Shown here: in pieces, positions 1 through 64,000 of the stretch
Layout: the number at the start of each line of letters is the position of its first letter
Position numbering within the stretch: the stretch's first letter is position 1
Origin: an uncultured bacterium
GTDB lineage: Bacteria > Fermentibacterota > Fermentibacteria > Fermentibacterales > JCC-6
Direction: 5' to 3'
Assembly: GCA_964423505.1 (NCBI GenBank)
Contig: CAYREX010000002.1
Location: 24,188 to 88,187 of the forward strand
DNA: 64,000 nt
The notes under the pieces: generated by a model
The model's input: only the letters and a program-made list of their open reading frames with translations
Told to the model about the DNA's origin: nothing
The model's database searches: none
Made by a program: the position numbers and the translations under genes

Positions 1-308
1 AGGTCGTCGTCGACGTCCTCTCCGCGAAGCTGCTCCACCAGGCGGAGCTGACCGGCGCCCGGTCGGTGCTGGTCGCCGGCGGCGTTGCGGCCAACGGGCT
101 CCTGAGGCGAAGGCTCGGGGAGATCTGCTCGGAGCGCGACCTCGAGCTCCATCTCCCGGGGCCGGGCATGTCCACCGACAACGCCATCATGGTGGGCAGG
201 GCCGCGGCGGCTCTCCTCACTCGGGAGCCGGGCGCCTGCTCGCCGGCCGACTCCAACGCGTTCGCGCGGTGGACCGGCGAGCGCCTGGAGGTCCTCGTTG
301 CCCGCTGA
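1..308 (+). CDS. tsaD: tRNA N6-adenosine threonylcarbamoyltransferase TsaD, C-terminal fragment (5' end outside window)
   Basis: Frame-3 translation from base 3 gives ...VLVAGGVAANGLLRRRL...HLPGPGMSTDNAIMVG..., the conserved C-terminus of Kae1/TsaD. Stop TGA at 306-308. Confidence 0.75.
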   Translation, partial: VVVDVLSAKLLHQAELTGARSVLVAGGVAANGLLRRRLGEICSERDLELHLPGPGMSTDNAIMVGRAAAALLTREPGACSPADSNAFARWTGERLEVLVAR

Positions 309-333
309 GCCACCGGGCGCAGCGGGTCTTTCG

Positions 334-708
334 GTGGGAATTGACATGATCGGCATCCGGCGCATGGAGCTGGCCCTCGCCAGGGAGGGGGGGCGATTCC
401 GCTCGAGGGTCTTCACACCCGCGGAGCTGGAGGCGGGGGACGACCCGGCCTTCCTGGCGTCCCGCTGGGCCTTCAAGGAGGCCCTGCTGAAGGCTCTGGG
501 CACCGGCCTCTCCGGAGGGGCGACCTGGCTGGACATGGAGCTGCCCCCGGGGGAGCGGCTCCCGGCACCGCGGGTGAGTGGAGCGACGGCAAAGATGCTG
601 GCCGGGCGCCGTATATTCGTGAGCGTGAGCGTGACCGCCGACAGGGCGGCCGCCCTCGTGGTGCTGGAAGGGAAGGACGAAGGGAGCGGAGCATGGTCTA
701 CTGGGTGA
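334..708 (+). CDS. acpS: holo-[acyl-carrier-protein] synthase (4'-phosphopantetheinyl transferase)
   Basis: Translation VGIDMIGIRRME...FTPAELE...FLASRWAFKEALLKALGTG matches the AcpS family. GTG at 334 is the likely start; TTG 298 and ATG 346 are alternatives. Confidence 0.7.
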   Translation: MGIDMIGIRRMELALAREGGRFRSRVFTPAELEAGDDPAFLASRWAFKEALLKALGTGLSGGATWLDMELPPGERLPAPRVSGATAKMLAGRRIFVSVSVTADRAAALVVLEGKDEGSGAWSTG

Positions 709-2240
709 CACCGGAGGAGATGGCCCTGATGGACCGGAGGACCATAGAGGCGGGCACGCCGGGCCATGTGCTGATGGAGCGCGCCGGGGTCGCCGTGGCC
801 GAAGCCGCTTCGAGGCTGGCCTCCCCGTCGGACGGGCCGGTCCACGTCTGGTGCGGGCGCGGCAACAACGGCGGCGACGGCTTCGTTGTCGCAAGGCACC
901 TTCTCCTCTCCGGCTACGACGTCCTGCTCGTGCTGGCCGCGGAGGAGGAGGTAGGGCTCTCCCCCGACTGCGCCCTGAACAGAGAGCGCTTCGTCGACTC
1001 GGGCGGTGACGTCCTCTACGCCGACAGCGCGGGCTCACTGCCCGGCGAGCCCGCCCTGACCGTGGACGCGCTACTGGGGACCGGCTTCCGGGGGAGGCTG
1101 CGGGGAACCGTAGCCGAGTGCCTCCGGGCGATGGCCCGGGGCGGGGGGAGGGTGCTCGCCGTGGACACGCCTACCGGGGTGGACTGCGGCACCGGCCAGG
1201 TCGACCCGCTCACCCTGCGGGCCACCGCAACGGTCACCTTCGCCGCGCCGAAGGTCGGCCTGCTGCTTCCCCCCGGCTGCGGGATGACCGGGGCGGTGCT
1301 GGTTGCCGACATCGGCATAGAGGTGGACGAGGACCCTTCCAGGAGGGCGTTGGACATGGCCGGGGCGAGGGCCCTCCTGCCGGAGAGACCGGCCGGCGCC
1401 CACAAGGGCACCTTCGGCAGGCTGCTGCTGGTCGGCGGCTCCGAGGCCATGACGGGGGCGCCGCAGCTCATGGCCATGGGAGCCCTCCGCTCCGGCGCCG
1501 GGCTGGTCACCCTCTGCGTGCCCGACGAGGCCTACCCGCTGGTGGCCGGGCGGGTACCGGAGACCCTGGGCGCCCGGTTCAGGAGGACCGACCCCGGCTC
1601 GCTGCCGGACCCCGGCGGCTTCGACGCAGCAGCCCTGGGGCCTGGCATGGGGAACGACTCCTGCACGGCGGCGACGGTAGGACACGTGCTCTCCGGCTGG
1701 AGCGTGCCGCTGGTGCTGGATGCCGACGGCCTGAACGCCCTCGAGGACCCGGTATCCCAGCTCTCCGCATACGGCGGTCCCCTGGTGCTCACCCCGCATC
1801 CGGGGGAGCTCTCCAGGCTGACCGGCTGCGACCCGTCGGACCAGCCGGGCTGCGTGGAGGCCGCCCTGCGGCTCTCCGCGGACACCGGGGCGGCGGTGCT
1901 CCTTAAGGGGAGGCCGACCCGGGTCCTCTCGCCCGACGGCTCGGTAACCCTTGTGGCGGCCGGAAACGACGGCCTCTCCACCGGTGGCAGCGGAGACGTG
2001 CTGACCGGGATGGTCTGCGGGCTCCTCGGGCAGGGTCTGCGGGCCGGAGATGCCGCCGCACTGGCCGCATGGGTACACGGGGCGGCCGCCGAGGCGGCCG
2101 CCTCCAGGACATCGACGAGGTCCCTCCTGCCCACGGAGGTCGCCGACTCCATTGGCGAGACCTTCCGGGCCGTCGAGCTCGGCAGGCCGGAGGGCCTCCT
2201 GACCTCCGGAGGGAGATGGACGCATGAGCTCGCGGACTGA
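693..2240 (+). CDS. nnr: bifunctional NAD(P)H-hydrate epimerase / ADP-dependent dehydratase (YjeF N+C domains)
   Basis: N-terminal YjeF_N motifs (VTPEEMALMDRRTIEAG...GRGNNGGDG). C-terminal carbohydrate-kinase-like domain (GTFGRLLLVGGSEAMTGAPQLMAMGALRSGAGLVTL ... GSGDVLTG). Confidence 0.8.
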   Translation: MVYWVTPEEMALMDRRTIEAGTPGHVLMERAGVAVAEAASRLASPSDGPVHVWCGRGNNGGDGFVVARHLLLSGYDVLLVLAAEEEVGLSPDCALNRERFVDSGGDVLYADSAGSLPGEPALTVDALLGTGFRGRLRGTVAECLRAMARGGGRVLAVDTPTGVDCGTGQVDPLTLRATATVTFAAPKVGLLLPPGCGMTGAVLVADIGIEVDEDPSRRALDMAGARALLPERPAGAHKGTFGRLLLVGGSEAMTGAPQLMAMGALRSGAGLVTLCVPDEAYPLVAGRVPETLGARFRRTDPGSLPDPGGFDAAALGPGMGNDSCTAATVGHVLSGWSVPLVLDADGLNALEDPVSQLSAYGGPLVLTPHPGELSRLTGCDPSDQPGCVEAALRLSADTGAAVLLKGRPTRVLSPDGSVTLVAAGNDGLSTGGSGDVLTGMVCGLLGQGLRAGDAAALAAWVHGAAAEAAASRTSTRSLLPTEVADSIGETFRAVELGRPEGLLTSGGRWTHELAD

Positions 2241-2793
2241 CATTGGCAGGGAAGAGGCGCTGGAGCTGCTGGAGGAGAACCTCGGGAACATCAACCTAAG
2301 GAGACACTGCCTGGCCACCGAGGCGGTCATGCGCCGGGTGGCTCCCCGCTCCGGCGGGGACCCGGAGCTCTGGGGGCTCACCGGCCTTCTGCACGACCTG
2401 GACTACGAGAGGACGTCCGACGACTTCTCCCGGCACGGCATGGTGACGGCCGAGATGCTGGAGGGCAGGCTCCCGGAGGAGGCCCTGAGGGCCATAAGGG
2501 CCCACAACGCGGAGCACACCGGGGTCCGGCGGGAGAGCGACCTGGAGCACCTGCTGGCCGCCGGCGAGTCGCTGACCGGGCTCATCGTGGCCACCGCCCT
2601 TGTCTACCCGGACAGGAAGATAGCCGGCGTGAAGCCGAAGTCGGTCCTGAAGAGGATGCGGATGAGCGCCTTCGCCCGCTCGGTGCCCAGGGAGACCATC
2701 AGGGAGTGCGAGCAGGCCGGCTGGGAGCTCCGCGACTTCGTCACGGAGGCGCTGGAGGCCATGAAGGGCATCTCGGACGACCTGGGCCTCTAG
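2224..2793 (+). CDS. HD-domain metal-dependent phosphohydrolase
   Basis: 189-aa ORF with an H...LLHDLDY HD motif. Overlaps the nnr 3' end by 17 nt. Confidence 0.55.
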   Translation: MSSRTDIGREEALELLEENLGNINLRRHCLATEAVMRRVAPRSGGDPELWGLTGLLHDLDYERTSDDFSRHGMVTAEMLEGRLPEEALRAIRAHNAEHTGVRRESDLEHLLAAGESLTGLIVATALVYPDRKIAGVKPKSVLKRMRMSAFARSVPRETIRECEQAGWELRDFVTEALEAMKGISDDLGL

Positions 2794-2861
2794 CCACGGC
2801 GCCCCGCCCGGGGGGGCACCGACAACGGCCGACGGGACCGAAGCAGCCGACGAGGGGACGC

Positions 2862-4076
2862 ATGGAGTTCTCCGACATCAGGTTCGTCGTAGACTTCGCG
2901 GTGATAGTCATCGCGGCGAAGGCCGCCGGCAGGCTCGTGCATCGCTTCCTCGGACAGCCCAGCGTCATAGGCGAGCTGCTGGTCGGGATGCTCATAGGAC
3001 CCTACGCACTGGGCTCTCTGGACATACCGGGCATCGGGCCGCTCTTCCTGGTGGACGACGAGGGGCTCTTCCGGGAGGGGCTGCTCCACGGGATAACCAT
3101 CGTGGGGATAGTCACCCTCCTCTTCTCGGCGGGACTCGAGACCGACCTCCGCAGGTTCCTCCGCTACGCTCCGAAGGGGCTGGCCATCGGCCTGGGGGGA
3201 GCAATTTTCGGCTTCGCATCCGGAGGCGCGGCGCTGCTACTCTGGGGGGGCGCCGCCGGTCTCGCCGACCCGAGGGTACTGGCTCTGGGGGCGATATCCG
3301 CGGCCACCTCCATATCGCTCACCGTACGGGTGCTCATCGACATGAGGAAGCTGGACTCGCCGGAGAGCGCGACCATCCTCTCGGCCGCGGTGATAGACGA
3401 CGTGATCGGCCTCGTGCTCCTCACCGTGGTTCTCGGGATGGCCGGGCATGGCGGCTCCGTCTCCATGGGGAGCGTTGGCCTGATAGTGCTGAAGGGCTTC
3501 GGCTTCTTCGCGCTGCTCCTTGCCGTCGGGCTCGCCCTGCAGGGACGCATCCTGGCCGGCATCAGGAGGCTCGGCGGCGACTCTGCCCAGGCCGCTGCCG
3601 CGCTGGCCCTCGGGATGCTGGCCGCCGGCCTTGCCGAGATGGCCGGCCTGGCGATGGTGGTCGGCGCCTACGTCATGGGCCTCGGCCTCTCGGGCTCCCG
3701 CACCGCGAGGCACATCTCCTCGAGACTGGAGACGGTGAGGGAGCTGCTGGTGCCGGTCTTCTTCTGCGTCACCGGCATGATGGTCGACTTCAGGACCTTC
3801 GGCTCTGTCATCCGGCTGGGGCTGCTCTATACCGTGCTCTGCGTCGTCGGGAAGTACCTCGGCTGCATGGTGCCGGCCAGGCTCTCCGGCTTCACGCCAA
3901 GGCAGTCGAAGGCCATCGGCGTGGGGATGCTACCCAGGCTCGAGGTGGGCCTGGTGGCGGCCAGCATGGCCATGGTCCGTGGCCTCATAGGCGGCCGGGA
4001 CATGGCCGTGGCCATGATAATGATAATCGTCTCTGCGGTGATAACCCCTCCGCTCCTGCAGAGGACGCTGCGCTAG
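2862..4076 (+). CDS. monovalent cation:proton antiporter, CPA2 (Kef/NapA-like) family
   Basis: ATG 2862 (MEFSDIRFVVDFAVIVIAAKAAGRL...) followed by 10-12 hydrophobic helices, with the typical GELLVGMLIGP motif. The longer N-terminal extension in the track is probably not translated. Confidence 0.7.
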   Translation: MEFSDIRFVVDFAVIVIAAKAAGRLVHRFLGQPSVIGELLVGMLIGPYALGSLDIPGIGPLFLVDDEGLFREGLLHGITIVGIVTLLFSAGLETDLRRFLRYAPKGLAIGLGGAIFGFASGGAALLLWGGAAGLADPRVLALGAISAATSISLTVRVLIDMRKLDSPESATILSAAVIDDVIGLVLLTVVLGMAGHGGSVSMGSVGLIVLKGFGFFALLLAVGLALQGRILAGIRRLGGDSAQAAAALALGMLAAGLAEMAGLAMVVGAYVMGLGLSGSRTARHISSRLETVRELLVPVFFCVTGMMVDFRTFGSVIRLGLLYTVLCVVGKYLGCMVPARLSGFTPRQSKAIGVGMLPRLEVGLVAASMAMVRGLIGGRDMAVAMIMIIVSAVITPPLLQRTLR

Positions 4077-5176
4077 CTCGACGGGGGAGGATCGATGGTC
4101 GCTGCGACCCGGATGCTCCCCGGCACCAGGGGGTCCGGACCCCTGACGGAGCCGGTGAGTATCCTCGCCACCTCCCTGCATCCGCCGTCGCAGCCGCCCA
4201 TATGCCTGCACGGCAGGCACTCCCGGGGCAGGACCCCCCCCCTCCTGTAGGCCATCCAGACATCGCTGGCGCGAAGGCCCTCCCGGTCCCCCGCCATTGC
4301 CAGCCTCAGCTCGGAGTGGTTGCACGCCCGCACCCACCCGGAGGGGCCGACCACGAAGAACCCGGTGGCCGCGCTGCACCTGGAGCCGAAGGAGAGGCTC
4401 GGGTAGTCCTCCTGCCGCGCCACGCAGGGGGGGATCTCCGTGCCCACCGAGCCCCTCCTGCCGGCGCGGGAGAGCACCTCCTCCGCCGTCTCCAGCATCC
4501 GCACCACCCGCCCTCGGTCCAGCTCCAGGCGCTCCCTGTTGGCCAGGCCCCTGCCGCCGGGCAGGAAGCGGTTGAGGAGGACACCGGAAGCCCCGGCGAG
4601 CAGCGCGGCGGCGATGGTCCTGTCCAGCTCATCGAGCCCCGGGGCGGTCACGGCGATGTTGGCGGTGACCCGCAGGCCCTTCGACGAGGCTCTCCGGATG
4701 GCTTCGAGGGCCCTGTCCGGATCGCCGCCCCCGGTAAGGGTCCGATAGGTGGAGAGGCCGGGGAGGCTGACGCTCAGGGCCGCCCCGACGGACGCCAGCA
4801 GCCCCGTCAGCCGGTTCGGCAGCGACCTGCCGCAGGTGAGCAGCGTCAGCTCCGGTGGGCCCTGGCGCCAGGATACTCCCGCCCCCTCCGGCTCCGGGTG
4901 CCTGGCCTCCGTGGAGGCGAGGTGACCGACTATCGCCTCCAGGTCCTCCCTGAGCGTCGGCTCGCCGCCGGTCAGGGCGAATCGGCTCACGCCGTCGTCC
5001 ACCAGTCCGTCCACCACGGCTGTCCACGCCCCGGTCCCCAGCTCAGGCAGCCGCGCGAAGCCGCCTCCCGGCCTCTCCCACGGGCAGGAGCAGAAGAGGC
5101 AGGAGTGGGGGCACCGGTAGGTCAGCTCGAGGACGGCCACTTGGGGCAGGTGGCCACCCGGCTCCCCCCGGGTCAC
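4073..5176 (-). CDS. radical SAM enzyme with C-terminal SPASM auxiliary-cluster domain (protein/peptide-modifying maturase candidate)
   Basis: CxxxCxxC (LTYRCPHSCLFCSCPW) plus FALTGGEPTL. C-terminal 7-Cys SPASM pattern (CVARQ...CSAATGFF...CNHSELRL...CLPCRHMGGCDGGC). GTG start at 5176 overlaps the upstream gene's stop as GTGA. Its stop shares a CTAG palindrome with the convergent antiporter stop. Confidence 0.7.
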   Translation of the reverse strand: MTRGEPGGHLPQVAVLELTYRCPHSCLFCSCPWERPGGGFARLPELGTGAWTAVVDGLVDDGVSRFALTGGEPTLREDLEAIVGHLASTEARHPEPEGAGVSWRQGPPELTLLTCGRSLPNRLTGLLASVGAALSVSLPGLSTYRTLTGGGDPDRALEAIRRASSKGLRVTANIAVTAPGLDELDRTIAAALLAGASGVLLNRFLPGGRGLANRERLELDRGRVVRMLETAEEVLSRAGRRGSVGTEIPPCVARQEDYPSLSFGSRCSAATGFFVVGPSGWVRACNHSELRLAMAGDREGLRASDVWMAYRRGGVLPRECLPCRHMGGCDGGCREVARILTGSVRGPDPLVPGSIRVAATIDPPPSS

Positions 5177-5802
5177 TCCCCGGCCGGGTCCCCGTCGAGT
5201 CCCAGCAGGCCGGCGAGCCTCTGGAGCTCCGACCTCAGAGGCATGTGCGCGTCGTTGTCGGTCACGTAGTAGAGCTCGCCGTCGATGAGCCCGGCGAGCA
5301 TCCTGAGCTCGGAGACGGTGACGTCGCTGCGGTGCTCGGCGCCGTCCTCCCAGGTTACCAGGAGGTCTATGCCCCGGTCCGCGGAATCGCCGCCGCAGCT
5401 GCTGCAGAGACCGGACTCGTCCAGTACGAAGGAGGCGTCCGTCAGCTCGTCCATGGCGGCGACGAGCCTCCTCGCCTCCGGCAGCTCCCTCTCGAGCCAG
5501 GCGAGCTCCCAGTCGCCGCCGAACAGGGTGGTGTCGCCGCATGCCGGACAGACGTGCTGGACCACGTCGGGGACTGCTATCGGCTCGTAGCACATGGCCC
5601 CCATCACCGGCTCCGGCTCCTCCGATGAGCCCACCCTCTCGAGGAGCGCCTCCACGTCGTCCCGGGTGAGACCCTTCATGTACCTGGCGGTCATGGACTT
5701 GGGGACGTGACGGTGACCGCCGCGGAGTGCGCCGCCCGAGCGCAGAGAGCCGGCCGCGAGAACTGCGCCGGCCACCACCAGCGCAAGGATGACGTACTGC
5801 AT
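5173..5802 (-). CDS. secreted/membrane-anchored hypothetical protein with two CxxCGD motifs
   Basis: ATG 5802 preceded by an AGGGAGG RBS. N-terminal signal/TM (MQYVILALVVAGAVLAAGSL). Motifs CPACGDTTLFGGD and CSSCGGDSADRGID. Translationally coupled to the radical SAM gene. Confidence 0.55.
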   Translation of the reverse strand: MQYVILALVVAGAVLAAGSLRSGGALRGGHRHVPKSMTARYMKGLTRDDVEALLERVGSSEEPEPVMGAMCYEPIAVPDVVQHVCPACGDTTLFGGDWELAWLERELPEARRLVAAMDELTDASFVLDESGLCSSCGGDSADRGIDLLVTWEDGAEHRSDVTVSELRMLAGLIDGELYYVTDNDAHMPLRSELQRLAGLLGLDGDPAGE

Positions 5803-5854
5803 TCGAACCTCCCTGCTCCGGCCCGGGACGCTCGGCGGCCCGGGCGTGACGCCC

Positions 5855-7027
5855 TCAGTCCAGCAGCACCACCGGCGCCGACAGGCGCCGCCCCAGGGCC
5901 TCCATCACCACCACGTAGACCCCGGGAGGGGCCTCCCCCTCCCACTCGAAAGCGCTCCGGCCAGCCGGCAGGGCGGCATCGTGAAGGAGCTCCAGGAGCC
6001 TGCCGCGGAGGTCGTAGACCGCCAGCTCCACCCGGCCGGGCTCCTCGAGTCTGACTACGAGGGAGACGGCCCCCGTGGCCGGGCTCGGCGAGGGGGGCGA
6101 GAGCAACGTCCCGGAAGGGTTGCCGGTCTCCCCCGCGCTCTCGTACTCCTCCCACCGGAAGGTGCTCCTGCTGCTGTTCACCCAGCTCCCTCCGGACCGG
6201 GTCCTCGCCACGACCATGTTGTTGTTGCCGTGGACGTCGTAGGAGTACTGGTAGTGCATCCAGTCGACCCAGCCGTCCTCCCAGGTCTCGTAGAGCACCT
6301 CGGAGAGCCGCCCGCCCGAGTAGGTGTAGCTGCACAGCAGGGAGCTCTCCCATGCGGAGCCGGACCAGTCGCTCAGGAGGGACTCGCTGAGGAGGTCGCC
6401 CTGGTAGGTGTAGGTGGTGAGGGAGTGGTTCACCCATGAGCTGCCGGACCAGCTCCGGCCGAGCGTCTCCGAGAGCAGCTCCCCCCGGTAGTCGTAGGTG
6501 TACAGCCAGGAGTTCTCCCAGGAGTCGGCGGCGCTCCAGGTCCGGACGAGGGACTCCGTCATGTTGCCCGACTGGTACTCGTAGGTGGTCAGCGTGCTGT
6601 TGACCCAGCCGCCGGACCACGTCTGAGTGAGAACCTGCCGCGGCTCCTCCCCGCCTTCGTAGGTGTAGGTGCTCAGCTGGCGGTCCTGCCAGGACGAGCC
6701 GGAGCGCTGCTGGTAGAGCATGGTCTCCAGCCTCTCCTGGGAGTCGTATCCGTAGACGTAACGGTAGGAGCTCTCCCAGGAGCTGCCGTCCCAGGTCTCG
6801 TAGAGGACCTCCGCGATTCGGTCGTCGTCCTCTCCGACGTAGGTGTACGTCGCCCTGGTGGTGTAGTCCCAGGAGCCGCCGGACCAGCTCTCGTAGGTGG
6901 CCTCGGTCATCCGGTAGGCGCTCCCCGCAGGCGGCTGCGGCGCCGGATACCCCTCCGGCGGAGGCGAGCCGGACGCCGGGCAGGGCGCGGTCAGACCGAG
7001 GCAGAGAGCCATCAGCAGAGGGTGCAT
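5855..7027 (-). CDS. secreted tandem-repeat protein (approx. 9x ~20-aa W-S-G-S-S-W...Y-T-Y repeats) with T9SS/FlgD-Ig-like C-terminal sorting domain
   Basis: ATG 7027 with GAGAGGAG RBS. Signal peptide MHPLLMALCLGLTAPC. Repeats such as ESWSGGSWDYTTRATYTY, ETWDGSSWESSYRYVYGY, RSWSGSSWVNHSLTTYTYQG. C-terminus VELAVYDLRGRLL...GVYVVVMEALGRRLSAPVVLLD resembles the Por-secretion CTD. Confidence 0.6.
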   Translation of the reverse strand: MHPLLMALCLGLTAPCPASGSPPPEGYPAPQPPAGSAYRMTEATYESWSGGSWDYTTRATYTYVGEDDDRIAEVLYETWDGSSWESSYRYVYGYDSQERLETMLYQQRSGSSWQDRQLSTYTYEGGEEPRQVLTQTWSGGWVNSTLTTYEYQSGNMTESLVRTWSAADSWENSWLYTYDYRGELLSETLGRSWSGSSWVNHSLTTYTYQGDLLSESLLSDWSGSAWESSLLCSYTYSGGRLSEVLYETWEDGWVDWMHYQYSYDVHGNNNMVVARTRSGGSWVNSSRSTFRWEEYESAGETGNPSGTLLSPPSPSPATGAVSLVVRLEEPGRVELAVYDLRGRLLELLHDAALPAGRSAFEWEGEAPPGVYVVVMEALGRRLSAPVVLLD

Positions 7028-7058
7028 CGGGGCTCCTCTCGCGGCCGGGCGGTGCGGG

Positions 7059-7634
7059 TCAGAGCCGGCGGCCCTCCTCGAAGGCCCGTGCGTTGACCTC
7101 CAGCGCCTTCGGGGGGACACGCTCCTCCAGGGCCTTGCTCCAGTTCTCCTCCTCTATGGGGAGGTGGGGGGAGATGGCGCCGAGGAGCACCACGTTGACC
7201 ACCTTCATGTTGCCGAGCTCCTCCGCCTTCTCCAGGGCGGGGATGGTCCTGCAGGGGATGCCCCTCTCCTCTATGATGGCATCAACGTCGGGATAGACGG
7301 CGGAGCCGGTCTGGACGGTCATCGGGTTTATCTCCAGGTCGCAGGCGACTATCCTGCCCTCCGGCGCCAGGTAGGGGGCCCACCTGAGGGCCTCCATCTT
7401 CTCCATGGCGAGTATCATGTCGGCGGCGCCCTTCTCCACCAGGGGGCTGTAGACCTTTTCCCCGAAGCGCACGTGGCTGGAGACGCTCCCCCCCCTCTGG
7501 GCCATCCCGTGCACCTCGCTCTTCTTGACATCGAATCCCTGGTGCATGGCCGCCGAGCAGAGCACCTCGCTTGCGAGCAGGATTCCCTGCCCGCCGGTGC
7601 CGCAGATTATGACGTTGAAGGCCTCCTCCATCAT
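7059..7634 (-). CDS. iorB: indolepyruvate ferredoxin oxidoreductase subunit beta
   Basis: MMEEAFNVIICGTGGQGILLASEVL...; 191 aa. ATG overlaps the iorA stop (ATGA). Confidence 0.85.
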   Translation of the reverse strand: MMEEAFNVIICGTGGQGILLASEVLCSAAMHQGFDVKKSEVHGMAQRGGSVSSHVRFGEKVYSPLVEKGAADMILAMEKMEALRWAPYLAPEGRIVACDLEINPMTVQTGSAVYPDVDAIIEERGIPCRTIPALEKAEELGNMKVVNVVLLGAISPHLPIEEENWSKALEERVPPKALEVNARAFEEGRRL

Positions 7635-9415
7635 TCCAGTCCCTCCATGTCCTTGGAGAGCGCCCCGACCGGGCATACCTGCACGCAGAGGTTGCAGTTG
7701 GGCCAGCAGAGCAGCCTGCTTATCACCGGTCGGTCGTCCTTCCAGCTTATGGCCGGGCAGCCGAGCTTCATGCACTGGCGGCACGAGATGCACGCGTCCG
7801 GGTCCAGCGTCGCCACGGAGCGGCGGGACGGCCGCGTGGCCATGATGCACGGCCTCCTGGTGATTATCACCGAGAGCTCGTCCCTGGCCATCTCCTCCTC
7901 GAAGGCCGCCTTCATCTCCTTCAGGTCGTGCGGGTCGACCACCCTGACGTGCGGCACCCCGCAGGAGCGGCAGATCCCCTCGAGATCCAGGACAGGCGCC
8001 GGCTCGCCGCTGAGGGTTCGGCCGGTGGTCGGGTTCTCCTGTCCCCCGGTCATGGCCGTCAGGCTGTTGTCCATTATCATGACCGTGCCCGTACAGCCGT
8101 TGTAGACCATGTCTATGAGGCCCGTTATGCCGGAGTGCACGAAGGTGGACTCTCCTATGGCGGCCACGAGCTTCCCGTAGCCCTCCCTGCCCACGGCCTT
8201 CTCCAGCCCGCCGAGGACGCCTATGGCGGCTCCCATGCAGACGCAGGTCTCGAGCGCGTTGTAGGGCGGCATCAGGCCCAGGGTGTAGCACCCGATGTCG
8301 CCGGTGGAGCTGCCCCCCAGCCTGCTCAGGGTGTAGAAGGCGCCCCTGTGGGGGCAGCCGGGGCACATGGCCGGCGGCCTGGCCGGCAGCTCCACCGGCT
8401 CCCAGGTCACCGCCCTCGTGGTGCCCTTGCACAGCGCCGCGCGGACAAGCTGCGGGTTCAGCTCCCCCTCCGTCGGTATGACGTCCTTGCCGTGTCCGTC
8501 GACGAGGAACCGGGCCCTTGTCCTCTCCTCGAGGTAGGGCTCGCCCTCCTCGACGAAGACTACCTCGTCCACCATGCCAATGAATCGCTCTATGAGGTTC
8601 CAGGGCAACGGGTTGCTCATCCCTATCTTCAGGACGTGCGCCCGGGGGTGGACCTCCTTCACGTACTGGTAGGAGATACCGCTGGTTATCACCCCGACGG
8701 GGCCCTCCCCCTCCTCGATGCGGTTCAGGGGGCTCTCCGAGCCCCAGGCCTCCAGGTCGCGGAGGCGCCTGTTCACCCTGGGGTGCATCTTCCGGGCGTT
8801 TATCGGTATGGGCACGCGCTTGGCTATGTCGGCCTCGTAGCCCTTGACCGGGACCTCCCTGCGGGGCCCGACATTCACGATGCTCTTGGAGTGGCAGATC
8901 CTCGTGGTCATCCTGAGCAGGACGGGAGTGTCGAAGTCCTCCGATATCCTCATACCCTCGATGACCATGTCCCGGCACTCCTGGCTGTCAGAGGGCTCCA
9001 GCACAACAACCTTGGCGGCCCTGCCCATCAGCCGGTTGTCCTGCTCGTTCTGGGAGGAGTGCATCCCCGGGTCGTCCGCCGAGACTATGACCACCCCGCC
9101 GGTCGTGCCGATGTAGCTCAGCGTGAACAGCGGGTCCGCCGCCACGTTGAGCCCGACGTGCTTCATGGCGGCCAGGCACCTGGCCCCCCCGAAGGAGGCG
9201 CCGGCCACAACCTCCAGGGCGACCTTCTCGTTCGGCGCCCACTGGGAATCTATGTCCGGGTACTCCTCGCCTATGGCCTCCAGGATCTCGGTGGAGGGCG
9301 TCCCCGGGTAGGCAGATGCGAAGTGCACGCCGGCCTCCCAGGCCCCCCTGGCCACCGCCTCGTTCCCGGAAAGGAGGAGCTCTCCCTCCGTGACCGCGTC
9401 CAGCCTGTTCGTCAT
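7631..9415 (-). CDS. iorA: indolepyruvate ferredoxin oxidoreductase subunit alpha (TPP-binding, 2x[4Fe-4S])
   Basis: MTNRLDAVTEGELLLSGNEAVARGAWEAGVHFASAYPGTPSTEILE...; C-terminal ferredoxin Cys motifs (CISCRQCMKLGCP, CNLCVQVCPVGA). ATG at 9415. Confidence 0.85.
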   Translation of the reverse strand: MTNRLDAVTEGELLLSGNEAVARGAWEAGVHFASAYPGTPSTEILEAIGEEYPDIDSQWAPNEKVALEVVAGASFGGARCLAAMKHVGLNVAADPLFTLSYIGTTGGVVIVSADDPGMHSSQNEQDNRLMGRAAKVVVLEPSDSQECRDMVIEGMRISEDFDTPVLLRMTTRICHSKSIVNVGPRREVPVKGYEADIAKRVPIPINARKMHPRVNRRLRDLEAWGSESPLNRIEEGEGPVGVITSGISYQYVKEVHPRAHVLKIGMSNPLPWNLIERFIGMVDEVVFVEEGEPYLEERTRARFLVDGHGKDVIPTEGELNPQLVRAALCKGTTRAVTWEPVELPARPPAMCPGCPHRGAFYTLSRLGGSSTGDIGCYTLGLMPPYNALETCVCMGAAIGVLGGLEKAVGREGYGKLVAAIGESTFVHSGITGLIDMVYNGCTGTVMIMDNSLTAMTGGQENPTTGRTLSGEPAPVLDLEGICRSCGVPHVRVVDPHDLKEMKAAFEEEMARDELSVIITRRPCIMATRPSRRSVATLDPDACISCRQCMKLGCPAISWKDDRPVISRLLCWPNCNLCVQVCPVGALSKDMEGLE

Positions 9416-9456
9416 CCGATCACTGTCCTCTCCTGAGGTCTCGACCGCGGACCGGT

Positions 9457-10539
9457 CTACTCGTAGACACGTTCCGGCTCCACGCCGTCGAGCACGCGGA
9501 GGACGCCCCTGACGAGCGCCTCCATCTCCTGCTCGCCCGGGAAGACCAGTATCTCCCCGAGGAAGGATATCCTCTCGCTCAAGGTCGCCACCATCCAGTC
9601 GTTGTGGGCTATGCCGCCGGTTATCACCAGGGCGTCCACGTCTCCCTTCAGGGTGGTGGCCATGGCCCCCGCCTCCTTGGCTATCTGGTAGGCCATACCC
9701 CGCAGGGCGAGGTCGCATTCGTCCTCCCCATTCTCAGCCCTCTCCCTGGCCTGCCCCACGTGGTCGGTCCCGGTATATGCCACCAGGCCGCCCCGCTTGA
9801 GCAGCATGCCCTTCAGCTCCCTCCATGCGTAGTCCCCGGAGGCGCACAGCCGGGCCAGCCCGGTGGTCGGGAGCGCCCCCGTCCTGGTGGGGCTGAATGG
9901 TCCGCCGTCGTTGGCATGGCTCGTGTCTATCATCCTGCCGCGGCGCAACGGGTTGACGGAGATGCCGCTGCCGAGGTGGAGGACGACCAGGTTCAGCTCG
10001 GAGAGGCTCCTGCCCAGCCTCTCCGCGGCCTTGTAGGCCACCATCCTGATGTTCAGCGCGTGGCTCAGGCTCACCCTGGGCAGCTCCGGGAGGCCGGAGA
10101 GCCTTGCCTCGGGCACCATCTCGTCCACGCATACGGGGTCCACGATGTATGCGGGGAGCCCCGCCTCCTCCGCTATGTCCCAGGCAATGAGGGCACCCAG
10201 GTTGGAGGGGTGGTCCGCCTGCAGGGTGGAGCCGTCGTGTATGTCCTCCACGAGCTTCCCGTTGACCCTGTAGGTCCCGCTGGAGAGAGGCTTGAAGGCT
10301 CCTCCCCTGCCGACGACCGCGGTGAGCTCCGCGAGGGGCACACCGTGTCGGGCCAGCTCCTCGAGGACCAGGTCCCTCCGGTAGCCGTGCTGGTCGAAGG
10401 TGGTTTCGAAGCGGGCCAGCTCACCGGTGTCGTGCCTTATGCTCTCCTCGAAGACCGGCTCGTCCTCGCGGTAGAGCGCCGACTTCGTGGAGGTCCCGCC
10501 GGGGTTCACCGCCAGGATGAGCCTTCCCTCACCGCCCAT
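9457..10539 (-). CDS. buk: butyrate kinase (acetate/butyrate kinase family)
   Basis: N-terminus ILAVNPGGTSTK and overall ASKHA-fold similarity. Overlaps the ptb 3' end by 11 nt. Confidence 0.85.
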   Translation of the reverse strand: MGGEGRLILAVNPGGTSTKSALYREDEPVFEESIRHDTGELARFETTFDQHGYRRDLVLEELARHGVPLAELTAVVGRGGAFKPLSSGTYRVNGKLVEDIHDGSTLQADHPSNLGALIAWDIAEEAGLPAYIVDPVCVDEMVPEARLSGLPELPRVSLSHALNIRMVAYKAAERLGRSLSELNLVVLHLGSGISVNPLRRGRMIDTSHANDGGPFSPTRTGALPTTGLARLCASGDYAWRELKGMLLKRGGLVAYTGTDHVGQARERAENGEDECDLALRGMAYQIAKEAGAMATTLKGDVDALVITGGIAHNDWMVATLSERISFLGEILVFPGEQEMEALVRGVLRVLDGVEPERVYE

Positions 10540-11488
10540 TCCCGGCCTCCGCCACCACGACGCCCAGGGCCAGCGAGTTCAGCTTGCCCACCGCCTTGTC
10601 GGAGCGGGAGAGCATCACCACCGGAGCGGCCGCGCCGGCTATCAGCCCTCCGACCTGCGCGTCCGTCATGTACATGAAGGCTTTGGCGAAGATGTTCCCG
10701 GCGGCTATGTCCGGCGCGATGAGGACGTCGGCCCTGCCGGCGACCGGCCCGGCCATCCGCTTTATCTCCGCCGCCTCGGGGTCCATGGCCCCGTCAACGG
10801 CCATCGGCCCGTCCACCAGCACCCCCTCCACTCCCCTGCGGGCCGCATCGGCGAAGAGGAGGGTCTCCGGCATCTTCTCGTTCTCGACCTCTATGGCGGC
10901 CAGGAGGGCCACCCGGGGCTCGGGCGTGCCGAGCGCGCGGACGACCCCGGCGGCGTTCTGGATTATCTGGGGCAGGGTCTCGGCGTCCGGCTTTATGTTC
11001 ATGCCGCCGTCGGAGATGGCCACCAGCCTGTCCTGACGGGGGACGTGCACCACCGCGACGTGGCTGAGGATGCGCCCGGTCCTGAGGCCCACCTCCTCGT
11101 CGAGCACCGCGCCGAGGAAGACCGATGTCTTCAGCAGACCCTTCATCAGGATTCCCGCCTCGCCGGAGCTGACCATCCGGACGGCCTCCCTTGCCGCCTC
11201 GTGCTGGTCATCGACGTCGAGGAGCTCTATGTCCGGAGGGAGCCGGAGGTCCAGCTCCTCGAGAGTCTCCTCCAAGCCGGCCCTCGGCCCGAGGATGACG
11301 GCCGAGGCGAGGCCCTCCTCCGCAGCGGTCGCCAGGGCCCGCACCGAGGCCGGGTCGTGTCCCATGGGGACCGCCACCCTGGCGCCGCTCACCCCCCGGG
11401 CCGCCTTCCTTATCTCCTCGAAGCTGTCGTACAAGCCGCACCTCCCGCCGTCTTCCGCACGAATGCCTCTTCCGGGTTCCCGGCTCAT
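10529..11488 (-). CDS. ptb: phosphate butyryltransferase / phosphotransacylase
   Basis: 319-aa product with the Pta/Ptb fold (…VPMGHDPASVRALATAAEEG…SHVAVVHVP…IAPDIAAGNIFAK). ATG at 11488. Confidence 0.8.
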   Translation of the reverse strand: MSREPGRGIRAEDGGRCGLYDSFEEIRKAARGVSGARVAVPMGHDPASVRALATAAEEGLASAVILGPRAGLEETLEELDLRLPPDIELLDVDDQHEAAREAVRMVSSGEAGILMKGLLKTSVFLGAVLDEEVGLRTGRILSHVAVVHVPRQDRLVAISDGGMNIKPDAETLPQIIQNAAGVVRALGTPEPRVALLAAIEVENEKMPETLLFADAARRGVEGVLVDGPMAVDGAMDPEAAEIKRMAGPVAGRADVLIAPDIAAGNIFAKAFMYMTDAQVGGLIAGAAAPVVMLSRSDKAVGKLNSLALGVVVAEAGNGR

Positions 11489-11563
11489 GGACCTCCCTGA
11501 GTCAGGTTTTGTATTATGTGACCCATCCGACCGGCCACCAAGGCCGCCTCCCCGGAGGGAGTC

Positions 11564-12286
11564 ATGGAGGGAGCGATGGGCGACACGCACGACGCCGCGG
11601 AGCTCTGGAAGCGCGCCGAGCTGCTCCTGTTCGACTTCGACGGCGTCCTGGCGGACAGCGAGCCGCTCTACAGGCGCTCCTGGAACGAGGCCCTCGAGCC
11701 CTGGGGACACGTCATCCCGGAGGAGGACTACTGGGAGCACTGGTCCTCGAGGGGCGAGGGGCTCGCCGGCGAGATAGCCAGGAAGGGGCTGGAGGGCATC
11801 GACGAAGGGCTGGCCGGCAGGAGGCAGTCGGAGGCGTACGCCAGGCTCTGCCGGGAGGGGCGGGTGCCCCTCTTCGAGGGGGCGGCGGTGCTGCTCCGCA
11901 GGCTCTCCGGCGGCTCGGAGCCGGGCTGCAGGCCCTTCTGTATCGCGTCGAACACCGACTCCGGACTGGTCAGGGTGGTCCTGGAGGCCGGCGGGGCGCC
12001 TGTCCCGCCGATAGTCGGAGGGGAGGGCCTGCCGCGGAAGCCGGCACCCGACATCTTCCTGGAGGCCGCCGGGAGGATGGGAGCGGACCCGCGGTCGACC
12101 CTGGTTCTGGAGGACTCCCTGAAGGGGGCCCTGGCCGCCGGTAAGGGCGGCTTCCGGTGCGTGCTCGTGAGAAACGGGCTGAACGGTGGGATGGACATCC
12201 CCTGCGAGGCAGAGGTAGATGGAACCGAAGGCATGCTTGGGGTCATGGACCTCCTGCAGGCCGGAGAAGGGAGGGCGGATGCTTGA
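11564..12286 (+). CDS. HAD-superfamily hydrolase, subfamily IA (beta-phosphoglucomutase-like phosphatase)
   Basis: LLFDFDGVLADSEP (motif I) and the ...GLPRKPAPDIFLEAAGRMG... motif. Confidence 0.65.
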   Translation: MEGAMGDTHDAAELWKRAELLLFDFDGVLADSEPLYRRSWNEALEPWGHVIPEEDYWEHWSSRGEGLAGEIARKGLEGIDEGLAGRRQSEAYARLCREGRVPLFEGAAVLLRRLSGGSEPGCRPFCIASNTDSGLVRVVLEAGGAPVPPIVGGEGLPRKPAPDIFLEAAGRMGADPRSTLVLEDSLKGALAAGKGGFRCVLVRNGLNGGMDIPCEAEVDGTEGMLGVMDLLQAGEGRADA

Positions 12287-12851
12287 GCTGCTTGGAAGGG
12301 ACCCGACCAGCTGGTCCTTCGTATTCCTGCTGGTAGGGCTGCTGTTCTGCTTCATGGGCCGGAAGATAATGCCGGTCCTGCTGGTGCTCATCGGCTTCGG
12401 AATAGGCTACACCTGGGGGTCGGTACCGCTGTCGGACCTCTTCGGCGCGGAGGCGTGGGTGCCCTGGGTTGCCGGTGCGCTCTGCGCGGTGCTGGCAGTG
12501 GTGCTGTGGAAGCTCTCCGTATTCTTCGCCGGTTCGGTCATCGGGCTCTACCTCTCCCGGTCGGTCTTCCCGGAGCTCGCGGACCTCGCGCACGCCGCCA
12601 TCGCACTCGGCTTCGGCGTGCTGGTGGCCCTCTTCCGCAAGCCCATCATCTGCTTCTTCACCGCCCTGGCCGGCGCTCACACGATAGGGCTGTCGCTGGC
12701 CACGCTGGCCGGCTCCCTGGGGCTCATCGAAACCGTCGGGCTCGTGGCCGAGCAGTCCGCCGGCAACCTGCCCAACATCATCAGGTGGACTGCCACGGCG
12801 CTGTTCACGATCCTCGGTTACCTCTTCCAGATGAGGAAGCTGGAGGACTGA
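12279..12851 (+). CDS. integral membrane protein, hypothetical (5-6 TM helices)
   Basis: ATG 12279 after a [16 protein letters not shown]. Strongly hydrophobic throughout. Confidence 0.5.
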   Translation: MLELLGRDPTSWSFVFLLVGLLFCFMGRKIMPVLLVLIGFGIGYTWGSVPLSDLFGAEAWVPWVAGALCAVLAVVLWKLSVFFAGSVIGLYLSRSVFPELADLAHAAIALGFGVLVALFRKPIICFFTALAGAHTIGLSLATLAGSLGLIETVGLVAEQSAGNLPNIIRWTATALFTILGYLFQMRKLED

Positions 12852-12925
12852 CCCGAGCTGTACCCGGGCGGGGACGCCCGGTATATTACGCGCCGCCGCG
12901 TCCCCGCCCCCAACCTGGAGGAACC

Positions 12926-13456
12926 TTGCAGTCCAGACTGGTAGACTACGCCCTGGTAGCCCTCGTCATAGTGGTGATAGTGGGGCTGTTCCGGCTCTCG
13001 CGCTACCTGCTCAACACGCTGCTCGACAGGATATCGGAGAGGGATGGCGGCCTCACCGCCGACCGGGTGCTCAGGCTGGGGCTGCGCGTGCTCCTGGTCG
13101 GGCTTCTCGGTCTGCCCTTCGTTACGTCGCTCCTCGCCTTCGCGGACCCGCTCAGGCTGCCCGGGGGCATGCCGCTCCACCTCGCAATGGTGGCGGTGAG
13201 CGTGGTGCTCTTCAGCATCGCCGAGGACAGCTTCAGGATATTCAGGGGTTATCCCAGGGACGAGAGGTGGACCGTAGGCAGGCACATGGCGGCCGCCGCC
13301 CCCTTCCTCGTCGGTTTCTGGCTCGTCGGCTGTCTCTTCCTCAGCCCGCTCTTCTACTCGGGGCTGACCGTCATAATCGCCCTCTTCTACCTCTTCGCCC
13401 TCTCATGCAGGCCCGGGCCCTCCGAGACCGGGATGGAGGAAGACCCTGCCGACTGA
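12926..13456 (+). CDS. integral membrane protein, hypothetical
   Basis: Hydrophobic ORF in the frame of track ORF 12455. TTG 12926 is the first plausible start after the upstream stop; the start is uncertain. Confidence 0.4.
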   Translation: MQSRLVDYALVALVIVVIVGLFRLSRYLLNTLLDRISERDGGLTADRVLRLGLRVLLVGLLGLPFVTSLLAFADPLRLPGGMPLHLAMVAVSVVLFSIAEDSFRIFRGYPRDERWTVGRHMAAAAPFLVGFWLVGCLFLSPLFYSGLTVIIALFYLFALSCRPGPSETGMEEDPAD

Positions 13457-13469
13457 CCGTCCGGTCAAG

Positions 13470-16265
13470 GTGCTCCATGTGATAACGAAGCTCGCCGTAG
13501 GCGGCGCTCAGCTTAACACCCTCATCTCCACCCGCGACATAGACGCCATGGGCTGCCCCTCGACAATACTGACCGGCCCAGAGCGGCCGCCCGAGGGCGA
13601 CCTCTACCGCCTGGCGGACGAATGGGGGCTGCGGGTCCTCACCGCCCGCCACCTGACCCGGAACATCGCGCCGGTGCGGGACCTGCTCGCCTTCTTCGAG
13701 ATACGCCGGGAGATAACCAGGGGCGGCTACGACGTGGTACACACCCACGGCTCCAAGGCCAGGTTCCTCGGCAGGCTGGCCGCGGCCACATGTCACGGCG
13801 TGAAGATAGTACAGACCGCCCACGGGTGGCCCTTCTACGACTCGATGAACCCCTTCCTCCAGTGGCTCTACGTGACCCTGGAGAAGATCGGCTTCGGTCT
13901 GGCCCACGCCAACATCGCGGTCAGCCCGATGGACCGGGACAAGGCCATGCGGCACGGCATCGGCCGTTACGACGACTACAGGATAATCCGCAGCGGGGTG
14001 GAGCTGGAGGGGTTCCGGGCGCTCAGGGGCTCCCGCTCCCGCTCCCGGAGGCTCCTGGACATCCCGGAGGACCGGGAGGTGGTCGGCTCGGTGATGCGGT
14101 TCTGCCCGGAGAAGGCGCCGGACCTGTTCGTGAAGGTGGCCGAGAGGGTCCTGGCGGAGCGTCCCGGCGTCCTTTTCCTCCTGGTCGGGGACGGGCCGCT
14201 CTGGCGGCAGACCCGCCACCTGATACGCGCCCGGGGCCTGAAGGAGGACATCGTCCTCCTCGGAAGCAGGGACGACGTAAGGGACATACTGCCCGCCTTC
14301 GACCTCTTCCTCATCACCTCCCGCACCGAGGGCCTCCCCAGGGCGCTGCTCGAGACCCTCGCCGCCGGCGTGCCGGTTGTCGCCACCGACGTCGGCGGGA
14401 TACCGGAGCTGGTCGGCGGCGGCAGGAACGGCATCCTCTGCCCGGAGGGCGATGTCAGGTGCCTGACCGGGGGCGTCCTCCGGCTGCTCGCCGAGCCGGA
14501 GAGGAGGCCTGCCCTCACGGTAGGCGCCGACGAGGACCTCGAGCCTTTCTCGGCCCGCCGGATGGTGGAGCAGCTCCACGAGCTCTACGACAGGATGGTG
14601 TACCCGCCCATGCACGTGGTGCTCCTCTGCGACGACGAGCCCTTCAACATACCGCAGACGGTGACAAGGATAATCCGGAACAGGCCCTTCCTCCGATACA
14701 CGCTGGTCTCCCTGGCCGGCCACGGGTCCATGCGGCATACCGGCACCAACATCAGGCGGTACATGGCCCTCTACGGCCCGCTGGGGTTCGTCCGGAAGCT
14801 TGCCGGCTACGCTCTCCGCAGGGCCGCTGCCGCGCTCAGGCTGCCCACGCGCACCCCGCACTCGCTCAGGAGGGCGGCCAGGCTGACCGGCGCGGGCTTC
14901 GAGCGCATCGAACGACTGAACTCGAAGGCCGGCCTCGAGCGGCTGCGTCAGCTCTCTCCGGACGTCATCATCTCCATAGCCTGCCCGCAGATACTGAAGA
15001 AGAGGGTCCTCGAGCTCCCTCCTCTCGGCGCCTGGAACGTCCATTCCGCCATGCTCCCCAGGAACCGCGGCATGCTGCCCACCTTCTGGGCGCTCCTGAA
15101 GGGCGACAGACCGGGGGTATCCCTCCACAGGATGACGCGGAGGCTTGACGACGGGGAGATTCTCCTCCAGCGGGAGGTGGATGCCGACATGGAGACGGTC
15201 TCCCTCGAGGACCTCCTCTCCGGGACGAAGGAGCTGGCCTCGGAGCTGGTGGTGGAGGGGCTGGACAGGATAGAGCGGGGCGAGGTCGAGCTGCTCCCCA
15301 ACCCGGCCGAGGAGGCAACCTCCAACACCTTCCCGACCAGGGAAGACGTGAGGGTCTTCCTGGACAGGGGAGGGCAGATATCCGGGACCAGGCACCCGAG
15401 GCCGAAGCTGGCCCTCTCCTTCGACGTGGAGGAGTGGTTCCACACCTCCGCCGCCAGGAGGTGGTTCCCGCCGGAGCAGTGGGACGGAATCGAGCCCAGG
15501 GTCCCGGTGGTGATGGACAGCATACTGGAGCTGCTCGAGAGGCAGAGGGCCAGGGCCACCTTCTTCGTCCTCGGGTGGATACTGGAGCGCCACCCGGACC
15601 TGGTCCGACGCATAAGCGACTGCGGTCACGAGATAGCCTCCCACGGCTACAGCCACGTTGAGATAACGCAGCTGAGCAGGGAGCAGTTCGAGAGCGACCT
15701 GGACAGGTTCCGGAGGCTGGTGGACAGGCTCTCCATACCTCCGCCCAGGGGCTTCCGCGCACCGAGCTTCTCGATGGTCTCCGAGACGAAGTGGGCCGTG
15801 GACGCCATAGTCTCGAACGGTTACAGCTACGACAGCAGCGTCTACCCCATGTTCAAGCACCGCTACGGTATGCCAGACGCCCCGCAGGAGCCCTTCATGC
15901 TGCAGGGCGGCCGCTCGTCAATACTCGAACTCCCCCTGGCGTCCATCTCGATGATGGGGGTCAAGGTCCCGGTGGCCGGTGGCGCCTACATGAGGTTCTA
16001 CCCCGGCATCCTCCACAGGAAGTTCCTGGCCGACATAGCGAAAACCGGAAGAGTTCCTGTAATTTATCTGCATCCATGGGAGATAGATTCGGTAAATATG
16101 TCGAGCAGGATGAACATGCTCCAGAGGTTCAGGCAGCACCACAACTCCGGGAGGACCATGGTTCGGAGGCTCGGCAGGATACTCAGGGTCTACAGGACCA
16201 TCACCCTCTCGGAGCTTGCGGAGGACGTGGAGAGGGGCGAGCTGCAGGAGCTCTCGGTCCTGTAG
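13470..16265 (+). CDS. trifunctional fusion: GT4 glycosyltransferase + formyltransferase (Fmt/ArnA-N-like) + NodB-type polysaccharide deacetylase (PEP-CTERM-locus subfamily-like)
   Basis: One uninterrupted 931-aa ORF. Residues 1-370 carry GT4 motifs (ITSRTEGLPRALLETLAAGVPVVATDVGGIPELV). Residues 375-620 are formyl-transferase-like (WNVHSAMLPRNRGMLPTFWALLKGD). Residues 625-931 are NodB-like (LSFDVEEWFHTS...HGYSHVEIT...YLHPWE). Confidence 0.7.
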   Translation: MLHVITKLAVGGAQLNTLISTRDIDAMGCPSTILTGPERPPEGDLYRLADEWGLRVLTARHLTRNIAPVRDLLAFFEIRREITRGGYDVVHTHGSKARFLGRLAAATCHGVKIVQTAHGWPFYDSMNPFLQWLYVTLEKIGFGLAHANIAVSPMDRDKAMRHGIGRYDDYRIIRSGVELEGFRALRGSRSRSRRLLDIPEDREVVGSVMRFCPEKAPDLFVKVAERVLAERPGVLFLLVGDGPLWRQTRHLIRARGLKEDIVLLGSRDDVRDILPAFDLFLITSRTEGLPRALLETLAAGVPVVATDVGGIPELVGGGRNGILCPEGDVRCLTGGVLRLLAEPERRPALTVGADEDLEPFSARRMVEQLHELYDRMVYPPMHVVLLCDDEPFNIPQTVTRIIRNRPFLRYTLVSLAGHGSMRHTGTNIRRYMALYGPLGFVRKLAGYALRRAAAALRLPTRTPHSLRRAARLTGAGFERIERLNSKAGLERLRQLSPDVIISIACPQILKKRVLELPPLGAWNVHSAMLPRNRGMLPTFWALLKGDRPGVSLHRMTRRLDDGEILLQREVDADMETVSLEDLLSGTKELASELVVEGLDRIERGEVELLPNPAEEATSNTFPTREDVRVFLDRGGQISGTRHPRPKLALSFDVEEWFHTSAARRWFPPEQWDGIEPRVPVVMDSILELLERQRARATFFVLGWILERHPDLVRRISDCGHEIASHGYSHVEITQLSREQFESDLDRFRRLVDRLSIPPPRGFRAPSFSMVSETKWAVDAIVSNGYSYDSSVYPMFKHRYGMPDAPQEPFMLQGGRSSILELPLASISMMGVKVPVAGGAYMRFYPGILHRKFLADIAKTGRVPVIYLHPWEIDSVNMSSRMNMLQRFRQHHNSGRTMVRRLGRILRVYRTITLSELAEDVERGELQELSVL

Positions 16266-16286
16266 CGCCCCGCACTGGACAGGGAA

Positions 16287-16316
16287 GGGGTCCGGGCTCG
16301 CTCGAGCCCGGACCCC
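16287..16316. terminator. bidirectional hairpin between convergent genes
   Basis: Palindrome GGGTCCGGGCTCG-CT-CGAGCCCGGACCC followed by a CTTCTCTCTCC tract, between the fusion gene stop and the ferredoxin stop. Confidence 0.45.
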
Positions 16317-16336
16317 GGCTTCTCTCTCCGCTGCGT

Positions 16337-16504
16337 CTAGGGAGCCTCGATGGCCCCTACGGGACAGGCGGCTACGCAGGCGCCGCAGTCGATGCAGGTA
16401 TCCGCATCGATGGAGTACTTCTCGCCCTCGCTTATGGCGTCCACGGGGCACTCGGGCATGCAGGCGCCACAGGCGATGCAGTCGTCGTTTATCTTGTGAG
16501 CCAT
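16337..16504 (-). CDS. fdx: 2x[4Fe-4S] ferredoxin
   Basis: MAHKINDDCIACGACMPECPVDAI...CIDCGACVAACPVGAI. ATG 16504 preceded by AAAGGAGAG. Confidence 0.8.
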   Translation of the reverse strand: MAHKINDDCIACGACMPECPVDAISEGEKYSIDADTCIDCGACVAACPVGAIEAP

Positions 16505-16553
16505 ACGCTCTCCTTTCATGGGGCAGGAACTATGTCAACGCCTGATCCGGGGG

Positions 16554-17423
16554 TCAACTTCCCCTTCCACTCCCGCCGATTATCTCCAGTATCCTGTCCA
16601 GCTCCCGGAGGTCGTGGAAGGATATCTCTATCCTGCCGGAACCACTGCGGGAGACCACCCTCACCCTTGTGCCCAGGTGTCTCTGCAGCCGCTCCTCGAG
16701 GCTCTTCACCTCGGCGGTGGATTCGCCGGTGCCTGTCCTCGGCCTGCGCACCGGACCGGAGGTCTCGCTCCTGACCAGCTCCTCCACCTTCCTCACGGAG
16801 AGGCCGCGGCGGGCCGCCCGGAGGGCCAGACGCTCCATCCTCTCCCCGTCTTCCATGGCCAGCAGAGCCCTGCCGTGCCCCATCTGAAGCCTCCCCTCCC
16901 GCAGCAGGTGCTGCACCTTCTCCGGGAGATCGAGCAGACGGATGAAGTTGGCGACGGCGGATCGGCTCATCCCCATCCTCGAGGCTATCGCCTCCTGGGA
17001 GAGACCGAACCTCTCCCTCAGGGAATGGAAGGCCTCGGCCTTCTCCATCGGCCCGAGGTCCCTTCGCTGGAGGTTCTCGACGAGTGCCATGGCGAGCATC
17101 TGCTCGTCGTCGGCGTCTCGTACGACGGCCGGGACCTCCCTCAGCCCGACCTCGCGTGCGGCCCTGAGCCTCCGCTCTCCGGCTATCAGCTGGAACCGGT
17201 CACCACTCCTCCTGAGAACCAGCGGCTGCACGATGCCCTGCTCCCTCACCGACGCAGCCAGCGCCGATATCTCCACCGGGTCCCACTCCCTCCTCGGCTG
17301 GAAGGGGTTGGGGTCGATGAGCTCTACCGGGACGCTGCCCTTCTCGGTCCCGTCATCGCTCCCGACGCCGGGGAAGAGCTCGTCCAGGCCACGGCCCAGC
17401 GCCTTCCTCCTCCTGCCGCTCAT
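16554..17423 (-). CDS. parB: chromosome partitioning protein ParB (Spo0J)
   Basis: [11 protein letters not shown], the [13 protein letters not shown] box, and an HTH region. ATG 17423 overlaps the parA stop (ATGA). Confidence 0.9.
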
Positions 17424-18172
17424 CGCTCCAGCACCTCCCTCGCAAGGTTCAGATAGCCGAGCGCGCCGGCGCACCTGGCATCGTACATGAGAACCGGCCT
17501 GCCGTAGCTCGGGGCCTCCCCCAGCCTCACGTTCCTGGGGATCCTCGTCCTGAACAGCAGGTCGCCCAGCTTGCTCCCCACCTCTCCGGCAACCTCGTTG
17601 CTCAGCTTCAGCCTCGAGTCGTACATGGTCAGGAGCACGCCTCCGAAGACCAGCCCCGGGTTCCACCTGCTCCTGACGTACCTCATGGTGGTCATCAGGT
17701 GCGAGAGGCCCTCCAGGGCGTAGTACTCGCACTGGAGGGTGACGAGGACCTCGGTCGCCGCCACGAGGCCGTTCAGGGTCAGGAGCCCCAGTGAGGGCGG
17801 GCAGTCGATCAGCACGAAGTCATAGCCCGATGCCTGCTCCTCCAGCGCCTCGGCCAGGAGGAACTCCCTCTGCTCGACCTTGGCCAGCTCTATCTCCAGG
17901 CCGGCCAGCTCCCGGGAGCCGGGGACCGCCCAGAGACCCTCTACGCATGTCTCCCTCACCACATCGGACAGCTCTGCCCTGCCGAGGAGCAGCTCGTATA
18001 CGCTCTCACCCTCTCCGGAGAGGCCGATACCGCTGGTGGCGTTCGCCTGGGGGTCGATGTCCACCAGCAGGACGTTGCGCTCGTACATGGCAAGGCTCGC
18101 CGCGAGGTTTATGGCGGTAGTGGTCTTCCCCACGCCGCCCTTCTGGTTGGCTATCGCGATGGTTCGGGTCAT
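17420..18172 (-). CDS. parA: chromosome partitioning ATPase ParA (Soj)
   Basis: [28 protein letters not shown]; deviant Walker A. Confidence 0.9.
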
Positions 18173-18819
18173 CCGGGCTCCAACCCTTCCTCGTCGGCTC
18201 TGTCCTCGTGGATATGGGGCAAAGGCGGACCGTGACAGCACCGATACTGCACCAACGCCCCGCTACGGTCAAGCGGAGGGACGGGCAGCGACAGGATGAC
18301 GGCCGGCGCCGGTTCCTCCAGGGGCGGAGATGGGAGCCGCAGGGTGAGCGTGAGCGCCGCCTCCCCGCGGCCCCGGGAGGGTATCTCCTCCAAGAGCCTC
18401 TCCGGCGGAGCGACCGCCCTTGCGGCGAACTGGCGGCGCGTGCCGAGGAATGCGGCCGACTCCAGCCTCTCCCCGACGACCTCCACTCCCTCCAGCCCCA
18501 TCTCCCTGGCCGCCAGCTCCAGGAAGAGACGTCTCTTGCGCCTCGGCTCGAGAAGCAGCATCGGAAAGCCCATGGAGGCGAGCACCAGCCCGGGGAAGCC
18601 GGCGCCCGAGCCCACGTCCACCGTCTCCACCCCCGGGTCGAGCAGCAGCGCGTACGCCGCGGACTCGAGGAAGTGGCGCGGCCAGAGCCTGCCCATCTCC
18701 GAGGGGCCGACCAGGTTCACCCTCCCCGAGCGCTCCTCCAGCAGGGCGGCCATCGTCTCCATCCGCTCCAGGGTCCCCTCTGCCAGGTCGAGCCCCAGGG
18801 CGGCGGCGTCCGCCATCAT
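18169..18819 (-). CDS. rsmG: 16S rRNA (guanine527-N7)-methyltransferase RsmG (GidB)
   Basis: ...[22 protein letters not shown]...[15 protein letters not shown]...; start uncertain (ATG 18819 or GTG 18861). Confidence 0.8.
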
Positions 18820-18857
18820 CCTCTCCCGCGGCGGGAGGGGGGCGTGGCCCCGGTGTT

Positions 18858-20669
18858 TCACGTGGAACGTCCTCCACCGGACAGCCAGGCCAGGAGGTTG
18901 CTCACGTCGGATGGCCTCACGCCGGGCAGCCGTGCGGCCTGGCCCATGTTCTCCGGTCTCTCCCTCTCCAGGACCATCCTCGCCTCGGTGCAGATGCTGT
19001 CGATGGACATGTAGCTGACCACGCCGCGCAGGCTCACCCCCGAAGCCCTCCGCATCCGCTCCACCCTGGCCCTGGCCCTGCTCACGTAGGGCGCGTAGCG
19101 CACGTCCAGCATAACGCTGCGGAGAGCCTCCTCCGGCGCATTCCGCAGCGACTCCGCCCGCCTGAGCTCCGACGTCGACGTCCCCGGCCGCCTGCAGAGA
19201 ACCACCCCCGGAACTCCATCTATCCTGACCTCCTCCACGGCCCTCCTCAACCTCTCCGCCTCATCGGCCATCGACCTGGCCTCATCCAGCTCGCGGCCCG
19301 TCAGGGTCCCCAGCCTCTCGGCCAGGGACAGCATCCGCCTACGTGCGTTGTCCGGCCTCAGCCAGAGCCTGTTCTCCGCCCTGGCCGAGAAGAGCCTGTA
19401 GGGCTCCGTGGCCTGACCACTGCAAAGGTCGTCCACAAGCACACCCAGGTAGCTCTCCGCCCGGTCCGGCTCCACCGGATCGAGCCCCAGGGCGCACCTG
19501 GCGGCGTTCGCCCCGGCCAGGAGGCCGAGGGCCGCAGCCTCCTCGTACCCGGACGTGCCGCATACCTGGCCTGCTGCGAAGACGTTCTCCGTCCCGGCGA
19601 GCCTCAGGGTCGCCTCGAGCTCCCCGCCGCTCATGCATGCGTACTCAACCGCGTAACCGTACCTGGAGACGACCGCCCTCTCCAGGCCGGGTACAGTGCG
19701 GAGCATCTCCTCCTGCGCCCTCCTCGGGAGGCTGGTGGAGAGCCCGCTCACGTAGGAGAGCCTGGACCGCCTGCCCATGGGCTCGACGTATACCGGGTGC
19801 GAGTCCCTGTCCGGGAACCTCACGACCTTGTCCTCGAAGCTCGGGCAGTACCTCGGCCCCGTTCCCTCTATCCGCCCTCCGAGGAGCGGCGAGGATCCGA
19901 TGTGCCTCATCGCGGCCTCGGACGTGGACCGACTCGTCCTTGTCCTGAAACACGGCATCCCCTCCTCCGGGAGGCCCGAGTCCGCGGAGAATGAGAACGC
20001 CCCGTGCTCCTCCTGGACTTCCATCCTCTCCCGGTCGATGCTCCCGCTCAGGACCCTCGGGGACGTGCCGGTCTTGAAGCGTTCCACGTGGAACATCCTG
20101 CGGGCGAGGTCCTCGAGCAGCGCCCCTGACGCCACGTCACCCGAGCGTCCGCCCCTCCAGACCTCGTCTCCCCTGAAGAGCCTCCCGCCGAGGAACGTGC
20201 CGGCGGCCAGCACCACGGCGTCCGCCCTCACCTCGCCGAGCCTCCTGCAGAGGACGCCCCCCGGCCTCTCCGTGGCGCCGGCAAGCGCGAGCACCTCGTC
20301 CTCGACCACCTCCACCCCGGCCCTCGCCAGGGCCCTCCCCTGCAGCCGGGCGTAGAGCGCCGCGTCCACCTGCGCCCTCGGGCCCCAGACGGCGGGCCCC
20401 TTCCTCCTGTTCAGCATCCTGAACTGCAGCATCGCCCCGTCGGTCGCCGCCGGCATGGCGCCGCCGAGACCCCGGAGCTCCAGCACCAGGGTCCCCTTCG
20501 CTATGCCTCCTATGGAGGGGTTGCAGGAGAGCTCGCCGATGCCGCTCCTCCTGCATGTCACAACGGTAGCGTCGGCCCCGAGCCTCCGCGCGGCCAGGGC
20601 GGCCTCTATCCCGGCATGTCCGCCGCCTACCACGAGCACCCTTACCGCGCGGGGAGCCCTGCCCGTCAT
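18858..20669 (-). CDS. mnmG: tRNA uridine 5-carboxymethylaminomethyl modification enzyme MnmG (GidA)
   Basis: VLVVGGGHAGIEAALAARRLGA...; the full-length GidA family. ATG 20669 overlaps the mnmE stop (ATGA). Confidence 0.9.
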   Translation of the reverse strand: MTGRAPRAVRVLVVGGGHAGIEAALAARRLGADATVVTCRRSGIGELSCNPSIGGIAKGTLVLELRGLGGAMPAATDGAMLQFRMLNRRKGPAVWGPRAQVDAALYARLQGRALARAGVEVVEDEVLALAGATERPGGVLCRRLGEVRADAVVLAAGTFLGGRLFRGDEVWRGGRSGDVASGALLEDLARRMFHVERFKTGTSPRVLSGSIDRERMEVQEEHGAFSFSADSGLPEEGMPCFRTRTSRSTSEAAMRHIGSSPLLGGRIEGTGPRYCPSFEDKVVRFPDRDSHPVYVEPMGRRSRLSYVSGLSTSLPRRAQEEMLRTVPGLERAVVSRYGYAVEYACMSGGELEATLRLAGTENVFAAGQVCGTSGYEEAAALGLLAGANAARCALGLDPVEPDRAESYLGVLVDDLCSGQATEPYRLFSARAENRLWLRPDNARRRMLSLAERLGTLTGRELDEARSMADEAERLRRAVEEVRIDGVPGVVLCRRPGTSTSELRRAESLRNAPEEALRSVMLDVRYAPYVSRARARVERMRRASGVSLRGVVSYMSIDSICTEARMVLERERPENMGQAARLPGVRPSDVSNLLAWLSGGGRST

Positions 20670-21946
20670 TTCCCCGCGCACATCCTGGCCAGGGCGCCCT
20701 CGACCGCTCGCTCCAGGCAGCCGCTCCCGTCCGTCATGTTGCGGAGAAGCTCCAGCGCCTCACCGGTCATCTGTGCGGAAAGCGCCCAGTCACCGTCGCC
20801 CATCGCTCCCGCGGCATCCTCAAGACCCTCTTCGACCGCCTGCAGCAGGGTCTCCCCTCCGCGCAGCCGGACCAGCTCCGCGACAGACCGGCCGAGCCGG
20901 GCCACGCCCTCTCCGGTGGTTCCGCTCACCCCGATGGCAGCATCCGGCGCGGGGCTCTGGTCGCACCTGCTAGCCACGCGAACCACGCGGCCGGCGGCAT
21001 CAAGGAGGGCGGGAGGCGGCTCCAACGATGCCCCGGGGGACATCCATACAACCACGTCCGACTCACGGAGACCCTCCAGGAAGAGGGCGAAGGCCTCGGC
21101 GTCCAGGCCGCTGCCGCCGTATCCGGCGGTGTCCAGCAGCTCCACCTCCAGGCCTCCGAGTGAAGCGGGAGCGCTCCTGCCGTCCCTCGTCGTGCCCGGC
21201 TGCTCCGAGACCAGGGCCATCCGCCTCCCGACCAGCCTGTTGAAGAGTGTCGACTTCCCCGCGTTGAACGGTCCGGCCAGGACCAACCTGGGCGAGCATG
21301 CGATGGACGCTATCCGGTCTCCCAGCGCCCCGGCCCGGGCGGCCAGGCCGGAGAGCCGCTCCATCAGCTCCTCCCCCCCGAGTCCGCCCCCGTGCCTCTC
21401 GCCCAGCTCTATGGACCCAGCCAGGTCCTCGTGGAGCGCCTCCAGGTCCCCTTCGAGCCTGCGCGCCTCCTCGCCCGGGGGAGGGCCGGACCACTCGCCG
21501 CGCCAGGCATCTGCCAGCTCCAGCACGTCCATGGAGGACATCCTGCCGGAGATCCACGCTCGCCTGGTGAGCTCACCCGGCTCCGCTGGCAGGGCGCCCT
21601 CGGACTCGAGGAGCCTCGCCAGCCTGTCCAGGCGCTCCTGCACGCCGTGGCAGATGAGCTCCACCATCTCCTCGCCGGTGTAGCTCCTCCCCTCCGGCCA
21701 TGAGAGCGCGACCACCCCGTCCACCGGACCTTCGGCGTCGTGCACGCGGCCGACCGCCCTCCTCATCCCGGCCAGCCTGCCGGCGGGCAGACGCATGAGG
21801 CGCTCCACCATCCGCGGGGAGCCGCTGCCGGCAAGCCTCATCACCGCCAGGGCGGAGCTGCCCCTGGGGGTCGCCTGGGCGTAGACCACCACCCGGTGGT
21901 CACGGCCGGCGTCAGAACTGCTGCCCGGAGAGGCTTGACCGGTCAT
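20666..21946 (-). CDS. mnmE: tRNA modification GTPase MnmE (TrmE)
   Basis: G-domain GPFNAGKSTLFNRL...DTAGY; C-terminal ...CAGK. Confidence 0.85.
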   Translation of the reverse strand: MTGQASPGSSSDAGRDHRVVVYAQATPRGSSALAVMRLAGSGSPRMVERLMRLPAGRLAGMRRAVGRVHDAEGPVDGVVALSWPEGRSYTGEEMVELICHGVQERLDRLARLLESEGALPAEPGELTRRAWISGRMSSMDVLELADAWRGEWSGPPPGEEARRLEGDLEALHEDLAGSIELGERHGGGLGGEELMERLSGLAARAGALGDRIASIACSPRLVLAGPFNAGKSTLFNRLVGRRMALVSEQPGTTRDGRSAPASLGGLEVELLDTAGYGGSGLDAEAFALFLEGLRESDVVVWMSPGASLEPPPALLDAAGRVVRVASRCDQSPAPDAAIGVSGTTGEGVARLGRSVAELVRLRGGETLLQAVEEGLEDAAGAMGDGDWALSAQMTGEALELLRNMTDGSGCLERAVEGALARMCAGK

Positions 21947-21956
21947 GAGGAGGCCG

Positions 21957-23672
21957 TCAGGAGGCCCTCCCGGCCTCCCGCTCCAGCTTCTTCTTGATGA
22001 GCTCCTGCTGTCCGATGGTCAGCAGGTTGTTGGTGAACCAGTAGAGCGTCAGTCCCGCGGGGAACCGCATGAAGAGGAAGGTCATGAAAACCGGCATCAG
22101 GTAGAGCATGCCCTTCTGTCCCTGGTCGGTCATGGTCATCTTCTGCTGGACGAACATGGCGGCGCCCATGAGCACGGCCAGGATACCTATCCCGTGCAGG
22201 CCCAGCAGGGGGCTGTCGAAGGGGATCAGTATCTCCGGCCTGGAGAGGTCCTGTATCCAGAGCATGAACGGAGCTCCCCTGAGCTGGACGGAGTTGGCCA
22301 GGACCCTGTAGAGCGCGAAGAAGACCGGCATCTGCATGAGCAGCGGCAGGCACCCGCCCAGCGGGTTGACCCCCTCCTCCCGGTAGAGCTTCTGGAGCGC
22401 CTCCTGCTGCGCCTTGGGGTCGCTCTTGAACTTGGCCTGTATCTCCTTCATCCTGGGCTGTATCTCACGCAGCTTCTGCATGGAGCGGAAGCTCTTGGTG
22501 GTGAGGGGGAGCAGCACCAGCTTTAGAACCACCGAGAGGACGATTATCTTGAGCCCCCAGTTGCCGACGAAGGCGATGACAGAGGTGCTGAACCAGAACA
22601 GCAGCTTGCCTATCTCCCTTATGACCGGCCAGCCGAAGTCGACGATGTTGCCGGTGCCCTCCCCGAGCTCCCGGAGCCTCCTGTAGTCCAGCGGCCCTGC
22701 GTATATCCTCGCGGCAGGGTCCTGCAGCGCTATGGCGGGAGATGTCTCCTCGCTCCCCGGGTAGGCGTAGGCGTATGTCCTCTCGTAGCTCGACGGCATC
22801 ACTATGATGCCGAAGTACTTCGACCTTGTGGCTATCCAGAGGACGTTTCCCGCCTGACGGACCTCCTCGAATCCGCCGGCCCTCTCGGAGCGGACCTTGT
22901 CGGCGTTCCACTGCGCCTGGAAGTAGCCCCGCATTCCCACGTCCTGCTCCGTGACCGGGATGACCCCCGCCTCGATGGCCGTGGTCTGGCCCAGGCCGGA
23001 GGATGCCACTTCGAACCCGTAGAAACCGGGCGAGAAGCGGTACTCGACGGTCTCCCCCCCCGGTCCTTCCAGCCCGACGACGGCGTTGCCGTCCTCCACC
23101 ACCACGGTGTCCGGGGAGTCCGAGACGAACGTAACCTGCCTGCGGAGCCAGGGACCGGCGGCGAGGCTCACGCTGCCGCCGCCCGCAAGCCCGGGCATCG
23201 CCTCGTAGCCGGGCAGCTCCCATCGCACTATCCCCCCGTGCGATGTGGATATTCCCGCCTCTACGATCGGCTCCCCCTCCTGGAGGACCAGGACGGTTAT
23301 GGTCCTCTCCGCCGGCGTCCGGGTGACAGTGGTGTCTGAGAGGATGGCGCTCGTGTCGGCCGGGGCCACGCAGGCCGTGTCCGGTGCCGTCTCTGCGGTA
23401 TCCGGGGTCGATGCCGCCGAATCCAGAGCGGCGGAAGCCGGCGAGCTCCCGGTCACATTGCCCGCAGCGGCCGTATCCTCCGGGGCCCCTGCAGCGGAGG
23501 CCGCATCGGGCGCCGACCCAACACCGGGAGGCTCCACGGTCCCCGCGGCAGCGCCCGCCGCCCCGTCTGGACCGTCATCCCCGCGGGAGCCGCTCCCCAT
23601 GAGCTGCCAGCTCAAGAAGAGGACGACGGCCATCATCCCGGCCGCCAGTAGTAGCCTTGCCTGGTCGCTCAT
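21957..23672 (-). CDS. yidC: membrane protein insertase YidC
   Basis: N-terminal TM plus a periplasmic domain. Conserved C-terminal core (...[16 protein letters not shown]...[13 protein letters not shown]...). Confidence 0.85.
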
Positions 23673-23893
23673 CTCCTATCCTTCCATTCGTCCGGTACGG
23701 GGTCGTATCCGCCGCGCCTGAAGGGATGGCATCTCAGGACCCTCTTCAGGGAGATGAGCCCGCCCCTGAGCAGCCCGAACCTCTCGATGGCGACCCGCGC
23801 ATATCTGCTGCATGTCGGCGTGTATATGCAGCTGCTCGGGAAGAGCGGCGATATCGCCCTCGAGTAGGCCCTTATGACGATGAGGACGAACCT
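23669..23893 (-). CDS. yidD: membrane protein insertion efficiency factor YidD-like (no canonical start codon in frame)
   Basis: Minus-strand translation ...[66 protein letters not shown] carries the YidD signature. Its TGA overlaps the yidC ATG (ATGA). The open frame (23669-23962) has no ATG, GTG or TTG, so the 5' end is unresolved. Confidence 0.5.
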
Positions 23894-23912
23894 CGCCGCG
23901 ACGCCCGTTCCA

Positions 23913-24293
23913 CTATCGGAGCTCGTTCTCCATCCTCTCCAGGAGTCCGAGGAAATCGCTCCTCAGCCCCTCCCAGGTGCTCTCCTCCACGCGCCCGACC
24001 GGGAACACCACCACGTCGGCGCCCACCCTGTACCGGTTCTCCATGGCAAGGCTTCTCAGCCTCCGCCTGAACCTGTTCCGGTGGACGGCGGAGCCGCATT
24101 TCGCGGACAAAGAAAACCCCAGGCGAATCATGCCCAGGGAGTTCTTCCTGTAGGAGGCCCGCAAGTCGGAGCCTCTGAACTTCCTGCCGCTCCTGAGCAC
24201 GCGTCTGAACCGCCACGCGCCGCTCAGGGCGAGCCTGCCGGCGTCATCCCCCTCAGGGGACGAGACGCTTGCGGCCCTTCCGGCGCCTGGCAT
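23913..24293 (-). CDS. rnpA: ribonuclease P protein component
   Basis: ...[19 protein letters not shown]... (RNR-x-KRxxR motif). If ATG 24293 is used, the gene overlaps the rpmH 3' end by 41 nt. Confidence 0.75.
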
Positions 24294-24387
24294 TCAGAAT
24301 CTTCCGGCCGCTCCTGGTGGCCATCCGGGCCCTGAAGCCGTGTCTCCTGGCCCGAGATTTCCTGCTGGGCTGGTATGTCCTCTTCAT
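24253..24387 (-). CDS. rpmH: 50S ribosomal protein L34
   Basis: [42 protein letters not shown]. Confidence 0.9.
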
Positions 24388-24640
24388 CTCTACGCCGTCT
24401 TCTCTCCGTGCAATGGCACCGCCTTGACGGTGGTGCATCCTAGATAGCAGTTTCTTAAGCCGCGAGGCCGGTGGTCTCCCCGCCGGCGCAGCGAAGCTGG
24501 AAGTTAGCCATGAAGCTCCTTTCCGTCAAGTACTTGAAGCTCGCCCGCAGCCAGGAGAGGTTTTCAACAATGGTCGCGTCCCCCAGGGGTCTTGCCGGTA
24601 ACAAGTCATTGCAATACAGCCTCTTAGGGCTTTCAGTACG

Positions 24641-24659
24641 TGTGGATAACCGTGTGGAG
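24641..24659. promoter_or_regulatory. DnaA box(es) in the rpmH-dnaA intergenic region
   Basis: Perfect TGTGGATAA (complement of TTATCCACA) at 24641-24649, followed by a 1-mismatch copy TGTGGAGAA at 24653-24661. Confidence 0.5.
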
Positions 24660-24718
24660 AAGAAACACACCTCCCTACGGGACTTAGGTTTATACGCACG
24701 GACGGCAGCGGTGCCCGA

Positions 24719-26050
24719 ATGAGCCCCGAGCAGCTCTGGGAGCTCTGTCTCGACGGGGCCAGGGACGATCTGGACCCGCTGTCCTTCCAGTCCTGGCTGG
24801 AGAAGTCCTCCTTCCGGGAGCTGGACGGCACCCGGATGGTCATCGAGTTCCCCAACGAGTTCACCGCCAGCCACGCCAAGGCGAGGTTCGGCGAGATGCT
24901 GCAGGCATGCCTGAGCAGGATAAGCGGCAGGAACGACCTCTCTCTGGTCTTCTACGGCCCCCCCGCAGAGCCGACGATGACCCCGGCGAGGTCCCGGGAC
25001 AGGGTGAGGCAGAAGGTCCAGGGAGGGGACTACCTCAGGCCCGGCTACACGTTCGAGCGCTTCGTGGTGGGCCCGAACAACCAGCTGGCCTACTCCGGGG
25101 CCGTGGCGGTCACCGCCGATTCCGGTCAGGTCAAGTACAACCCGCTCTTCATCTACGGAGGCGTAGGCCTGGGCAAGACCCATCTCATCCAGGCCATTGC
25201 CCACAAGGTCAAGGAGAGCGGCAGGGGGAGGACATTCAGGTACCTTTCCGCGGAGCTCTTCCTCCAGCAGTACGTGACCGCACTGGAGAGACAGGAGATA
25301 CCGCTCTTCAGGAACAGGTACCTGAACGTGGACTACCTCCTGATGGACGACATACAGTTCCTGAAGGGCAAGGAGAGGACCCAGGAGGAGTTCTTCCACA
25401 GGTTCAACGAGTTCTATCAGAACGGCAAGCAGATAGTGATAACGGCCGACCGGCCGCCTCACGAACTGGAGGACATCGAGGAGAGGCTGGTGAGCAGGTT
25501 CCAGTCCGGCCTCATAGCCGACATCAAGCCTCCCGAGTACGAGACCCGCCTTGCCATCCTTCACCTGCTGGTCAAGGACGAGTCCGTGGAGGTCCCCGAC
25601 GAGGTCCTCGACTACATAGCCTCCTCGATCCGCAAGAACGTCCGTCAGCTCGCCGGAGTCATACACAGGCTGGCGGCCGCGTCCAGGTTCACCGGATGCT
25701 CCATAGACATGGACATGGCGCAGGGCGAGATAAGCTCGTCGCTGGGCGCTTCCTCCAGAGCCCTCACCCCCGGCAGCATAACCTCACGGGTGGCGGAGGC
25801 CTTCGACGTCACTCCGGGTCAGATACGGGGGAAGGAGAGGAAGCGCTCGGTGCTAATACCGCGCCAGGTGGCCATGTCCCTTATTCGCGAGATGACCAGC
25901 CTGTCACTGAAGGAGATCGGCGCCTTCTTCTCCGGACGGGACCACTCCACCGTCCTCAACTCGATAGAGCGCATCGAGAAGCTGAGCTCCGAGGACCCGG
26001 CCCTCGCCAGGAGGATAGAGGACGTAGGGCGCTCCCTCTCCAGCCTTTGA
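24719..26050 (+). CDS. dnaA: chromosomal replication initiator protein DnaA
   Basis: AAA+ Walker A GGVGLGKTHL, the sensor motifs, and the C-terminal DNA-binding domain (...LSLKEIGAFFSGRDHSTVLNSIERIE...). Confidence 0.95.
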   Translation: MSPEQLWELCLDGARDDLDPLSFQSWLEKSSFRELDGTRMVIEFPNEFTASHAKARFGEMLQACLSRISGRNDLSLVFYGPPAEPTMTPARSRDRVRQKVQGGDYLRPGYTFERFVVGPNNQLAYSGAVAVTADSGQVKYNPLFIYGGVGLGKTHLIQAIAHKVKESGRGRTFRYLSAELFLQQYVTALERQEIPLFRNRYLNVDYLLMDDIQFLKGKERTQEEFFHRFNEFYQNGKQIVITADRPPHELEDIEERLVSRFQSGLIADIKPPEYETRLAILHLLVKDESVEVPDEVLDYIASSIRKNVRQLAGVIHRLAAASRFTGCSIDMDMAQGEISSSLGASSRALTPGSITSRVAEAFDVTPGQIRGKERKRSVLIPRQVAMSLIREMTSLSLKEIGAFFSGRDHSTVLNSIERIEKLSSEDPALARRIEDVGRSLSSL

Positions 26051-26264
26051 GCTCTTTTCCACAGGCCCCCGTTGATAACCGGCCCTCTCCGGGGGGGTGT
26101 GGAAAACCCTCTTCCCACTATCCGGCTATCCACATGTTCTCGACGTTCGTGGTTTACGCTGCAAAGGGCCTGCGTATGGCATCTCGACATTTCCACGAGT
26201 ATAATTACAACAGTAAGGATGTTCTCTCTCTGAGTGTCTATCCTGCAGGGTGGAGGAATTCGAT
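26051..26264. promoter_or_regulatory. oriC candidate (DnaA-box cluster plus AT-rich DUE-like tract) between dnaA and dnaN
   Basis: TTTTCCACA (26055-63), TGTGGAAAA (26097-105), CTATCCACA (~26122-30), TTTCCACG (~26200). AT-rich GAGTATAATTACAACAGTAAGGATGTT immediately upstream of the dnaN RBS. Confidence 0.5.
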
Positions 26265-32158
<5,894 letters not shown>

Positions 32159-32253
32159 GCCTGAAGACGGGAGCTTCCGTAGCGAGGGAGCTCGAGTACT
32201 GGAGCAGGGAGAACGCCACCCGGAGCGTTCCCATCCCCTCTGTCGAGAAGGGA

Positions 32254-35200
32254 ATGCGCCTTCCCTCCCGGTCCGGCGACTCCATGACCGCGGACCCCGG
32301 CACGAGGGCCAGGGTGGAGGCCATCCCCCTCTTCGGAGTGGAATGGACCGCCGCCGGCAGGGCCCTCTCCGTCCTCATCTCCTCCCTGCGGGAGGATGAC
32401 GCCGAGAGGCTGTTCGAGAACATCTCCCACATGAGCGAGCCCCCGCCCATCAGCGAGGAGATGGCGGTCAACTGGTTCCTGGCGATACGGGACCTCCCCT
32501 CCTGCGCCATAGTCACGGCCATACAGGAGTTCCTGCACCTGGGCTGGACGTGGAACCAGATAGGTCCCTCGACCGGCATTTCGTTCGAGGAGCTGCTGGC
32601 CTTCCTCTACCGGGCCTTCGAGACCCTCTCGGAGAACCCGGCGGACATGGAGCTGGCCCGGGAGCTGATAAGGTGCGGCTTCACGTGGCCGGAGAGGTTC
32701 GCCTACATCCTGGACAGGATAAGGACCGGGGGAGCCCCGGTGATAAGGGCCATCGAGAGGGCACGTGAGCTCATGCCGGAGGCCTCCCCTGGCTCGATCC
32801 CGGTTCTGGTCGATTTCGCAGTGGGTATCGGCTGGTACCTGCTGGAGGAGGAGGACCTGCCGATATGGAGGCTGGTCGGCCGGAACGGCGAGCTCCTCTA
32901 CAAGCGCCTGCGGGGGCTGTCGCTCCCCCGCGAGACCCTGAGGCTGCTGGCAGGCTTCCTCGGAAGGATGGAGGAGAGCGGCCAGATGGAGAGGCTGCTG
33001 GAGTTCGCCCTCCCCAGGACGATGCTGTCGATAGTGGGAGACATGCCGGGCAACGTCATGGAGGATGCTCTCGTCAGGCTGTCCAGGGGGACCGTCGCAA
33101 TGCTCAAGCGCAAGGCGGAGAGCGAGATATGCCTGAGCATGCTCTCCTTCCGGGGCGAGCTGGACGAGCCGCTCGAGACCGGTAGGGCGCTGGCGGACGT
33201 GCTGCTGTTCGCCGGCCCCGGAGAGGAGATGGCCGACAACCTCTACGAGCTCCTCGAGATAACCGGGCACGATATGGACTCCCGGGTTGTCAGAGGGCTC
33301 GCCTCGGTGCTGGAGGAGCGAAGGGGCAGGGAGGAGTACGCCGGCCTCGGCCACGAGATACTGATGGACTTCATGAGGACGAGCTGGGAGCTCCTGGCCG
33401 GTGGCGAGGGCTACTCGCGCAAGAAGGTCCATTCCATCGGCAGGCTGATGGACGCAGTCTTCGGCTCCACCGACCCGGCCGCCTCCGTGAGGGAGCTGAA
33501 GGCCCGGGTGAGAGAGTCCGCGCACCCTCCGGAGACGCTCCTGTTCTCCTGCACAATGCTGCTCAGGGGCACGGAGAGGGAGCGGAGTACCGAGGCTCTC
33601 GAGCAGTGCGGCGCATTCGCCAACATCATCACCCTGCTGGACGCGGACTACAGGAGGAGGCTGCTGGAGGGCGACCTGCCCGCCTGGCTGGCTCCGGTCA
33701 GAGACGCCGGGCGCGAGGCGACCGAGGACATCTCCAGGTCACTTGAGCGCATATCGGAGAGGGAGCTCAGGGGCCGCTTCCTCGACAGGCTGGTCACACC
33801 CCTTCTCGTGGATTGCGACCCGACGGACCCGCTGTTCAGCGAGCTGCTCTCCTCCGGCGTGGCTACCTACAACCGCGATCTGGGGATAGAGCAGCTCAGG
33901 GAGGCGGAGACCGAGCTGCTGGGCAAGCTCTTCAGGGCGGAGGACAGGAGCAGGGCGGTCCAGGACACCATGCGGACCATCCTCAACATACCCGGGATAG
34001 AGGACCACAGGGCATCGGAGCTCATCCAGGGCACCAGGGAGCTCTGCGAGGAGCTCTCCCGGCAGGCCGTCTGGCTCGAGGAGAAGGGCAACAGGATGTT
34101 CCGCGGCTTCCTCTCCCGTGGGCTCCAGGACTTCTTCCGCGCCCTCATCGAGAACCCGGGAATGGCCGACAGGCTCACCGGCGGACTGACCGGCGAGCTG
34201 CTCGGGAAGGTAATCCAGGACGGCGAGCGGGAGAGGCAGGTCGCCAGGTGGCAGATGGCCACTCTGGTCGAGCTCTTCGGGAGGATAGTCCCGCTCTCCG
34301 CGGAGATAATGGCCGGCAGGCCGGACCTCTTCGAGGAGTACCTGCGCGAGATGGCCGGGCTCAGCGTGAGGTCGATGCACGGCGAGCCGGCCGGCCACTC
34401 ATTCCTCGGCTGGACGGTCCCGGTTCTCGAGAGACAGCTGGTTGAGGAGTTCATACGCAGGCTCGATGACGAATCCCCGCTGGACGGCATACCGGAGGGG
34501 ATAGTCCCGCAGGCCCTCTTCGACGGCTGGAGCGGCAGCCGGAACAGCGCCTTCGTGATACTCAGGGCCTGCGCATCCAGGCTCAAGCCATTCCTGGCCA
34601 GCAGGACCAGGAGGAGGATACTCGCCCGCGAGGGCAGGCGGCTCGTAGAGGGGCTCCTGGGGAGCGCCCGGGCCGACTTCCTCGAGCCGGAAGCCGAACC
34701 GGAGCTGGCGGGAACGGTATCCGAGCTGGCTGACTACGCCGCGGACACCGACCTGATAGAGGTCGTCCGCTGCATGGAGAGCGGGTTCCCGGACCCGCCT
34801 CCCCCGTGGGAGACCGCGGTCAGGGGTTTCTTCCAGCGCTTCTCCCCCCCCGAGGGCGAGAATCCCTGCCGCCACTGGAGGGAGAGGGCGCTGACCCAGC
34901 TGGACAACATCATGGTGGACGTTCTCCTCCTCTGCAGCGACATGCAGAGCCTCAAGATGATGGACTCGCTGCTGGACGAGTTCGTAGAGGTGGTCGGCTA
35001 CCTGTCGGCAAGCGACGGAGTCGACCTGCCGGTCAGCCTGGACAACCTCTCCAGGTCGCTTTCCGCCGGCCTCTCGCGCCGGGGATCGAGAGGTGTCAGG
35101 GCCGCCGGGAAGAGCCTGGAGAAGACCCTCTACACCTCTCTCTGGAGGCGGAACGCCACCCAGCTCATCAGCGCGGCGGTAGGCGGGCGGGTGCCGACCA

Positions 35201-35805
35201 GACAGCTGGTCTCGGCGCTGTTCGACAGGCTGGCTGAGGAGGACTCCGCCAGGGACAGGCTGCTTTTCACAAGGCGCTACGGAAGCGTTTTCGCAGCGGT
35301 CGAGAGCGGAGTTCTCAGCCGGAAGACCACGGAGATCAAGGCCTTCCGCTCGGTGCTCGAGCACGTCTGGGTCTTCAACGCCGCCTCGGATGCCTCCGGC
35401 TCGATGGTGGAGAACGCCCGCGAGGCAGTGGAGACCTACGTGCAGTACTTCCGTGAGGTAGGTGCGCGAACCGGTGCGGTGAGCGCTCCGGAGGCGGGGG
35501 CGATAAGCCTGGGCATGAAGCGCAGGTACAGGGACAACGCCAACACGGTGGCCACCCTGCTCAAGTGGACCCAAGACCCGGAGAGAGAGAGCCTGCTCGC
35601 CCTCGTCGAGGCGCACCAGCCCCTTCTCGAGGCGGTCAGCCGGGACGCCGAGCTGACCAGGCTGCTCGACGAGCTCTGGACCGACCCCAAGACGAAGAGG
35701 AGCATCAAGTCGATGGCCGACAGGCCCGCGGAGCTCAGGAAGAGGCTCATGAGGGCCGCGGGACGCTGGACGGAGGATGCCGACTCGGGCCTCCACTATG
35801 TCTGA
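32254..35805 (+). CDS. large (1183 aa) all-alpha hypothetical protein, no recognisable domains
   Basis: ATG 32254 after a GAGAAGGGA RBS. Leu/Glu/Arg-rich, no TM helices. Its stop overlaps the downstream asparaginase start (ATGTCTGA). Confidence 0.55.
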   Translation: MRLPSRSGDSMTADPGTRARVEAIPLFGVEWTAAGRALSVLISSLREDDAERLFENISHMSEPPPISEEMAVNWFLAIRDLPSCAIVTAIQEFLHLGWTWNQIGPSTGISFEELLAFLYRAFETLSENPADMELARELIRCGFTWPERFAYILDRIRTGGAPVIRAIERARELMPEASPGSIPVLVDFAVGIGWYLLEEEDLPIWRLVGRNGELLYKRLRGLSLPRETLRLLAGFLGRMEESGQMERLLEFALPRTMLSIVGDMPGNVMEDALVRLSRGTVAMLKRKAESEICLSMLSFRGELDEPLETGRALADVLLFAGPGEEMADNLYELLEITGHDMDSRVVRGLASVLEERRGREEYAGLGHEILMDFMRTSWELLAGGEGYSRKKVHSIGRLMDAVFGSTDPAASVRELKARVRESAHPPETLLFSCTMLLRGTERERSTEALEQCGAFANIITLLDADYRRRLLEGDLPAWLAPVRDAGREATEDISRSLERISERELRGRFLDRLVTPLLVDCDPTDPLFSELLSSGVATYNRDLGIEQLREAETELLGKLFRAEDRSRAVQDTMRTILNIPGIEDHRASELIQGTRELCEELSRQAVWLEEKGNRMFRGFLSRGLQDFFRALIENPGMADRLTGGLTGELLGKVIQDGERERQVARWQMATLVELFGRIVPLSAEIMAGRPDLFEEYLREMAGLSVRSMHGEPAGHSFLGWTVPVLERQLVEEFIRRLDDESPLDGIPEGIVPQALFDGWSGSRNSAFVILRACASRLKPFLASRTRRRILAREGRRLVEGLLGSARADFLEPEAEPELAGTVSELADYAADTDLIEVVRCMESGFPDPPPPWETAVRGFFQRFSPPEGENPCRHWRERALTQLDNIMVDVLLLCSDMQSLKMMDSLLDEFVEVVGYLSASDGVDLPVSLDNLSRSLSAGLSRRGSRGVRAAGKSLEKTLYTSLWRRNATQLISAAVGGRVPTRQLVSALFDRLAEEDSARDRLLFTRRYGSVFAAVESGVLSRKTTEIKAFRSVLEHVWVFNAASDASGSMVENAREAVETYVQYFREVGARTGAVSAPEAGAISLGMKRRYRDNANTVATLLKWTQDPERESLLALVEAHQPLLEAVSRDAELTRLLDELWTDPKTKRSIKSMADRPAELRKRLMRAAGRWTEDADSGLHYV

Positions 35806-36790
35806 CGGCTACAGACGAGTGGCCCTGGTATCGACCGGCGGCACCATCGAGATGATCAGGGGCAGCAGGGGCCTCTCCATGACCGACAGGTTCAACCCGC
35901 TACCCATAGACGGCGAGGTCGTGCCGGACGGCGTCCGGCTCTGCCATCACAAGTTCGCGAGCCTTCCGAGCCCGCACATAACGCCCGTCATGATGGGCGG
36001 GCTCTGCCGCATGCTCCGCGGGCTGACCGAGTGCGGCGACTTCGAGGGAATAGTGGTGACCCACGGCACGGACACACTGGAGGAGAGCGCGTTCCTGGCA
36101 GACTGCTCTCTCCCGGACGACGGTCCGCCGGTAGTCTTCACCGCCGCAATGCGAAGCCCCTCCGAGATGGGGGTGGACGGGCCGAGGAACCTCCGGGGCG
36201 CCATCCTGGTGGCGACGGATGCTGAAGTTCATAACTTGGGAGTTACGGTAGTGCTGAGCGACGAGATCCATGCGGCCGGCCGGGTCACCAAGACCTACAC
36301 GAGCAACGTCAGCAGCTTCAGCTCTCCGGGATACGGGCCGCTCGGCTTCGTCGACCAGGACAGGGTGCTGGTACACAGGAGACCAGCCTGGAGGCTCAGG
36401 CTCCCGCCCATGGAGCTGCGGATGGAGGCTCCCGTATCCCTTGTCAGGGTGGCCTCCGGCTTCGGCGACAGGCCGATACTGGACTGCGTGGAGAGGGGCG
36501 ATGCCGGCATCGTCGTCGAGGCCATGGGCAGGGGGAACGTCCCGCCGCCGGTGGCCGCCGCCGTCGAGACCGCGGTCAGGGAGGGGCTCACGGTATGCGT
36601 CTCGAGCAGGTGTTACATGGGGAGGGTGCTTGGCGTGTACGGCTACGAGGGGGGCGGCGCCGACCTCGAGGAGAGGGGCGCGATTATGGCAGGTGACGTC
36701 CAGGGACACAAGCTGAGGCTCTTCCTCATGGCCGCCCTCGACGCCGGGATGGACCGGGAGCGCATAGCCGAGCTGCTGGCGAAGGCCTAG
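35798..36790 (+). CDS. ansA: L-asparaginase (type I / GatD-like amidohydrolase family)
   Basis: VALVSTGGTIEM (threonine nucleophile motif), VVTHGTDTLEESAF. Confidence 0.8.
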   Translation: MSDGYRRVALVSTGGTIEMIRGSRGLSMTDRFNPLPIDGEVVPDGVRLCHHKFASLPSPHITPVMMGGLCRMLRGLTECGDFEGIVVTHGTDTLEESAFLADCSLPDDGPPVVFTAAMRSPSEMGVDGPRNLRGAILVATDAEVHNLGVTVVLSDEIHAAGRVTKTYTSNVSSFSSPGYGPLGFVDQDRVLVHRRPAWRLRLPPMELRMEAPVSLVRVASGFGDRPILDCVERGDAGIVVEAMGRGNVPPPVAAAVETAVREGLTVCVSSRCYMGRVLGVYGYEGGGADLEERGAIMAGDVQGHKLRLFLMAALDAGMDRERIAELLAKA

Positions 36791-36798
36791 GATGTTCG

Positions 36799-36828
36799 TT
36801 GACACCATGAACGCGGGAGACGTAGTGT
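36799..36828 (+). promoter_or_regulatory. sigma70-like promoter candidate for the bactofilin module
   Basis: TTGACA (36799-804), 18-nt spacer, TAGTGT (36823-28). GAAGGAG RBS and ATG 36862 follow. Confidence 0.3.
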
Positions 36829-36861
36829 ACGGCTTGCGGTGCTCCGAAGGAGCCGCCTGAC

Positions 36862-37224
36862 ATGCTCGGCAGCGGCTTCACCGCGTACTTCGTGCCGCAC
36901 GACGGCAGGAGACGTTACAGGCTGGAGTTCAGCGGGCTCAAGCTGCTGCTCCTGAGGGTTGCGCTTGCGCTCATACTCCTGGTGGTGGCCGCGGCGGTGA
37001 CCATGCTGGCATTCGGCCTGACGAGCGCAGAACGCCTGTCCGAGCTGAGGGGCTGCGTAGCCAGGCTCGAGGACTCCCTTGCGTCCTCCAGCCTCATAGA
37101 GGCCAGGCTCGAAAGGATCGAGAGCGAGCTCGAGGCCATAGGCGATACGCGGGAGACGATAGTCAACATGACCACCCTGCTCCCGGAGGCCGTCGAAGGG
37201 GACTCGCTGGTCCAGAACCGATAG
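36862..37224 (+). CDS. small membrane-anchored coiled-coil protein, hypothetical
   Basis: One TM segment (LLLLRVALALILLVVAAAVTMLAF) then a heptad-like region. GAAGGAG RBS. Confidence 0.45.
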   Translation: MLGSGFTAYFVPHDGRRRYRLEFSGLKLLLLRVALALILLVVAAAVTMLAFGLTSAERLSELRGCVARLEDSLASSSLIEARLERIESELEAIGDTRETIVNMTTLLPEAVEGDSLVQNR

Positions 37225-37237
37225 GAGGACTCTACCC

Positions 37238-37594
37238 ATGCCGAAGAGAGAGGGCTCCCAGGCGATGGACTCTATGCTCGGCTCGGGGAGCTTCTGCGAC
37301 GGTTCCCTCAAGGTCGAGGGAGGGCTGCGGATAGACGGCACCGTCGACGGAGAGGTGGAGGTAACCGGTACCCTGACAGTCGGGCGCGAGGGGGTCATCA
37401 CCGGAAACGTCAAGGTCGATACCGCCATCGTCGCCGGCCGCATCCGGGGTACCGTGCGGGCCACCAGCCAGCTCGAGCTCCAGGGCGGCTCCAGGCTGGA
37501 GGGGGACGTGTTCACGAGGTCCCTCGTCATCGAGGAGGGCGTCTTCTTCGAGGGCAACTGCAGCATGTCCGAGAGGGAGGCCGGCGAGGCCTGA
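37238..37594 (+). CDS. bactofilin (DUF583 polymer-forming cytoskeletal protein)
   Basis: Beta-helical repeats (...GSLKVEGGLRIDGTVDGEVEVTGTLTVGREGVITGNVKVDTAIVAGRIRGTV...). Confidence 0.75.
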   Translation: MPKREGSQAMDSMLGSGSFCDGSLKVEGGLRIDGTVDGEVEVTGTLTVGREGVITGNVKVDTAIVAGRIRGTVRATSQLELQGGSRLEGDVFTRSLVIEEGVFFEGNCSMSEREAGEA

Positions 37595-37595
37595 T

Positions 37596-37702
37596 TGTGG
37601 AAAATGTGGAAAAACACCGAGCATCGTGGATAACTCCATAAATTACTGTGCCGCAGGAACTTGACTGTATTACTTAAAGTAGTTTCGCAGGTTGTATCCA
37701 CA
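37596..37702. promoter_or_regulatory. AT-rich island with four DnaA boxes upstream of the V-type ATPase operon
   Basis: TGTGGAAAA x2 in direct tandem (37596-37613). CGTGGATAA (37625-33). GTATCCACA (37694-702). AT-rich spacer containing TTGACT (37661-66). Confidence 0.55.
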
Positions 37703-37791
37703 ACTTGCATTGGCAAGGAGTCATAGCCGGGAACCCGCCCGACAGGATCGGTTACCCGGCGGGCTCCGGGACCTTCGAAAGGCTGGTGTCC

Positions 37792-38130
37792 ATGTCCAGG
37801 CTCGAAGAGCTCCGAGCGGCCGAGGAGCAGGCAGCCGAGGTCCTCGAGAGGGCCAGGAGGGAGGCTCAGCGGATACGTCTCTCCATCCCCGACGCGCTGG
37901 AGGAGATGGACTCGAGGAAGGACGGCAAGCTCGCCGAGGTGGCCGACAGGGCCGACCGGGCCGTCGAGGAGGAGATGGGGCGGCTCGCCGACAGGCTCGA
38001 GGGCCGTACCCGGGAGCGGCTCGAGGAGCTGGAGGGCCATCGTGGCGACGTCGAGTCCAGGGCCGCGGAGCTCCTGGAGGCCCACCTGCTCCGAGACGGG
38101 GCCGGGGATACCGACGGAGAAGGGGACTGA
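37792..38130 (+). CDS. V/A-type ATPase small coiled-coil stator subunit (G/H-like)
   Basis: MSRLEELRAAEEQAAEVLERARREAQRIR...; charged coiled coil. Stop overlaps the atpI ATG (TGATG). Start uncertain; the track ORF begins at TTG 37705. Confidence 0.5.
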   Translation: MSRLEELRAAEEQAAEVLERARREAQRIRLSIPDALEEMDSRKDGKLAEVADRADRAVEEEMGRLADRLEGRTRERLEELEGHRGDVESRAAELLEAHLLRDGAGDTDGEGD

Positions 38131-40157
38131 TGGCGCTGGACAGCGTCCGGAAGGTCCGCATCCTCTGCCATTCCGGCAGGCGTCACGAGGTCCTGTCCGA
38201 GATCGAGTCCATGGGCAGCGTCCACGTCCTGGACCTGGGGGAGCCCGGGAGAGAAGGGCCGGAGGGTGTCCCCGGATTCCTCAGACCGGCCGAGATAGAC
38301 ACGGCAGAGCTCTCGGAGAGGCTCTCCAGCCTGGAGAGGGCGATATCCTTCCTGCAGGACCGTACAGGCGTCGAGCCGCCCTCCGTGACCGAGCTGGAGG
38401 AATCGGAGCTGGTGGCCGAGGTGGAGAACCGGGAGCTCATCGCCGACGCCAGGCGGGCATGGGTGCTGGCCGTCTCAATGACCAAGCTGGAGGGCGCCAG
38501 GAGGGAGCTGGAGCAGGAGCGCGACTTCCTCGCGGACTGGACCGGCATCCCGCTCCCGCTGGAGAGGCTGGGCGAGGGAGACTCCGTCACGCTGGCGGCC
38601 GGGACGCTCGGCGGTGACGCCGCGGAGGCAGCAGGGCTCATCGAGGCCGAGACCCCCCTCGTGCACATAGAGCGGCTGGGCTCTGACGGACCTCTGGAGC
38701 GGGTGGTGGTCTCGGTGCACCGCGAGGTCGCCCGGGACGTGCTCGGAAGGCTCGGAGAGGTCGGCTTCGTAAGGCAGGACTTCGGGGCCAGGGAGGGGCT
38801 GGTGTCCGACCTCCACTCGGAGGTCGAGAGAGAGATAGCCCTCGTGGACAGGCGGATGTCGGACCTGCATGCCAGGACCCTGCAGCTGGCGGAGGAGCTG
38901 GACCGGCTCGTTGTCCTCCGGGACGCCGCCGGTCTCCTCCTCGAGCGCATGGGCGCCGCCGGCATGTCCCTGGAGAGCAGGCACGTGAGCATGCTGGACG
39001 CATGGGTCCGGGAGCGGGACATCCCCCGGCTCCGGGAGCGACTCGAGGCGCTGGGGGAAGTGGCTGTCACCGAGGCGCCGCTCTCCGAGGGAGAGATCCC
39101 TCCATCGCCGCTCACCGAGCCCCCTGCGGCACAGCCCTACACCATGCTCACGGACATGTACGGCCAGCCCACCAGGAAGGACCCCGACCCAACTCCCATA
39201 ATGGCCCCCTTCTTCGCAGTCTTCTTCGGCATATGCATAGGAGACGCGGGGTACGGGCTGGCTCTCGCAGCCGGCTCCGCCCTGGGCTGGGCCATCGTCA
39301 GACGGAGGCACGGCAACCCGACCCTCTTCCGGCTCCTCTTCCAGGGAGGGCTGGCCAGCATTCTCGTAGGCGTCTTCCTGGGCGGGTGGTTCGGGATAGA
39401 TTTCCAGAGCCTTCCCGGCTTCCTTCAGGCCCCGGCGATGCTGCTGAACCGCCTCGTCCCGGGCTACGTGCCGGGAGGCGAGTCGGAGGGATTCTCGGTC
39501 TCGAAGCAGTTCCTCTACCTCACCCTGGCGCTCGGGCTAGTCCAGCTCACAACCGGGATAGTAGTCAACCTCTTCAAGCGCCTCAGGGCGGGAGAGGGCC
39601 TCCCCGCGGTCCTGGACCAGTCCGGCTGGCTGCTGGCCACCGCCGGCCTCTTCCCCTGGCTCTTCAACAGGTACCTGATGCCGGGGCAGCTATTCCCGGT
39701 GGACGGGCCGGTGGACCAGGCCCTGCTATACGTCCTGGCCCTGGGCGCCCTCCTGATATTCGTCATGGGGGGGAGGGAGGCCAAGGGGATAGGGCGCTTC
39801 GGCCTGGGGGCGTACGCGGTCTACGGCATAGTCAACCTCCTGGGGGACATGCTCTCCTACTCGAGGCTCTTCGCCCTGGCGCTCTCCAGCGCCATCATCG
39901 CGCAGGTGATAAACGAGATGGCGGGGATGCTGATGAGCGAGCTGGGCGTGCCGGTGGTCGGCGTTGTCCTCGCGGTGCTGGTGGTCGCCGGCGGCCACCT
40001 CTTCAACCTGCTGATGGCCTGCCTGAGCGGCTTCATCCATACCGCCAGGCTCCAGTTCGTCGAGTTCTTCGGGAAGTTCTACGACGGTACCGGCGTGCCC
40101 TTCAGGCCGCTCCGCTACCGTCCCAGGTACGTGCACATAAGGGGAAGAGGGGAATAG
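38130..40157 (+). CDS. atpI: V/A-type ATPase subunit I (a-subunit, membrane stator)
   Basis: 675 aa. N-terminal hydrophilic half. C-terminal multi-TM half with the conserved Arg-containing helix (...LSYSRLFALALSSAIIAQVINEMAG...). Confidence 0.85.
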   Translation: MALDSVRKVRILCHSGRRHEVLSEIESMGSVHVLDLGEPGREGPEGVPGFLRPAEIDTAELSERLSSLERAISFLQDRTGVEPPSVTELEESELVAEVENRELIADARRAWVLAVSMTKLEGARRELEQERDFLADWTGIPLPLERLGEGDSVTLAAGTLGGDAAEAAGLIEAETPLVHIERLGSDGPLERVVVSVHREVARDVLGRLGEVGFVRQDFGAREGLVSDLHSEVEREIALVDRRMSDLHARTLQLAEELDRLVVLRDAAGLLLERMGAAGMSLESRHVSMLDAWVRERDIPRLRERLEALGEVAVTEAPLSEGEIPPSPLTEPPAAQPYTMLTDMYGQPTRKDPDPTPIMAPFFAVFFGICIGDAGYGLALAAGSALGWAIVRRRHGNPTLFRLLFQGGLASILVGVFLGGWFGIDFQSLPGFLQAPAMLLNRLVPGYVPGGESEGFSVSKQFLYLTLALGLVQLTTGIVVNLFKRLRAGEGLPAVLDQSGWLLATAGLFPWLFNRYLMPGQLFPVDGPVDQALLYVLALGALLIFVMGGREAKGIGRFGLGAYAVYGIVNLLGDMLSYSRLFALALSSAIIAQVINEMAGMLMSELGVPVVGVVLAVLVVAGGHLFNLLMACLSGFIHTARLQFVEFFGKFYDGTGVPFRPLRYRPRYVHIRGRGE

Positions 40158-40210
40158 GGTCCCGGGGGAGCCTTTCCTGATTCTGTAGTGATCGAGAAGG
40201 GAGACAGTTC

Positions 40211-40654
40211 GTGGAACAGCTAGTCGCCTACCTTGGAATAGCCTTTGCCACCGCACTGGCTGGCATCGGCTCCGCAGTCGGCGTCGGTATAGCCGCTCAG
40301 GCGAGCACCGGCGTCATGAGCGTGGACCCGGGCAAGTTCGGTAAGCTGCTGCTGCTCTCGGCGCTCCCCGGGACGCAGGGTATCTACGGCTTCGTCATAG
40401 CCTTCCTGCTACTGGGCAAGGTCTCCGCCGAGATGGGCATGGCCACCGCCTGGTCGATTTTCGCGGCCGGCCTGCCCATTGCCCTCTCCGGGCTTCTCTC
40501 CGGCATCCATCAGGGCAAGGTCTGCGCAGGCGGCGCCATGATGACGGCCAAGCAGCCCGGCGACTCGGCCAAGTCGCTCATCCTGGCGGTCTTCGTGGAG
40601 TTCTACGCCATCCTCGGCTTCCTGGTCTCCTTCCTCATGCTGCAGGGAATCTGA
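40211..40654 (+). CDS. atpK: V/A-type ATPase proteolipid subunit K (c-ring)
   Basis: GTG start after a GAAGGGAGA RBS. Two hairpins with Gly-rich helices (LAGIGSAVGVGIAA...). Confidence 0.85.
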   Translation: MEQLVAYLGIAFATALAGIGSAVGVGIAAQASTGVMSVDPGKFGKLLLLSALPGTQGIYGFVIAFLLLGKVSAEMGMATAWSIFAAGLPIALSGLLSGIHQGKVCAGGAMMTAKQPGDSAKSLILAVFVEFYAILGFLVSFLMLQGI

Positions 40655-40666
40655 GGCGGCGCACGG

Positions 40667-41254
40667 ATGTCTGTAGAGGCGATACGGGAGAGGATACTGT
40701 CTGAGGCCGAGCGGGAGGCCGGGCAGATAGTAGCCGAGGCCGAAGAGGAGCGCCGTGCCCGCGAGGAGGAGCACGCCGCGGAGCTGAGGGAGCAGTACTC
40801 GAGGGAGCTCGAGCGACTCCAGTCCAAGGCCATGGAGAAGAGACGAATGGGCTCCACCCATGTGCACCGGGAGGCGGAGAGAAAGCTCCAGAGCGCCAGG
40901 CGGAGGATGATAGACGACGCTATCGACGGCGCGGTCGATAGGCTGGCCTCGCTGCCGGACGACCGCTACCTGCCGATAATCGGGGCGATACTCGACCGAT
41001 GCGACCTCGAGGGTGACGTGGAGGTAGTCATCTCCCCGGATGACGAGGGCAGGGTAACGCAGCGGTTCCTGGAGGGGCACTCGGACGGCGACCGGAAGCT
41101 GGTCCTCTCCGAGGAGCGGCACGACCTGGGCGGCGGAGTCATCATGAGAGCGGGCAGCATAAGCCAGAACGGGACCTTCGCCATGCTGGCGACCCTCGCC
41201 CATGACGACCTCGTAATGGCGCTGGCCGAGATGGTCCCAGTGGAGATAGGCTGA
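40667..41254 (+). CDS. atpE: V/A-type ATPase subunit E
   Basis: Charged coiled-coil N-terminus, globular C-terminus; position in operon. Confidence 0.75.
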   Translation: MSVEAIRERILSEAEREAGQIVAEAEEERRAREEEHAAELREQYSRELERLQSKAMEKRRMGSTHVHREAERKLQSARRRMIDDAIDGAVDRLASLPDDRYLPIIGAILDRCDLEGDVEVVISPDDEGRVTQRFLEGHSDGDRKLVLSEERHDLGGGVIMRAGSISQNGTFAMLATLAHDDLVMALAEMVPVEIG

Positions 41255-41258
41255 GCGG

Positions 41259-42233
41259 ATGGGCGGCAAGGGCTTCGTCTACGCGAACGGGAGGGTCTCC
41301 GGCGAGGAGACCACCCTGCTGGACCGCAGGATGTGGCAGATGCTGGTCTCCGCCTCCGACGAGGAGGAGGCCATGAGGCTGCTCGGGGACACATGGTACG
41401 GGCAGTTCATGCAGAGCAGGACCCTGGACGCCTGCCTCGAGTGCGCCCTGGCCGCCACGGAGGATGAGCTGATATCCCTCTCGGAGGACGAGCGCCTGGT
41501 CAGGGGCATACTCCGCCGCAGGGACGTCAGGAACGCCAGGTACGTATGGAAGGCGGCCCTCCTCGGCGTTCCGGAGGAGGAGGTGACCACCGAGAGGGAT
41601 GGTCTGCTGGAGGTGGACACTCTCAGGCGGGCCGTCCGTGACGACGAGGCCCGCTCCTCGCTGCCCGACCTCTTCTCGGAGGCCCTCGATGACCTCGAGG
41701 CGATGGACGGCCCGGGGCCAGTGGCCATCGACAGGCGCATGGACCGGCTGGCCGCCGATGTGGAGCTGGCCGAGCTGCCGGCGCTGGGTCCCGAGTTCGC
41801 CCGTTTCGTCAGGGACAGGATGGAGCTGAAGAACTTCCTCACCGCGGGGAGATGCAGGGTCGCCGGCCTGCAGCGGCCCGAGGTGGAGGCGCTCCTCCTC
41901 CCCGGGGGCCACCATACCCCCGAGGAGGTGGGCGAGGCCTACCAGAGGGGCAGTCTCGGGGAGACCCTTGCCGAGACGCCGGGGCTCGAGGAGCTGGCCT
42001 CCGAGCTGGAGGAGTCAATCGCGCACGGCTCCTTCTACGGCTTCGAGAGGGAGAGCGACAGGAAGCAGCTCGAGCGTCTGGAGCAGGGCACCTACCCGGT
42101 GTTCGGCCCCATCCCGCTGGCCTCCTTCGTTGCAAGGAGGGAGATGGAGATCGTCCACCTGCGGCTGCTGCTGGCGGCCAAGTCGGCGGATATAGGGATG
42201 GGCAGGCTGAGGGACCGCCTTCCCAGGGGATAG
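41259..42233 (+). CDS. atpC: V/A-type ATPase subunit C (d-subunit)
   Basis: 324 aa; operon position and family resemblance. Confidence 0.7.
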   Translation: MGGKGFVYANGRVSGEETTLLDRRMWQMLVSASDEEEAMRLLGDTWYGQFMQSRTLDACLECALAATEDELISLSEDERLVRGILRRRDVRNARYVWKAALLGVPEEEVTTERDGLLEVDTLRRAVRDDEARSSLPDLFSEALDDLEAMDGPGPVAIDRRMDRLAADVELAELPALGPEFARFVRDRMELKNFLTAGRCRVAGLQRPEVEALLLPGGHHTPEEVGEAYQRGSLGETLAETPGLEELASELEESIAHGSFYGFERESDRKQLERLEQGTYPVFGPIPLASFVARREMEIVHLRLLLAAKSADIGMGRLRDRLPRG

Positions 42234-42240
42234 GAGGAGC

Positions 42241-42573
42241 ATGGACTCGGGGACCGTGGCTTTCATGGGCGATGCCGACACAGTCCTCGGCTTCCGTGCC
42301 CTGGGCGTCGAGACGTTCGTGCCGGAGAGCCCCGAGATGGCCCGCGAGATATTCGCCGGCCTGGTGAGGCGCGAGGTCGCTGTGGTGATGATAACGAGCG
42401 AGCTGCAAGAGCACCTCCGGGAGGAGGTCGAGGAGGTCCTGCACAGGCCGCTGCCCGCGGTGATCGTCCTTCCGGGGATCAAGGGCGCGGACAGGCATGG
42501 CAGGGACACCATTAGGGAGCTGGTCATCAGGGCCGTCGGGGTCGACCTGATGTCCGAGAGCGACGGAGCCTGA
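42241..42573 (+). CDS. atpF: V/A-type ATPase subunit F
   Basis: 110 aa; ...VAFMGDADTVLGFRALGVETF...VVMITSEL... Confidence 0.75.
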   Translation: MDSGTVAFMGDADTVLGFRALGVETFVPESPEMAREIFAGLVRREVAVVMITSELQEHLREEVEEVLHRPLPAVIVLPGIKGADRHGRDTIRELVIRAVGVDLMSESDGA

Positions 42574-42607
42574 CGGTTAAGACCATGGACACCCTCGGAG
42601 GCAACGG

Positions 42608-44377
42608 ATGATCAAGGGAACGATCGACAAGATAGCTGGTCCGCTCGTGGTCGCGGACGGGATGAGGGAGGCCAGGATGTACGACCTGGTCTACGTCTCC
42701 GACTACGGGCTCATCGGGGAGATAATCGAGCTCAAGGGAGACAAGGCCTCCATCCAGGTCTACGAGGAGACCGGCGGCCTGAAGCCGGGCGACCCGGTCA
42801 CCGCCACCGGCGAGCCGCTGTCGGTCGAGCTGGGCCCGGGGCTGCTCACCGCGATATACGACGGCATCCAGCGCCCGCTCGACGAGGTCCGGGAGGCCGC
42901 GGGCGACTGGATCACGAGGGGGATTACCATCAGGGGGCTGGACCACGAGAAGGTCTGGGATTACGCCCCCGTAGCCTCCGAGGGCGACGAGGTCTCCGGT
43001 GGCGACGTCCTGGGGGAGGTCCCGGAGACCGAGCTAATCACCCACAGGGTGATGGTCCCCCCGGGCATGGCGGGCCGACTCACCTGGGCCATAGAGCCGG
43101 GCAGCTACGACATCGACACCGTGGTGGCGAAGATGGACTCGGGAGACGGCGAGGTTGAGCTGAGGATGTTCCACACCTGGCCGGTCAGGGCTCCCAGGCC
43201 GGTCGCGGTGAAAATGGCCCCCACGGAGCCGCTGGTCACTGGTCAGAGGGTGATAGACGCATTCTTCCCGCTGGGCAAGGGTGGGACCGCCTGCGTCCCC
43301 GGACCGTTCGGGAGCGGCAAGACGGTCATACAGCACCAGCTCGCCAAGTGGGCCGACGCGGAGATAGTCGTCTACGTCGGCTGCGGGGAGAGGGGCAACG
43401 AGATGACCGACGTCCTCCAGGAGTTCCCCGAGCTGGAGGACCCGAAGAGCGGCAAGCCGCTCATTCTCAGGACCGTCCTGGTCGCCAACACCAGCAACAT
43501 GCCCGTCGCCGCCCGCGAGGCCAGCGTCTACACCGGGATAACCATCGCCGAGTACTTCAGGGACATGGGCTACTCCATAGCCCTGATGGCCGACTCCACC
43601 AGCAGGTGGGCCGAGGCGATGAGGGAGATGTCCGGGCGCCTGGAGGAGATGCCCGGCGAGGAGGGCTACCCGGCCTACCTGGGGACCAGGATAGCCGAGT
43701 TCTACGAGAGGGCCGGCAAGATAAGGTGCCTGGGAGGAGAGGAGAGGTTCGGGGCCCTGACGGTTGTCGGGGCGGTCAGCCCCGCCGGAGGCGACCTCTC
43801 CGACCCGGTGGTGCAGGCCACCCTGCGTGTGGTCAAGGTCTTCTGGAGCCTTCAGGCCAAGCTCGCCTACATGAGGCACTTCCCCGCCATCGGGTGGCTG
43901 GAGAGCTACTCCCTCTACACCGATAACCTCAGGGAGTACTACGACGAGGAGCTCGGCACCGAGTGGGTGACGATGATGAGGGAGGCGATAGCCCTCCTCC
44001 AGAAGGAGGCCAACCTCCAGGAGATAGCGAGGCTGGTCGGCGCCGAGTCGCTCTCGCCGGAGGACCAGCTGGTGCTCTACACCTCAAGGTCGCTCAGGGA
44101 GGACTTCCTGCACCAGAACGCCTTCCACGAGGTCGACACGTACGCCTCCATAGAGAAGCAGAAGAAGATGATGGAGGTCATCATGGCCACCCACGGGGCC
44201 ATGGTTGACGCCCTCAGGAAGGGTGCACCGACCAGGGAGCTCTTCGACCTTCCCGCAAGGGAGCGCATCGCCAGGATGAAGTTCATCCCCGAGTCGGAGA
44301 TGGAACGGATTGACGAGGTCAGGGAGACCATGGGCAGCCAGATAGAAGAGCTGGTCGAGCGCCAGCAGAGCGCCTAG
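42608..44377 (+). CDS. atpA: V/A-type ATPase catalytic subunit A
   Basis: Walker [10 protein letters not shown]; the non-homologous insert region typical of A subunits. Confidence 0.95.
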
Positions 44378-44391
44378 GGGGTGACGGACGC

Positions 44392-45845
<1,454 letters not shown>

Positions 45846-45846
<1 letters not shown>

Positions 45847-46472
45847 TGGCCATCCAGGTCCGGGCAACCCGGATGGAGCTGCTGCAGTACCGCAAGAAGG
45901 TGAAGCTCGCCAGCAGGGGGCACAAGCTGCTCAAGGACAAGCTGGACGAGCTGATGCGGCAGTTCAAGATACTGCTCGCCGAGTACGAGGGGGCAAGGAG
46001 AGAGCTGGAGAACGAGCTCTCCCAGGCCTACGGCGAGTTCCTCTTCGCCAGGGCCGCCATGACCCCGCAGGGGCTGGACGATGCGCTCAGGTACCCGGGG
46101 GCCGAGGCCAGGGTGCAGACCACCACCCGCCGGGTCATGAACCTGACGCTGCCGGAGTTCGAGGTCACGCTGGAGGGAGACGTCAGGAACTACGGGATGT
46201 TCGACACACCGGCGGAGCTGGACGAGGCGCTGGAGGTATATCGGGAGGTCCTGCCCCACATCATAAGGCTGGCGCAGCAGGAGAAGGCCATAAGCCTGCT
46301 GGCCAAGGAGATAGATACTACAAGGAGGAGGGTGAACGCCCTGGAGTACAAGCTCATCCCCGAGCTCGAGGAGGCCATCGCCAGCATCCGTTTGAAGCTG
46401 GACGAGATGGACAGGGGCAACCTCACCCGCCTGATGAAGGTCAAGGAGATGGTCGACGCCAAACGGACCTAA
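45846..46472 (+). CDS. atpD: V/A-type ATPase subunit D (central stalk)
   Basis: MAIQVRATRMELLQYRKKVKLASRGHKLLKDKLDELMRQF... Confidence 0.85.
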
Positions 46473-47606
46473 GCCGGGCGTTCCTTATTTGATTTGGTAA
46501 GCTATCTTTGTCCCCTACAAGCATGATAAATGAATTTGTTGCATCCAGTGGGTTTCCTGGATACACTCGAAGTATGCCGTATGTGATGAGGTTGGATCAT
46601 CCGGGTAGCCTACACCACGTCATGTCGCATTGCGTGGAGGGATGCTGGGCCTTCTCCGGAGACAGGGCTCGGGAGGATTTCGTCCGGCGACTCACGGGAC
46701 TAGTCACTGAATCTCAACTCGCCTTGCATGCCTGGTGCCTGATGGGAAACCACCTGCATCTCCTCGTGGAGGCTGGCGAGAATGGCATTACCCGACCCAT
46801 GCATCGGTTGCTCTGCGGATTCGCCAAGGCCTACAACAAGAGAGAGGACAGACGCGGCCATGTCTTCGATGCACGCTTCAAATCCATTCTTGTGGAGGGA
46901 TGCCTCTATTATCTCGGTCTCATAGCCTATATCCACCTGAATCCCATCAGAGCCGGGGTCCTGGCAGGCTTGGATGAGCTTGTGGAATACCCCTGGACAG
47001 GACACTCCGAGATTATGGGCGAAGTCGAACGCGGCATTCTGACCTTCGGGAGATTGACAGAGGAGTTGAACACGGACATCGGGACTCTCCGGGCCAGCTA
47101 TAAGTGCTTGCTCGAAAATAGGCTACACAATGATGCCCCGGAGTTCGAGAGCGGTACGTATTGCATTGGTCCTGCAGGTCTGATGGAGTACGCAACCGGG
47201 GTCATGAGCTCCAGGGCTTCCCCGATACTGGGAAGCAGGAGCTTCGCGCTGAAAATGTACTCCCGCTACAGAGGAACCGCCAGGAGAACGCTGAGGTGCA
47301 GGGAGTCACAGCACCGGACCCTGGAGGATTTGCTGTCCTCGTTCTCCACAGAATCCGGGATACCCGTCAGTACTCTGAGAAGTGGGGCGCGGGATCGCAG
47401 GCTTGTGCGAGTCAGGCGGAAGCTGACCACCAGAATGTCAGAGCTTGGCATGTCGCAATCCGATATAGCATCCTTCCTCGGGATATCAGCATCCACGGTT
47501 CACAGAATCCTCAGAGGTCGCGACTCATGCTGCAGGCCGTCTGAGTTCGAATAAAGGCCCAAGCGTTCCCAAATAGCCTTACCAAATCAAGTAAGGAAAG
47601 CCCGGC
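46473..47606 (+). mobile_element. IS-like unit: HUH Y1 (IS200/RAYT-family) transposase gene bracketed by ~34-bp imperfect inverted repeats
   Basis: Left GCCGGGCGTTCCTTATTTGATTTGGTAAGCTAT (46473-46505). Right ATAGCCTTACCAAATCAAGTAAGGAAAGCCCGGC (47573-47606) is its reverse complement with ~30/34 identity. The unit exactly fills the gap between the atpD stop and the elbB-like stop. Confidence 0.6.
46523..47554 (+). CDS. tnpA: IS200-like / REP-associated tyrosine (Y1 HUH) transposase with C-terminal DnaA-domain-IV-like HTH
   Basis: RLDHPGSLHHVMSHCVEG, HUH motif HLHLLVE, catalytic Tyr region YIHLNPIRAG. C-terminal SQSDIASFLGISASTVHRIL. Start uncertain (ATG 46523 or ATG 46574). Confidence 0.7.
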   Translation: MINEFVASSGFPGYTRSMPYVMRLDHPGSLHHVMSHCVEGCWAFSGDRAREDFVRRLTGLVTESQLALHAWCLMGNHLHLLVEAGENGITRPMHRLLCGFAKAYNKREDRRGHVFDARFKSILVEGCLYYLGLIAYIHLNPIRAGVLAGLDELVEYPWTGHSEIMGEVERGILTFGRLTEELNTDIGTLRASYKCLLENRLHNDAPEFESGTYCIGPAGLMEYATGVMSSRASPILGSRSFALKMYSRYRGTARRTLRCRESQHRTLEDLLSSFSTESGIPVSTLRSGARDRRLVRVRRKLTTRMSELGMSQSDIASFLGISASTVHRILRGRDSCCRPSEFE

Positions 47607-47607
47607 G

Positions 47608-48258
47608 TCAGAGGAGGTCGGTGAGTTCCTCGACCATGCGGACGGCGCCGGCGTAGACCTCGGCCGGGCCCTTCGCGAGCATGTAGGCCGGGGTGGTGAC
47701 CAGCCTGTTCCGGCGGTCGACCACCGCATCGTCCACGTCGCACTCCACGTGGCTGGCGCCCATGGCCTCTATCGCACCCGCCGTGTCCGGGTCGCTCCCT
47801 ATGGTGACACGCGCGCCGGGGACGGTCTTCGCCAGTATCACCGGGGCGATGCACATCGCCGCAACGGGAACGCCGCCTTCCACCGCCTCTCCTATGAGAC
47901 GCTCCACATCGGGGTCCACCTCGCACGCCGGCCCGTCGGTGGCGAAGGTGGAGAGGTTGAGCGCGGCGCCGAAGCCTCCCGGGAGCACAACCGCGTCGAA
48001 GTCGCCGGCATGTACCTCCGAGAGAGGCGTTATCTCCCCCCGGGCTATCCTGGCGGACTCCGCGAGCACGCTCCTTGCCCCCCCGGCCTCCTCGCCGGTC
48101 AGGTGATCGACGGTCACGGCCTGCTCCCTGTCCGGGGCCGCGAAGGTCACGTCGAATCCAGCCCTGTCCAGGGCTATGAGCGCCGCGACCGACTCATGTA
48201 TCTCCGAGCCGTCCCTGACGCCGCATCCTCCGAGTACGAAGACCACATTCCTTCCCAT
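47608..48258 (-). CDS. elbB: DJ-1/PfpI-superfamily protein, ElbB-like (class I glutamine amidotransferase-like fold)
   Basis: MGRNVVFVLGGCGVRDGSEIHE...AMCIAPVILAK... Confidence 0.65.
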   Translation of the reverse strand: MGRNVVFVLGGCGVRDGSEIHESVAALIALDRAGFDVTFAAPDREQAVTVDHLTGEEAGGARSVLAESARIARGEITPLSEVHAGDFDAVVLPGGFGAALNLSTFATDGPACEVDPDVERLIGEAVEGGVPVAAMCIAPVILAKTVPGARVTIGSDPDTAGAIEAMGASHVECDVDDAVVDRRNRLVTTPAYMLAKGPAEVYAGAVRMVEELTDLL

Positions 48259-48446
48259 TACGACACCTCTCAGGAAGAGATAGCACCTCAGTCGAAACCC
48301 GACCCTTGAGACAGGTCATCCAGACAGCGCCCGAAGGCGCCCACAACGCATACAAAGTCGGGCCCCGGTGGTCCAGAGCCCGCACTTCCCCGGACGGTGT
48401 ACCGGGATTATCTTCCTGCAGTCCGACCGAGAGGGGGAAAGCCTTG

Positions 48447-49109
48447 GTGCTGCGATGCGCCGCCGTCATCCTGCTGCTCTCCAGCTCGTGCTACTACGGC
48501 GCGATGCACGGTGCGCATACCCTGGGGGACGACCACATCACGCTCACCGCGGGGGCGACGCTGCCCGCCTACTTCTCCGCCGACGACCGGGAGGAGGCGG
48601 AGAGCACCAGGGAGGACTACCTCACCACCTACCCGAGCATAGACTTCACGGTGGGCGCCACCGACCAGATCGACCTGGGCGGGTCCATCTTCGCCTACGG
48701 CGTCGGCCCCTTCGTACGGTACGGGCTCCTCCCCTCCACCGACCGCGACGCCCTCTCGGCGACGCTCACCATGAACTACGTGGCTCCCATGCAGGTCATC
48801 ATGCCCCGGCTCTCCCTCTGCGCCGGGAGGATATTCGGCGACGACCTGGAGGTCTTCGCCGGCAGCGACATGGGCTACGGGCCCGACCTGGCCAACATCC
48901 CGGACACGGAGACAGGCAGCCACGACTGGGACAGCGTCGAGAACACCTTCTTCGCGGCGCTCCGGGCCGGCTGCCACTTCACCATAAGATCGCCCGGCGG
49001 GCCGAACGAGGAGAAGACCTATCTGCCTGAGTCCGTGATATTCCAGTTCTCCGTGCCGCTGGGCCTCGACAGGAGCATGATCCTCGCCGGGTTCGGCGTG
49101 AGCTACTGA
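48447..49109 (+). CDS. putative lipoprotein / secreted hypothetical protein
   Basis: GAGGGGGAAA RBS, then GTG 48447 (or TTG 48444). Signal-like LRCAAVILLLSSSC. A competing overlapping ORF (48368) was judged less likely. Confidence 0.4.
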   Translation: MLRCAAVILLLSSSCYYGAMHGAHTLGDDHITLTAGATLPAYFSADDREEAESTREDYLTTYPSIDFTVGATDQIDLGGSIFAYGVGPFVRYGLLPSTDRDALSATLTMNYVAPMQVIMPRLSLCAGRIFGDDLEVFAGSDMGYGPDLANIPDTETGSHDWDSVENTFFAALRAGCHFTIRSPGGPNEEKTYLPESVIFQFSVPLGLDRSMILAGFGVSY

Positions 49110-49116
49110 CTGGGGC

Positions 49117-49941
49117 GTGCCGGCCGAAGTGAGCTCACCGATCTTCGACATGCACGTACACACCGTCGACTCCCCGGACGCGTCTATCCCGGCCGCGGAG
49201 CTGGTAGGCCTCGCCGTCGAGCGTGGTCTCGCCGGACTCGGGTTCGTGGCTCACGTTGACCTGGACCCGGATGACTACTGCTACGGGTGCTTCGACCCCG
49301 CGGGGTACGACCGCTCGCTCTCGAGGGCTGCCGAAGAAGCGCCTGACGGTTTCGCGGTCATGAAGGGCGTGGAGGTGGGAGAGCCCCACCTGCACGGCCG
49401 TGCGGCCTCGGAGCTGGTGGACTACGACAGCTGCGACTTCGTGGTCGGGGCGATGCACTGGACCAGGGGCGTCGGCCTCATCCTCGACGAGGGAGCCTTC
49501 CCCGGGTCAGATCCGCTCGAGGTGGTGGAGGCCTACCTGGCGGAGACCCTCGAGATGGTCCGGGAGGCGGACATGGACGTGCTCGCCCACCTGGGGATGT
49601 TCAGGAGGGGCATGGCAATGGCCGGACACCGGACCGACCTGGACGAGGTCGTCCTCTGGCCCCGCCTGTGCAGGCGCATAATGGAGACGCTCGTGGAGAG
49701 GGGCATCGCACTTGAGGTGAACACCGCCGGGCTCAGGAGGGCAGAGGCGGTGACCTATCCCACTCCCCGGATGCTGGTGCTCTACCGCGAGACGGGCGGC
49801 GAGCTGGTCACTCTCGCCTCCGACACCCACTCGAGGAAGAACCTCTTCTACGGCCTCGGAGAGGGGCTCGCAGTGGTGCGACGGGCCGGGCTCCCCGCCC
49901 CGTGCGCCTTCTCCGGCCGTCGGCCGGTCCTCCCGGGGTGA
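49117..49941 (+). CDS. PHP-family histidinol-phosphatase-like phosphoesterase (HisJ/HisK type)
   Basis: IFDMHVHTVDSPDA (PHP motif I), further His/Asp metal ligands, GLAGLGFVAHVD. Confidence 0.65.
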   Translation: MPAEVSSPIFDMHVHTVDSPDASIPAAELVGLAVERGLAGLGFVAHVDLDPDDYCYGCFDPAGYDRSLSRAAEEAPDGFAVMKGVEVGEPHLHGRAASELVDYDSCDFVVGAMHWTRGVGLILDEGAFPGSDPLEVVEAYLAETLEMVREADMDVLAHLGMFRRGMAMAGHRTDLDEVVLWPRLCRRIMETLVERGIALEVNTAGLRRAEAVTYPTPRMLVLYRETGGELVTLASDTHSRKNLFYGLGEGLAVVRRAGLPAPCAFSGRRPVLPG

Positions 49942-49989
49942 TACCCCTTTACATCTACCCCTTGGTCCCCGATAATGTAATCAGGCGGT

Positions 49990-50085
49990 AGAGCACCGTC
50001 GGGCAAACCGGGGGAGACCCCGGGACGCAAAGCCACGGGTCCCAGCCACCGCATGGGGACGGTGGAAGGACGGCCGGGTTGCCGT
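49990..50085 (+). promoter_or_regulatory. c-di-GMP-I (GEMM) riboswitch, copy 1
   Basis: GGGCAAACC-GGGG-GAGA-CCCC-GGGACGCAAAGCCACGGGUCC...GGACGGCCGGGUUGCCG. This matches the GEMM core (GCAAACC, GNRA loop, GGGACGCAAAGCC, 3' AGCNGGGUUNCCG element). Confidence 0.7.
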
Positions 50086-50168
50086 TTGCAGAGGCAAACC
50101 GGGGGAAACCCCGGGACGCAAAGCCACGGGTCCCAGTCCGGGAGACCGGAAAGGACAGCCGGGCCGCC
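50086..50168 (+). promoter_or_regulatory. c-di-GMP-I (GEMM) riboswitch, copy 2 (tandem)
   Basis: GAGGCAAACC-GGGG-GAAA-CCCC-GGGACGCAAAGCCACGGGUCC...GGACAGCCGGGCCGCC. 43-nt core identical to copy 1 apart from the tetraloop. An 8-bp hairpin CCGCCCCG-GGAA-CGGGGCGG follows, immediately 5' of the GAGGAGG RBS. Confidence 0.65.
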
Positions 50169-50211
50169 AGACGACCGCCCCGGGAACGGGGCGGTTGAGG
50201 AGGTGCTCGAG

Positions 50212-50487
50212 ATGAAGTGGATACCACTACTTATGGTAACGCTTCTTCCGTCGGTGCTGTTTGCTGGTGTAGTCGTGACCTCCGCTCCAGCCACCCCCGA
50301 GAATCTCGTGGTCGTGGCGAGGGCATCCATGGAGGAAGGCGACTACGTGACCGCATGGGCTCTCTACGAATGCGCCCTCAGGAGGGATCCCCACTCTCCC
50401 GAGGCACTCGCAGGCAGACTCGCCGCGAGGGCCGAGCTGGAGGAGCGCGGAGAAGAGGACCTGATAGCGGCATTGTACCGGCAGTAG
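50212..50487 (+). CDS. small secreted protein (91 aa; signal peptide + single TPR-like helix pair), hypothetical
   Basis: GAGGAGG RBS then ATG 50212. MKWIPLLMVTLLPSVLFAGVVVTSAPA signal. First ORF downstream of the tandem riboswitches. Confidence 0.5.
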   Translation: MKWIPLLMVTLLPSVLFAGVVVTSAPATPENLVVVARASMEEGDYVTAWALYECALRRDPHSPEALAGRLAARAELEERGEEDLIAALYRQ

Positions 50488-50591
50488 CACCGTACAGAGC
50501 GAGGGGCGGGCCGAGAGGCCCGTCCCGCCAGTTCCAGAGGCCCCGCGGTACCCCGAGAGAAGATGCCCCACAGGAGAAAGGAAGAACCCGT

Positions 50592-51308
50592 ATGTGCGAG
50601 TTCGACGATGAGCTCTACGAGTGCGAATGCGACGATTACAGGCTGCCCCTCATAGGCGAGAAGGCCCCGGAGTTCGAGGCCGAGACGACCCAGGGCCCCA
50701 TCAGCTTCCCCGAGGACTACAGCGGCAAGTGGGTGGTCTTCTTCTCCCATCCCGCCGACTTCACTCCGGTCTGCACCACGGAGTTCATGACCTTCGCCTC
50801 GATGCAGGACGAATTCTCCCGGCTCGACTGCGAGCTCCTCGGCCTCTCGATCGACAGCAACTTCAGCCACATCGCGTGGGTGAGGACCATACGTGAGAAG
50901 ATAGAGTTCGGCGGCATGAAGAACGTCGACGTCCGCTTCCCCATTATCAGCGACCTCTCCATGGAGGTCGCCATGAAGTACGGCATGCTCCATCCGGACG
51001 CCAGCGACACGCAGGCGGTCAGGGCGGTCTTCATAATAGACCCCGACTCGGTAGTCAGGGCCATCCTCTACTACCCGCTCAGCAACGGCCGGAACATGAA
51101 GGAGATCAAGAGGCTCCTGCTCGCCCTGCAGCACACGGACGAGCACGGCGTCGCAACTCCCGCCAACTGGCATCCGGGCGACGACGTCATCATCCCCCCG
51201 CCGGGAACCTGCGCCGCCGCCGACGAGCGCGTCGAAGGCGCCGGCGACGAGTACCGCTGCCAGGACTGGTTCCTCTGCCTGAAGAAGTGCACCCACGGAG
51301 AGTGCTGA
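50592..51308 (+). CDS. 1-Cys/Prx6-type peroxiredoxin with Cys-rich N- and C-terminal extensions
   Basis: FSHPADFTPVCTTEF peroxidatic motif. N-terminal extension MCEFDDELYECECDD. C-terminal YRCQDWFLCLKKCTHGEC. GGAGAAAGG RBS. Confidence 0.85.
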   Translation: MCEFDDELYECECDDYRLPLIGEKAPEFEAETTQGPISFPEDYSGKWVVFFSHPADFTPVCTTEFMTFASMQDEFSRLDCELLGLSIDSNFSHIAWVRTIREKIEFGGMKNVDVRFPIISDLSMEVAMKYGMLHPDASDTQAVRAVFIIDPDSVVRAILYYPLSNGRNMKEIKRLLLALQHTDEHGVATPANWHPGDDVIIPPPGTCAAADERVEGAGDEYRCQDWFLCLKKCTHGEC

Positions 51309-51333
51309 CCGGCCGGGACCATAGCCGAAGGCA

Positions 51334-51362
51334 GGGGGGCGGGGCCGAACGGCCCCGCCCCC
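51334..51362. terminator. bidirectional hairpin between convergent prx and serS
   Basis: GGGGCGGGGCC-GAAC-GGCCCCGCCCC perfect 11-bp stem. A second hairpin CCGCCCCG-CCTCA-CGGGGCGG overlaps the serS stop. Confidence 0.45.
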
Positions 51363-51383
51363 GACGCCTCAGTCCGCCCCGCC

Positions 51384-52643
51384 TCACGGGGCGGGCAGAG
51401 ACCCCTCCATCCGCTCCTCGATGACCCGGGGGAGCCGTACCGAGCCGTCCTCGCGTGCGCCCCTCTCCACCAGGGCGGCGATTATCCTGGGCAGCGCAAG
51501 CGCCGAGCCGTTCAGGGTGTGGACGAAACCGGGCTTCCCTCCCCCGTCCGGGCGGAACCTGATTCGGCCCCTCCGGGCCTGGAAGTCGCGGAAGTTGGAG
51601 ACCGACGAGACCTCGAGCCACCTCTGCTGGCCGGCCGACCATACCTCGAGGTCGCAGCACCTGGCGGCCGCGAAGCTGAGGTCTCCGGTGGCGAGCAGCG
51701 AGACCCTGTAGGGCAGCTCCAGCTCCCGCAGTAGAGACTCGACGTAGGCGATCATCTCCTCCATGGCGCCGTCGGAGCGGTCCGGGTGCTCCAGCCTGAC
51801 CATCTCGACCTTCTCGAACTGGTGGACCCTGTTCAGGCCCCTCGTCTCGCGGCCGTAGCTGCCCGCCTCCCTCCTGAAGCAGGGAGTGTAGCCGACCAGC
51901 CTGACGGGAAGCTCAGACTCGTCCAGCATGGCCCCCCTGTAGAGGTTGGTTATCGGAACCTCGCCGGTGGGCACGAGGAAGAGGTCGTCCTGCTCCACCA
52001 GGTACATGTCCTCCTCAAGCTTCGGTATCTGGGCGGTGGTGGTCATGCTCTCCCTCGAGGCGAGGAAGGGCGTCCAGACCTCCTCCATTCCCGCCGCGGA
52101 GGCCCTGTCCATCATCCAGCCGATGAGCTCCCTCTGGAGCCTGGCGGCCCAGCCCCGGAGAACGACGAAGTTGGCGGCGGCCACCCCTGCGGCGGCGTCG
52201 CCGTCCAGCGTTTCCCCGAGTACCTCCCAGTGCGGCGCTGCGCCGCCTTCGCTTCCCGGCTCCCCCCACGAGCGGAGAACGGCGTTGTCCGACTCGTCCC
52301 GGCCCACGGGGACGTCTCCGTCCGGCAGGTTCGGGAAGGCCAGCTCCAGCTCGCCCAGCTCCTCTTCGAGCTCTGAGAGCTCTCCCTCCTCCCGGGAGAT
52401 GTCCCTCCCCACGGACCTGCTCTCTTCCATGAGCTCCCCGGCCTCGCCGCCCTCGCGCTTTATCCGGGAGACCTCCCGCGACAGCTCGTTCCTCCTTCGG
52501 CGCAGCTCCTCGATGCCTGTCAGGAGCTCCCTCCTGCGGGAGTCGACCTCCAGCCACCTATCTACGTGGCACGGCTCGCCCTTGGCCTCGCAGGCGCGTC
52601 TGACCCTCTCCGGGTCGTTCCTCAGAAGCTGTCTGTCCAGCAT
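51384..52643 (-). CDS. serS: serine--tRNA ligase
   Basis: MLDRQLLRNDPERVR...; N-terminal coiled-coil arm; class II motifs. Confidence 0.9.
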   Translation of the reverse strand: MLDRQLLRNDPERVRRACEAKGEPCHVDRWLEVDSRRRELLTGIEELRRRRNELSREVSRIKREGGEAGELMEESRSVGRDISREEGELSELEEELGELELAFPNLPDGDVPVGRDESDNAVLRSWGEPGSEGGAAPHWEVLGETLDGDAAAGVAAANFVVLRGWAARLQRELIGWMMDRASAAGMEEVWTPFLASRESMTTTAQIPKLEEDMYLVEQDDLFLVPTGEVPITNLYRGAMLDESELPVRLVGYTPCFRREAGSYGRETRGLNRVHQFEKVEMVRLEHPDRSDGAMEEMIAYVESLLRELELPYRVSLLATGDLSFAAARCCDLEVWSAGQQRWLEVSSVSNFRDFQARRGRIRFRPDGGGKPGFVHTLNGSALALPRIIAALVERGAREDGSVRLPRVIEERMEGSLPAP

Positions 52644-52688
52644 GTGCCTCACCCCCGGGAGCTTGTCATCTGTCGGTCAGTCGGGATA

Positions 52689-53042
52689 CTAGAGGATGCG
52701 GGGCAGGAAGACCAGAGCGCCCACCGCCATCGCCCCCAGAGACGCCAGCAGCACGGAGGCCGCGGCCAGGTCCTTGGCCTTTCGCACCAGGTCGTGCCGT
52801 TCCGGGGCCACGTGGTCCGACAGGAACTCCAGGGCGCTGTTCATGGCCTCCGAAGCCAGCACCAGCGCGGAGGCGAGCGCGACGAGGGCCCAGTCCCCGC
52901 TGCCTATCCGGAGCACGAGCCCGGCGACGGCCACGAGCGCCAGCGCCAGGAGGTGTATCCTGGCGTTCCTCTGGGTGGAGAAGAGCACGCGGACCCCCGC
53001 CAGGGCGTGGGCGAAGCTGGAGGCCAGGCCGTTCCCGCTCAT
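52689..53042 (-). CDS. dgkA: diacylglycerol kinase / undecaprenol kinase family (DgkA)
   Basis: ...FAHALAGVRVLFSTQRNARIHL...; 3 TM; 117 aa. Confidence 0.75.
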   Translation of the reverse strand: MSGNGLASSFAHALAGVRVLFSTQRNARIHLLALALVAVAGLVLRIGSGDWALVALASALVLASEAMNSALEFLSDHVAPERHDLVRKAKDLAAASVLLASLGAMAVGALVFLPRIL

Positions 53043-54187
53043 CCGTAGAAGGAGCGGAGCGCTCCGACCACCTCCTCCAGCTCGGCCTCGGTCAGCTCGC
53101 CGAACACCGGCAGGGAGAGCACCTCCGCGGAGGCCCGCTCCGACTCCGGCATGTCACCACTGCCGTAGCCGAGGTCCGAGAAGCACTCCTGGAGATGGAG
53201 CGGCAGAGGGTAGTAGACTGAGCACCCTATGCCCCGCTCCCTGAGGTGGGCGAGGAGCCCGTCGCGGTCCTCCGCCCTTATCGTGTACTGGTTGTAGACC
53301 GGATCCGCCCTCCGGTCCATGACCGGCGTCGCCACCTGCTCGAGGTCGGCCAGCGCCTCGTCGTAGTAGGCGGCGTTCCGCCTCCTGCCCTCGTGCCAGC
53401 CTTCCAGCGCCGGCAGCTTCACCCTGAGGAAGCCGGCCTGTATGGCGTCCATCCGGCTGTTGAAGCCGACCTCCGAGTGGAGGTAGCCGCTTCCGCCGTG
53501 CTCCCTCAGCCTGACCAGCCTCTCCCTGACCACCTCGCTGGGGGTGGTAACCAGTCCGGCGTCTCCGAGGGCACCGAGGTTCTTCGAGGGGAAGAAGCTG
53601 AAGCAGCCGGCCGCCCCGAGCGAACCGGCCGGCTCCCCCCGCCAGCTCGCCCCTATGGCCTGGCAGGCGTCCTCGACCACCGGGAGCCCCCAGTCGGAGG
53701 CCGTCCCGCCTATCGCGTCCATGTCCGCCACCTGCCCGAAGAGATGTACCGGGAGGATAGCGGCCACCCGGCGGCCGGTCACCCTGTCCACGACCCCCCT
53801 GTCGGTCACCACGCATCGGGAATCGAGCCATCCGTCGAGCTGCTCCGGGGCCATGTTGTAGGTCGCCGGTGAGATGTCCAGGAAGACCGGCGTGCCGCCG
53901 GCCCGGACCACCGCTCCGGCGGTGGCGAAGAATGTGAAGGGCGTGGTCAGGACCAGGTCGCCGCCGGAGACCCCGATCGCCATGAGCGAGAGTATCAGGG
54001 CGTCGGTGCCCGACGCGCATCCGACGGCGTACTCGACGCCGCAGTAGGAGGCCAACTCCTCCTCCAGCGCCTCCAGCTCGGGGCCCTTCACGAACCGGGA
54101 GCTGTCCAGGGCCCTGTCGAGCACCGCCCTGAGCTCCTCCATGAGCGGCTCGTGCTGCCTGTTGATGTCGAGCAGTGGAACCGGCAT
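53039..54187 (-). CDS. DegT/DnrJ/EryC1/StrS family PLP-dependent sugar aminotransferase (ArnB/PseC-like)
   Basis: ...GCASGTDALILSL...FFPSKNLGALGDAG...; Lys-containing PLP motif region. Confidence 0.85.
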   Translation of the reverse strand: MPVPLLDINRQHEPLMEELRAVLDRALDSSRFVKGPELEALEEELASYCGVEYAVGCASGTDALILSLMAIGVSGGDLVLTTPFTFFATAGAVVRAGGTPVFLDISPATYNMAPEQLDGWLDSRCVVTDRGVVDRVTGRRVAAILPVHLFGQVADMDAIGGTASDWGLPVVEDACQAIGASWRGEPAGSLGAAGCFSFFPSKNLGALGDAGLVTTPSEVVRERLVRLREHGGSGYLHSEVGFNSRMDAIQAGFLRVKLPALEGWHEGRRRNAAYYDEALADLEQVATPVMDRRADPVYNQYTIRAEDRDGLLAHLRERGIGCSVYYPLPLHLQECFSDLGYGSGDMPESERASAEVLSLPVFGELTEAELEEVVGALRSFYG

Positions 54188-54221
54188 CTGCCCGCCCCCT
54201 TCCTTCCCTCGGATGTCCCGG

Positions 54222-55622
54222 CTAGTGGGCCCCGGCGCCGGTGAGGACCACCTTGAGCGTCCTGGCCAGGATCTCTATGTCCAGGTATATCGACCTGTTC
54301 TCTATGTAGAAGAAGTCGAACTTGAGCTTGTCAGCGACGCTGTCCAGGTCGGTGTCGTACTCCAGCTTGACCTGCGCCCAGCCGGTCAGCCCCGGCTTGA
54401 CGGTCAGCCGCTTGGCGTAGAACGGGAACACCTTGCGGAGGTCCTCGACGAAAGCGGGACGCTCCGGACGGGGACCGACCACCGACATGTCCCCGGCGAG
54501 CACGTTCAGGAGCTGCGGGACCTCGTCCAGCCTGGTCCTCCGCAGCAGCTTTCCTACGCGGGTGACCCTCGGGTCGTTCCTGCCGGCCCAGACCGGTCCG
54601 CTCTTGCTCTCCGCGTCCTGCACCATGCTCCTGAACTTGTATATGCGGAAGACCTTCCCGCCCAGGCCGACCCGCTCCTGGCGGTAGAAGACGGGGCCCC
54701 TGGAATCGAGCCTGATGGCGGCTGCCACGATTATCCACAGAGGCATCCCCGCCAGTATGGTGACTATGCTGATGCCGTAGTCCATGAACACCTTCAGCAG
54801 CTTCTGCCCGTAGCTGAGCCGCTCGGCCATGATGCTCATGAGCGGCTGCCCCATTATCTGGGTGCTGTGTACGTGGCCGGCGACCACGTCGAACAGGTCC
54901 GGCACGGCCTTGACCCTCGCGCCGGTGACGGCTGCCGGGAGCAGCAGCGAAAGGATGTCCTCGTGGAAGTTCGAGGCTATGGTTACCAGCAGCTCGTCGA
55001 CCCCGTGCCCGGAGATCAGCTCCTCCAGGTCCGCGACACCTCCGAGTATCGCCTCATCCGGCACGGCCCTCTCCATCTCCCCGACGCCGTCGGCCTCGAC
55101 GAAGCCGACTATCCGGTAGCCGAGCGCCGGGTTGTTCCTCAGGTTCTCCGCCAGGGTCACCGCCTGCTCGCCGGTGCCGACCACCAGAGCCTTCCTGTAG
55201 AGCCGTCCCCGCCTCGAGAGACGCCTCTCCAGGAGCCTGGCCACCCCGCGGGAGGCGAAGAGGAAGAGGATTAGGAGGGCGTAGTAGAAGATGATTATCC
55301 ACCGCCCTACGGAGGTGGAGGGCGCTATCAGGAACGCACCGAAGAAGAGGACAATGAACCCGGTGGTGACCGGCCTCATGACCAGCCTGAGCTCGTCGGC
55401 CCAGCTCATGTCCCAGTGGGGCCTGTAGGCGCCGGAGAGGAAGAGGATGGCCCACCAGAACGGCAGCGAGAAGAGGGCGCCCTCCAGCACCATCCGGGGG
55501 GCCATGGGCATGGCCTCCGGGAAGAGGCTGGAGTCGAACTTCAGCCAGGCGGCCACCACCATGGCCATGAAGACCGCGATGCCGTCGAGGATGAAGCCCA
55601 TCAGGGCTACCCTGCGCTTCAT
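54222..55622 (-). CDS. polyprenyl-phosphate hexose-1-phosphate transferase (WbaP/EpsB-like initiating sugar transferase)
   Basis: N-terminal TM helices and a Rossmann-like linker. C-terminal bacterial sugar-transferase domain (...VGPRPERPAFVEDL...GLTGWAQV...). Confidence 0.8.
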   Translation of the reverse strand: MKRRVALMGFILDGIAVFMAMVVAAWLKFDSSLFPEAMPMAPRMVLEGALFSLPFWWAILFLSGAYRPHWDMSWADELRLVMRPVTTGFIVLFFGAFLIAPSTSVGRWIIIFYYALLILFLFASRGVARLLERRLSRRGRLYRKALVVGTGEQAVTLAENLRNNPALGYRIVGFVEADGVGEMERAVPDEAILGGVADLEELISGHGVDELLVTIASNFHEDILSLLLPAAVTGARVKAVPDLFDVVAGHVHSTQIMGQPLMSIMAERLSYGQKLLKVFMDYGISIVTILAGMPLWIIVAAAIRLDSRGPVFYRQERVGLGGKVFRIYKFRSMVQDAESKSGPVWAGRNDPRVTRVGKLLRRTRLDEVPQLLNVLAGDMSVVGPRPERPAFVEDLRKVFPFYAKRLTVKPGLTGWAQVKLEYDTDLDSVADKLKFDFFYIENRSIYLDIEILARTLKVVLTGAGAH

Positions 55623-56749
55623 CCCGAGTCGCCCCCTCTGCTGCTGTCCCAGGTCTCCACCGGCCTGCCCAGGGCTGTCTTGGCGATTCCCGTCAGCGAG
55701 GCCGCGTTCATCAGCCAGAACACATACGGGAAAGAGAGCGGAGACGGTAGCCTCCCGCCGGATGCCAGTCCGGCCAGCGCCAGGGCATGGAAGGCGCACA
55801 GCGCCGCCAGGATCGCTCCATAGGGGGGGGTCGCCGCCAGGAGGCAGGCCGTTGCGGTGGAGAGGACCAGGAAGAGGCCGGTCAGCCAGCGGAGGAGCTT
55901 GTGGAAGAGGAGCTGCAGGAAGAGGCCGACCCTTCCCGAAGCCATCGCCCTGCCCATGAGCATCACGCAGCTGACGCTCATCCAGCTGGATATCCTGACC
56001 AGCCTGCGGAACTGCCTCCTGTCGTCTGGGGAGGGCTCCTCCGCCACCGCCCTCTCCTCGAAGAGGCACCGGTAGCCCCGGACACGGGCCATGGCAGCCA
56101 GCTCGAAGTCGTCGGCCCTGCGGGGGGAGAGAGGCTCGTAGGCCTCGCGCCTGAGGGCGAAGATCGCCCCGGTGGCGCCGAGGACCGCCCCCAGACGGGA
56201 GCAGAGACTCTTCAGCGCCTTCTCGTACCGCCAGTAGATGCTCTCGCTTGTCGGAGAGTCCAGGCTGTTCACCCTGGCCCCGTCCACGCAGCCCACGCGG
56301 GGGTCGGCGAACGGAGCAACCAGCCGCCTGACGGCGTCGGGGGCGAACACGGTGTCCGCGTCGGTCATGACCAGGACCTCGCCGGCCGACATCTCCTCGA
56401 GCCTGCCGATGATGCCCGGCTTTCCCAGCCTCTGTCCGCTCCTGTACAGCCTCACGCCCCTGTCGGCGAAGCCGGAGACAATCTCGTCTGTCCGGTCGGT
56501 GGAGCTGTCCGACCCGACCAGCACCTCCAGCTCTCCCGGATAATCCTGGTCGAGCAGGTTCAGTATCCTGTCGCCTATGTGCTCCTCCTCGTTCCTGGCC
56601 GCCAGCAGGACGCCGACCGCCGGCCACTCGACCGGCTCCGGCAGGCTGCGCCTGCGGGTCAGGACGGAGGCCAGCAGCAGGACCAGCGGGTACAGCAGCC
56701 AGGAGGAGGCCGAGAGACCGAGGAAGGTCCAGAAGAGCGCCTCCGCCAT
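55619..56749 (-). CDS. membrane-bound family-2 glycosyltransferase
   Basis: ...VGVLLAARNEEEHI...VLVGSDSSTDRTDEI... (GT2 DxD region), with N- and C-terminal TM helices. Stop overlaps the WbaP ATG (ATGA). Confidence 0.7.
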   Translation of the reverse strand: MAEALFWTFLGLSASSWLLYPLVLLLASVLTRRRSLPEPVEWPAVGVLLAARNEEEHIGDRILNLLDQDYPGELEVLVGSDSSTDRTDEIVSGFADRGVRLYRSGQRLGKPGIIGRLEEMSAGEVLVMTDADTVFAPDAVRRLVAPFADPRVGCVDGARVNSLDSPTSESIYWRYEKALKSLCSRLGAVLGATGAIFALRREAYEPLSPRRADDFELAAMARVRGYRCLFEERAVAEEPSPDDRRQFRRLVRISSWMSVSCVMLMGRAMASGRVGLFLQLLFHKLLRWLTGLFLVLSTATACLLAATPPYGAILAALCAFHALALAGLASGGRLPSPLSFPYVFWLMNAASLTGIAKTALGRPVETWDSSRGGDSG

Positions 56750-56753
56750 GACG

Positions 56754-58208
56754 TCAGCGCCTCCTTACGAACAGGTGCCGCCTGAAGGTGCCGAAGGCCT
56801 TGAGGGTTCGTCTGCCCTCGGTCAGGGGGTGCCTCAGGGTCTGGAGCGCCTTGTAGAGGAGGTAGGAGGGCCTGAGGTAGAACCGCCTCCTGGCCTCGTC
56901 GCACCACGAGACCAGCCGGTCGGCCGGGAGGCCGGGCAGGTCGACCACGCAGTTGTGAAGACCATCCGGGGTGACCCATCGGTCGAAGCTGCGCGTCCGC
57001 AGCATGCCCTCGGCGGCGTACTCGTCGTAGAGCCTGGTTCCCGGGTAGGCCATGATGGGGAAGAACTGGGCGGTGTCCGGCGCCAGGTCCACGGCCATGC
57101 GGAAGGTCTGCTCCAGCGTCCGTTCCGTCTCCCCCGGGTTGCCGGCCATGAAGCAGCCGTGGACCAGCAGCCCGGCCCTCCTCGCCCTGGAGGCGAACTC
57201 CCTGTTCTGCTCGACCGTCGTCCCCTTGGAGACGCCGTCGAGTATCTCCTGGGCGCCGCTCTCGTAGCCGACGATTATCAGCCTGCACCCGGCCGCCCTC
57301 ATCTTCCTCATGGCCTCCAGGGAGAGGTTGGCCCGCACGTTGGCGGTCCATGGAAGGCGGTTGCCCGCGCGCAGAAGAGCCTCGGAGACCTCCTCCACCC
57401 TCGAGCTGTCTATCGAGAAGGTATCGTCCTCGATGACCACCTCCCTGACCTGAGGGAAGCGCTCGGCGAAGAGGGCCATCTCCTCGGCCACGTGCCCCGG
57501 GGACCTGACGCGGTACCTTCCCCTGTGCATGACCTGCGGCCAGACGCAGAAGGAGCACCTGTACGGGCACCCCCTGCTGGTGATGGTCATCACGCTCGGA
57601 TACCTGGCCGCTGCGAAGAAGTAGTCCTCGGGCCGCAGGTGCCGGCCGTAGACGTCGGCCAGGAATGGGAGAGAGTCCAGGTCCGATATCATCTCCCGCT
57701 CGCCGGTGGCCACCGTCCCGCCATCCCGGGAGAGGACGAGCCCCGGCACGTCCGCCGGGTCCGTCTCCCCCTCCAGGGCCGCGGCCAGCTCCGTCACCGT
57801 GATGTCGTACTCCCCTGCCGCGACGGCGTCCAGGGAGGGGGCGAGCGCCAGGCAGTGATCGGGCAGGGCGCTGGCATGGGTGCCCACCAGCACGACGAAA
57901 GCCTCCGGGAGGGCGGCCTTCGCCATGGAGGCAAGACGCAGGTCGGAGTATATGGACGGCGTCGAGGTGTCCATGACCACCAACCCCGGAGAGATATCCA
58001 CCAGCCCTGCCATGAGCTCGCCCTCCCCGATGCCGGCAGCCGGGCAGTCCAGAAGCCTGACCTCGTGGCCGGCCTCCTCCAGCGAGCCGGTGGCATGCGC
58101 CAGCCAGAAGGGCCAGTAGAGGGTACCGCTCTTGTTAATCGCGGGGGAGCGGGAGGTCCTGGAGAACCGGCCGTCCATGAAGGGCGGGTTCACGACGCAG
58201 ACCCTCAT
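56754..58208 (-). CDS. B12-binding-domain radical SAM protein (class B)
   Basis: N-terminal cobalamin-binding-like domain. CPYRCSFCVWP radical SAM motif. 484 aa, embedded among polysaccharide genes. Confidence 0.8.
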   Translation of the reverse strand: MRVCVVNPPFMDGRFSRTSRSPAINKSGTLYWPFWLAHATGSLEEAGHEVRLLDCPAAGIGEGELMAGLVDISPGLVVMDTSTPSIYSDLRLASMAKAALPEAFVVLVGTHASALPDHCLALAPSLDAVAAGEYDITVTELAAALEGETDPADVPGLVLSRDGGTVATGEREMISDLDSLPFLADVYGRHLRPEDYFFAAARYPSVMTITSRGCPYRCSFCVWPQVMHRGRYRVRSPGHVAEEMALFAERFPQVREVVIEDDTFSIDSSRVEEVSEALLRAGNRLPWTANVRANLSLEAMRKMRAAGCRLIIVGYESGAQEILDGVSKGTTVEQNREFASRARRAGLLVHGCFMAGNPGETERTLEQTFRMAVDLAPDTAQFFPIMAYPGTRLYDEYAAEGMLRTRSFDRWVTPDGLHNCVVDLPGLPADRLVSWCDEARRRFYLRPSYLLYKALQTLRHPLTEGRRTLKAFGTFRRHLFVRRR

Positions 58209-59299
58209 CGCATCGCTCCCTCCACGCCCTCGGCGAACGCCTCCGCCGCCCTCTCCCAGGTGAGCTCGGACGCCCTCCGCCTTCCCCGGACGGAGAGGTC
58301 GCGCCTCAGTTCCGGGTCCGACAGCAGCTCCGCTGCGCCGCGCATGATGTCGGTGACCGACGTCGGGTCCACGAGTACTCCCGCTCCCTCCACGAGCTCC
58401 TCCAGCGCGGTGCCGGATGAGACGAGAACCGGCGCCCCGCCCGCCATCGCCTCCAGCGCCGGAAGGCCGAAGCCCTCCTGCAGAGAGGGCATGAGCAGCG
58501 CCGCGCACGAGCGGTAGAGCTCCCTGAGCTCCTCCTCGTTGATGCCGGAGACCACGTTGATGGAGTCGGCCGCCGGGCTCTCCCGTACCTCCCGCATCAG
58601 GGAGGGCAGCGCCCTGTCCCGCCTTACCACCATGAGCAGCTCCGGGATGTCGCCGCCGGTCAGGGCGTGCAGCCTGCCGTAGGCCACCACTAGCCTGGTC
58701 AGGTTCTTGTAGGCCCTGGCGTTGCCGACGTAGAGCAGGAACCCCTCCTCCCTCTCCCCCCCCTCGCGCTCCGGGTCGAAGAGCTCCTGGCCCTCCCCGG
58801 TGACGAAGGCCAGGCGGCCGGTGCCCGGGAAGGTCTCCTCCAGCTCGCGCAGCGTCGCCCGGGAGGGGACGGCTATCCCGCTGGCGTGGGCCAGCGACCT
58901 GCCTATCCTCCTCCTGAAGTAGAACCTCGAGGGGAGGTTCCGGACCGGGTTCGGACCGAAGTAGCCCGGGAGGTTGAGCACCATCAGGTCGTGGACCGTG
59001 TAGATGGAGGGGACGTCCGGGCACGGCCCGGCCATGGAGAAGCTGGCGTAAGCGTCGGCGCCGGTATCCGAGACCAGGCCCGCGACGGCGCGGTCCTCCC
59101 CGGGCCTGAACCTCGGCGCGTCGCAGAGCAGCACCTCCACGCCGGTGTCCCGGAGGTGCCGCTCCCCTCCGGCGCCGACCGCAACGGAGAGCCTCCAGCC
59201 GGGACGGACATCCCGGAGACGCGACGTTATCCCCAGCGAGTAGCGGCCGATGCCGTCGACCTGCGCCTGGAGAGCCCTGGCGTCTAGGAGAAGGTGCAT
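58205..59299 (-). CDS. glycosyltransferase family 4
   Basis: GT-B C-terminal motif (...LLMPSLQEGFGLPALEAMAGGAPVLVS...). Stop overlaps the B12-rSAM ATG (ATGA). Confidence 0.75.
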   Translation of the reverse strand: MHLLLDARALQAQVDGIGRYSLGITSRLRDVRPGWRLSVAVGAGGERHLRDTGVEVLLCDAPRFRPGEDRAVAGLVSDTGADAYASFSMAGPCPDVPSIYTVHDLMVLNLPGYFGPNPVRNLPSRFYFRRRIGRSLAHASGIAVPSRATLRELEETFPGTGRLAFVTGEGQELFDPEREGGEREEGFLLYVGNARAYKNLTRLVVAYGRLHALTGGDIPELLMVVRRDRALPSLMREVRESPAADSINVVSGINEEELRELYRSCAALLMPSLQEGFGLPALEAMAGGAPVLVSSGTALEELVEGAGVLVDPTSVTDIMRGAAELLSDPELRRDLSVRGRRRASELTWERAAEAFAEGVEGAMR

Positions 59300-59368
59300 A
59301 GGCCACTCCCGGTAAGTTCGTATCTCGGGGCGAGCAGGGCGGAAGATACGGCCTCGAACGGGGTCAAG

Positions 59369-60571
59369 TCAGCGTCCGCCCTCCCGGGCCATGGACATCA
59401 GTATGTCTCCCAGCCGTCCGGCGGCCCCGTCCAGGGTCCTCTCCACGGTCACGGTCTCCACGCCGCCGGCGAGCATACGATGCCTGAGGCCGGGGTCGGA
59501 CATCACGCGGGAGAGGGCCTCCGCCATATCCTCCGGCCTGCGGGCGACCAACAGCCCGTTCCTGCCGTCCACGACGCTCTCGGTGAAGCCGCCCTCGCGG
59601 ACCGCTATGACGGGCGTACCGCAGGCCATTCCCTCCAGCGGGACCAGCCCGTACGGCTCGCGGTGCTGGCAGCAGAGCACGGCCCGGGCTCCCCTGTACA
59701 GCTCCCTCACCCGACCGTCCGGAGCGCCCCGGAGCACCTCCAGCCGGACCCCCCTTCTCCCGGCCTCCTCCTCCAGCCGCTCTCGGTATCCGGGTAGCTC
59801 CCTGTCGCCGACCACCACCAGACCGGGACGCTCCTCCTCCGGGAGCAGGCCCAGGGTCTCCACCGCCATGCCGTGTCCCTTGAAGGGCCAGAGGGCCCCG
59901 ACGCTGAGGACGTATGGCCGGGAGGGTGGCGATGGCCCCGGACGGAAGAAGGAGAGGTCCACCCCCGGGCTGACCACCTCGGCGCTCCTGCCGTAGATGG
60001 TCCCGACCAGGCGGGCCATCCATCCGGAGAGGGTCAGCACCCGCCCGGCCGCCTCCACCGATTCGCGGTCCATCCGCGCCTCGGCCCTCCGCAGGGGCGA
60101 GAGGAGCAGCCTGGCCAGGGGGCTGCGGGCCCTGAGCACTACGTCCGGCTCGTATATGTGCCTCGGGTACTCGTAGCAGAAGTACGCCGCCGGTACCTCC
60201 AGGTACCGGAGGAGTGGAGGGGCGGCCACCAGCATGGAGCCGTGGACCAGGACCACGTCCGACTCCCGCTCCAGGACGCCTGCCATTCTCGAGCAGAGCC
60301 TCTCCAGCGCCCTCAGCCTGGCGGGGGCGGTCAGCGGGGCGGCCAGCCTTCGGAGACCGGAGAGCCTCCTGCCTGCGCGGAAGGGCCATTCGCGGACGTC
60401 CAGCCCGCTCTCCCCGAGAGACGCGGCCCCCTCCGGGCAGTGCACCCTAACCTCGAACCTCCCGGACAGGCGGGAGAGCAGCTGTCCCGCTACCCTGACA
60501 CCGCCGCCGGAGGGCAGGTGGTGGAACACGCCGAGCCTAGGCACGTTCGCCGCCGGGCGCGCTTCGTCCAT
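59369..60571 (-). CDS. glycosyltransferase family 4
   Basis: ...LCCQHREPYGLVPLEGMACGTPVIAVREGG... GT1-type EX7E region. Confidence 0.7.
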   Translation of the reverse strand: MDEARPAANVPRLGVFHHLPSGGGVRVAGQLLSRLSGRFEVRVHCPEGAASLGESGLDVREWPFRAGRRLSGLRRLAAPLTAPARLRALERLCSRMAGVLERESDVVLVHGSMLVAAPPLLRYLEVPAAYFCYEYPRHIYEPDVVLRARSPLARLLLSPLRRAEARMDRESVEAAGRVLTLSGWMARLVGTIYGRSAEVVSPGVDLSFFRPGPSPPSRPYVLSVGALWPFKGHGMAVETLGLLPEEERPGLVVVGDRELPGYRERLEEEAGRRGVRLEVLRGAPDGRVRELYRGARAVLCCQHREPYGLVPLEGMACGTPVIAVREGGFTESVVDGRNGLLVARRPEDMAEALSRVMSDPGLRHRMLAGGVETVTVERTLDGAAGRLGDILMSMAREGGR

Positions 60572-60671
60572 CTCCCTCCGTCCAGGCTCTGCTCGTGCGG
60601 AAAGGTCGATTGCTTATATTGTCCGCTGGAAACTAATACCGCGAGGTCCATCTCTCAAGTTGGGGAGCCAC

Positions 60672-61580
60672 TTGAAAATAGCCTCGGTCGTAGTCAACTA
60701 CGGTCAATGGGAGCTGACAGCGAGGTGCCTGGAGTCGCTGCGCGCCTCCAGGGGGGTCGACGTGGTCACGGTGCTCGTCGACAACGCCTCCCCCGGCGGG
60801 ATTCCGGGCTGGGCGGGGGATCCCGTGCCCGGTCACGTCTTCCTCCCCCTCGGCGACAACCTGGGTTTCGCCGGCGGATGCAACGCCGGGTTCGAGGAGT
60901 CCAGGAGACTGGGGGCGGAGCTGACCTTCTTCCTCAACAACGACGCGGTGGTGGAGCCGGATACCCTGCGGGAGCTGGCCCTCTTCATGTCGGAGACGAC
61001 CGACGCCGGCGTGGTCACCCCGGCGGTCTTCTTCGACGGCGAGAGGGACCTCGTCTGGAGCGCCGGCGGCCTTCTGAACAGGTGGGGGGCGAATCTCAGG
61101 CAGAAGGTTTTCCCGACAAGAAGCGACCTGCCGGATGGGCCGGTGGAGACCGACTTCGCCTCCGGATGCGCCATGATGGTCAGGAGCGGCCTCTTCGGGC
61201 GGCTCGGCGGCTTCAGGGAGGACTACTTCATGTACTACGAGGACGCCGAGCTCTGCCTCAGGGTGCAGGGGGAGGGCTACCGCGTCTACCTCCTGCCGAC
61301 CGCCTCGGCCTATCACCGCGTCGGCTCGAGCGCCGGAGGCGAGATATCTCCGCTCTCGGTCTACTACTCCTTCCGCAACCGCTTCTTCTACTCGCGGGAG
61401 GCGCTGTCCCTCCCGATGCGCGCCTGGTTCCTGCTCTACTACGCAGGGACCCTCCTCAAGAGGATAGCCCTCTACCTGCTCAAGATGCGCAGGCCGGAGC
61501 TGGTCCCGGCGATAGTCCGGGCGGCCGCCCACGCCCTGACCGGCCGGTCGGGCCGAAGGCACCCGGAGGCCCGGCGATGA
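60672..61580 (+). CDS. glycosyltransferase family 2 (rhamnosyltransferase-like)
   Basis: LKIASVVVNYGQWELTARCLESL...VDNASPGG...YYEDAELCLR (GT2 motifs). TTG start inferred; no strong RBS. Confidence 0.65.
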   Translation: MKIASVVVNYGQWELTARCLESLRASRGVDVVTVLVDNASPGGIPGWAGDPVPGHVFLPLGDNLGFAGGCNAGFEESRRLGAELTFFLNNDAVVEPDTLRELALFMSETTDAGVVTPAVFFDGERDLVWSAGGLLNRWGANLRQKVFPTRSDLPDGPVETDFASGCAMMVRSGLFGRLGGFREDYFMYYEDAELCLRVQGEGYRVYLLPTASAYHRVGSSAGGEISPLSVYYSFRNRFFYSREALSLPMRAWFLLYYAGTLLKRIALYLLKMRRPELVPAIVRAAAHALTGRSGRRHPEARR

Positions 61581-62617
61581 GGATACTGGTCGCCTCCGTC
61601 GACGCCATCCCCGGCTACTCCGGCGGCTGGGCCACCCCGCTGGACCTGCTCCAGGGTGAGCACGAGATGGCCTACGCGGTCAAGCGGGGCAGACCCGGCT
61701 CCTACGAGCTGGAGGGGGTGAGGGTCCGGTCGGTGCCCCGGCCGCTGAGGCTCCTTCGGGACTGGCCCACCCTGAACCGGCTTCGGCTGGCCCTGGCCTC
61801 ACCGCCCTTCAGGCGCACCATAGCCAGGGCATTCCGGGAGCACCGGGCCGACTTCGTCCTCTGCCTCAACGTCAGCTCCGCGAGGGAGTGCGTCCGGCTG
61901 GGCCTTCCCTACGCGCTCCGCTTCCACGGGGCGCCCTCTCCCACCGCGCCCGGGGAGCTCCGTGAGCTCATCGAAGGCGCCGCCTTCGCCACCAGGGGCC
62001 CCAGCGTGGAGATACCCGGCGAGGAGGCGGTAGTACCCATAAGCCACTGCGTGGACCTGGAGAGGTTCGAGTACGCCGAGCACCCCCGGGCGGAGAGGGT
62101 CCTCATGCTGTCCACGCTGAACCCCATGCGCAGGCCGGAGCTCTTCATCCGGGGCGTCGCGATGTCGGGGCTTAGGGGGACGGTTGTGGGGGACGGCATC
62201 CTGAGGCGGGAGGTCGAGCGGATGTGCAGGGAGACCGGAGGCAGAGTCGAGTACCACGAGCCGGTCCCCAGGCTTGCCCTCCCGGGTCTGCTCCGCCGGT
62301 TCCAGATAGGCGTCGCATGCTTCCGGAAGGTCCCGCTCATCTACCAGATGAGGGTCAACGAGTACATGGCCTCCGGGCTCTACCCGCTGGTCATGCCCTG
62401 GACCCACCTGGCCCGGGAGGCGCCGGAGCTCACACGGACCTTCGAGACCCCGGAGGAGCTGGCCGAGCTGCTGGACGCGCTCGCCTCGGACTGGGGCTCG
62501 ACGCTGGAATCCAGGAGGAGGGGGAGGCGGTTCGTCCTGGAGCGGTACGACATAGAGCGCCCCAGGGAGAAGATGCGCAGCATCCTCGTGGACGCCTTCG
62601 GCAGCGGGGCGGTCTGA
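61577..62617 (+). CDS. glycosyltransferase (GT-B fold, group 1-like)
   Basis: ATG overlaps the upstream stop (ATGA). Weak GT1 C-terminal similarity. Confidence 0.5.
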   Translation: MRILVASVDAIPGYSGGWATPLDLLQGEHEMAYAVKRGRPGSYELEGVRVRSVPRPLRLLRDWPTLNRLRLALASPPFRRTIARAFREHRADFVLCLNVSSARECVRLGLPYALRFHGAPSPTAPGELRELIEGAAFATRGPSVEIPGEEAVVPISHCVDLERFEYAEHPRAERVLMLSTLNPMRRPELFIRGVAMSGLRGTVVGDGILRREVERMCRETGGRVEYHEPVPRLALPGLLRRFQIGVACFRKVPLIYQMRVNEYMASGLYPLVMPWTHLAREAPELTRTFETPEELAELLDALASDWGSTLESRRRGRRFVLERYDIERPREKMRSILVDAFGSGAV

Positions 62618-62619
62618 CG

Positions 62620-63879
62620 GTGTCCGGGCTGCTCCTTGTTGGTCACTCCGAGGCCAGGCTCGCCCCGGAGATGGGCGGCGGCGCCGCCGTGATGCGGACC
62701 CTCAGGTTCCGCGGCGCGCTGGAGGATGCGGGGCACCGGGTGGACGCTCTCGCGCCGCCTCCCGGACCGCGCGGTGCCCTCGAGGTCCGGGAGCGTCTCG
62801 CGGGCGGCGGCTACGACGCCGTGGTCGCCGTGAGCATGGTTCCGGCCCTTGCGGCTGTCGGCTCCGGGACCGGGCTCCCGCTCTGGATAGACGTCAACGG
62901 GGCGCATATCGCCGAGATGCAGCTGAAGTCGGCTCTCACCCCGACCCGGGAGATACTAGCCCGGACCATAGAGGCGCAGTCCAGGCTGCTCATGCGCGGC
63001 GACCGCTTCTCCGCGGTCTCGGGACCCCAGCGGCACGCCCTGGAGGGGCAGCTTCTCCTGCTCGGCCGCCTGGACGGCTCCGGCACGGGCGAGGAGATGG
63101 TCAGCGTCATCGGGCACTGCGCCACAGCGGTCCCGCCGGAGCGGAGGGGAGACGATGGTGGAGGCCTCGTCGTGCTCTCCTCCGGCTCGTTCAACCTCTG
63201 GTTCGACGGAGAGACGCTCTTCGGGGCGATGGAGCTCCTGATGGAGCGCCATCCGGATGCCCGGTTCGTCTCGGTGGGCGGTGCCGTACCCCATTCCCCG
63301 GAGTCCTACGGCCGGTTCGCGGAGATGGTCTCCGGAAGCTCTCATGCGGACAGGATGGAGCTGCTCGGCTGGGTGGACGGCGACCGGCTGGAGCGCGCCT
63401 ACGGCTCGGCCGACGTCGCCGTCTACGCGGACCTCCCCTGCATCGAGACGGAGCTCGGCGCGAGGACCAGGGTGCTGGACTGGGTGTCCAGGGGCATACC
63501 GGTCGTCTGCACGGAGGGGGCGGAGGTCTCCCTGGACGTCCGCGAGCACGGCCTGGGCATCACCGTGCCCCAACGCTCGCCGGAGGAGCTGGCCGGCGCC
63601 CTCATGGAGCTGGCTGACGCCGGCGCCAGGGCAGCGGTGACGGAGGCGCAGAGGAGGTGGTGCGAGGGACCCGGTTCGCCCGGACGGATGTTCCGGCCGC
63701 TGCTGGACTGGGCAGAGGCCCCGCGGAGGTCGGTGTTCGACCCGGGCGGGGTGGGAAGGCCTCCGGTGGGCGGCCCCCGGAGCATCCGGTTCCTTGCATG
63801 GCTGACCGGAGAGCACCTCCGGAGGGTCGGGCTGCGCGGCCTGGCGGCAAGGGTGGCGAGGAAGCTCAGGGGGGGGTGA
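62620..63879 (+). CDS. glycosyltransferase, group 1-like
   Basis: GTG 62620 directly after the upstream TGA. ...ADVAVYADLPCIETELGARTRVLDWVSRGIPVVCTEGAE... GT-B C-terminal domain. Confidence 0.5.
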   Translation: MSGLLLVGHSEARLAPEMGGGAAVMRTLRFRGALEDAGHRVDALAPPPGPRGALEVRERLAGGGYDAVVAVSMVPALAAVGSGTGLPLWIDVNGAHIAEMQLKSALTPTREILARTIEAQSRLLMRGDRFSAVSGPQRHALEGQLLLLGRLDGSGTGEEMVSVIGHCATAVPPERRGDDGGGLVVLSSGSFNLWFDGETLFGAMELLMERHPDARFVSVGGAVPHSPESYGRFAEMVSGSSHADRMELLGWVDGDRLERAYGSADVAVYADLPCIETELGARTRVLDWVSRGIPVVCTEGAEVSLDVREHGLGITVPQRSPEELAGALMELADAGARAAVTEAQRRWCEGPGSPGRMFRPLLDWAEAPRRSVFDPGGVGRPPVGGPRSIRFLAWLTGEHLRRVGLRGLAARVARKLRGG

Positions 63880-64000
63880 GAGCCTCCCGGTAGACCTCCA
63901 GGGTCATCCGCACCGTCCGCTCCCAGGTGAAGCCGGCGGCCCTCTCGATCCCCTTCGATGACAGGTCGGAGCGCAGAGCCGGATCGGTCGCCATCCGGAG
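63866..64000 (-). CDS. glycosyltransferase family 4, C-terminal fragment (5' end outside window)
   Basis: Minus-strand translation ...LRSDLSSKGIERAAGFTWERTVRMTLEVYREAL* is a typical GT4 C-terminus. Overlaps the convergent upstream gene by 14 nt. Confidence 0.4.
   Translation of the reverse strand, partial: LRMATDPALRSDLSSKGIERAAGFTWERTVRMTLEVYREALTPP

Follow-up and report, generated by a model that had tools for sequence, protein, structure and literature searches.

A conserved array of predicted DnaA boxes at the entrance of the V/A-type ATPase operon of Fermentibacteria

Introduction

DnaA-binding sites outside the replication origin, such as datA, DARS and the DnaA-box clusters, are understood in few model bacteria, and their architecture is mostly loosely conserved. 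DnaA also acts at promoters, examples being the autoregulation of dnaA, the nrdAB, guaB and mioC promoters of E. coli and the sda and ywlC promoters of B. subtilis. We know of no rotary ATPase operon that is a DnaA target.

The chromosome of B. subtilis carries six DnaA-box clusters (DBCs) in intergenic DNA, most of them close to oriC; initiation is restrained by the six together, and some also regulate the genes beside them (PMC3245932). Okumura et al. predicted that such oriC-proximal clusters are common in bacteria without SeqA and Hda. The datA locus of E. coli, a site of DnaA-ATP hydrolysis (DDAH) that is intergenic and fairly near oriC, contains few high-affinity boxes with critical spacing and an IHF site between boxes; its essential boxes (7, 2 and 3), which flank the IHF site, are all oriented alike, and transcription through datA inhibits its function in E. 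coli (PMC5742627). In the E. coli DARS elements (DnaA-reactivating sequences), the core is made up of three boxes at close spacing, of which box I is inverted and contacts the adjacent box II head-to-head, and DARS2 uses accessory IHF and Fis sites (PMC5742627). The basal unwinding system (BUS) of bacterial origins, finally, is defined by one or two DnaA boxes followed, within 0-16 bp, by at least three DnaA-trios (NAN repeats, consensus 3'-GAT-5'), the side being set by the orientation of the box (PMC8287927). Here, we describe a DnaA-box array in a 64-kb stretch of DNA from a Fermentibacteria/Aegiribacteria MAG, hereafter referred to as the window, and compare it to these systems.

Results and discussion

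Four predicted DnaA boxes precede the ATPase operon

In the window, a bactofilin gene (37238..37594, + strand; Pfam PF04519, E = 2.4e-27) is followed by an intergenic spacer of 199 bp (37595..37793, + strand, 51% GC) and by a complete V/A-type ATPase operon (37794..46472, + strand) with the gene order G/H-like, I, K, E, C, F, A, B and D, as recognised by Pfam matches. The product of the first operon gene (112 aa) has no Pfam match and, from its position and coiled-coil composition only, is probably a G/H-like stalk protein. The 3' part of the spacer (37703-37793) forms a leader that is GC-rich, varies between lineages and ends in the ribosome-binding site GAAAGG and the ATG at 37794. The TTG start chosen by the gene caller for this gene (37705, giving 141 aa) was dropped; only the ATG with GAAAGG is conserved.

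Upstream of the operon, the spacer contains four predicted DnaA boxes, starting at 37596, 37605, 37625 and 37694 and each matching TTATCCACA at 8/9 positions. Boxes 1 (37596..37604) and 2 (37605..37613) lie on the - strand, where both read TTTTCCACA, and abut as repeats of TGTGGAAAA on the + strand, the first of which begins 2 nt past the bactofilin stop codon. Box 3 (37625..37633, - strand) reads TTATCCACG, and box 4 (37694..37702, + strand; GTATCCACA) is inverted with respect to boxes 1-3. The initial annotation had claimed four DnaA boxes in an AT-rich island, and all four were recovered at its positions: the 112-bp stretch of the array has 40.5% GC, compared to 67% for the window, and ranks second in AT-richness among the 100-bp segments of the 64 kb. 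The gene context was also as claimed, with dnaA 11.5 kb upstream and the V/A-ATPase operon directly downstream.

Allowing at most one mismatch, the window contains 14 box matches versus 2.6 expected, and the four exact copies of TGTGGAAAA all lie within the array or the dnaA-dnaN spacer. Shuffles of the 112-bp stretch, which keep its own AT-rich composition, contained 0.03 boxes on average and never three or more (0/100,000). The excess of boxes in the window is limited to three clusters, one at the array and one on either side of dnaA: the density per 100 bp is 2.0 in the array spacer, 1.5 in the dnaA-dnaN spacer and 0.6 in the rpmH-dnaA spacer. The density in other intergenic DNA, suggested earlier as a check, turned out to be about zero (0-0.14 boxes per 100 bp), in favour of a genuine cluster. 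Because the excess is confined to these three clusters and two of them flank dnaA, the motif can be regarded as the DnaA box of this lineage. Domain IV of the DnaA encoded in the window is normal (Pfam Bac_DnaA_C, E = 2.4e-24). The four-box array is real and non-random.

The array is conserved across Fermentibacteria with rigid spacing

We compared 42 distinct related array sequences from genomes with a GC content of 37-68%. The array was found in every recovered Fermentibacteria locus that includes the spacer, and always between the bactofilin and the ATPase genes; conservation at the orthologous site, also proposed as a check, is thus phylum-wide and includes the spacing. Box 1 was present (at most 2 mismatches) in 21/42 distinct relatives, and its distance to box 2 is 9 bp in all 21 sequences. 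Boxes 2 and 3 were present in 40/42 and 41/42 relatives, respectively, with start-to-start distances of 20 bp from box 2 to box 3 (40/40) and of 69 bp (31 sequences) or 68 bp (10 sequences) from box 3 to box 4. These spacings are fixed despite the varying intervening sequence and the wide range of genome GC.

In nearly all relatives, the boxes agree with the universal 9-bp consensus at 8 or 9 positions. The phylum consensus reads TGTkGAAAAC for box 2 and TGTGGAaAAC for box 3, both on the + strand, and (A/G)TATCCACAAC for box 4, in whose core TCCACAA the T and CACAA are invariant and the remaining C is kept in 38/41 sequences. The information per column amounts to 1.2-2.0 bits in the boxes versus about 0-0.4 bits in the variable stretches. 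Among the three clusters, the mean box count is highest at the array (2.09 versus 1.41 and 0.82, with a background of 0.16 per kb). Judging from this pattern of conservation, the array is under selection.

The bactofilin gene is syntenic in every related locus extending that far, and the V/A-ATPase operon in all related loci, within the phylum-wide block rnpA|dnaA-dnaN-dciA-gyrBA-...-bactofilin|V-ATPase. In the window, dnaA is located at 24719-26050 and all genes from 24.7 to 46.5 kb lie on the + strand; the array is likewise downstream of dnaA in 21/21 other loci spanning both sites. The same origin-proximal block holds the site in every genome, so an operon-linked and an origin-region-linked site look alike in synteny. 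Outside this phylum, boxes were not enriched in V-ATPase operons (59 loci; 0.41 versus 0.32 per kb). A general connection between DnaA and the V-ATPase, absent in these loci save one TA06 locus, was rejected, and for lack of that enrichment the link between DnaA and the ATPase would be lineage-specific.

Two companion motifs accompany the boxes

Boxes 3 and 4 are separated by an AT-rich spacer with a fixed length of 59-60 bp. Position frequencies revealed in it a semi-conserved, two-fold symmetric motif, TAA-N4-TTG-N5-CAA-N4-TTA (37639..37663, not assigned to a strand), which in the window reads TAA-ATTA-CTG-TGCCG-CAG-GAAC-TTG. Each half of this motif resembles the core of the IHF consensus. 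With at most one mismatch, the IHF consensus WATCAANNNNTTR occurs in 16/42 spacers versus 4.9 expected, and these matches cluster at one position; exact matches occur in 2/42 spacers, and the window's own copy matches poorly. We consider the symmetric motif a candidate binding site of a partner protein that is dimeric or bends DNA. A hairpin in RNA or DNA was rejected: TTG and CAA pair in 64.4% of cases versus 61.7% in column shuffles (92/500), and RNAalifold predicted 0 pairs on 40 sequences.

Flush with box 4 lies a near-invariant block of 22 bp, ACTTAAAGTnGTTTCnnAGGTn (37672..37693, + strand), that is unlike a DnaA box. Its columns A-16, T-10 and T-9 are invariant in 41/41 sequences, and T-19, G-15 and T-2 are kept in 40/41. 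Each of 48 Fermentibacteria loci contains a single copy of the composite pattern of block and box 4, which is missing from the remainder of the 1.92 Mb of fetched DNA, and the window contains no other convincing copy of the block motif TAAAGNNGTTT. The block is a candidate for a non-canonical core promoter or for the site of a second protein. Since block plus box 4 is single-copy and site-specific and the dyad is enriched for IHF-like matches, the array appears to be more than a cluster of boxes.

Transcription into the ATPase operon would cross the array

A promoter-prediction tool detected no sigma-70 promoter in the array spacer. A scan for sigma-70-type promoters placed no conserved promoter there either: in the spacers of the 42 relatives, matches were obtained in about half of the cases and at inconsistent positions. 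The same scan detected a TATAAT-type promoter in 21/21 dnaA-dnaN spacers of relatives, and a promoter in the array spacer should therefore be non-canonical or absent. The 22-bp block adjoining box 4 is promoter-sized and non-canonical. In several sub-lineages, its -10-like candidates (TAAAGT, TAGTTT) have lost the A or T at key positions, and the sigma-54, sigma-28, sigma-32 and Bacteroidetes TAnnTTTG/TTTG patterns, compared by eye, did not fit the conserved block.

We found neither a terminator after bactofilin nor a terminator-like site in the spacer, and a sigma-70-type promoter is located upstream of unk120 in 18/39 loci; transcription that enters the ATPase operon must therefore cross the array. 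Folding of the leader gave no significant structure (z = -1.39), and a second single-strand fold was not significant either (z = -0.67). A search of Rfam yielded nothing at the gathering thresholds and, at E <= 1, only a spurious snoRNA match.

A proposed DnaA-binding control region of the ATPase operon

Based on these sequence comparisons, we propose with moderate confidence that the array is an extra-origin, origin-proximal DnaA-binding control region belonging to the V/A-ATPase operon. Box density and conservation bear out the suggestion of the initial annotation that the site is a DnaA-box cluster outside the origin, comparable to a titration site or a DnaA-regulated promoter. The probable binder is DnaA and not another protein, a partner protein presumably exists, and the array would affect both the transcription of the ATPase genes and the availability of DnaA. 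Control of ATPase expression by the array is an inference, as no canonical promoter was located.

In the proposed mechanism, the three tandem high-affinity boxes 1-3 and the inverted box 4 would be occupied by DnaA, and a second protein, probably DNA-bending or dimeric, would bind the two-fold symmetric site in the spacer between them. The fixed register points to a defined nucleoprotein complex, in which the bent spacer would bring DnaA on boxes 1-3 into contact with DnaA on box 4. This complex would sit astride the only way by which RNA polymerase can reach the ATPase operon, with the polymerase entering either at a non-canonical promoter in the region of the block and box 4 or by read-through from the unk120-bactofilin unit, and ATPase expression would be gated by DnaA occupancy. 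Because the array, 11.5 kb from dnaA, would be copied within seconds of initiation, the local DnaA sinks would be doubled, by analogy to the oriC-proximal clusters of B. subtilis.

Possible, albeit tentative, is a composite DnaA switch of an undescribed kind, in which DnaA and a partner on the symmetric site and/or the 22-bp block would form a loop of fixed geometry that couples the main ion-translocating ATPase to initiator status, or, in another version, a datA/DARS-like regulator of the nucleotide state that would have evolved independently outside Proteobacteria.

We find it doubtful that the array is purely a control element of DnaA activity of the datA, DARS or DnaA-box-cluster type, which would titrate DnaA or change its nucleotide state soon after initiation and whose position at the ATPase genes would be incidental, as the nearest tolerated gap. 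High-affinity boxes whose register is fixed around a candidate bending-protein site would suit such an element, but the far box of the array is inverted, whereas the essential boxes of datA are co-oriented around the IHF site, and its close boxes are co-oriented, whereas the DARS core has an inverted box I. The specific analogy to datA and DARS drawn by the initial annotation appears to fail on architecture. The distance to dnaA, which means that the site is duplicated straight after initiation, the spacer in which no canonical promoter was found and the prediction of Okumura et al. on bacteria without SeqA and Hda are all in line with a pure activity element; the 22-bp block abutting box 4, which has no counterpart in datA or DARS, and the exposure of the array to transcription, an inhibitor of datA function in E. 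coli, argue against it. Control of DnaA activity and the preferred control region of the ATPase operon are compatible and not mutually exclusive.

It is improbable that the repeats are operators of a different transcription factor, or plain promoter elements, that resemble DnaA boxes by coincidence. Their consensus TGTGGAAAAC is one position off the classical box and further conserved motifs other than DnaA boxes are present in the array, but in the same genomes conserved arrays of these 9-mers, including the variant TTTTCAACA, flank dnaA on either side, a location that is the signature of DnaA boxes and thus argues against another factor. The motif is, moreover, almost absent from the remainder of the window, and the close agreement with the universal consensus extends to nearly all relatives.

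The replication origin probably lies next to dnaA

The initial annotation had alternatively regarded the AT-rich island as the true DUE of a dispersed origin, a claim which was not supported. Of the two clusters flanking dnaA, the one in the dnaA-dnaN spacer (26051..26249, + strand) consists of three strong and at least two weaker DnaA boxes followed by an AT-rich stretch containing TATAAT. The rpmH-dnaA spacer (24389..24718, + strand) contains three boxes (24561, 24641 and 24653), a divergent rpmH promoter and a gene-strand switch; the strand of the genes does not switch at the array.

Regarding the BUS, for which one or two boxes with at most two mismatches suffice, the array has four boxes with at most one mismatch. 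The best run of DnaA-trios in the window, however, is a single trio at each of boxes 1, 2 and 4; box 3 has three trios, but in the gap between boxes 2 and 3 and outside the AT-rich spacer. Runs of at least four trios within 16 bp were found at 1/48 array boxes (17 loci), which is no better than the background of 14/188, versus 9/61 boxes in the dnaA-dnaN spacer, where they lie beside the last box in 7/16 related loci scanned, all correctly oriented.

With R1 of E. coli oriC read as TGTGGATAA, the unwinding element is on its 5' side. By this orientation rule, boxes 1-3 of the array face the GC-rich bactofilin end and box 4 faces the leader, so the boxes point away from the AT-rich spacer. Instead of following the trios as in a BUS, the AT-rich DNA is enclosed by boxes 3 and 4, opposite to the side to which a filament would be directed. 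The GC skew at fourfold sites is nearly the same to the left and to the right of the array, both in 31 loci (-0.126 versus -0.118) and in the window (-0.167 versus -0.168), which is a weak test as codon bias dominates this skew; the skew in 1-kb steps is positive throughout 27 to 47 kb. With an origin at the array, dnaA, dnaN, gyrB and gyrA would run head-on to replication in every genome.

That the array is the replication origin or its unwinding element, with DnaA melting the AT-rich spacer and the dnaA-side clusters being only autoregulatory, is highly improbable in view of the outward-facing boxes, the scarcity of trio runs, the unchanged skew and the strand switch at rpmH|dnaA, even though no other box array of the region is as dense or as well conserved, its geometry is rigid, its DNA ranks second in AT-richness among the 100-bp segments of the window, and origins are not always next to dnaA, as in E. 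coli. From its sequence features, the dnaA-dnaN spacer is a stronger oriC candidate than the array, and oriC is probably adjacent to dnaA.

Comparison with known systems

A whole uncultured phylum keeps a base-pair-exact four-box array, together with two unexplained companion motifs, at the entrance of its V/A-ATPase operon. With its 110 bp, the array is a compact, synthesisable substrate for how DnaA, perhaps with a bending partner, builds a complex outside the origin, and it could be used to test for a link between initiator status and energy conservation in a fermentative lineage. The comparison further provides a working oriC prediction for Fermentibacteria, namely the dnaA-dnaN spacer.

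With a bacterial oriC containing a BUS, the array shares DnaA boxes and an AT-rich stretch in the neighbourhood of dnaA, but it differs by the lack of DnaA-trios, by boxes that face off the AT-rich stretch and by an unchanged strand composition. The position of its boxes at or upstream of a transcription unit is reminiscent of DnaA-regulated promoters, whereas its spacer contains no convincingly predicted promoter. Mixed box orientations and fixed spacing are common to the array and to DARS1 and DARS2; in the array, however, box I is not set opposite to boxes II and III as in the DARS core, the three close boxes (starts at 0, 9 and 29 bp) being co-oriented and the inverted box lying beyond the 59-60-bp spacer. 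Like datA, the array is intergenic and has few boxes at fixed spacing with a candidate bending-protein site between them. Its boxes 1-3 are co-oriented at invariant spacing, but box 4 across the spacer is inverted, unlike the essential boxes of datA, and the IHF-like motif is only partly conserved. The B. subtilis DBCs (yydA-yycS, ywlC-ywlB and sda) and the Streptomyces clusters resemble the array in being intergenic, in having consensus boxes and in lying outside yet near oriC; correspondingly, the array is an intergenic cluster separate from the two dnaA-flanking clusters and 11.5 kb away from dnaA. It differs from the B. subtilis DBCs by having only 3-4 predicted boxes, by its rigid phylum-wide register, by two extra non-DnaA motifs and by its association with one fixed operon.

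A DnaA-box array upstream of the V/A-ATPase operon

The 199-bp intergenic spacer between the bactofilin gene and the V/A-ATPase operon (37595-37793) contains four DnaA-box matches, all exactly where the initial annotation had placed them. Boxes 1 (37596-37604) and 2 (37605-37613), both TTTTCCACA on the minus strand and read on the plus strand as two abutting TGTGGAAAA copies, are followed by box 3 on the minus strand (TTATCCACG, 37625-37633) and box 4 on the plus strand (GTATCCACA, 37694-37702); the array begins 2 nt past the bactofilin stop codon. Allowing one mismatch, the whole window holds 14 matches where 2.6 are expected, and the exact TGTGGAAAA copies (n = 4 in the window) are confined to this array and the dnaA-dnaN spacer. 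The 112-bp box stretch has a GC content of 40.5% compared to 67% for the window and ranks second among the most AT-rich 100-bp segments of the 64 kb. AT-richness does not account for the boxes, since shuffled versions of this same stretch contained 0.03 boxes on average, with three or more in 0/100,000 cases. Compared to 2.0 boxes per 100 bp in the array spacer, 1.5 in the dnaA-dnaN spacer and 0.6 in the rpmH-dnaA spacer, the remaining intergenic stretches of the window hold 0-0.14, so that the array does not reflect a density common to other intergenic DNA, an objection raised in the initial annotation. Domain IV of the DnaA encoded here (residues ~395-420) reads GRDHSTVLNS; the E. coli equivalent is GRDHTTVLHA. 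Two base-contacting residues are among those that differ, which might be linked to the preference of the lineage for TTTTCCACA/TTTTCAACA boxes.

A gene map of the window was built from Pfam scans and ORF statistics. Here, rnpA and rpmH (up to 24388, minus strand) are followed on the plus strand by dnaA (24719-26050), dnaN (26250-27398), a dciA-like gene (27395-27727), gyrB (27508-29646), gyrA (29636-32158), the gene of an 1183-aa protein without Pfam match (32254-35805), asparaginase (35777-36790), the gene of a 120-aa protein of no known identity (unk120; 36862-37224), bactofilin (37238-37594) and the ATPase operon with subunits G-like, I, K, E, C, F, A, B and D (37794-46472). Homologues of subunit I assign the window to a Candidatus Fermentibacteria/Aegiribacteria MAG, the nearest non-self one being 63% identical, and two Logan contigs carry an identical spacer. 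Automatic gene calls on these contigs place the start of the first ATPase gene at TTG 37705, 2 nt past box 4 (ORF 37705-38130, 141 aa), a start that is not conserved in relatives. Because ATG 37794 with its ribosome-binding site GAAAGG is the sole start kept in relatives, the predicted 112-aa form (37794-38130) is more likely. Directly after the operon lies a stretch of low GC content (46473-47607, 55%), possibly a mobile-element insertion, with the 100-bp segment of highest AT content in the window at its start (46485) and a plus-strand ORF of 348 aa (46508-47554) showing a weak match to IS200-like Y1 transposases and a C-terminal HTH. Further downstream, two tandem c-di-GMP-I riboswitch aptamers (49992-50171, plus strand; Rfam RF01051, 64.9 and 59.7 bits) immediately precede ORF 50217-51308.

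Conservation in Fermentibacteria

Scanning genomes with an alignment of subunit I yielded 19 Fermentibacteria loci, and the 1183-aa protein, which is specific to the lineage, gave 36 additional ones in metagenomes. Every locus long enough to show it has the gene order rnpA|dnaA-dnaN-dciA-gyrB-gyrA-1183aa-(asparaginase)-unk120-bactofilin|ATPase. The 1183-aa protein, with 24-46% identity and a strongly conserved C-terminal motif (AGEIS..MRRKYRDNA..VAILLRWT), is found at one and the same position within the origin-proximal block in all loci. All loci containing the spacer carry the array, which bears out the conservation that the initial annotation had asked about, and the spacing is near-invariant. 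Among 42 distinct sequences, whose genomes have a GC content of 37-68%, the distance from box 2 to box 3 is 20 bp in 40/40 and that from box 3 to box 4 either 69 bp (31 sequences) or 68 bp (10 sequences); box 1 is present in half of the sequences, always 9 bp ahead of box 2. Box 4 lies about 40-95 nt ahead of the ATPase start codon, depending on the sub-lineage. In an ungapped, anchored alignment, the box columns carry 1.2-2.0 bits, compared to ~0 bits in the 11 bp that separate box 2 from box 3 and in parts of the spacer. Over 22 loci spanning all three box clusters, the mean number of 8/9 boxes is highest in the array (2.09), followed by the dnaA-dnaN spacer (1.41) and the region upstream of dnaA (0.82), with 0.16 per kb elsewhere.

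The AT-rich spacer holds companion motifs. A two-fold symmetric, semi-conserved motif, TAA-N4-TTG-N5-CAA-N4-TTA (37639-37663), overlaps with both halves the core of the IHF consensus WATCAANNNNTTR, which occurs with at most one mismatch at one fixed position in 16/42 spacers (4.9 expected) and exactly in just 2/42. Flush with box 4 lies a near-invariant 22-bp block, ACTTAAAGTnGTTTCnnAGGTn (37672-37693). Block and box 4 together form a pattern that each of 48 Fermentibacteria loci carries in a single copy; no further copy was found in the 1.92 Mb of DNA fetched, which also covers 61 V-ATPase loci of other phyla.

Transcription across the array

A scan for sigma-70-type promoters revealed no conserved promoter in the array spacer, while, as positive control, it recovered TATAAT-type promoters in 21/21 dnaA-dnaN spacers. 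Upstream of the unk120-bactofilin pair (window 36791-36861 and equivalents), a sigma-70-type promoter, TTGACx-17/18-TAGnnT, was present in 18/39 loci, and no terminator was found in this unit before the array or past the bactofilin gene. The ATPase operon is therefore transcribed either by read-through from the unk120-bactofilin unit or from a non-canonical promoter in the conserved block, and RNA polymerase must cross the array either way.

From the observed boxes, conservation, geometry and companion motifs we infer a model in which DnaA would occupy the three tandem boxes and inverted box 4, a second protein would bend or bridge the fixed-length spacer, and the resulting complex would gate transcription into the ATPase operon. 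Binding of the array by DnaA is highly probable; for gating of the ATPase genes, we consider the chances to be even. The array would also add DnaA-binding capacity beside the origin once copied, because it is replicated immediately after initiation, and it is conceivable, if rather unlikely, that it acts on DnaA itself alone.

Origin and RNA readings

Four tests, on box orientation, DnaA-trios, strand composition and gene orientation, speak against the alternative of the initial annotation that the array is the true unwinding element (DUE) of a dispersed origin. In E. coli oriC, the unwinding element lies 5' of R1 when R1 is read as TGTGGATAA. By this rule, boxes 1-3 face the bactofilin gene, at its GC-rich end, and box 4 faces the leader; all four point away from the AT-rich spacer. 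In the published definition of the basal unwinding system (PMC8287927), three or more NAN trios follow a box at a distance of no more than 16 bp. Runs of at least four trios were seen beside 1/48 boxes in the array, 9/61 in the dnaA-dnaN spacer and 14/188 in the background. Fourfold-site GC skew of plus-strand genes does not differ between the left and right sides of the array (-0.126 vs -0.118 in 31 loci; -0.167 vs -0.168 within the window), although this skew is dominated by codon bias and thus a weak test; 1-kb GC skew is positive all through 27-47 kb of the window. The sole switch in gene orientation is rpmH|dnaA, and with an origin at 37.6 kb, replication would meet dnaA, dnaN, gyrB and gyrA head-on in every genome. 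The array is very probably not oriC.

The better candidate, and likely the Fermentibacteria oriC, is the dnaA-dnaN spacer (26051-26249) with about five conserved boxes. In the window and the comparison loci L083-L116, it shows a phylum-conserved architecture of TGTkGAAAAC, a tandem TTTTCMACAT-TTTTTCMACA, another TTTCCACA box and then an invariant GTATAATTAC; DnaA-trio-like runs, gathered at the last box before dnaN (e.g. CAG-TAC-TAG-TAA), precede a T-rich tract. The rpmH-dnaA spacer (24389-24718) has three boxes, a conserved TTTTCMACA and, ~85 bp on, two converging boxes 12 bp apart (TGTGGATAAccgTGTGGAGAA), besides a conserved divergent rpmH promoter (TTGACG-17-TAACTT, minus strand). Its boxes are absent from a Sabulitectum-like sub-lineage, and it may be a second origin part or an autoregulatory region.

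Regarding a structured RNA at the site, Rfam returned no family, no consensus structure was found, an apparent mini-hairpin in the spacer lacked covariation and single-strand folding energies were not significant.

Comparison with known systems

V-ATPase loci of other phyla showed no DnaA-box enrichment. In one locus of candidate division TA06 (LJUI01000067.1; positions 9380-9480 of the fetched locus L072), a small cluster of DnaA-box-like 9-mers (TTATCCACC, TTCTCCACA, TTATCCACC, ATTTCCACG) lies ~150-250 bp upstream of the V-ATPase operon, next to the gene of a Rex-family repressor and a TTGTGAAGAAGTTCACG that resembles a Rex box; the 10 kb of upstream DNA fetched showed no dnaA, and this cluster may be due to chance.

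The Fermentibacteria array is real, is under strong selection and is very probably not the origin. The DARS core does not match it. With datA it would share the design principle of boxes with an internal bending site, here a candidate one, but the essential boxes of datA are all co-oriented (PMC5742627), whereas box 4 is inverted. The closest class are the B. subtilis DnaA-box clusters, which are oriC-proximal and intergenic, in some cases regulate neighbouring genes, jointly restrain initiation and are expected to be widespread among bacteria without SeqA and Hda (PMC3245932). At the sequence level the array has the features of this class; unlike the B. subtilis clusters, it is small, rigid and phylum-wide, with companion motifs. 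It is best classed as a new form of DnaA-box cluster or DnaA-operated control region outside the origin.

Follow-up and report, generated by a model that had tools for sequence, protein, structure and literature searches.

The segment between positions 46473 and 47606 of the 64,000-nt (64-kb) stretch of DNA analysed here (the window) is very probably a TIRtron, a cassette of about 1.13 kb in which two terminal inverted repeats (TIRs) of 33/34 nt enclose a single gene for a TIR-associated tyrosine transposase (TIRYT, TnpA_REP subclass 2.1) with a putative promoter of its own. The cassette would be an ancient resident of its site that has undergone little further transposition. We infer a single insertion in the distant past, where two convergent genes meet at their 3' ends, followed by vertical inheritance with little or no transposition; present mobility appears to be very low. 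By sequence, the host is assigned to an uncultivated Fermentibacterota (Aegiribacteria-like) lineage; the nearest named AtpB proteins are from Candidatus Aegiribacteria (89-90% identity) and Fermentibacteraceae (87%).

The two convergent stop codons enclose 1134 bp (46473-47606), and the ends of this segment form the inverted repeat. The left arm begins one base past the TAA of the upstream gene, and the right arm is separated from the elbB stop codon by 1 nt. With a single indel allowed, 31 of 34 alignment columns match between the arms, which bears out the sequence-only reading that inverted repeats fill the convergent intergenic gap. That reading had named the upstream neighbour atpD; it is indeed a gene for an ATPase D subunit, the last of an A-B-D run, but of the V-type enzyme and not the F-type beta subunit. 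The features of the locus are as follows.

45846-46472, + strand: V-type ATPase subunit D gene, upstream neighbour (PF01813, E 1.6e-55); stop codon TAA at 46470-46472
46473-46505, + strand: left terminal inverted repeat, GCCGGGCGTTCCTTATTTGATTTGGTAAGCTAT, found by inverted-repeat search; homologous arms in relatives
46539-46567, + strand: internal promoter-like box, TTGCAT (46539-46544), a 17-nt spacer and TACACT (46562-46567), 6 nt before the ATG
46574-47554, + strand: predicted TIRYT gene, 326 aa plus stop (from the ORF list, homologues and the AlphaFold2 (AF2) model)
46574-47023, + strand: predicted N-terminal HUH/Y1 nuclease domain (about aa 1-150), with the HUH motif H60-L-H62 at 46751-46759 and Tyr119 of YIHLNP at 46928-46930
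47300-47527, + strand: predicted C-terminal DnaA-domain-IV-like helix-turn-helix (HTH) domain (about aa 243-318)
47573-47606, - strand: right terminal inverted repeat, reverse complement GCCGGGCTTTCCTTACTTGATTTGGTAAGGCTAT, found by inverted-repeat search
47608-48258, - strand: elbB (DJ-1/PfpI family glyoxalase), convergent downstream neighbour (NF008747, E 9e-81); stop codon at 47608-47610

Mechanical ORF calling placed the gene at 46508-47554 on the + strand with a TTG start at 46508. The true start is most likely the ATG at 46574, giving a protein of 326 aa, since homologues of 313-345 aa begin with MP and a conserved TTGnnn-17-TACAnT box lies 6 nt upstream of this codon. The same layout (TTGnnn-17-TAnAnT-6-ATG) recurs at seven related loci (L015, L018, L031, L032, L066, L072 and L076), and we infer that the gene probably has its own internal promoter and a leaderless mRNA, a consensus promoter scan not having called this box in the window. 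Automatic gene calls give a shortened protein of 270 aa, in which the first conserved nuclease strand is lost and only an "HTH" label remains.

Alignment and structural modelling identify the predicted protein as a RAYT-branch HUH/Y1 single-strand-DNA nuclease domain fused to a DnaA-domain-IV-like double-strand-DNA-binding domain, with its catalytic residues intact. The motifs read in the ORF are HHVMSHCVEG, NHLHLLVE, YIHLNPIRAG and, at the C terminus, SQSDIASFLGISASTVHRIL. The scores of the window protein itself fall short of model cut-offs, both for Pfam Y1_Tnp (PF01797; cut-off 23 bits, window protein 19.9-20.0) and for the REP-associated tyrosine transposase model of NCBIfam (NF047646; 45.7 bits against 80, E 5.7e-12), which was nonetheless its best sequence-model match. 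The HUH assignment therefore relies on the family. In an alignment of 63 sequences (the window protein and 62 homologues), H60, H62, Y119, N123 and P124 are invariant, and profile matches were obtained to Y1_Tnp in 61 of the 63 (E <= 0.01, best 7.5e-14), to Bac_DnaA_C in 31 and to HTH_23 in 20. An AlphaFold2 model built from this alignment (pLDDT 92.4, pTM 0.80) has the HUH nuclease fold by fold match: a Foldseek search with it returned the E. coli RAYT-REP complex (4ER8) as the top match, with the transposases of ISDra2 and IS608 ranking next. Both domains proposed from sequence, an HUH/Y1 enzyme of the RAYT branch and a C-terminal HTH resembling DnaA domain IV, are thus recovered in the family, and the Pfam architecture suggested for the protein holds at that level, although not for Y1_Tnp in the window protein taken alone. 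Sequence searches of the PDB with the protein gave weak generic HTH matches only, and those of PHROGs gave HTH regulators only. An Rfam search of the cassette returned nothing at E <= 1. Elsewhere in the window, Rfam at the gathering threshold identified two c-di-GMP riboswitches only, both outside the cassette.

It had been thought anomalous, in the sequence-only reading, that a Y1 transposase should be flanked by terminal inverted repeats, but this premise is outdated. RAYT-like genes with long TIRs and no REPs have been described as TIRYTs, and the units that they form as TIRtrons (Di Nocera 2013, BMC Genomics 14:522, PMC3733652); they correspond to subclass 2.1 of TnpA_REP, which contains 20 of the 26 published TIRYTs and is characterized by long proteins whose C-terminal HTH has affinities with Bac_DnaA_C, HTH_23 or HTH_28, by an absence of REPs nearby and by low copy number, and which occurs in 14.9% of strains (Quentin 2018, BMC Genomics 19:475, PMC6006769). 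TnpA_REP class 2 is defined by the motif Y---NP and by an HuH with a hydrophobic middle residue (PMC6006769), and the window protein has YIHLNP (Y119, N123 and P124 invariant) and HLH. By its predicted architecture the window unit belongs to the TIRYT/TIRtron class, with which it shares the HUH/Y1 core with Y---NP, a length of ~325 aa, the C-terminal HTH (Bac_DnaA_C/HTH_23), long TIRs in place of REP hairpins, low copy number (a single copy in the window) and no REPs nearby. It differs in its host, an uncultivated Fermentibacterota lineage, and in its arms. The majority of published TIRYT TIRs share GGGGWSAS, the others being mutually unrelated (PMC3733652), whereas the window arms start with GCCGGGCRTAA. 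The absence of GGGGWSAS from the arms, together with the sub-threshold scores against PF01797 and NF047646, counts against the TIRtron reading.

The cassette was also compared with better known systems. The RAYTs of REPtrons (E. coli TnpA_REP, 4ER8) have in common with the window the HUH motif and a single catalytic Tyr in YxxxNP, a single-copy vertically inherited gene and inverted flanking sequences, but they are proteins of about 150-165 aa that lack a DnaA-like domain, and their genes lie between REP palindromes that bear a GTAG foot and number in the tens to hundreds; nothing of the kind was seen at the window cassette. The TnpA proteins of IS200/IS605 elements (IS608, ISDra2; about 130-150 aa) act on subterminal hairpins rather than TIRs, often accompany tnpB and belong to multi-copy, near-identical elements that also occur on plasmids; the window cassette has 33/34-nt TIRs, no hairpins at its ends and a single copy in 64 kb. 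Despite its resemblance to DnaA domain IV (PDB 1J1V, 3PVP), the predicted protein has no AAA+ domain and so is not a replication initiator, and the window repeat is unlike the DnaA box TTATNCACA, a point that applies equally to the published TIRYTs (PMC6006769).

The arms stand out within the window. Their gapless core (46473-46501 and 47578-47606) is 29 nt long with 93% identity and extends with one indel to 46473-46505 and 47573-47606. Among the 25 longest inverted-repeat pairs listed for the window, the cassette arms are the only one above 84%. A 19-nt arm core occurs at two sites only in the 64-kb window, and two matches arose in 0 of 100 shuffles. No further arm copies were found in the window, and about 0.5 Mb of related loci yielded only a remnant at a deleted site (locus L029, discussed below). 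The exact arm core CCTTAYTTGATTTGGTAAG had 12 single matches among 185,579 reference genomes, all in unrelated AT-rich genomes, against a chance expectation of ~17 by hand estimate; since these matches are near chance and confined to unrelated genomes, the source species is evidently absent from the collection, and it is for a collection without that species that no multi-copy arm family was detected. The cassette as a whole is single-copy in the window and occupies one slot per lineage in relatives, the basis for a genome-wide number being 64 kb of this genome. Among 72,556 plasmids, no relative matched >=80% of the protein length.

Folded alone as single-stranded DNA, the arms gave minimum free energies of 0 to -3.5 kcal/mol, with z-scores of -1.7 to +1.6 that amount to noise. 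We rejected the possibility that the individual arms are small hairpins, as a 6-bp stem exists only in the right arm of the window (-3.5 kcal/mol, with as good a fold in 12 of 200 shuffles) and neither the left arm nor other loci share it. Pairing of the two arms in the gene's own RNA was likewise rejected, because the conserved promoter lies internal to the left arm and the transcript would lack that arm. A conserved GTAG or CGTC foot is absent from the aligned arms, as is GGGGWSAS, the arms beginning with GCCGGGC[A/G/T]T. The arms are not REPs, given that they form no hairpin, have no conserved GTAG and occur in no further copies in the window. In a separate search, the REP-like sequence GGGGACAYGCAC, taken from the empty site of L029, had no exact match in the window and five one-mismatch matches against 1.1 expected, all off the cassette.

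Examination of relatives indicated that the repeats accompany the cassette and not the site. P0002, the closest homologue that is not identical (49% identity), has the same gene order, V-ATPase A-B-D / gene / elbB, and sits between the arms of a 31-nt inverted repeat, GCCGGGCATAATTTAGTTAAGCTGATAGTCT; the V-ATPase A-B-D / elbB slot with a gene flanked by an inverted repeat recurs in P0007/L018, L028, L031 and L065. Homologous arms were found in L015, L018, L028, L031, L032, L065 and L072, only the left arm being visible in L032, which ends at a contig edge. The same arm family (GCCGGGCATAACTTACTTAA..., GCCGGGCRTAA-type) is present at a second kind of site: in P0018, whose protein is 40% identical, the gene lies between rpmB - tmRNA and PFOR within a perfect 26-nt repeat, GCCGGGCATAACTTACTTAACTAATT, that starts 2 nt past the tmRNA 3' end and stops 2 nt short of the PFOR stop. 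The L072 inverted repeat is a perfect 26 nt. Two distant paralogues on one 2.5-Mb contig (L076 and L077) have repeats of their own whose sequences are unrelated, one a perfect 27 nt and the other 32 nt at 91%, with arm spacings of 1073 and 1152 nt, and a different repeat type was read by eye at L066. In total, inverted repeats flank every family member with DNA inspected, namely the window and nine other distinct cassettes (among L015, L016, L018, L028, L031, L065, L066, L072, L076 and L077). The repeats are a property of the cassette rather than of the place where it inserted.

Evolution of the two arms is also concerted. In a comparison of seven cassettes, complementary cells make up 92% and 14 of 28 positions have changed on both sides, a degree of covariation that was reached in 0 of 500 shuffles and that fell to 19-43% pairing when the registers were slid. 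Two arms of one locus share 23-27 of 28 positions, and arms of different loci 16-24. Invariant positions read GCCGGGC.T...TTA.TT.A, and TG at positions 23-24 is present in 6 of the 7 cassettes. Concerted change of this kind is predicted equally by a shared binding protein and by pairing of the arms in single-stranded DNA.

These observations bear on the two explanations offered from sequence. The first was a REPtron-like unit, in its full form a true REPtron whose arms are copies of a genome-scattered REP/REPIN family mobilised by this RAYT. The protein comes close to this description, its best sequence model and its best structural match both being those of RAYTs; single-copy genes and vertical inheritance are typical of RAYTs (Bertels 2017, PMC5581495), and some TIRYT repeats do make moderate repeat families (PMC3733652). 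We nevertheless regard it as very improbable, for the protein is twice the RAYT length and has a dsDNA-binding domain in addition, its match to NF047646 falls far short of the cut-off, and the arms have neither hairpins, a conserved tag nor extra copies in the 64 kb. The second explanation, that a repeat-less IS200-like gene split a pre-existing bidirectional terminator palindrome into two arms, is refuted. It would account for the position of the arms, precisely where the convergent genes end, and for outer tips of 7 nt (GCCGGGC/GCCCGGC) that are GC-rich and resemble a terminator stem. However, the arm family is present at the unrelated tmRNA/PFOR site, distant paralogues have their own repeats (that of L076 being perfect), and changes in concert across lineages are not expected of split halves. 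An empty site between atpD and elbB, of the kind that the sequence-only reading had proposed to look for, does exist in a relative (L062), but it contains no palindrome of the arm type; at the empty site of L029 only the left tip is retained. Moreover, the consensus scan scored no terminator-like site.

Residence of the cassette between atpD and elbB extends across a Fermentibacterota (Aegiribacteria-like) clade. There are at least 10 variants in this slot (the window, P0002, P0003, P0004, P0005, P0007, P0010, L028, L031 and L032, with P0003, P0004 and P0005 assessed by gene order only), and they are 44-54% identical to the window protein. A neighbour-joining tree of AtpB and AtpD gave ((L015,L018),L029),(L028,L031), followed by a gene-less clade, with the window outside. 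Identities among the Y1 proteins are 74% for L015-L018, 64% for L028-L031, 50-52% between these pairs and 45-49% to the window, and relationships among gene copies, as judged from these values, match the host tree. In L029, which is nested among carriers, the gene is absent and the left-arm tip GCCGGGCATAG is kept as its atpD stop codon; we read this as a probable secondary deletion of the cassette. (The unrelated palindromes that fill this empty site do contain GGGGWSAS.) In L028 and L031 the TAA at left-arm positions 9-11 serves as the stop codon of atpD; elbB reads into the right arm and terminates there in L018, L028, L031 and L065; and the right arm lies <=16 nt from, or overlaps, the elbB stop in 5 of the 6 carrier loci checked. 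These shared boundaries between arms and stop codons favour one ancestral insertion. The two non-saturated pairs give a dN/dS of 0.12-0.14 for the gene, so the protein is kept by purifying selection.

An alternative history, in which the cassette is an active site-specific insertion sequence and the atpD/elbB site has repeatedly received related cassettes in different lineages, by new entry or by exchange, instead of inheriting one ancestral insertion, is in our view improbable, but several observations point in its direction. The GC content is about 0.55 within the cassette versus 0.65-0.70 in the flanks (about 10 points lower). In the closest pair, L015 versus L018, dS is 1.32 for the Y1 gene and 0.16-0.38 for the neighbours, a 2-7 fold excess in synonymous divergence, and differences at four-fold sites are 0.525 for Y1, 0.28 for D, 0.12 for elbB, 0.03 for A and 0.32 for the downstream kinase. 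In addition, relatives have empty and alternatively filled sites, the same arm family lies beside tmRNA, a classic integration hotspot, and the tmRNA slot holds, in two lineages, 39%-identical proteins with unrelated repeats. On the other hand, the divergence of the flanks is itself uneven (0.03-0.32 at four-fold sites), so that the Y1 excess is not a clean outlier; the cassette is single-copy wherever seen; gene-copy identities track the host tree; full-length relatives were not detected on plasmids; and the coincidence of arms with stop codons on both sides would be hard to produce by independent insertions. The raised synonymous divergence and low GC are not predicted by strict co-divergence and could reflect exchange of cassettes among relatives, weaker codon bias (GC3 is 0.60 for the Y1 gene versus 0.69-0.84 for its neighbours) or a raised local mutation rate.

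The remaining alternative, which we hold to be unlikely, is that the cassette is a domesticated module kept by the host at convergent gene ends, its protein and co-evolving repeats acting jointly. Lying between elbB and the V-ATPase operon, such a module might serve, for example, as a protein-bound boundary or as a site of nicking linked to replication, and an HUH enzyme acting on its own locus would explain the local synonymous excess. Clade-wide persistence, purifying selection, an invariant active site and tips that form the stop codons of the neighbours are compatible with domestication without proving it. The unit may persist as a selfish element that hardly moves, or it may serve the host.

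For the preferred reading, a resident TIRtron, a mechanism can be proposed by analogy. Binding and cleavage by the window protein are suggested by homology. The DnaA-like domain would bind iterated submotifs of the TTA/TTAA type in both arms as duplex DNA, and this binding could bring the cassette ends together (synapsis). The HUH/Tyr119 centre might then nick and rejoin one strand at the invariant GCCGGGC tips while the DNA is transiently single-stranded, a chemistry modelled on the RAYT (4ER8), IS608 and ISDra2 TnpA proteins, which act on hairpins. The activity may serve rare excision and reinsertion, or a role at the level of the host.

Neither of the descriptions of TIRYTs consulted (PMC3733652, PMC6006769) mentions a fixed syntenic slot, concerted arms or a nested loss such as those found here. 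TIRYTs of subclass 2.1 are present in about 15% of sequenced strains (PMC6006769). The series of loci offers a handle on the family: ~ten orthologous cassettes in one slot, a second slot by tmRNA, a nested loss and arms that co-vary. It also separates the invariant arm positions (GCCGGGC.T...TTA.TT.A..TG) from the co-varying ones, and both sets are starting points for work on binding and cleavage. Finally, an annotation trap is corrected, in that the 270-aa gene call hides the predicted nuclease domain under an "HTH" label.

The gap between the convergent genes atpD, which encodes the V-type ATPase D subunit, and elbB is not reserved for the TIRYT cassette. The same position is occupied in a sister clade by a pair of paralogous genes, found at four loci:

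L024, 4359-5621: two paralogous genes in the atpD-elbB slot
L027, 4809-6082: two paralogous genes in the atpD-elbB slot
L025 and L026: the same two genes

Each paralogue encodes a protein of about 200 aa with a hydrophobic, signal-peptide-like N-terminus and a C-terminal end reading ...TWADIKAAF or WADIKSAF, after which a GC-rich hairpin follows. The presence of two other genes in the sister clade indicates that the atpD-elbB gap varies in its contents and has three or more states. In L029, a close relative that has lost the cassette, the "empty" site is itself filled:

L029, 4640-4770: two REP-like palindromes, GGGGACATGCACC...GGTGCGTGTCCCC

The tips of both palindromes fit GGGGWSAS, the motif published for many TIRYT TIRs (PMC3733652), and the palindromes adjoin the retained tip of the lost cassette, GCCGGGCATAG.

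In some lineages, the cassette ends also extend into the reading frames of the neighbors. The V-ATPase D gene takes its stop codon from the outermost 11 nt of the repeat, GCCGGGCRTAA, in several of the lineages compared:

L028, 4632-4642: outer 11 nt of the repeat
L031, 2688-2698: outer 11 nt of the repeat
L029, 4629-4639: outer 11 nt of the repeat

On the opposite side, the elbB reading frame enters the right arm by 11-16 nt (carriers L018, L028, L031 and L065), so that the cassette ends encode part of the C-termini of the neighboring proteins. Comparison of the whole loci of two co-occurring carrier strains, L015 and L018, both from assembly ERZ24794676, revealed an approximately ten-fold spread in synonymous divergence between genes (for atpA the four-fold-site difference is 0.03, for the PAS kinase gene 0.32), which suggests a recombination mosaic.

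A homologous cassette occupies a second slot in another clade, directly 3' of the tmRNA gene and abutting the stop codon of PFOR:

L072, 3503-4991: cassette with repeats of the GCCGGGCATAA family
L066, 3420-5120: cassette with different repeats, AAGTG.CGTACTTCACTT...

The two proteins are 39% identical, and L066 carries an additional inverted repeat copy upstream, forming a REPIN-like doublet.

The TIRYT gene has been called automatically on public contigs of identical sequence:

L013, 1434-2246, and L014, 1514-2326: gene calls corresponding to window 46808-47554

Both calls begin at Met79, giving 270 aa and removing the nuclease domain's first strand; because of this truncation, the product is on record with weak HTH matches only and not as a transposase.

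Two further elements were observed in the window:

49992-50171, + strand: two tandem c-di-GMP-I riboswitch aptamers (RF01051, 64.9 and 59.7 bits)
6271-6909: six diverged copies of a 52-nt unit

Across 44 nt the aptamers are 98% identical to each other; the pair is located some 50 nt downstream of a PHP-domain gene (49117-49941). The copies of the 52-nt unit, spaced 84-171 nt apart and 62-73% identical to the reference copy, probably represent a repeated protein domain within a coding region.

Follow-up and report, generated by a model that had tools for sequence, protein, structure and literature searches.

The 5′ untranslated region of a monocistronic gene for a 91-residue protein, located on the forward strand of the 64-kb stretch of DNA analysed here (the window), on balance likely forms one riboswitch, in which two adjacent aptamers serve a single translational platform. 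From its sequence, the element itself is very probably a c-di-GMP-I riboswitch. Since the aptamers are adjacent and share one platform, they would not be two complete riboswitches. The main claim of a previous sequence-only reading, tandem GEMM (c-di-GMP-I) aptamers in front of a tiny exported TPR-like protein, is borne out by Rfam scores, covariation and the conserved association of the aptamers with the gene. What that reading did not contain is the presumed key element of the platform, namely an invariant anti-Shine-Dalgarno (anti-SD) sequence, GAGCACC, at the 5′ end of the leader together with a 5′ hairpin that competes for it. The parts of the locus are as follows.

49948–49953 and 49971–49976, + strand: sigma-70-like promoter, TTTACA and GATAAT with a 17-nt spacer, 10/12 match
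49984–50000, + strand: 5′-terminal hairpin GGCGGU-AGAGC-ACCGUC, 6 bp, 99.2% of cells paired in 20 leaders
49991–50000, + strand: anti-SD strand GAGCACC-G-UC, the 5′ strand of the long-range helix
49992–50086, + strand: aptamer 1, c-di-GMP-I, RF01051 at 64.9 bits (E = 2e-10)
50002–50082, + strand: core of aptamer 1, with G20 at 50002, A47 at 50029 and C92 at 50082
50083–50088, + strand: linker strand CGUUUG, directly 3′ of C92 of aptamer 1, the 5′ strand of aptamer 2 P1
50087–50171, + strand: aptamer 2, c-di-GMP-I, RF01051 at 59.7 bits (E = 3.8e-9)
50093–50167, + strand: core of aptamer 2, with G20 at 50093, A47 at 50120 and C92 at 50167
50168–50173, + strand: CAGACG, the 3′ strand of aptamer 2 P1, with pairing in relatives
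50172–50197, + strand: GC-rich hairpin of 9–11 bp with a GGAA loop, between aptamer 2 and the SD
50197–50208, + strand: Shine-Dalgarno (SD) GAGGAGG and spacer UGCUC, the target of the anti-SD; the spacer is invariant
50212–50487, + strand: 91-aa gene, with a predicted signal peptide or membrane anchor at about residues 4–22, then ~1.5 TPR repeats
50503–50526, + strand: terminator-like GC hairpin directly 3′ of the small ORF

Comparison with related loci establishes a conserved order of promoter, 5′ hairpin, aptamer 1, CGUUUG, aptamer 2, CAGACG, variable hairpin and GGAGGUGCUC, and, as judged from these sequences, the uncultured Aegiribacteria/Fermentibacteria share this arrangement as a group. 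The promoter, 5′ hairpin, both aptamers, variable hairpin and GGAGGUGCUC are found upstream of the gene in 22 of the 24 readable related loci, and the remaining two (L005 and L021) have a single aptamer. Two adjacent aptamer matches lie directly 5′ of the orthologous ORF in 12 of 15 genome loci; the same layout occurs in metagenome loci and in the divergent L026 and L027, and the association of aptamer and gene is kept in every readable relative, divergent ones included. All 20 aligned leaders retain TTTACA and the −10 element at an unchanged distance, and the transcription start predicted from this promoter lies ~7 nt 5′ of the 5′-terminal hairpin. A coding role of the leader (a 144-aa ORF from 50053) was ruled out, the region evolving by compensatory base-pair changes. 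The ‘extensions’ that some database entries give the gene are translations of the aptamer core, in three different frames (TQSHGS, GRKAT and RDAKPR).

The RF01051 check suggested by the earlier reading was run, and each of the two aptamers matches the full-length model (1–87), at 64.9 and 59.7 bits against a gathering score of 35 bits. No further RF01051 copy was found in the 64-kb window by the Rfam search. The roles and positions of G20, A47 and C92 (Vc2 numbering) were mapped via PMC6140456 and PMC5888326. Both aptamers possess P3 and a P2 capped by a GNRA tetraloop, GAGA in aptamer 1 and GAAA in aptamer 2, and this tetraloop holds the sole mismatch of a 44-nt direct repeat (50002–50045 and 50093–50136, 43/44 identical, 91 nt start to start). 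The core common to both aptamers had been described before as 43 identical nucleotides, and the distal P3 hairpins do differ between the aptamers as stated there.

The two folds are under structural selection. Among the 20 leaders, compensatory changes were found in P2 and the distal P3 of aptamer 1, and in P2 and all five distal P3 pairs of aptamer 2. In total 15 pairs are changed on both sides (49 cells), which none of 500 shuffles reaches, and pairing in the aligned leaders is 96.6% at the true partners versus 28–49% with the partners slid. Pairing of P2 between the aptamers was ruled out as the cause of the identical P2 stems within genomes; the stems differ in L011, L014, L017 and L023, each compensated within its own aptamer, and occasional gene conversion would fit better.

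CGUUUG does not vary among the 20 aligned leaders and pairs at 5–6 of 6 positions with CAGACG, CAAGCG or CAAACG, and the related Rfam model RF03167 has its annotated P1 at this place; the resulting 6-bp P1 of aptamer 2 is 96.7% paired in relatives. Aptamer 1 is without a local P1, and only the long-range GAGCACC/GGUGCUC helix is available at that position. Because the sequence that follows its C92 is engaged in another helix, ligand binding by aptamer 1 is putative in this context. A leader–linker pairing, GGCGGU/ACCGUU, resembling P0 of the glycine riboswitch, is possible on paper and was not adopted, there being no supporting variation; it would use C92 and exclude aptamer 2 P1.

Conservation of both leader ends points to their pairing with each other. 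The sequence GG(A/G)GGUGCUC is invariant in 24 loci, with only the 2–4 nt before the ATG varying, and GAGCACC is complementary to GGUGCUC at 7/7 positions in 23 of the 24. The 9-bp anti-SD:SD helix is 99.4% paired in the 20 leaders and is either invariant or changed by C→U only. The 5′-terminal hairpin of the same leaders is also changed by C→U only, giving G-U, and the divergent L027 has a double change from U-A to G-C. These C→U substitutions are the sole changes in the shared strand and keep its pairing with G in both alternative helices. The anti-SD strand sits where the 5′ strand of P1 is expected in aptamer 1. Among the loci compared, no double compensatory change was seen in the anti-SD:SD helix, because both strands are invariant; the case for this helix is one of conservation and complementarity, not of covariation.

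We hold with reasonable confidence that the platform acts on translation by an SD/anti-SD mechanism. In the proposed model, GAGCACC-G-UC would pair with GG-A-GGUGCUC of the SD region, forming a nested stem that replaces the P1 of aptamer 1 and encloses the aptamer 1 core, the CGUUUG/CAGACG helix and the variable hairpin. CGUUUG/CAGACG would act as the P1 of aptamer 2, with its other end abutting C92 of aptamer 1. This closed form would compete with the 5′-terminal hairpin GGCGGU/ACCGUC, which hides the anti-SD and could be called an ‘anti-anti-SD’. Binding of c-di-GMP to both aptamers would then stabilise the closed form, mask the ribosome-binding site and lower translation. We lean slightly towards this OFF response at high c-di-GMP, a direction that we infer from the modelling. 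There is a precedent in Vc2, a c-di-GMP-I switch that is OFF at the level of translation and whose distant ribosome-binding site is masked when P1 forms (PMC11705072 and its reference 58). Both ligands would act on one output, and the response could therefore be cooperative; the only hint of this is that, in modelling, folded aptamers favour the closing helix in 13 of 21 loci. The ‘digital response’ attributed to tandem aptamers in the sequence-only reading would be plausible.

The fold models describe this competition as follows. The long-range helix is part of the minimum free energy (MFE) structure of the window and of 14 of the 20 leaders, and has P = 0.95 in Boltzmann samples of the window with no ligand; the 5′ hairpin and this helix compete as two alternative states, about 1:1 in Boltzmann samples. 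When both aptamers and P1-2 were forced, P(anti-SD:SD) rose in 13 of 21 loci and fell in one, the mean going from 0.60 to 0.79. The SD is rarely fully unpaired in the nearest-neighbour models, with a mean unpaired probability of 0.28 versus 0.29 in the two states and P(SD free) of at most 0.26 in Boltzmann samples, and the models therefore show no change of accessibility. The unconstrained ensemble of the window forms neither aptamer 2 nor its P1, and forcing the holo fold in the window costs 12.9 kcal/mol.

The same architecture could in principle work in the opposite direction, with ligand-bound aptamer 1 stacking on the 5′ hairpin so that the anti-SD stays hidden, and with the more stable long-range helix forming in the ligand-free state and blocking translation. 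That the long-range helix is favoured without ligand, as the MFE of 14 of 20 leaders and its probability in the window indicate, fits a default-OFF state, and the 3′ arm of the 5′ hairpin ends beside position 20. We nevertheless consider an ON switch unlikely: the hairpin, once formed, leaves only 2 nt before G21 compared with 5–6 in the class models, whereas the long-range helix leaves 4 nt in the window and 5 nt in relatives, which comes near the 6 unpaired nt at the same junction in the RF03167 model with annotated P1. Moreover, enforced folding of the aptamers shifts the ensemble to the long-range helix and not to the hairpin, and closure of a 200-nt loop should be easier with compact, enclosed aptamers. 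Control of transcription or of RNA stability, either by Rho-dependent termination or by the GC-rich hairpin as an atypical terminator, would make sense of a conserved, covarying hairpin 3′ of aptamer 2, and most characterised c-di-GMP-I switches are transcriptional. This hairpin abuts GAGGAGG (50197–50203) as the sequence-only reading had it, with a stem longer than the 8 bp given there, and its stem base covaries (one pair is U-A in nine and C-G in seven relatives); its sequence composition is not conserved. No U-tract follows it in the window or in lower-GC relatives and no terminator is called on the + strand, which rules it out as an intrinsic terminator, and control of this kind would leave the invariant UGCUC and the 5′ GAGCACC unexplained; we regard it as improbable. 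The hairpin was ruled out as a local anti-SD too: the C-rich arm, 5′ in the window, is the 3′ one in many relatives, so that no such role is conserved.

Less probable still are two further explanations. Two independent, complete riboswitches in series, acting pseudo-cooperatively, would agree with the placing of tandem c-di-GMP-I riboswitches under ‘multiple expression platforms’ by Sherlock et al. 2022 (PMC9481103), and with the characterised Bc3-5 triple tandem, in which a terminator follows each aptamer. The leader sequence already contradicts this. The Rfam matches abut at 50086/50087, the 11-nt linker of the window consists of CGUUUG and 5 nt (CGUUUG and 4–7 nt in all tandem loci), and there is neither a terminator nor an SD between the aptamers in the window; by sequence, the expression platform is absent there, and the leader has a single SD and a single anti-SD, one at either end. 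The element thus has two like aptamers side by side with one platform, as in dual-aptamer, single-platform switches, and not a platform for each aptamer, as in pseudo-cooperative tandems. Equally doubtful is the proposal that one or both aptamers sense another cyclic dinucleotide, e.g. 3′3′-cGAMP, or are non-binding relics. A47 and C92 are invariant in the orthologous aptamers and position 20 is variable: all four nucleotides are found there and most of these aptamers have one other than G, and A at this position confers cGAMP binding (PMC6140456). The affinity or identity of the ligand is therefore uncertain in relatives. Both window aptamers, however, have G20, A47 and C92, with G instead of the A at position 20 that marks c-GAMP (GEMM-Ib) aptamers, and both are under the structural selection described above. 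Some relatives also score on RF03167, the c-di-GMP-I-GGC variant, whose members have G47 and reach its threshold of 59 bits. L023, L027 and L029 exceed this score yet keep A47 and are therefore without the defining G47, which rules out that identity; aptamer 2 of the window reaches 47.6 bits, below the threshold, and has A47.

Compared with RF01051/Vc2 of Vibrio cholerae, the window element has the same P2 with a GNRA tetraloop, the same P3, the GCAAAC...GACGCAAAG core and G20/A47/C92, and it probably acts on translation likewise, the ribosome-binding site being masked via P1 formation (PMC11705072). Unlike Vc2, it has two aptamers instead of one; its aptamer 1 uses no local P1, since the sequence before G20 is predicted to pair with the SD some 200 nt further on and the sequence after C92 serves aptamer 2 as a P1 strand; and it occurs in Fermentibacteria before a new gene family. 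Tandem c-di-GMP-I riboswitches are common, with 347 doublets and 12 triplets in Sherlock et al. 2022 (PMC9481103), and the reviews consulted place them solely under ‘multiple expression platforms’. Bc3-5 from Bacillus thuringiensis are complete riboswitches, each with its own terminator, and are transcriptional ON switches (PMC4759541). The window element shares with Bc3-5 and the Sherlock tandems the presence of several c-di-GMP-I aptamers in one 5′ UTR, from which a sharper dose-response is expected, and differs from Bc3-5 in that its aptamers abut, lack a terminator and have one SD-based platform. It resembles the tandem glycine riboswitch in its two similar aptamers for the same (here predicted) ligand, its short linker and its one platform, and the natural single-aptamer variants L005 and L021 parallel the glycine ‘singlets’. 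In contrast to the glycine riboswitch, the aptamer fold and ligand are unrelated and the topology is nested, with aptamer 2 inside the closing helix of aptamer 1, and cooperativity and inter-aptamer contacts are candidate features only. A tentative extension, which we hold possible and no stronger, is that the element is the c-di-GMP-I counterpart of the glycine riboswitch, in which the 6-bp CGUUUG/CAGACG helix has a ligand pocket at each end, the long-range SD helix closes both, control of translation by two ligands is truly cooperative and lineage-wide in Fermentibacteria, and the relaxed position 20 tunes affinity or specificity.

The sensor class and its tandem forms are well known, and nothing sets the aptamers as such apart; what is unusual is that two of them appear to share one on/off switch at the ribosome-binding site. 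If the proposal holds, adjacent aptamers with one SD-masking platform and a competing 5′ hairpin would make a compact natural cooperative sensor of a second messenger, useful as a biosensor scaffold, for which the single-aptamer and position 20 variants are natural controls at hand. The element also indicates that c-di-GMP signalling extends to an uncultured lineage of phylum rank (Aegiribacteria/Fermentibacteria), and it identifies the one strictly conserved riboswitch target of that lineage near the locus, a lineage-specific exported TPR protein of 90 aa, as a candidate component of a c-di-GMP effector pathway.

That the 91-aa ORF is a real protein-coding gene, confined to the Candidatus Aegiribacteria/Fermentibacteria lineage, is established by sequence comparison: it has 38 homologues of 89–90 aa, all from Candidatus Aegiribacteria/Fermentibacteria and with an invariant TPR signature, the variable sites of the family by codon position are 46/39/70, with the highest number at the third position, and full-length relatives form only four clusters at 50% identity, all within the lineage. 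The hydrophobic N-terminus agrees with the signal-peptide protein described earlier. In the AlphaFold model (pLDDT 84, core above 90), three helices (29–41, 45–58 and 63–90) follow the N-terminal one, and nearly all of the top PDB fold matches are TPR proteins, in accordance with the TPR-like helical hairpin also noted before. Residues of about 29–90 superpose on consensus TPR designs with an rmsd of ~1.0 Å over ~50 residues at 29–36% identity; the protein differs from small TPR proteins and consensus TPR units in that it has only ~1.5 repeats, joined to a hydrophobic stretch at its N-terminus. The Pfam scores of the protein are below threshold (TPR_19, 19.2 bits versus a cut-off of 25, E = 0.0015; TPR_14, 17.8 versus 23.5 bits); a precomputed PF14559 match is present on several homologues, and the family profile picks up multi-repeat TPR proteins by the hundred, with E-values as low as 5e-20. 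The best explanation of these data is an exported or membrane-anchored, TPR-like protein of a high-GC relative of Candidatus Aegiribacteria (Fermentibacteria).

No GGDEF motif was found in window ORFs of at least 100 aa searched for diguanylate cyclases and phosphodiesterases, which contain only loose EAL-like strings. SerRS and DAGK genes lie on the opposite strand between the small gene and the polysaccharide locus, so the link once drawn to that locus is reduced to a conserved neighbourhood, and a role of the small protein in matrix or adhesion therefore remains speculation. The gene is monocistronic in most relatives because a convergent SerRS gene comes next; in L008, where this is the case, nearly the same hairpin as at 50503–50526 lies 3′ of the orthologous ORF. 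The peroxiredoxin gene is an insertion found in the window only; missing from relatives and preceded by the conserved hairpin, it is unlikely to be a co-regulated output.

Scanned with Rfam at gathering thresholds, the 64-kb window holds exactly two RNA family matches, both of them full-length hits to the c-di-GMP-I riboswitch class (RF01051) that adjoin each other on the + strand. The sequence-only reading had proposed tandem c-di-GMP-I aptamers at this place, and both scores exceed the family threshold of 35 bits. The layout it described (a shared core, unlike hairpins, a GC hairpin at the ribosome-binding site, a small ORF) was also recovered, except that the hairpin is 9-11 bp and not 8, and the shared core is a direct repeat of 44 nt (50002-50045 and 50093-50136) with an identity of 43/44 rather than an identical stretch of 43 nt. 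The sole mismatch lies in the P2 tetraloop, GAGA versus GAAA, and the distal P3 hairpins of the two aptamers are unlike each other.

Elements of the leader in the window
49948-49976, +, promoter-like TTTACA-17-GATAAT, conserved at constant distance throughout the aligned leaders
49992-50086, +, aptamer 1, RF01051, 64.9 bits, E=2e-10
50087-50171, +, aptamer 2, RF01051, 59.7 bits, E=3.8e-9
50172-50197, +, GC hairpin of 9-11 bp adjoining GAGGAGG
50197-50203, +, SD sequence GAGGAGG; the ATG of the small ORF is at 50212

The element is a genuine dual-aptamer riboswitch of the c-di-GMP-I class, conserved among relatives and predicted to control a tiny TPR protein specific to the lineage. The terminal loop of P3 in aptamer 1 carries a conserved GGGG(A) (window 50055-50059, columns 111-115 of A2, the alignment of 20 whole-leader sequences), which is without a role in the class consensus, and no consistent pairing partner was found for it. 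Elsewhere in the window, a sub-threshold match to the mraW RNA motif (35033-35133, − strand) scored 25.1 bits (E=0.74), the threshold being 50.

Relatives of the 91-aa protein are encoded at 15 genome loci (Aegiribacteria/Fermentibacteria MAGs) and 8 metagenome loci, and identical DNA is present in a metagenome assembly. Two abutting RF01051 matches lie directly upstream of the ORF at 12 of the 15 genome loci, and likewise at the metagenome loci. L015 is cut off by a contig end; in L017 and L023 one match was lost to clan/overlap filtering, with the aptamer visible in the sequence. A single hybrid aptamer, in which the 5′ hairpin is that of aptamer 1 but P3 and tail are those of aptamer 2, was found in L005 (380-469) and L021 (337-425), consistent with recombination between the 44-nt repeats. 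In L021, ATA replaces the ATG start (472-474). The same leader also precedes divergent members of the family, at L026 (P0040) and at L027 and L029 (P0118, 87 aa, the most divergent of these homologues). In A2, the proposed leader structure is 96.6% paired, versus 28-49% in slid controls, and changes on both sides of a pair occur at 15 pairs (49 cells), a result equalled by none of 500 shuffles. These compensatory changes cluster in the hairpin preceding the SD and, in each of the two aptamers, in P2 and distal P3. The tandem aptamers are thus conserved and under structural selection. Roughly half the genomes have two aptamers with identical P2 stems (A2 columns 64-79 and 158-173) that are unlike the stems of other genomes, a pattern suggestive of gene conversion between the repeats; in others the two stems differ, with the changes compensated inside each aptamer.

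In Vc2, G20 contacts one guanine of the ligand, C92 pairs with the other and A47 intercalates, and an A at position 20 leads to c-GAMP binding (PMC6140456, PMC5888326, PMC9481103). When positions are numbered from the conserved GC/GACGC pairs, G20, A47 and C92 are all present in each of the two window aptamers, and c-di-GMP is therefore the predicted ligand. Position 20 corresponds to window 50002 and 50093 (A2 columns 58 and 152). Among the orthologous aptamers A47 and C92 are invariant, and position 20 is mostly U, C or A (mostly U in aptamer 2); this variability may serve to adjust affinity or specificity, or the subfamily may be able to do without G20. On the GGC-variant model RF03167, aptamer 2 scored 47.6 bits, under the threshold of 59. 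The gathering score of that model was passed by L023 (446-535), L027 (2880-2969) and L029 (760-849), but their membership of the GGC variant was rejected, as they keep A47 where the model consensus is G47. With P1 included, the RF03167 model can give canonical aptamers a higher score than RF01051 does.

Homologues of the 91-aa product number 38; they are 89-90 aa long with 55-75% identity, the named ones belong to Candidatus Aegiribacteria, and a TPR-like signature, A..YE.AL.R.P.S..A..G...A, is invariant in their alignment. The ORF is intact across 21 loci, and the variable sites by codon position (46/39/70 of 78 codons) point to purifying selection on a protein. Pfam gave only sub-threshold TPR_19/TPR_14 matches. 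The AlphaFold model (pLDDT 84) has an N-terminal hydrophobic helix at residues 4-18, followed by helices 29-41, 45-58 and 63-90; its best PDB fold matches are almost all TPR proteins, with an rmsd of ~1 Å over ~50 residues and E-values of at least 0.08, which are weak because the domain is so small. An exhaustive profile search recovered full-length relatives in only four clusters at 50% identity, the remainder being generic multi-repeat TPR proteins. The small ORF is a real gene, confined to one lineage. Its hydrophobic N-terminal region of 19 residues, with V-x-S as a possible cleavage site, is predicted to be either a cleaved signal peptide or a membrane anchor.

How could two aptamers act on one gene? 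Given the conserved promoter position, transcription would start shortly upstream of the first hairpin. No expression platform lies between the aptamers, where the linker consists of an invariant CGUUUG and 4-7 nt. The 5′-terminal hairpin, GGCGGU-AGAGC-ACCGYC, is 99.2% paired, with C-to-U changes only and, in L027, a double change from U-A to G-C. Its loop and 3′ arm contain GAGCACC (the anti-SD), which is complementary at 7/7 positions to an invariant GGUGCUC in 23 of 24 loci. GGUGCUC overlaps the last two G of GGAGG plus the spacer, with the first GG taken up by two more C-G pairs; the 2-4 nt that separate UGCUC from the ATG are free to vary. The invariant spacer and hairpin loop are best explained, on this sequence pattern, by a putative anti-SD:SD pairing. 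Right after C92 of aptamer 2, CAGACG (or CAAGCG, CAAACG) pairs with CGUUUG as P1 of that aptamer (P1-2), in agreement with P1 in the RF03167 model, and the hairpin between CAGACG and the SD covaries and is without a U-tract. For 14 of the 20 leaders, RNAfold gave a single nested fold that contains the long-range anti-SD:SD helix, the two aptamers, P1-2 and the hairpin; the long-range helix was also placed in the window. In Boltzmann sampling, nearly every structure has either the 5′ hairpin or the long-range helix and the two exclude each other, and their modelled balance varies by locus, as would be expected for a switch.

The strand order is 5′-[anti-SD][aptamer 1 core][CGUUUG][aptamer 2 core][CAGACG][hairpin][SD]-3′, so that anti-SD:SD and CGUUUG:CAGACG can stack as one interrupted stem, which would carry aptamer 2 at its tip and aptamer 1 inserted at the junction. 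CGUUUG lies 3′ of C92 of aptamer 1 and doubles as a strand of P1 in aptamer 2, so that both ends of one short helix would carry a ligand pocket. In the proposed mechanism, c-di-GMP would stabilise the closed form, with the ribosome-binding site masked (OFF), and the 5′ hairpin would free the SD when ligand is scarce. The proposal is based on three points: the distance between the long-range helix and G21 is 4 nt in the window or 5 nt in relatives, near the class models, against 2 nt when the 5′ hairpin is formed; enforcing the aptamers and P1-2 raised the probability of the anti-SD:SD helix in 13 of 21 loci and lowered it in one (mean 0.60 to 0.79); and in Vc2, P1 formation represses translation by masking a distant RBS (PMC11705072). 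The OFF model is weakened by the lack of any double compensatory change in the anti-SD helix among the aligned leaders. Also counting against it, modelled SD accessibility is nearly equal in both states, and the window ensemble forms aptamer 2 only with a bonus of 12.9 kcal/mol, a cost which, we assume, two tight ligands could plausibly pay. A further weakness is the opposite (ON) polarity, which has a low but appreciable probability.

Among tandem riboswitches the c-di-GMP-I type is the commonest, with 347 doublets and 12 triplets on record (PMC9481103). That review and PMC12452182 regard such tandems as serial arrays of complete riboswitches, each with its own platform. In the characterised Bacillus thuringiensis triple tandem Bc3-5, a terminator follows each aptamer, whereas the window element lacks separate platforms. 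Its layout instead matches the 'two aptamers, one platform' type, for which Table 1 of PMC9481103 names only glycine and guanidine-II. The aptamer class is known and the arrangement is probably an architectural variant, provisionally new among tandem c-di-GMP-I riboswitches.

A convergent seryl-tRNA synthetase (SerRS) gene begins ~100 bp past the small ORF in most relatives (compared in L003, L007, L008, L012, L017, L018, L020-L022 and L024), which makes the regulated unit monocistronic. The conserved downstream order on the other strand is SerRS, DAGK-like and DegT-like aminotransferase, and a PHP-domain gene is often upstream. A 1-Cys peroxiredoxin gene (50592-51308, +) separates the small ORF from SerRS in the window only; L006, L014, L015 and L016 carry another insertion of 1.4-2.9 kb there. 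A GC hairpin directly 3′ of the small ORF (50503-50526) is kept in L008, so the peroxiredoxin gene, which looks like a lineage-specific insertion behind this conserved hairpin, probably does not belong to the riboswitch unit. Both strands of the window have long spurious ORFs that overlap real genes; one of them, 50217-51308, traverses the small ORF in another frame.

Polysaccharide genes are found near the small ORF in two contexts: the window and most relatives have DegT, sugar transferase and glycosyltransferases, and L026 (3551-6041) has a glycosyltransferase and a MurJ-like flippase. The L027 homologue is flanked by a T9SS SprA gene (1-2540) and a response-regulator/HD-GYP gene (3614-4663), the latter of c-di-GMP phosphodiesterase type. 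By gene neighbourhood, the protein may be an envelope or matrix-related adaptor. No GGDEF motif was found in any window ORF of at least 100 aa. The ORF 46508-47554 (+), flanked by V-type ATPase genes and a DJ-1/PfpI gene and with a weak IS200-like Y1 transposase match and a C-terminal HTH, may be a domesticated or mobile element; the L013 gap between ATPase D subunit and DJ-1 gave no match to it. The GC content of the window is 67%, far above that of the relatives' leaders.
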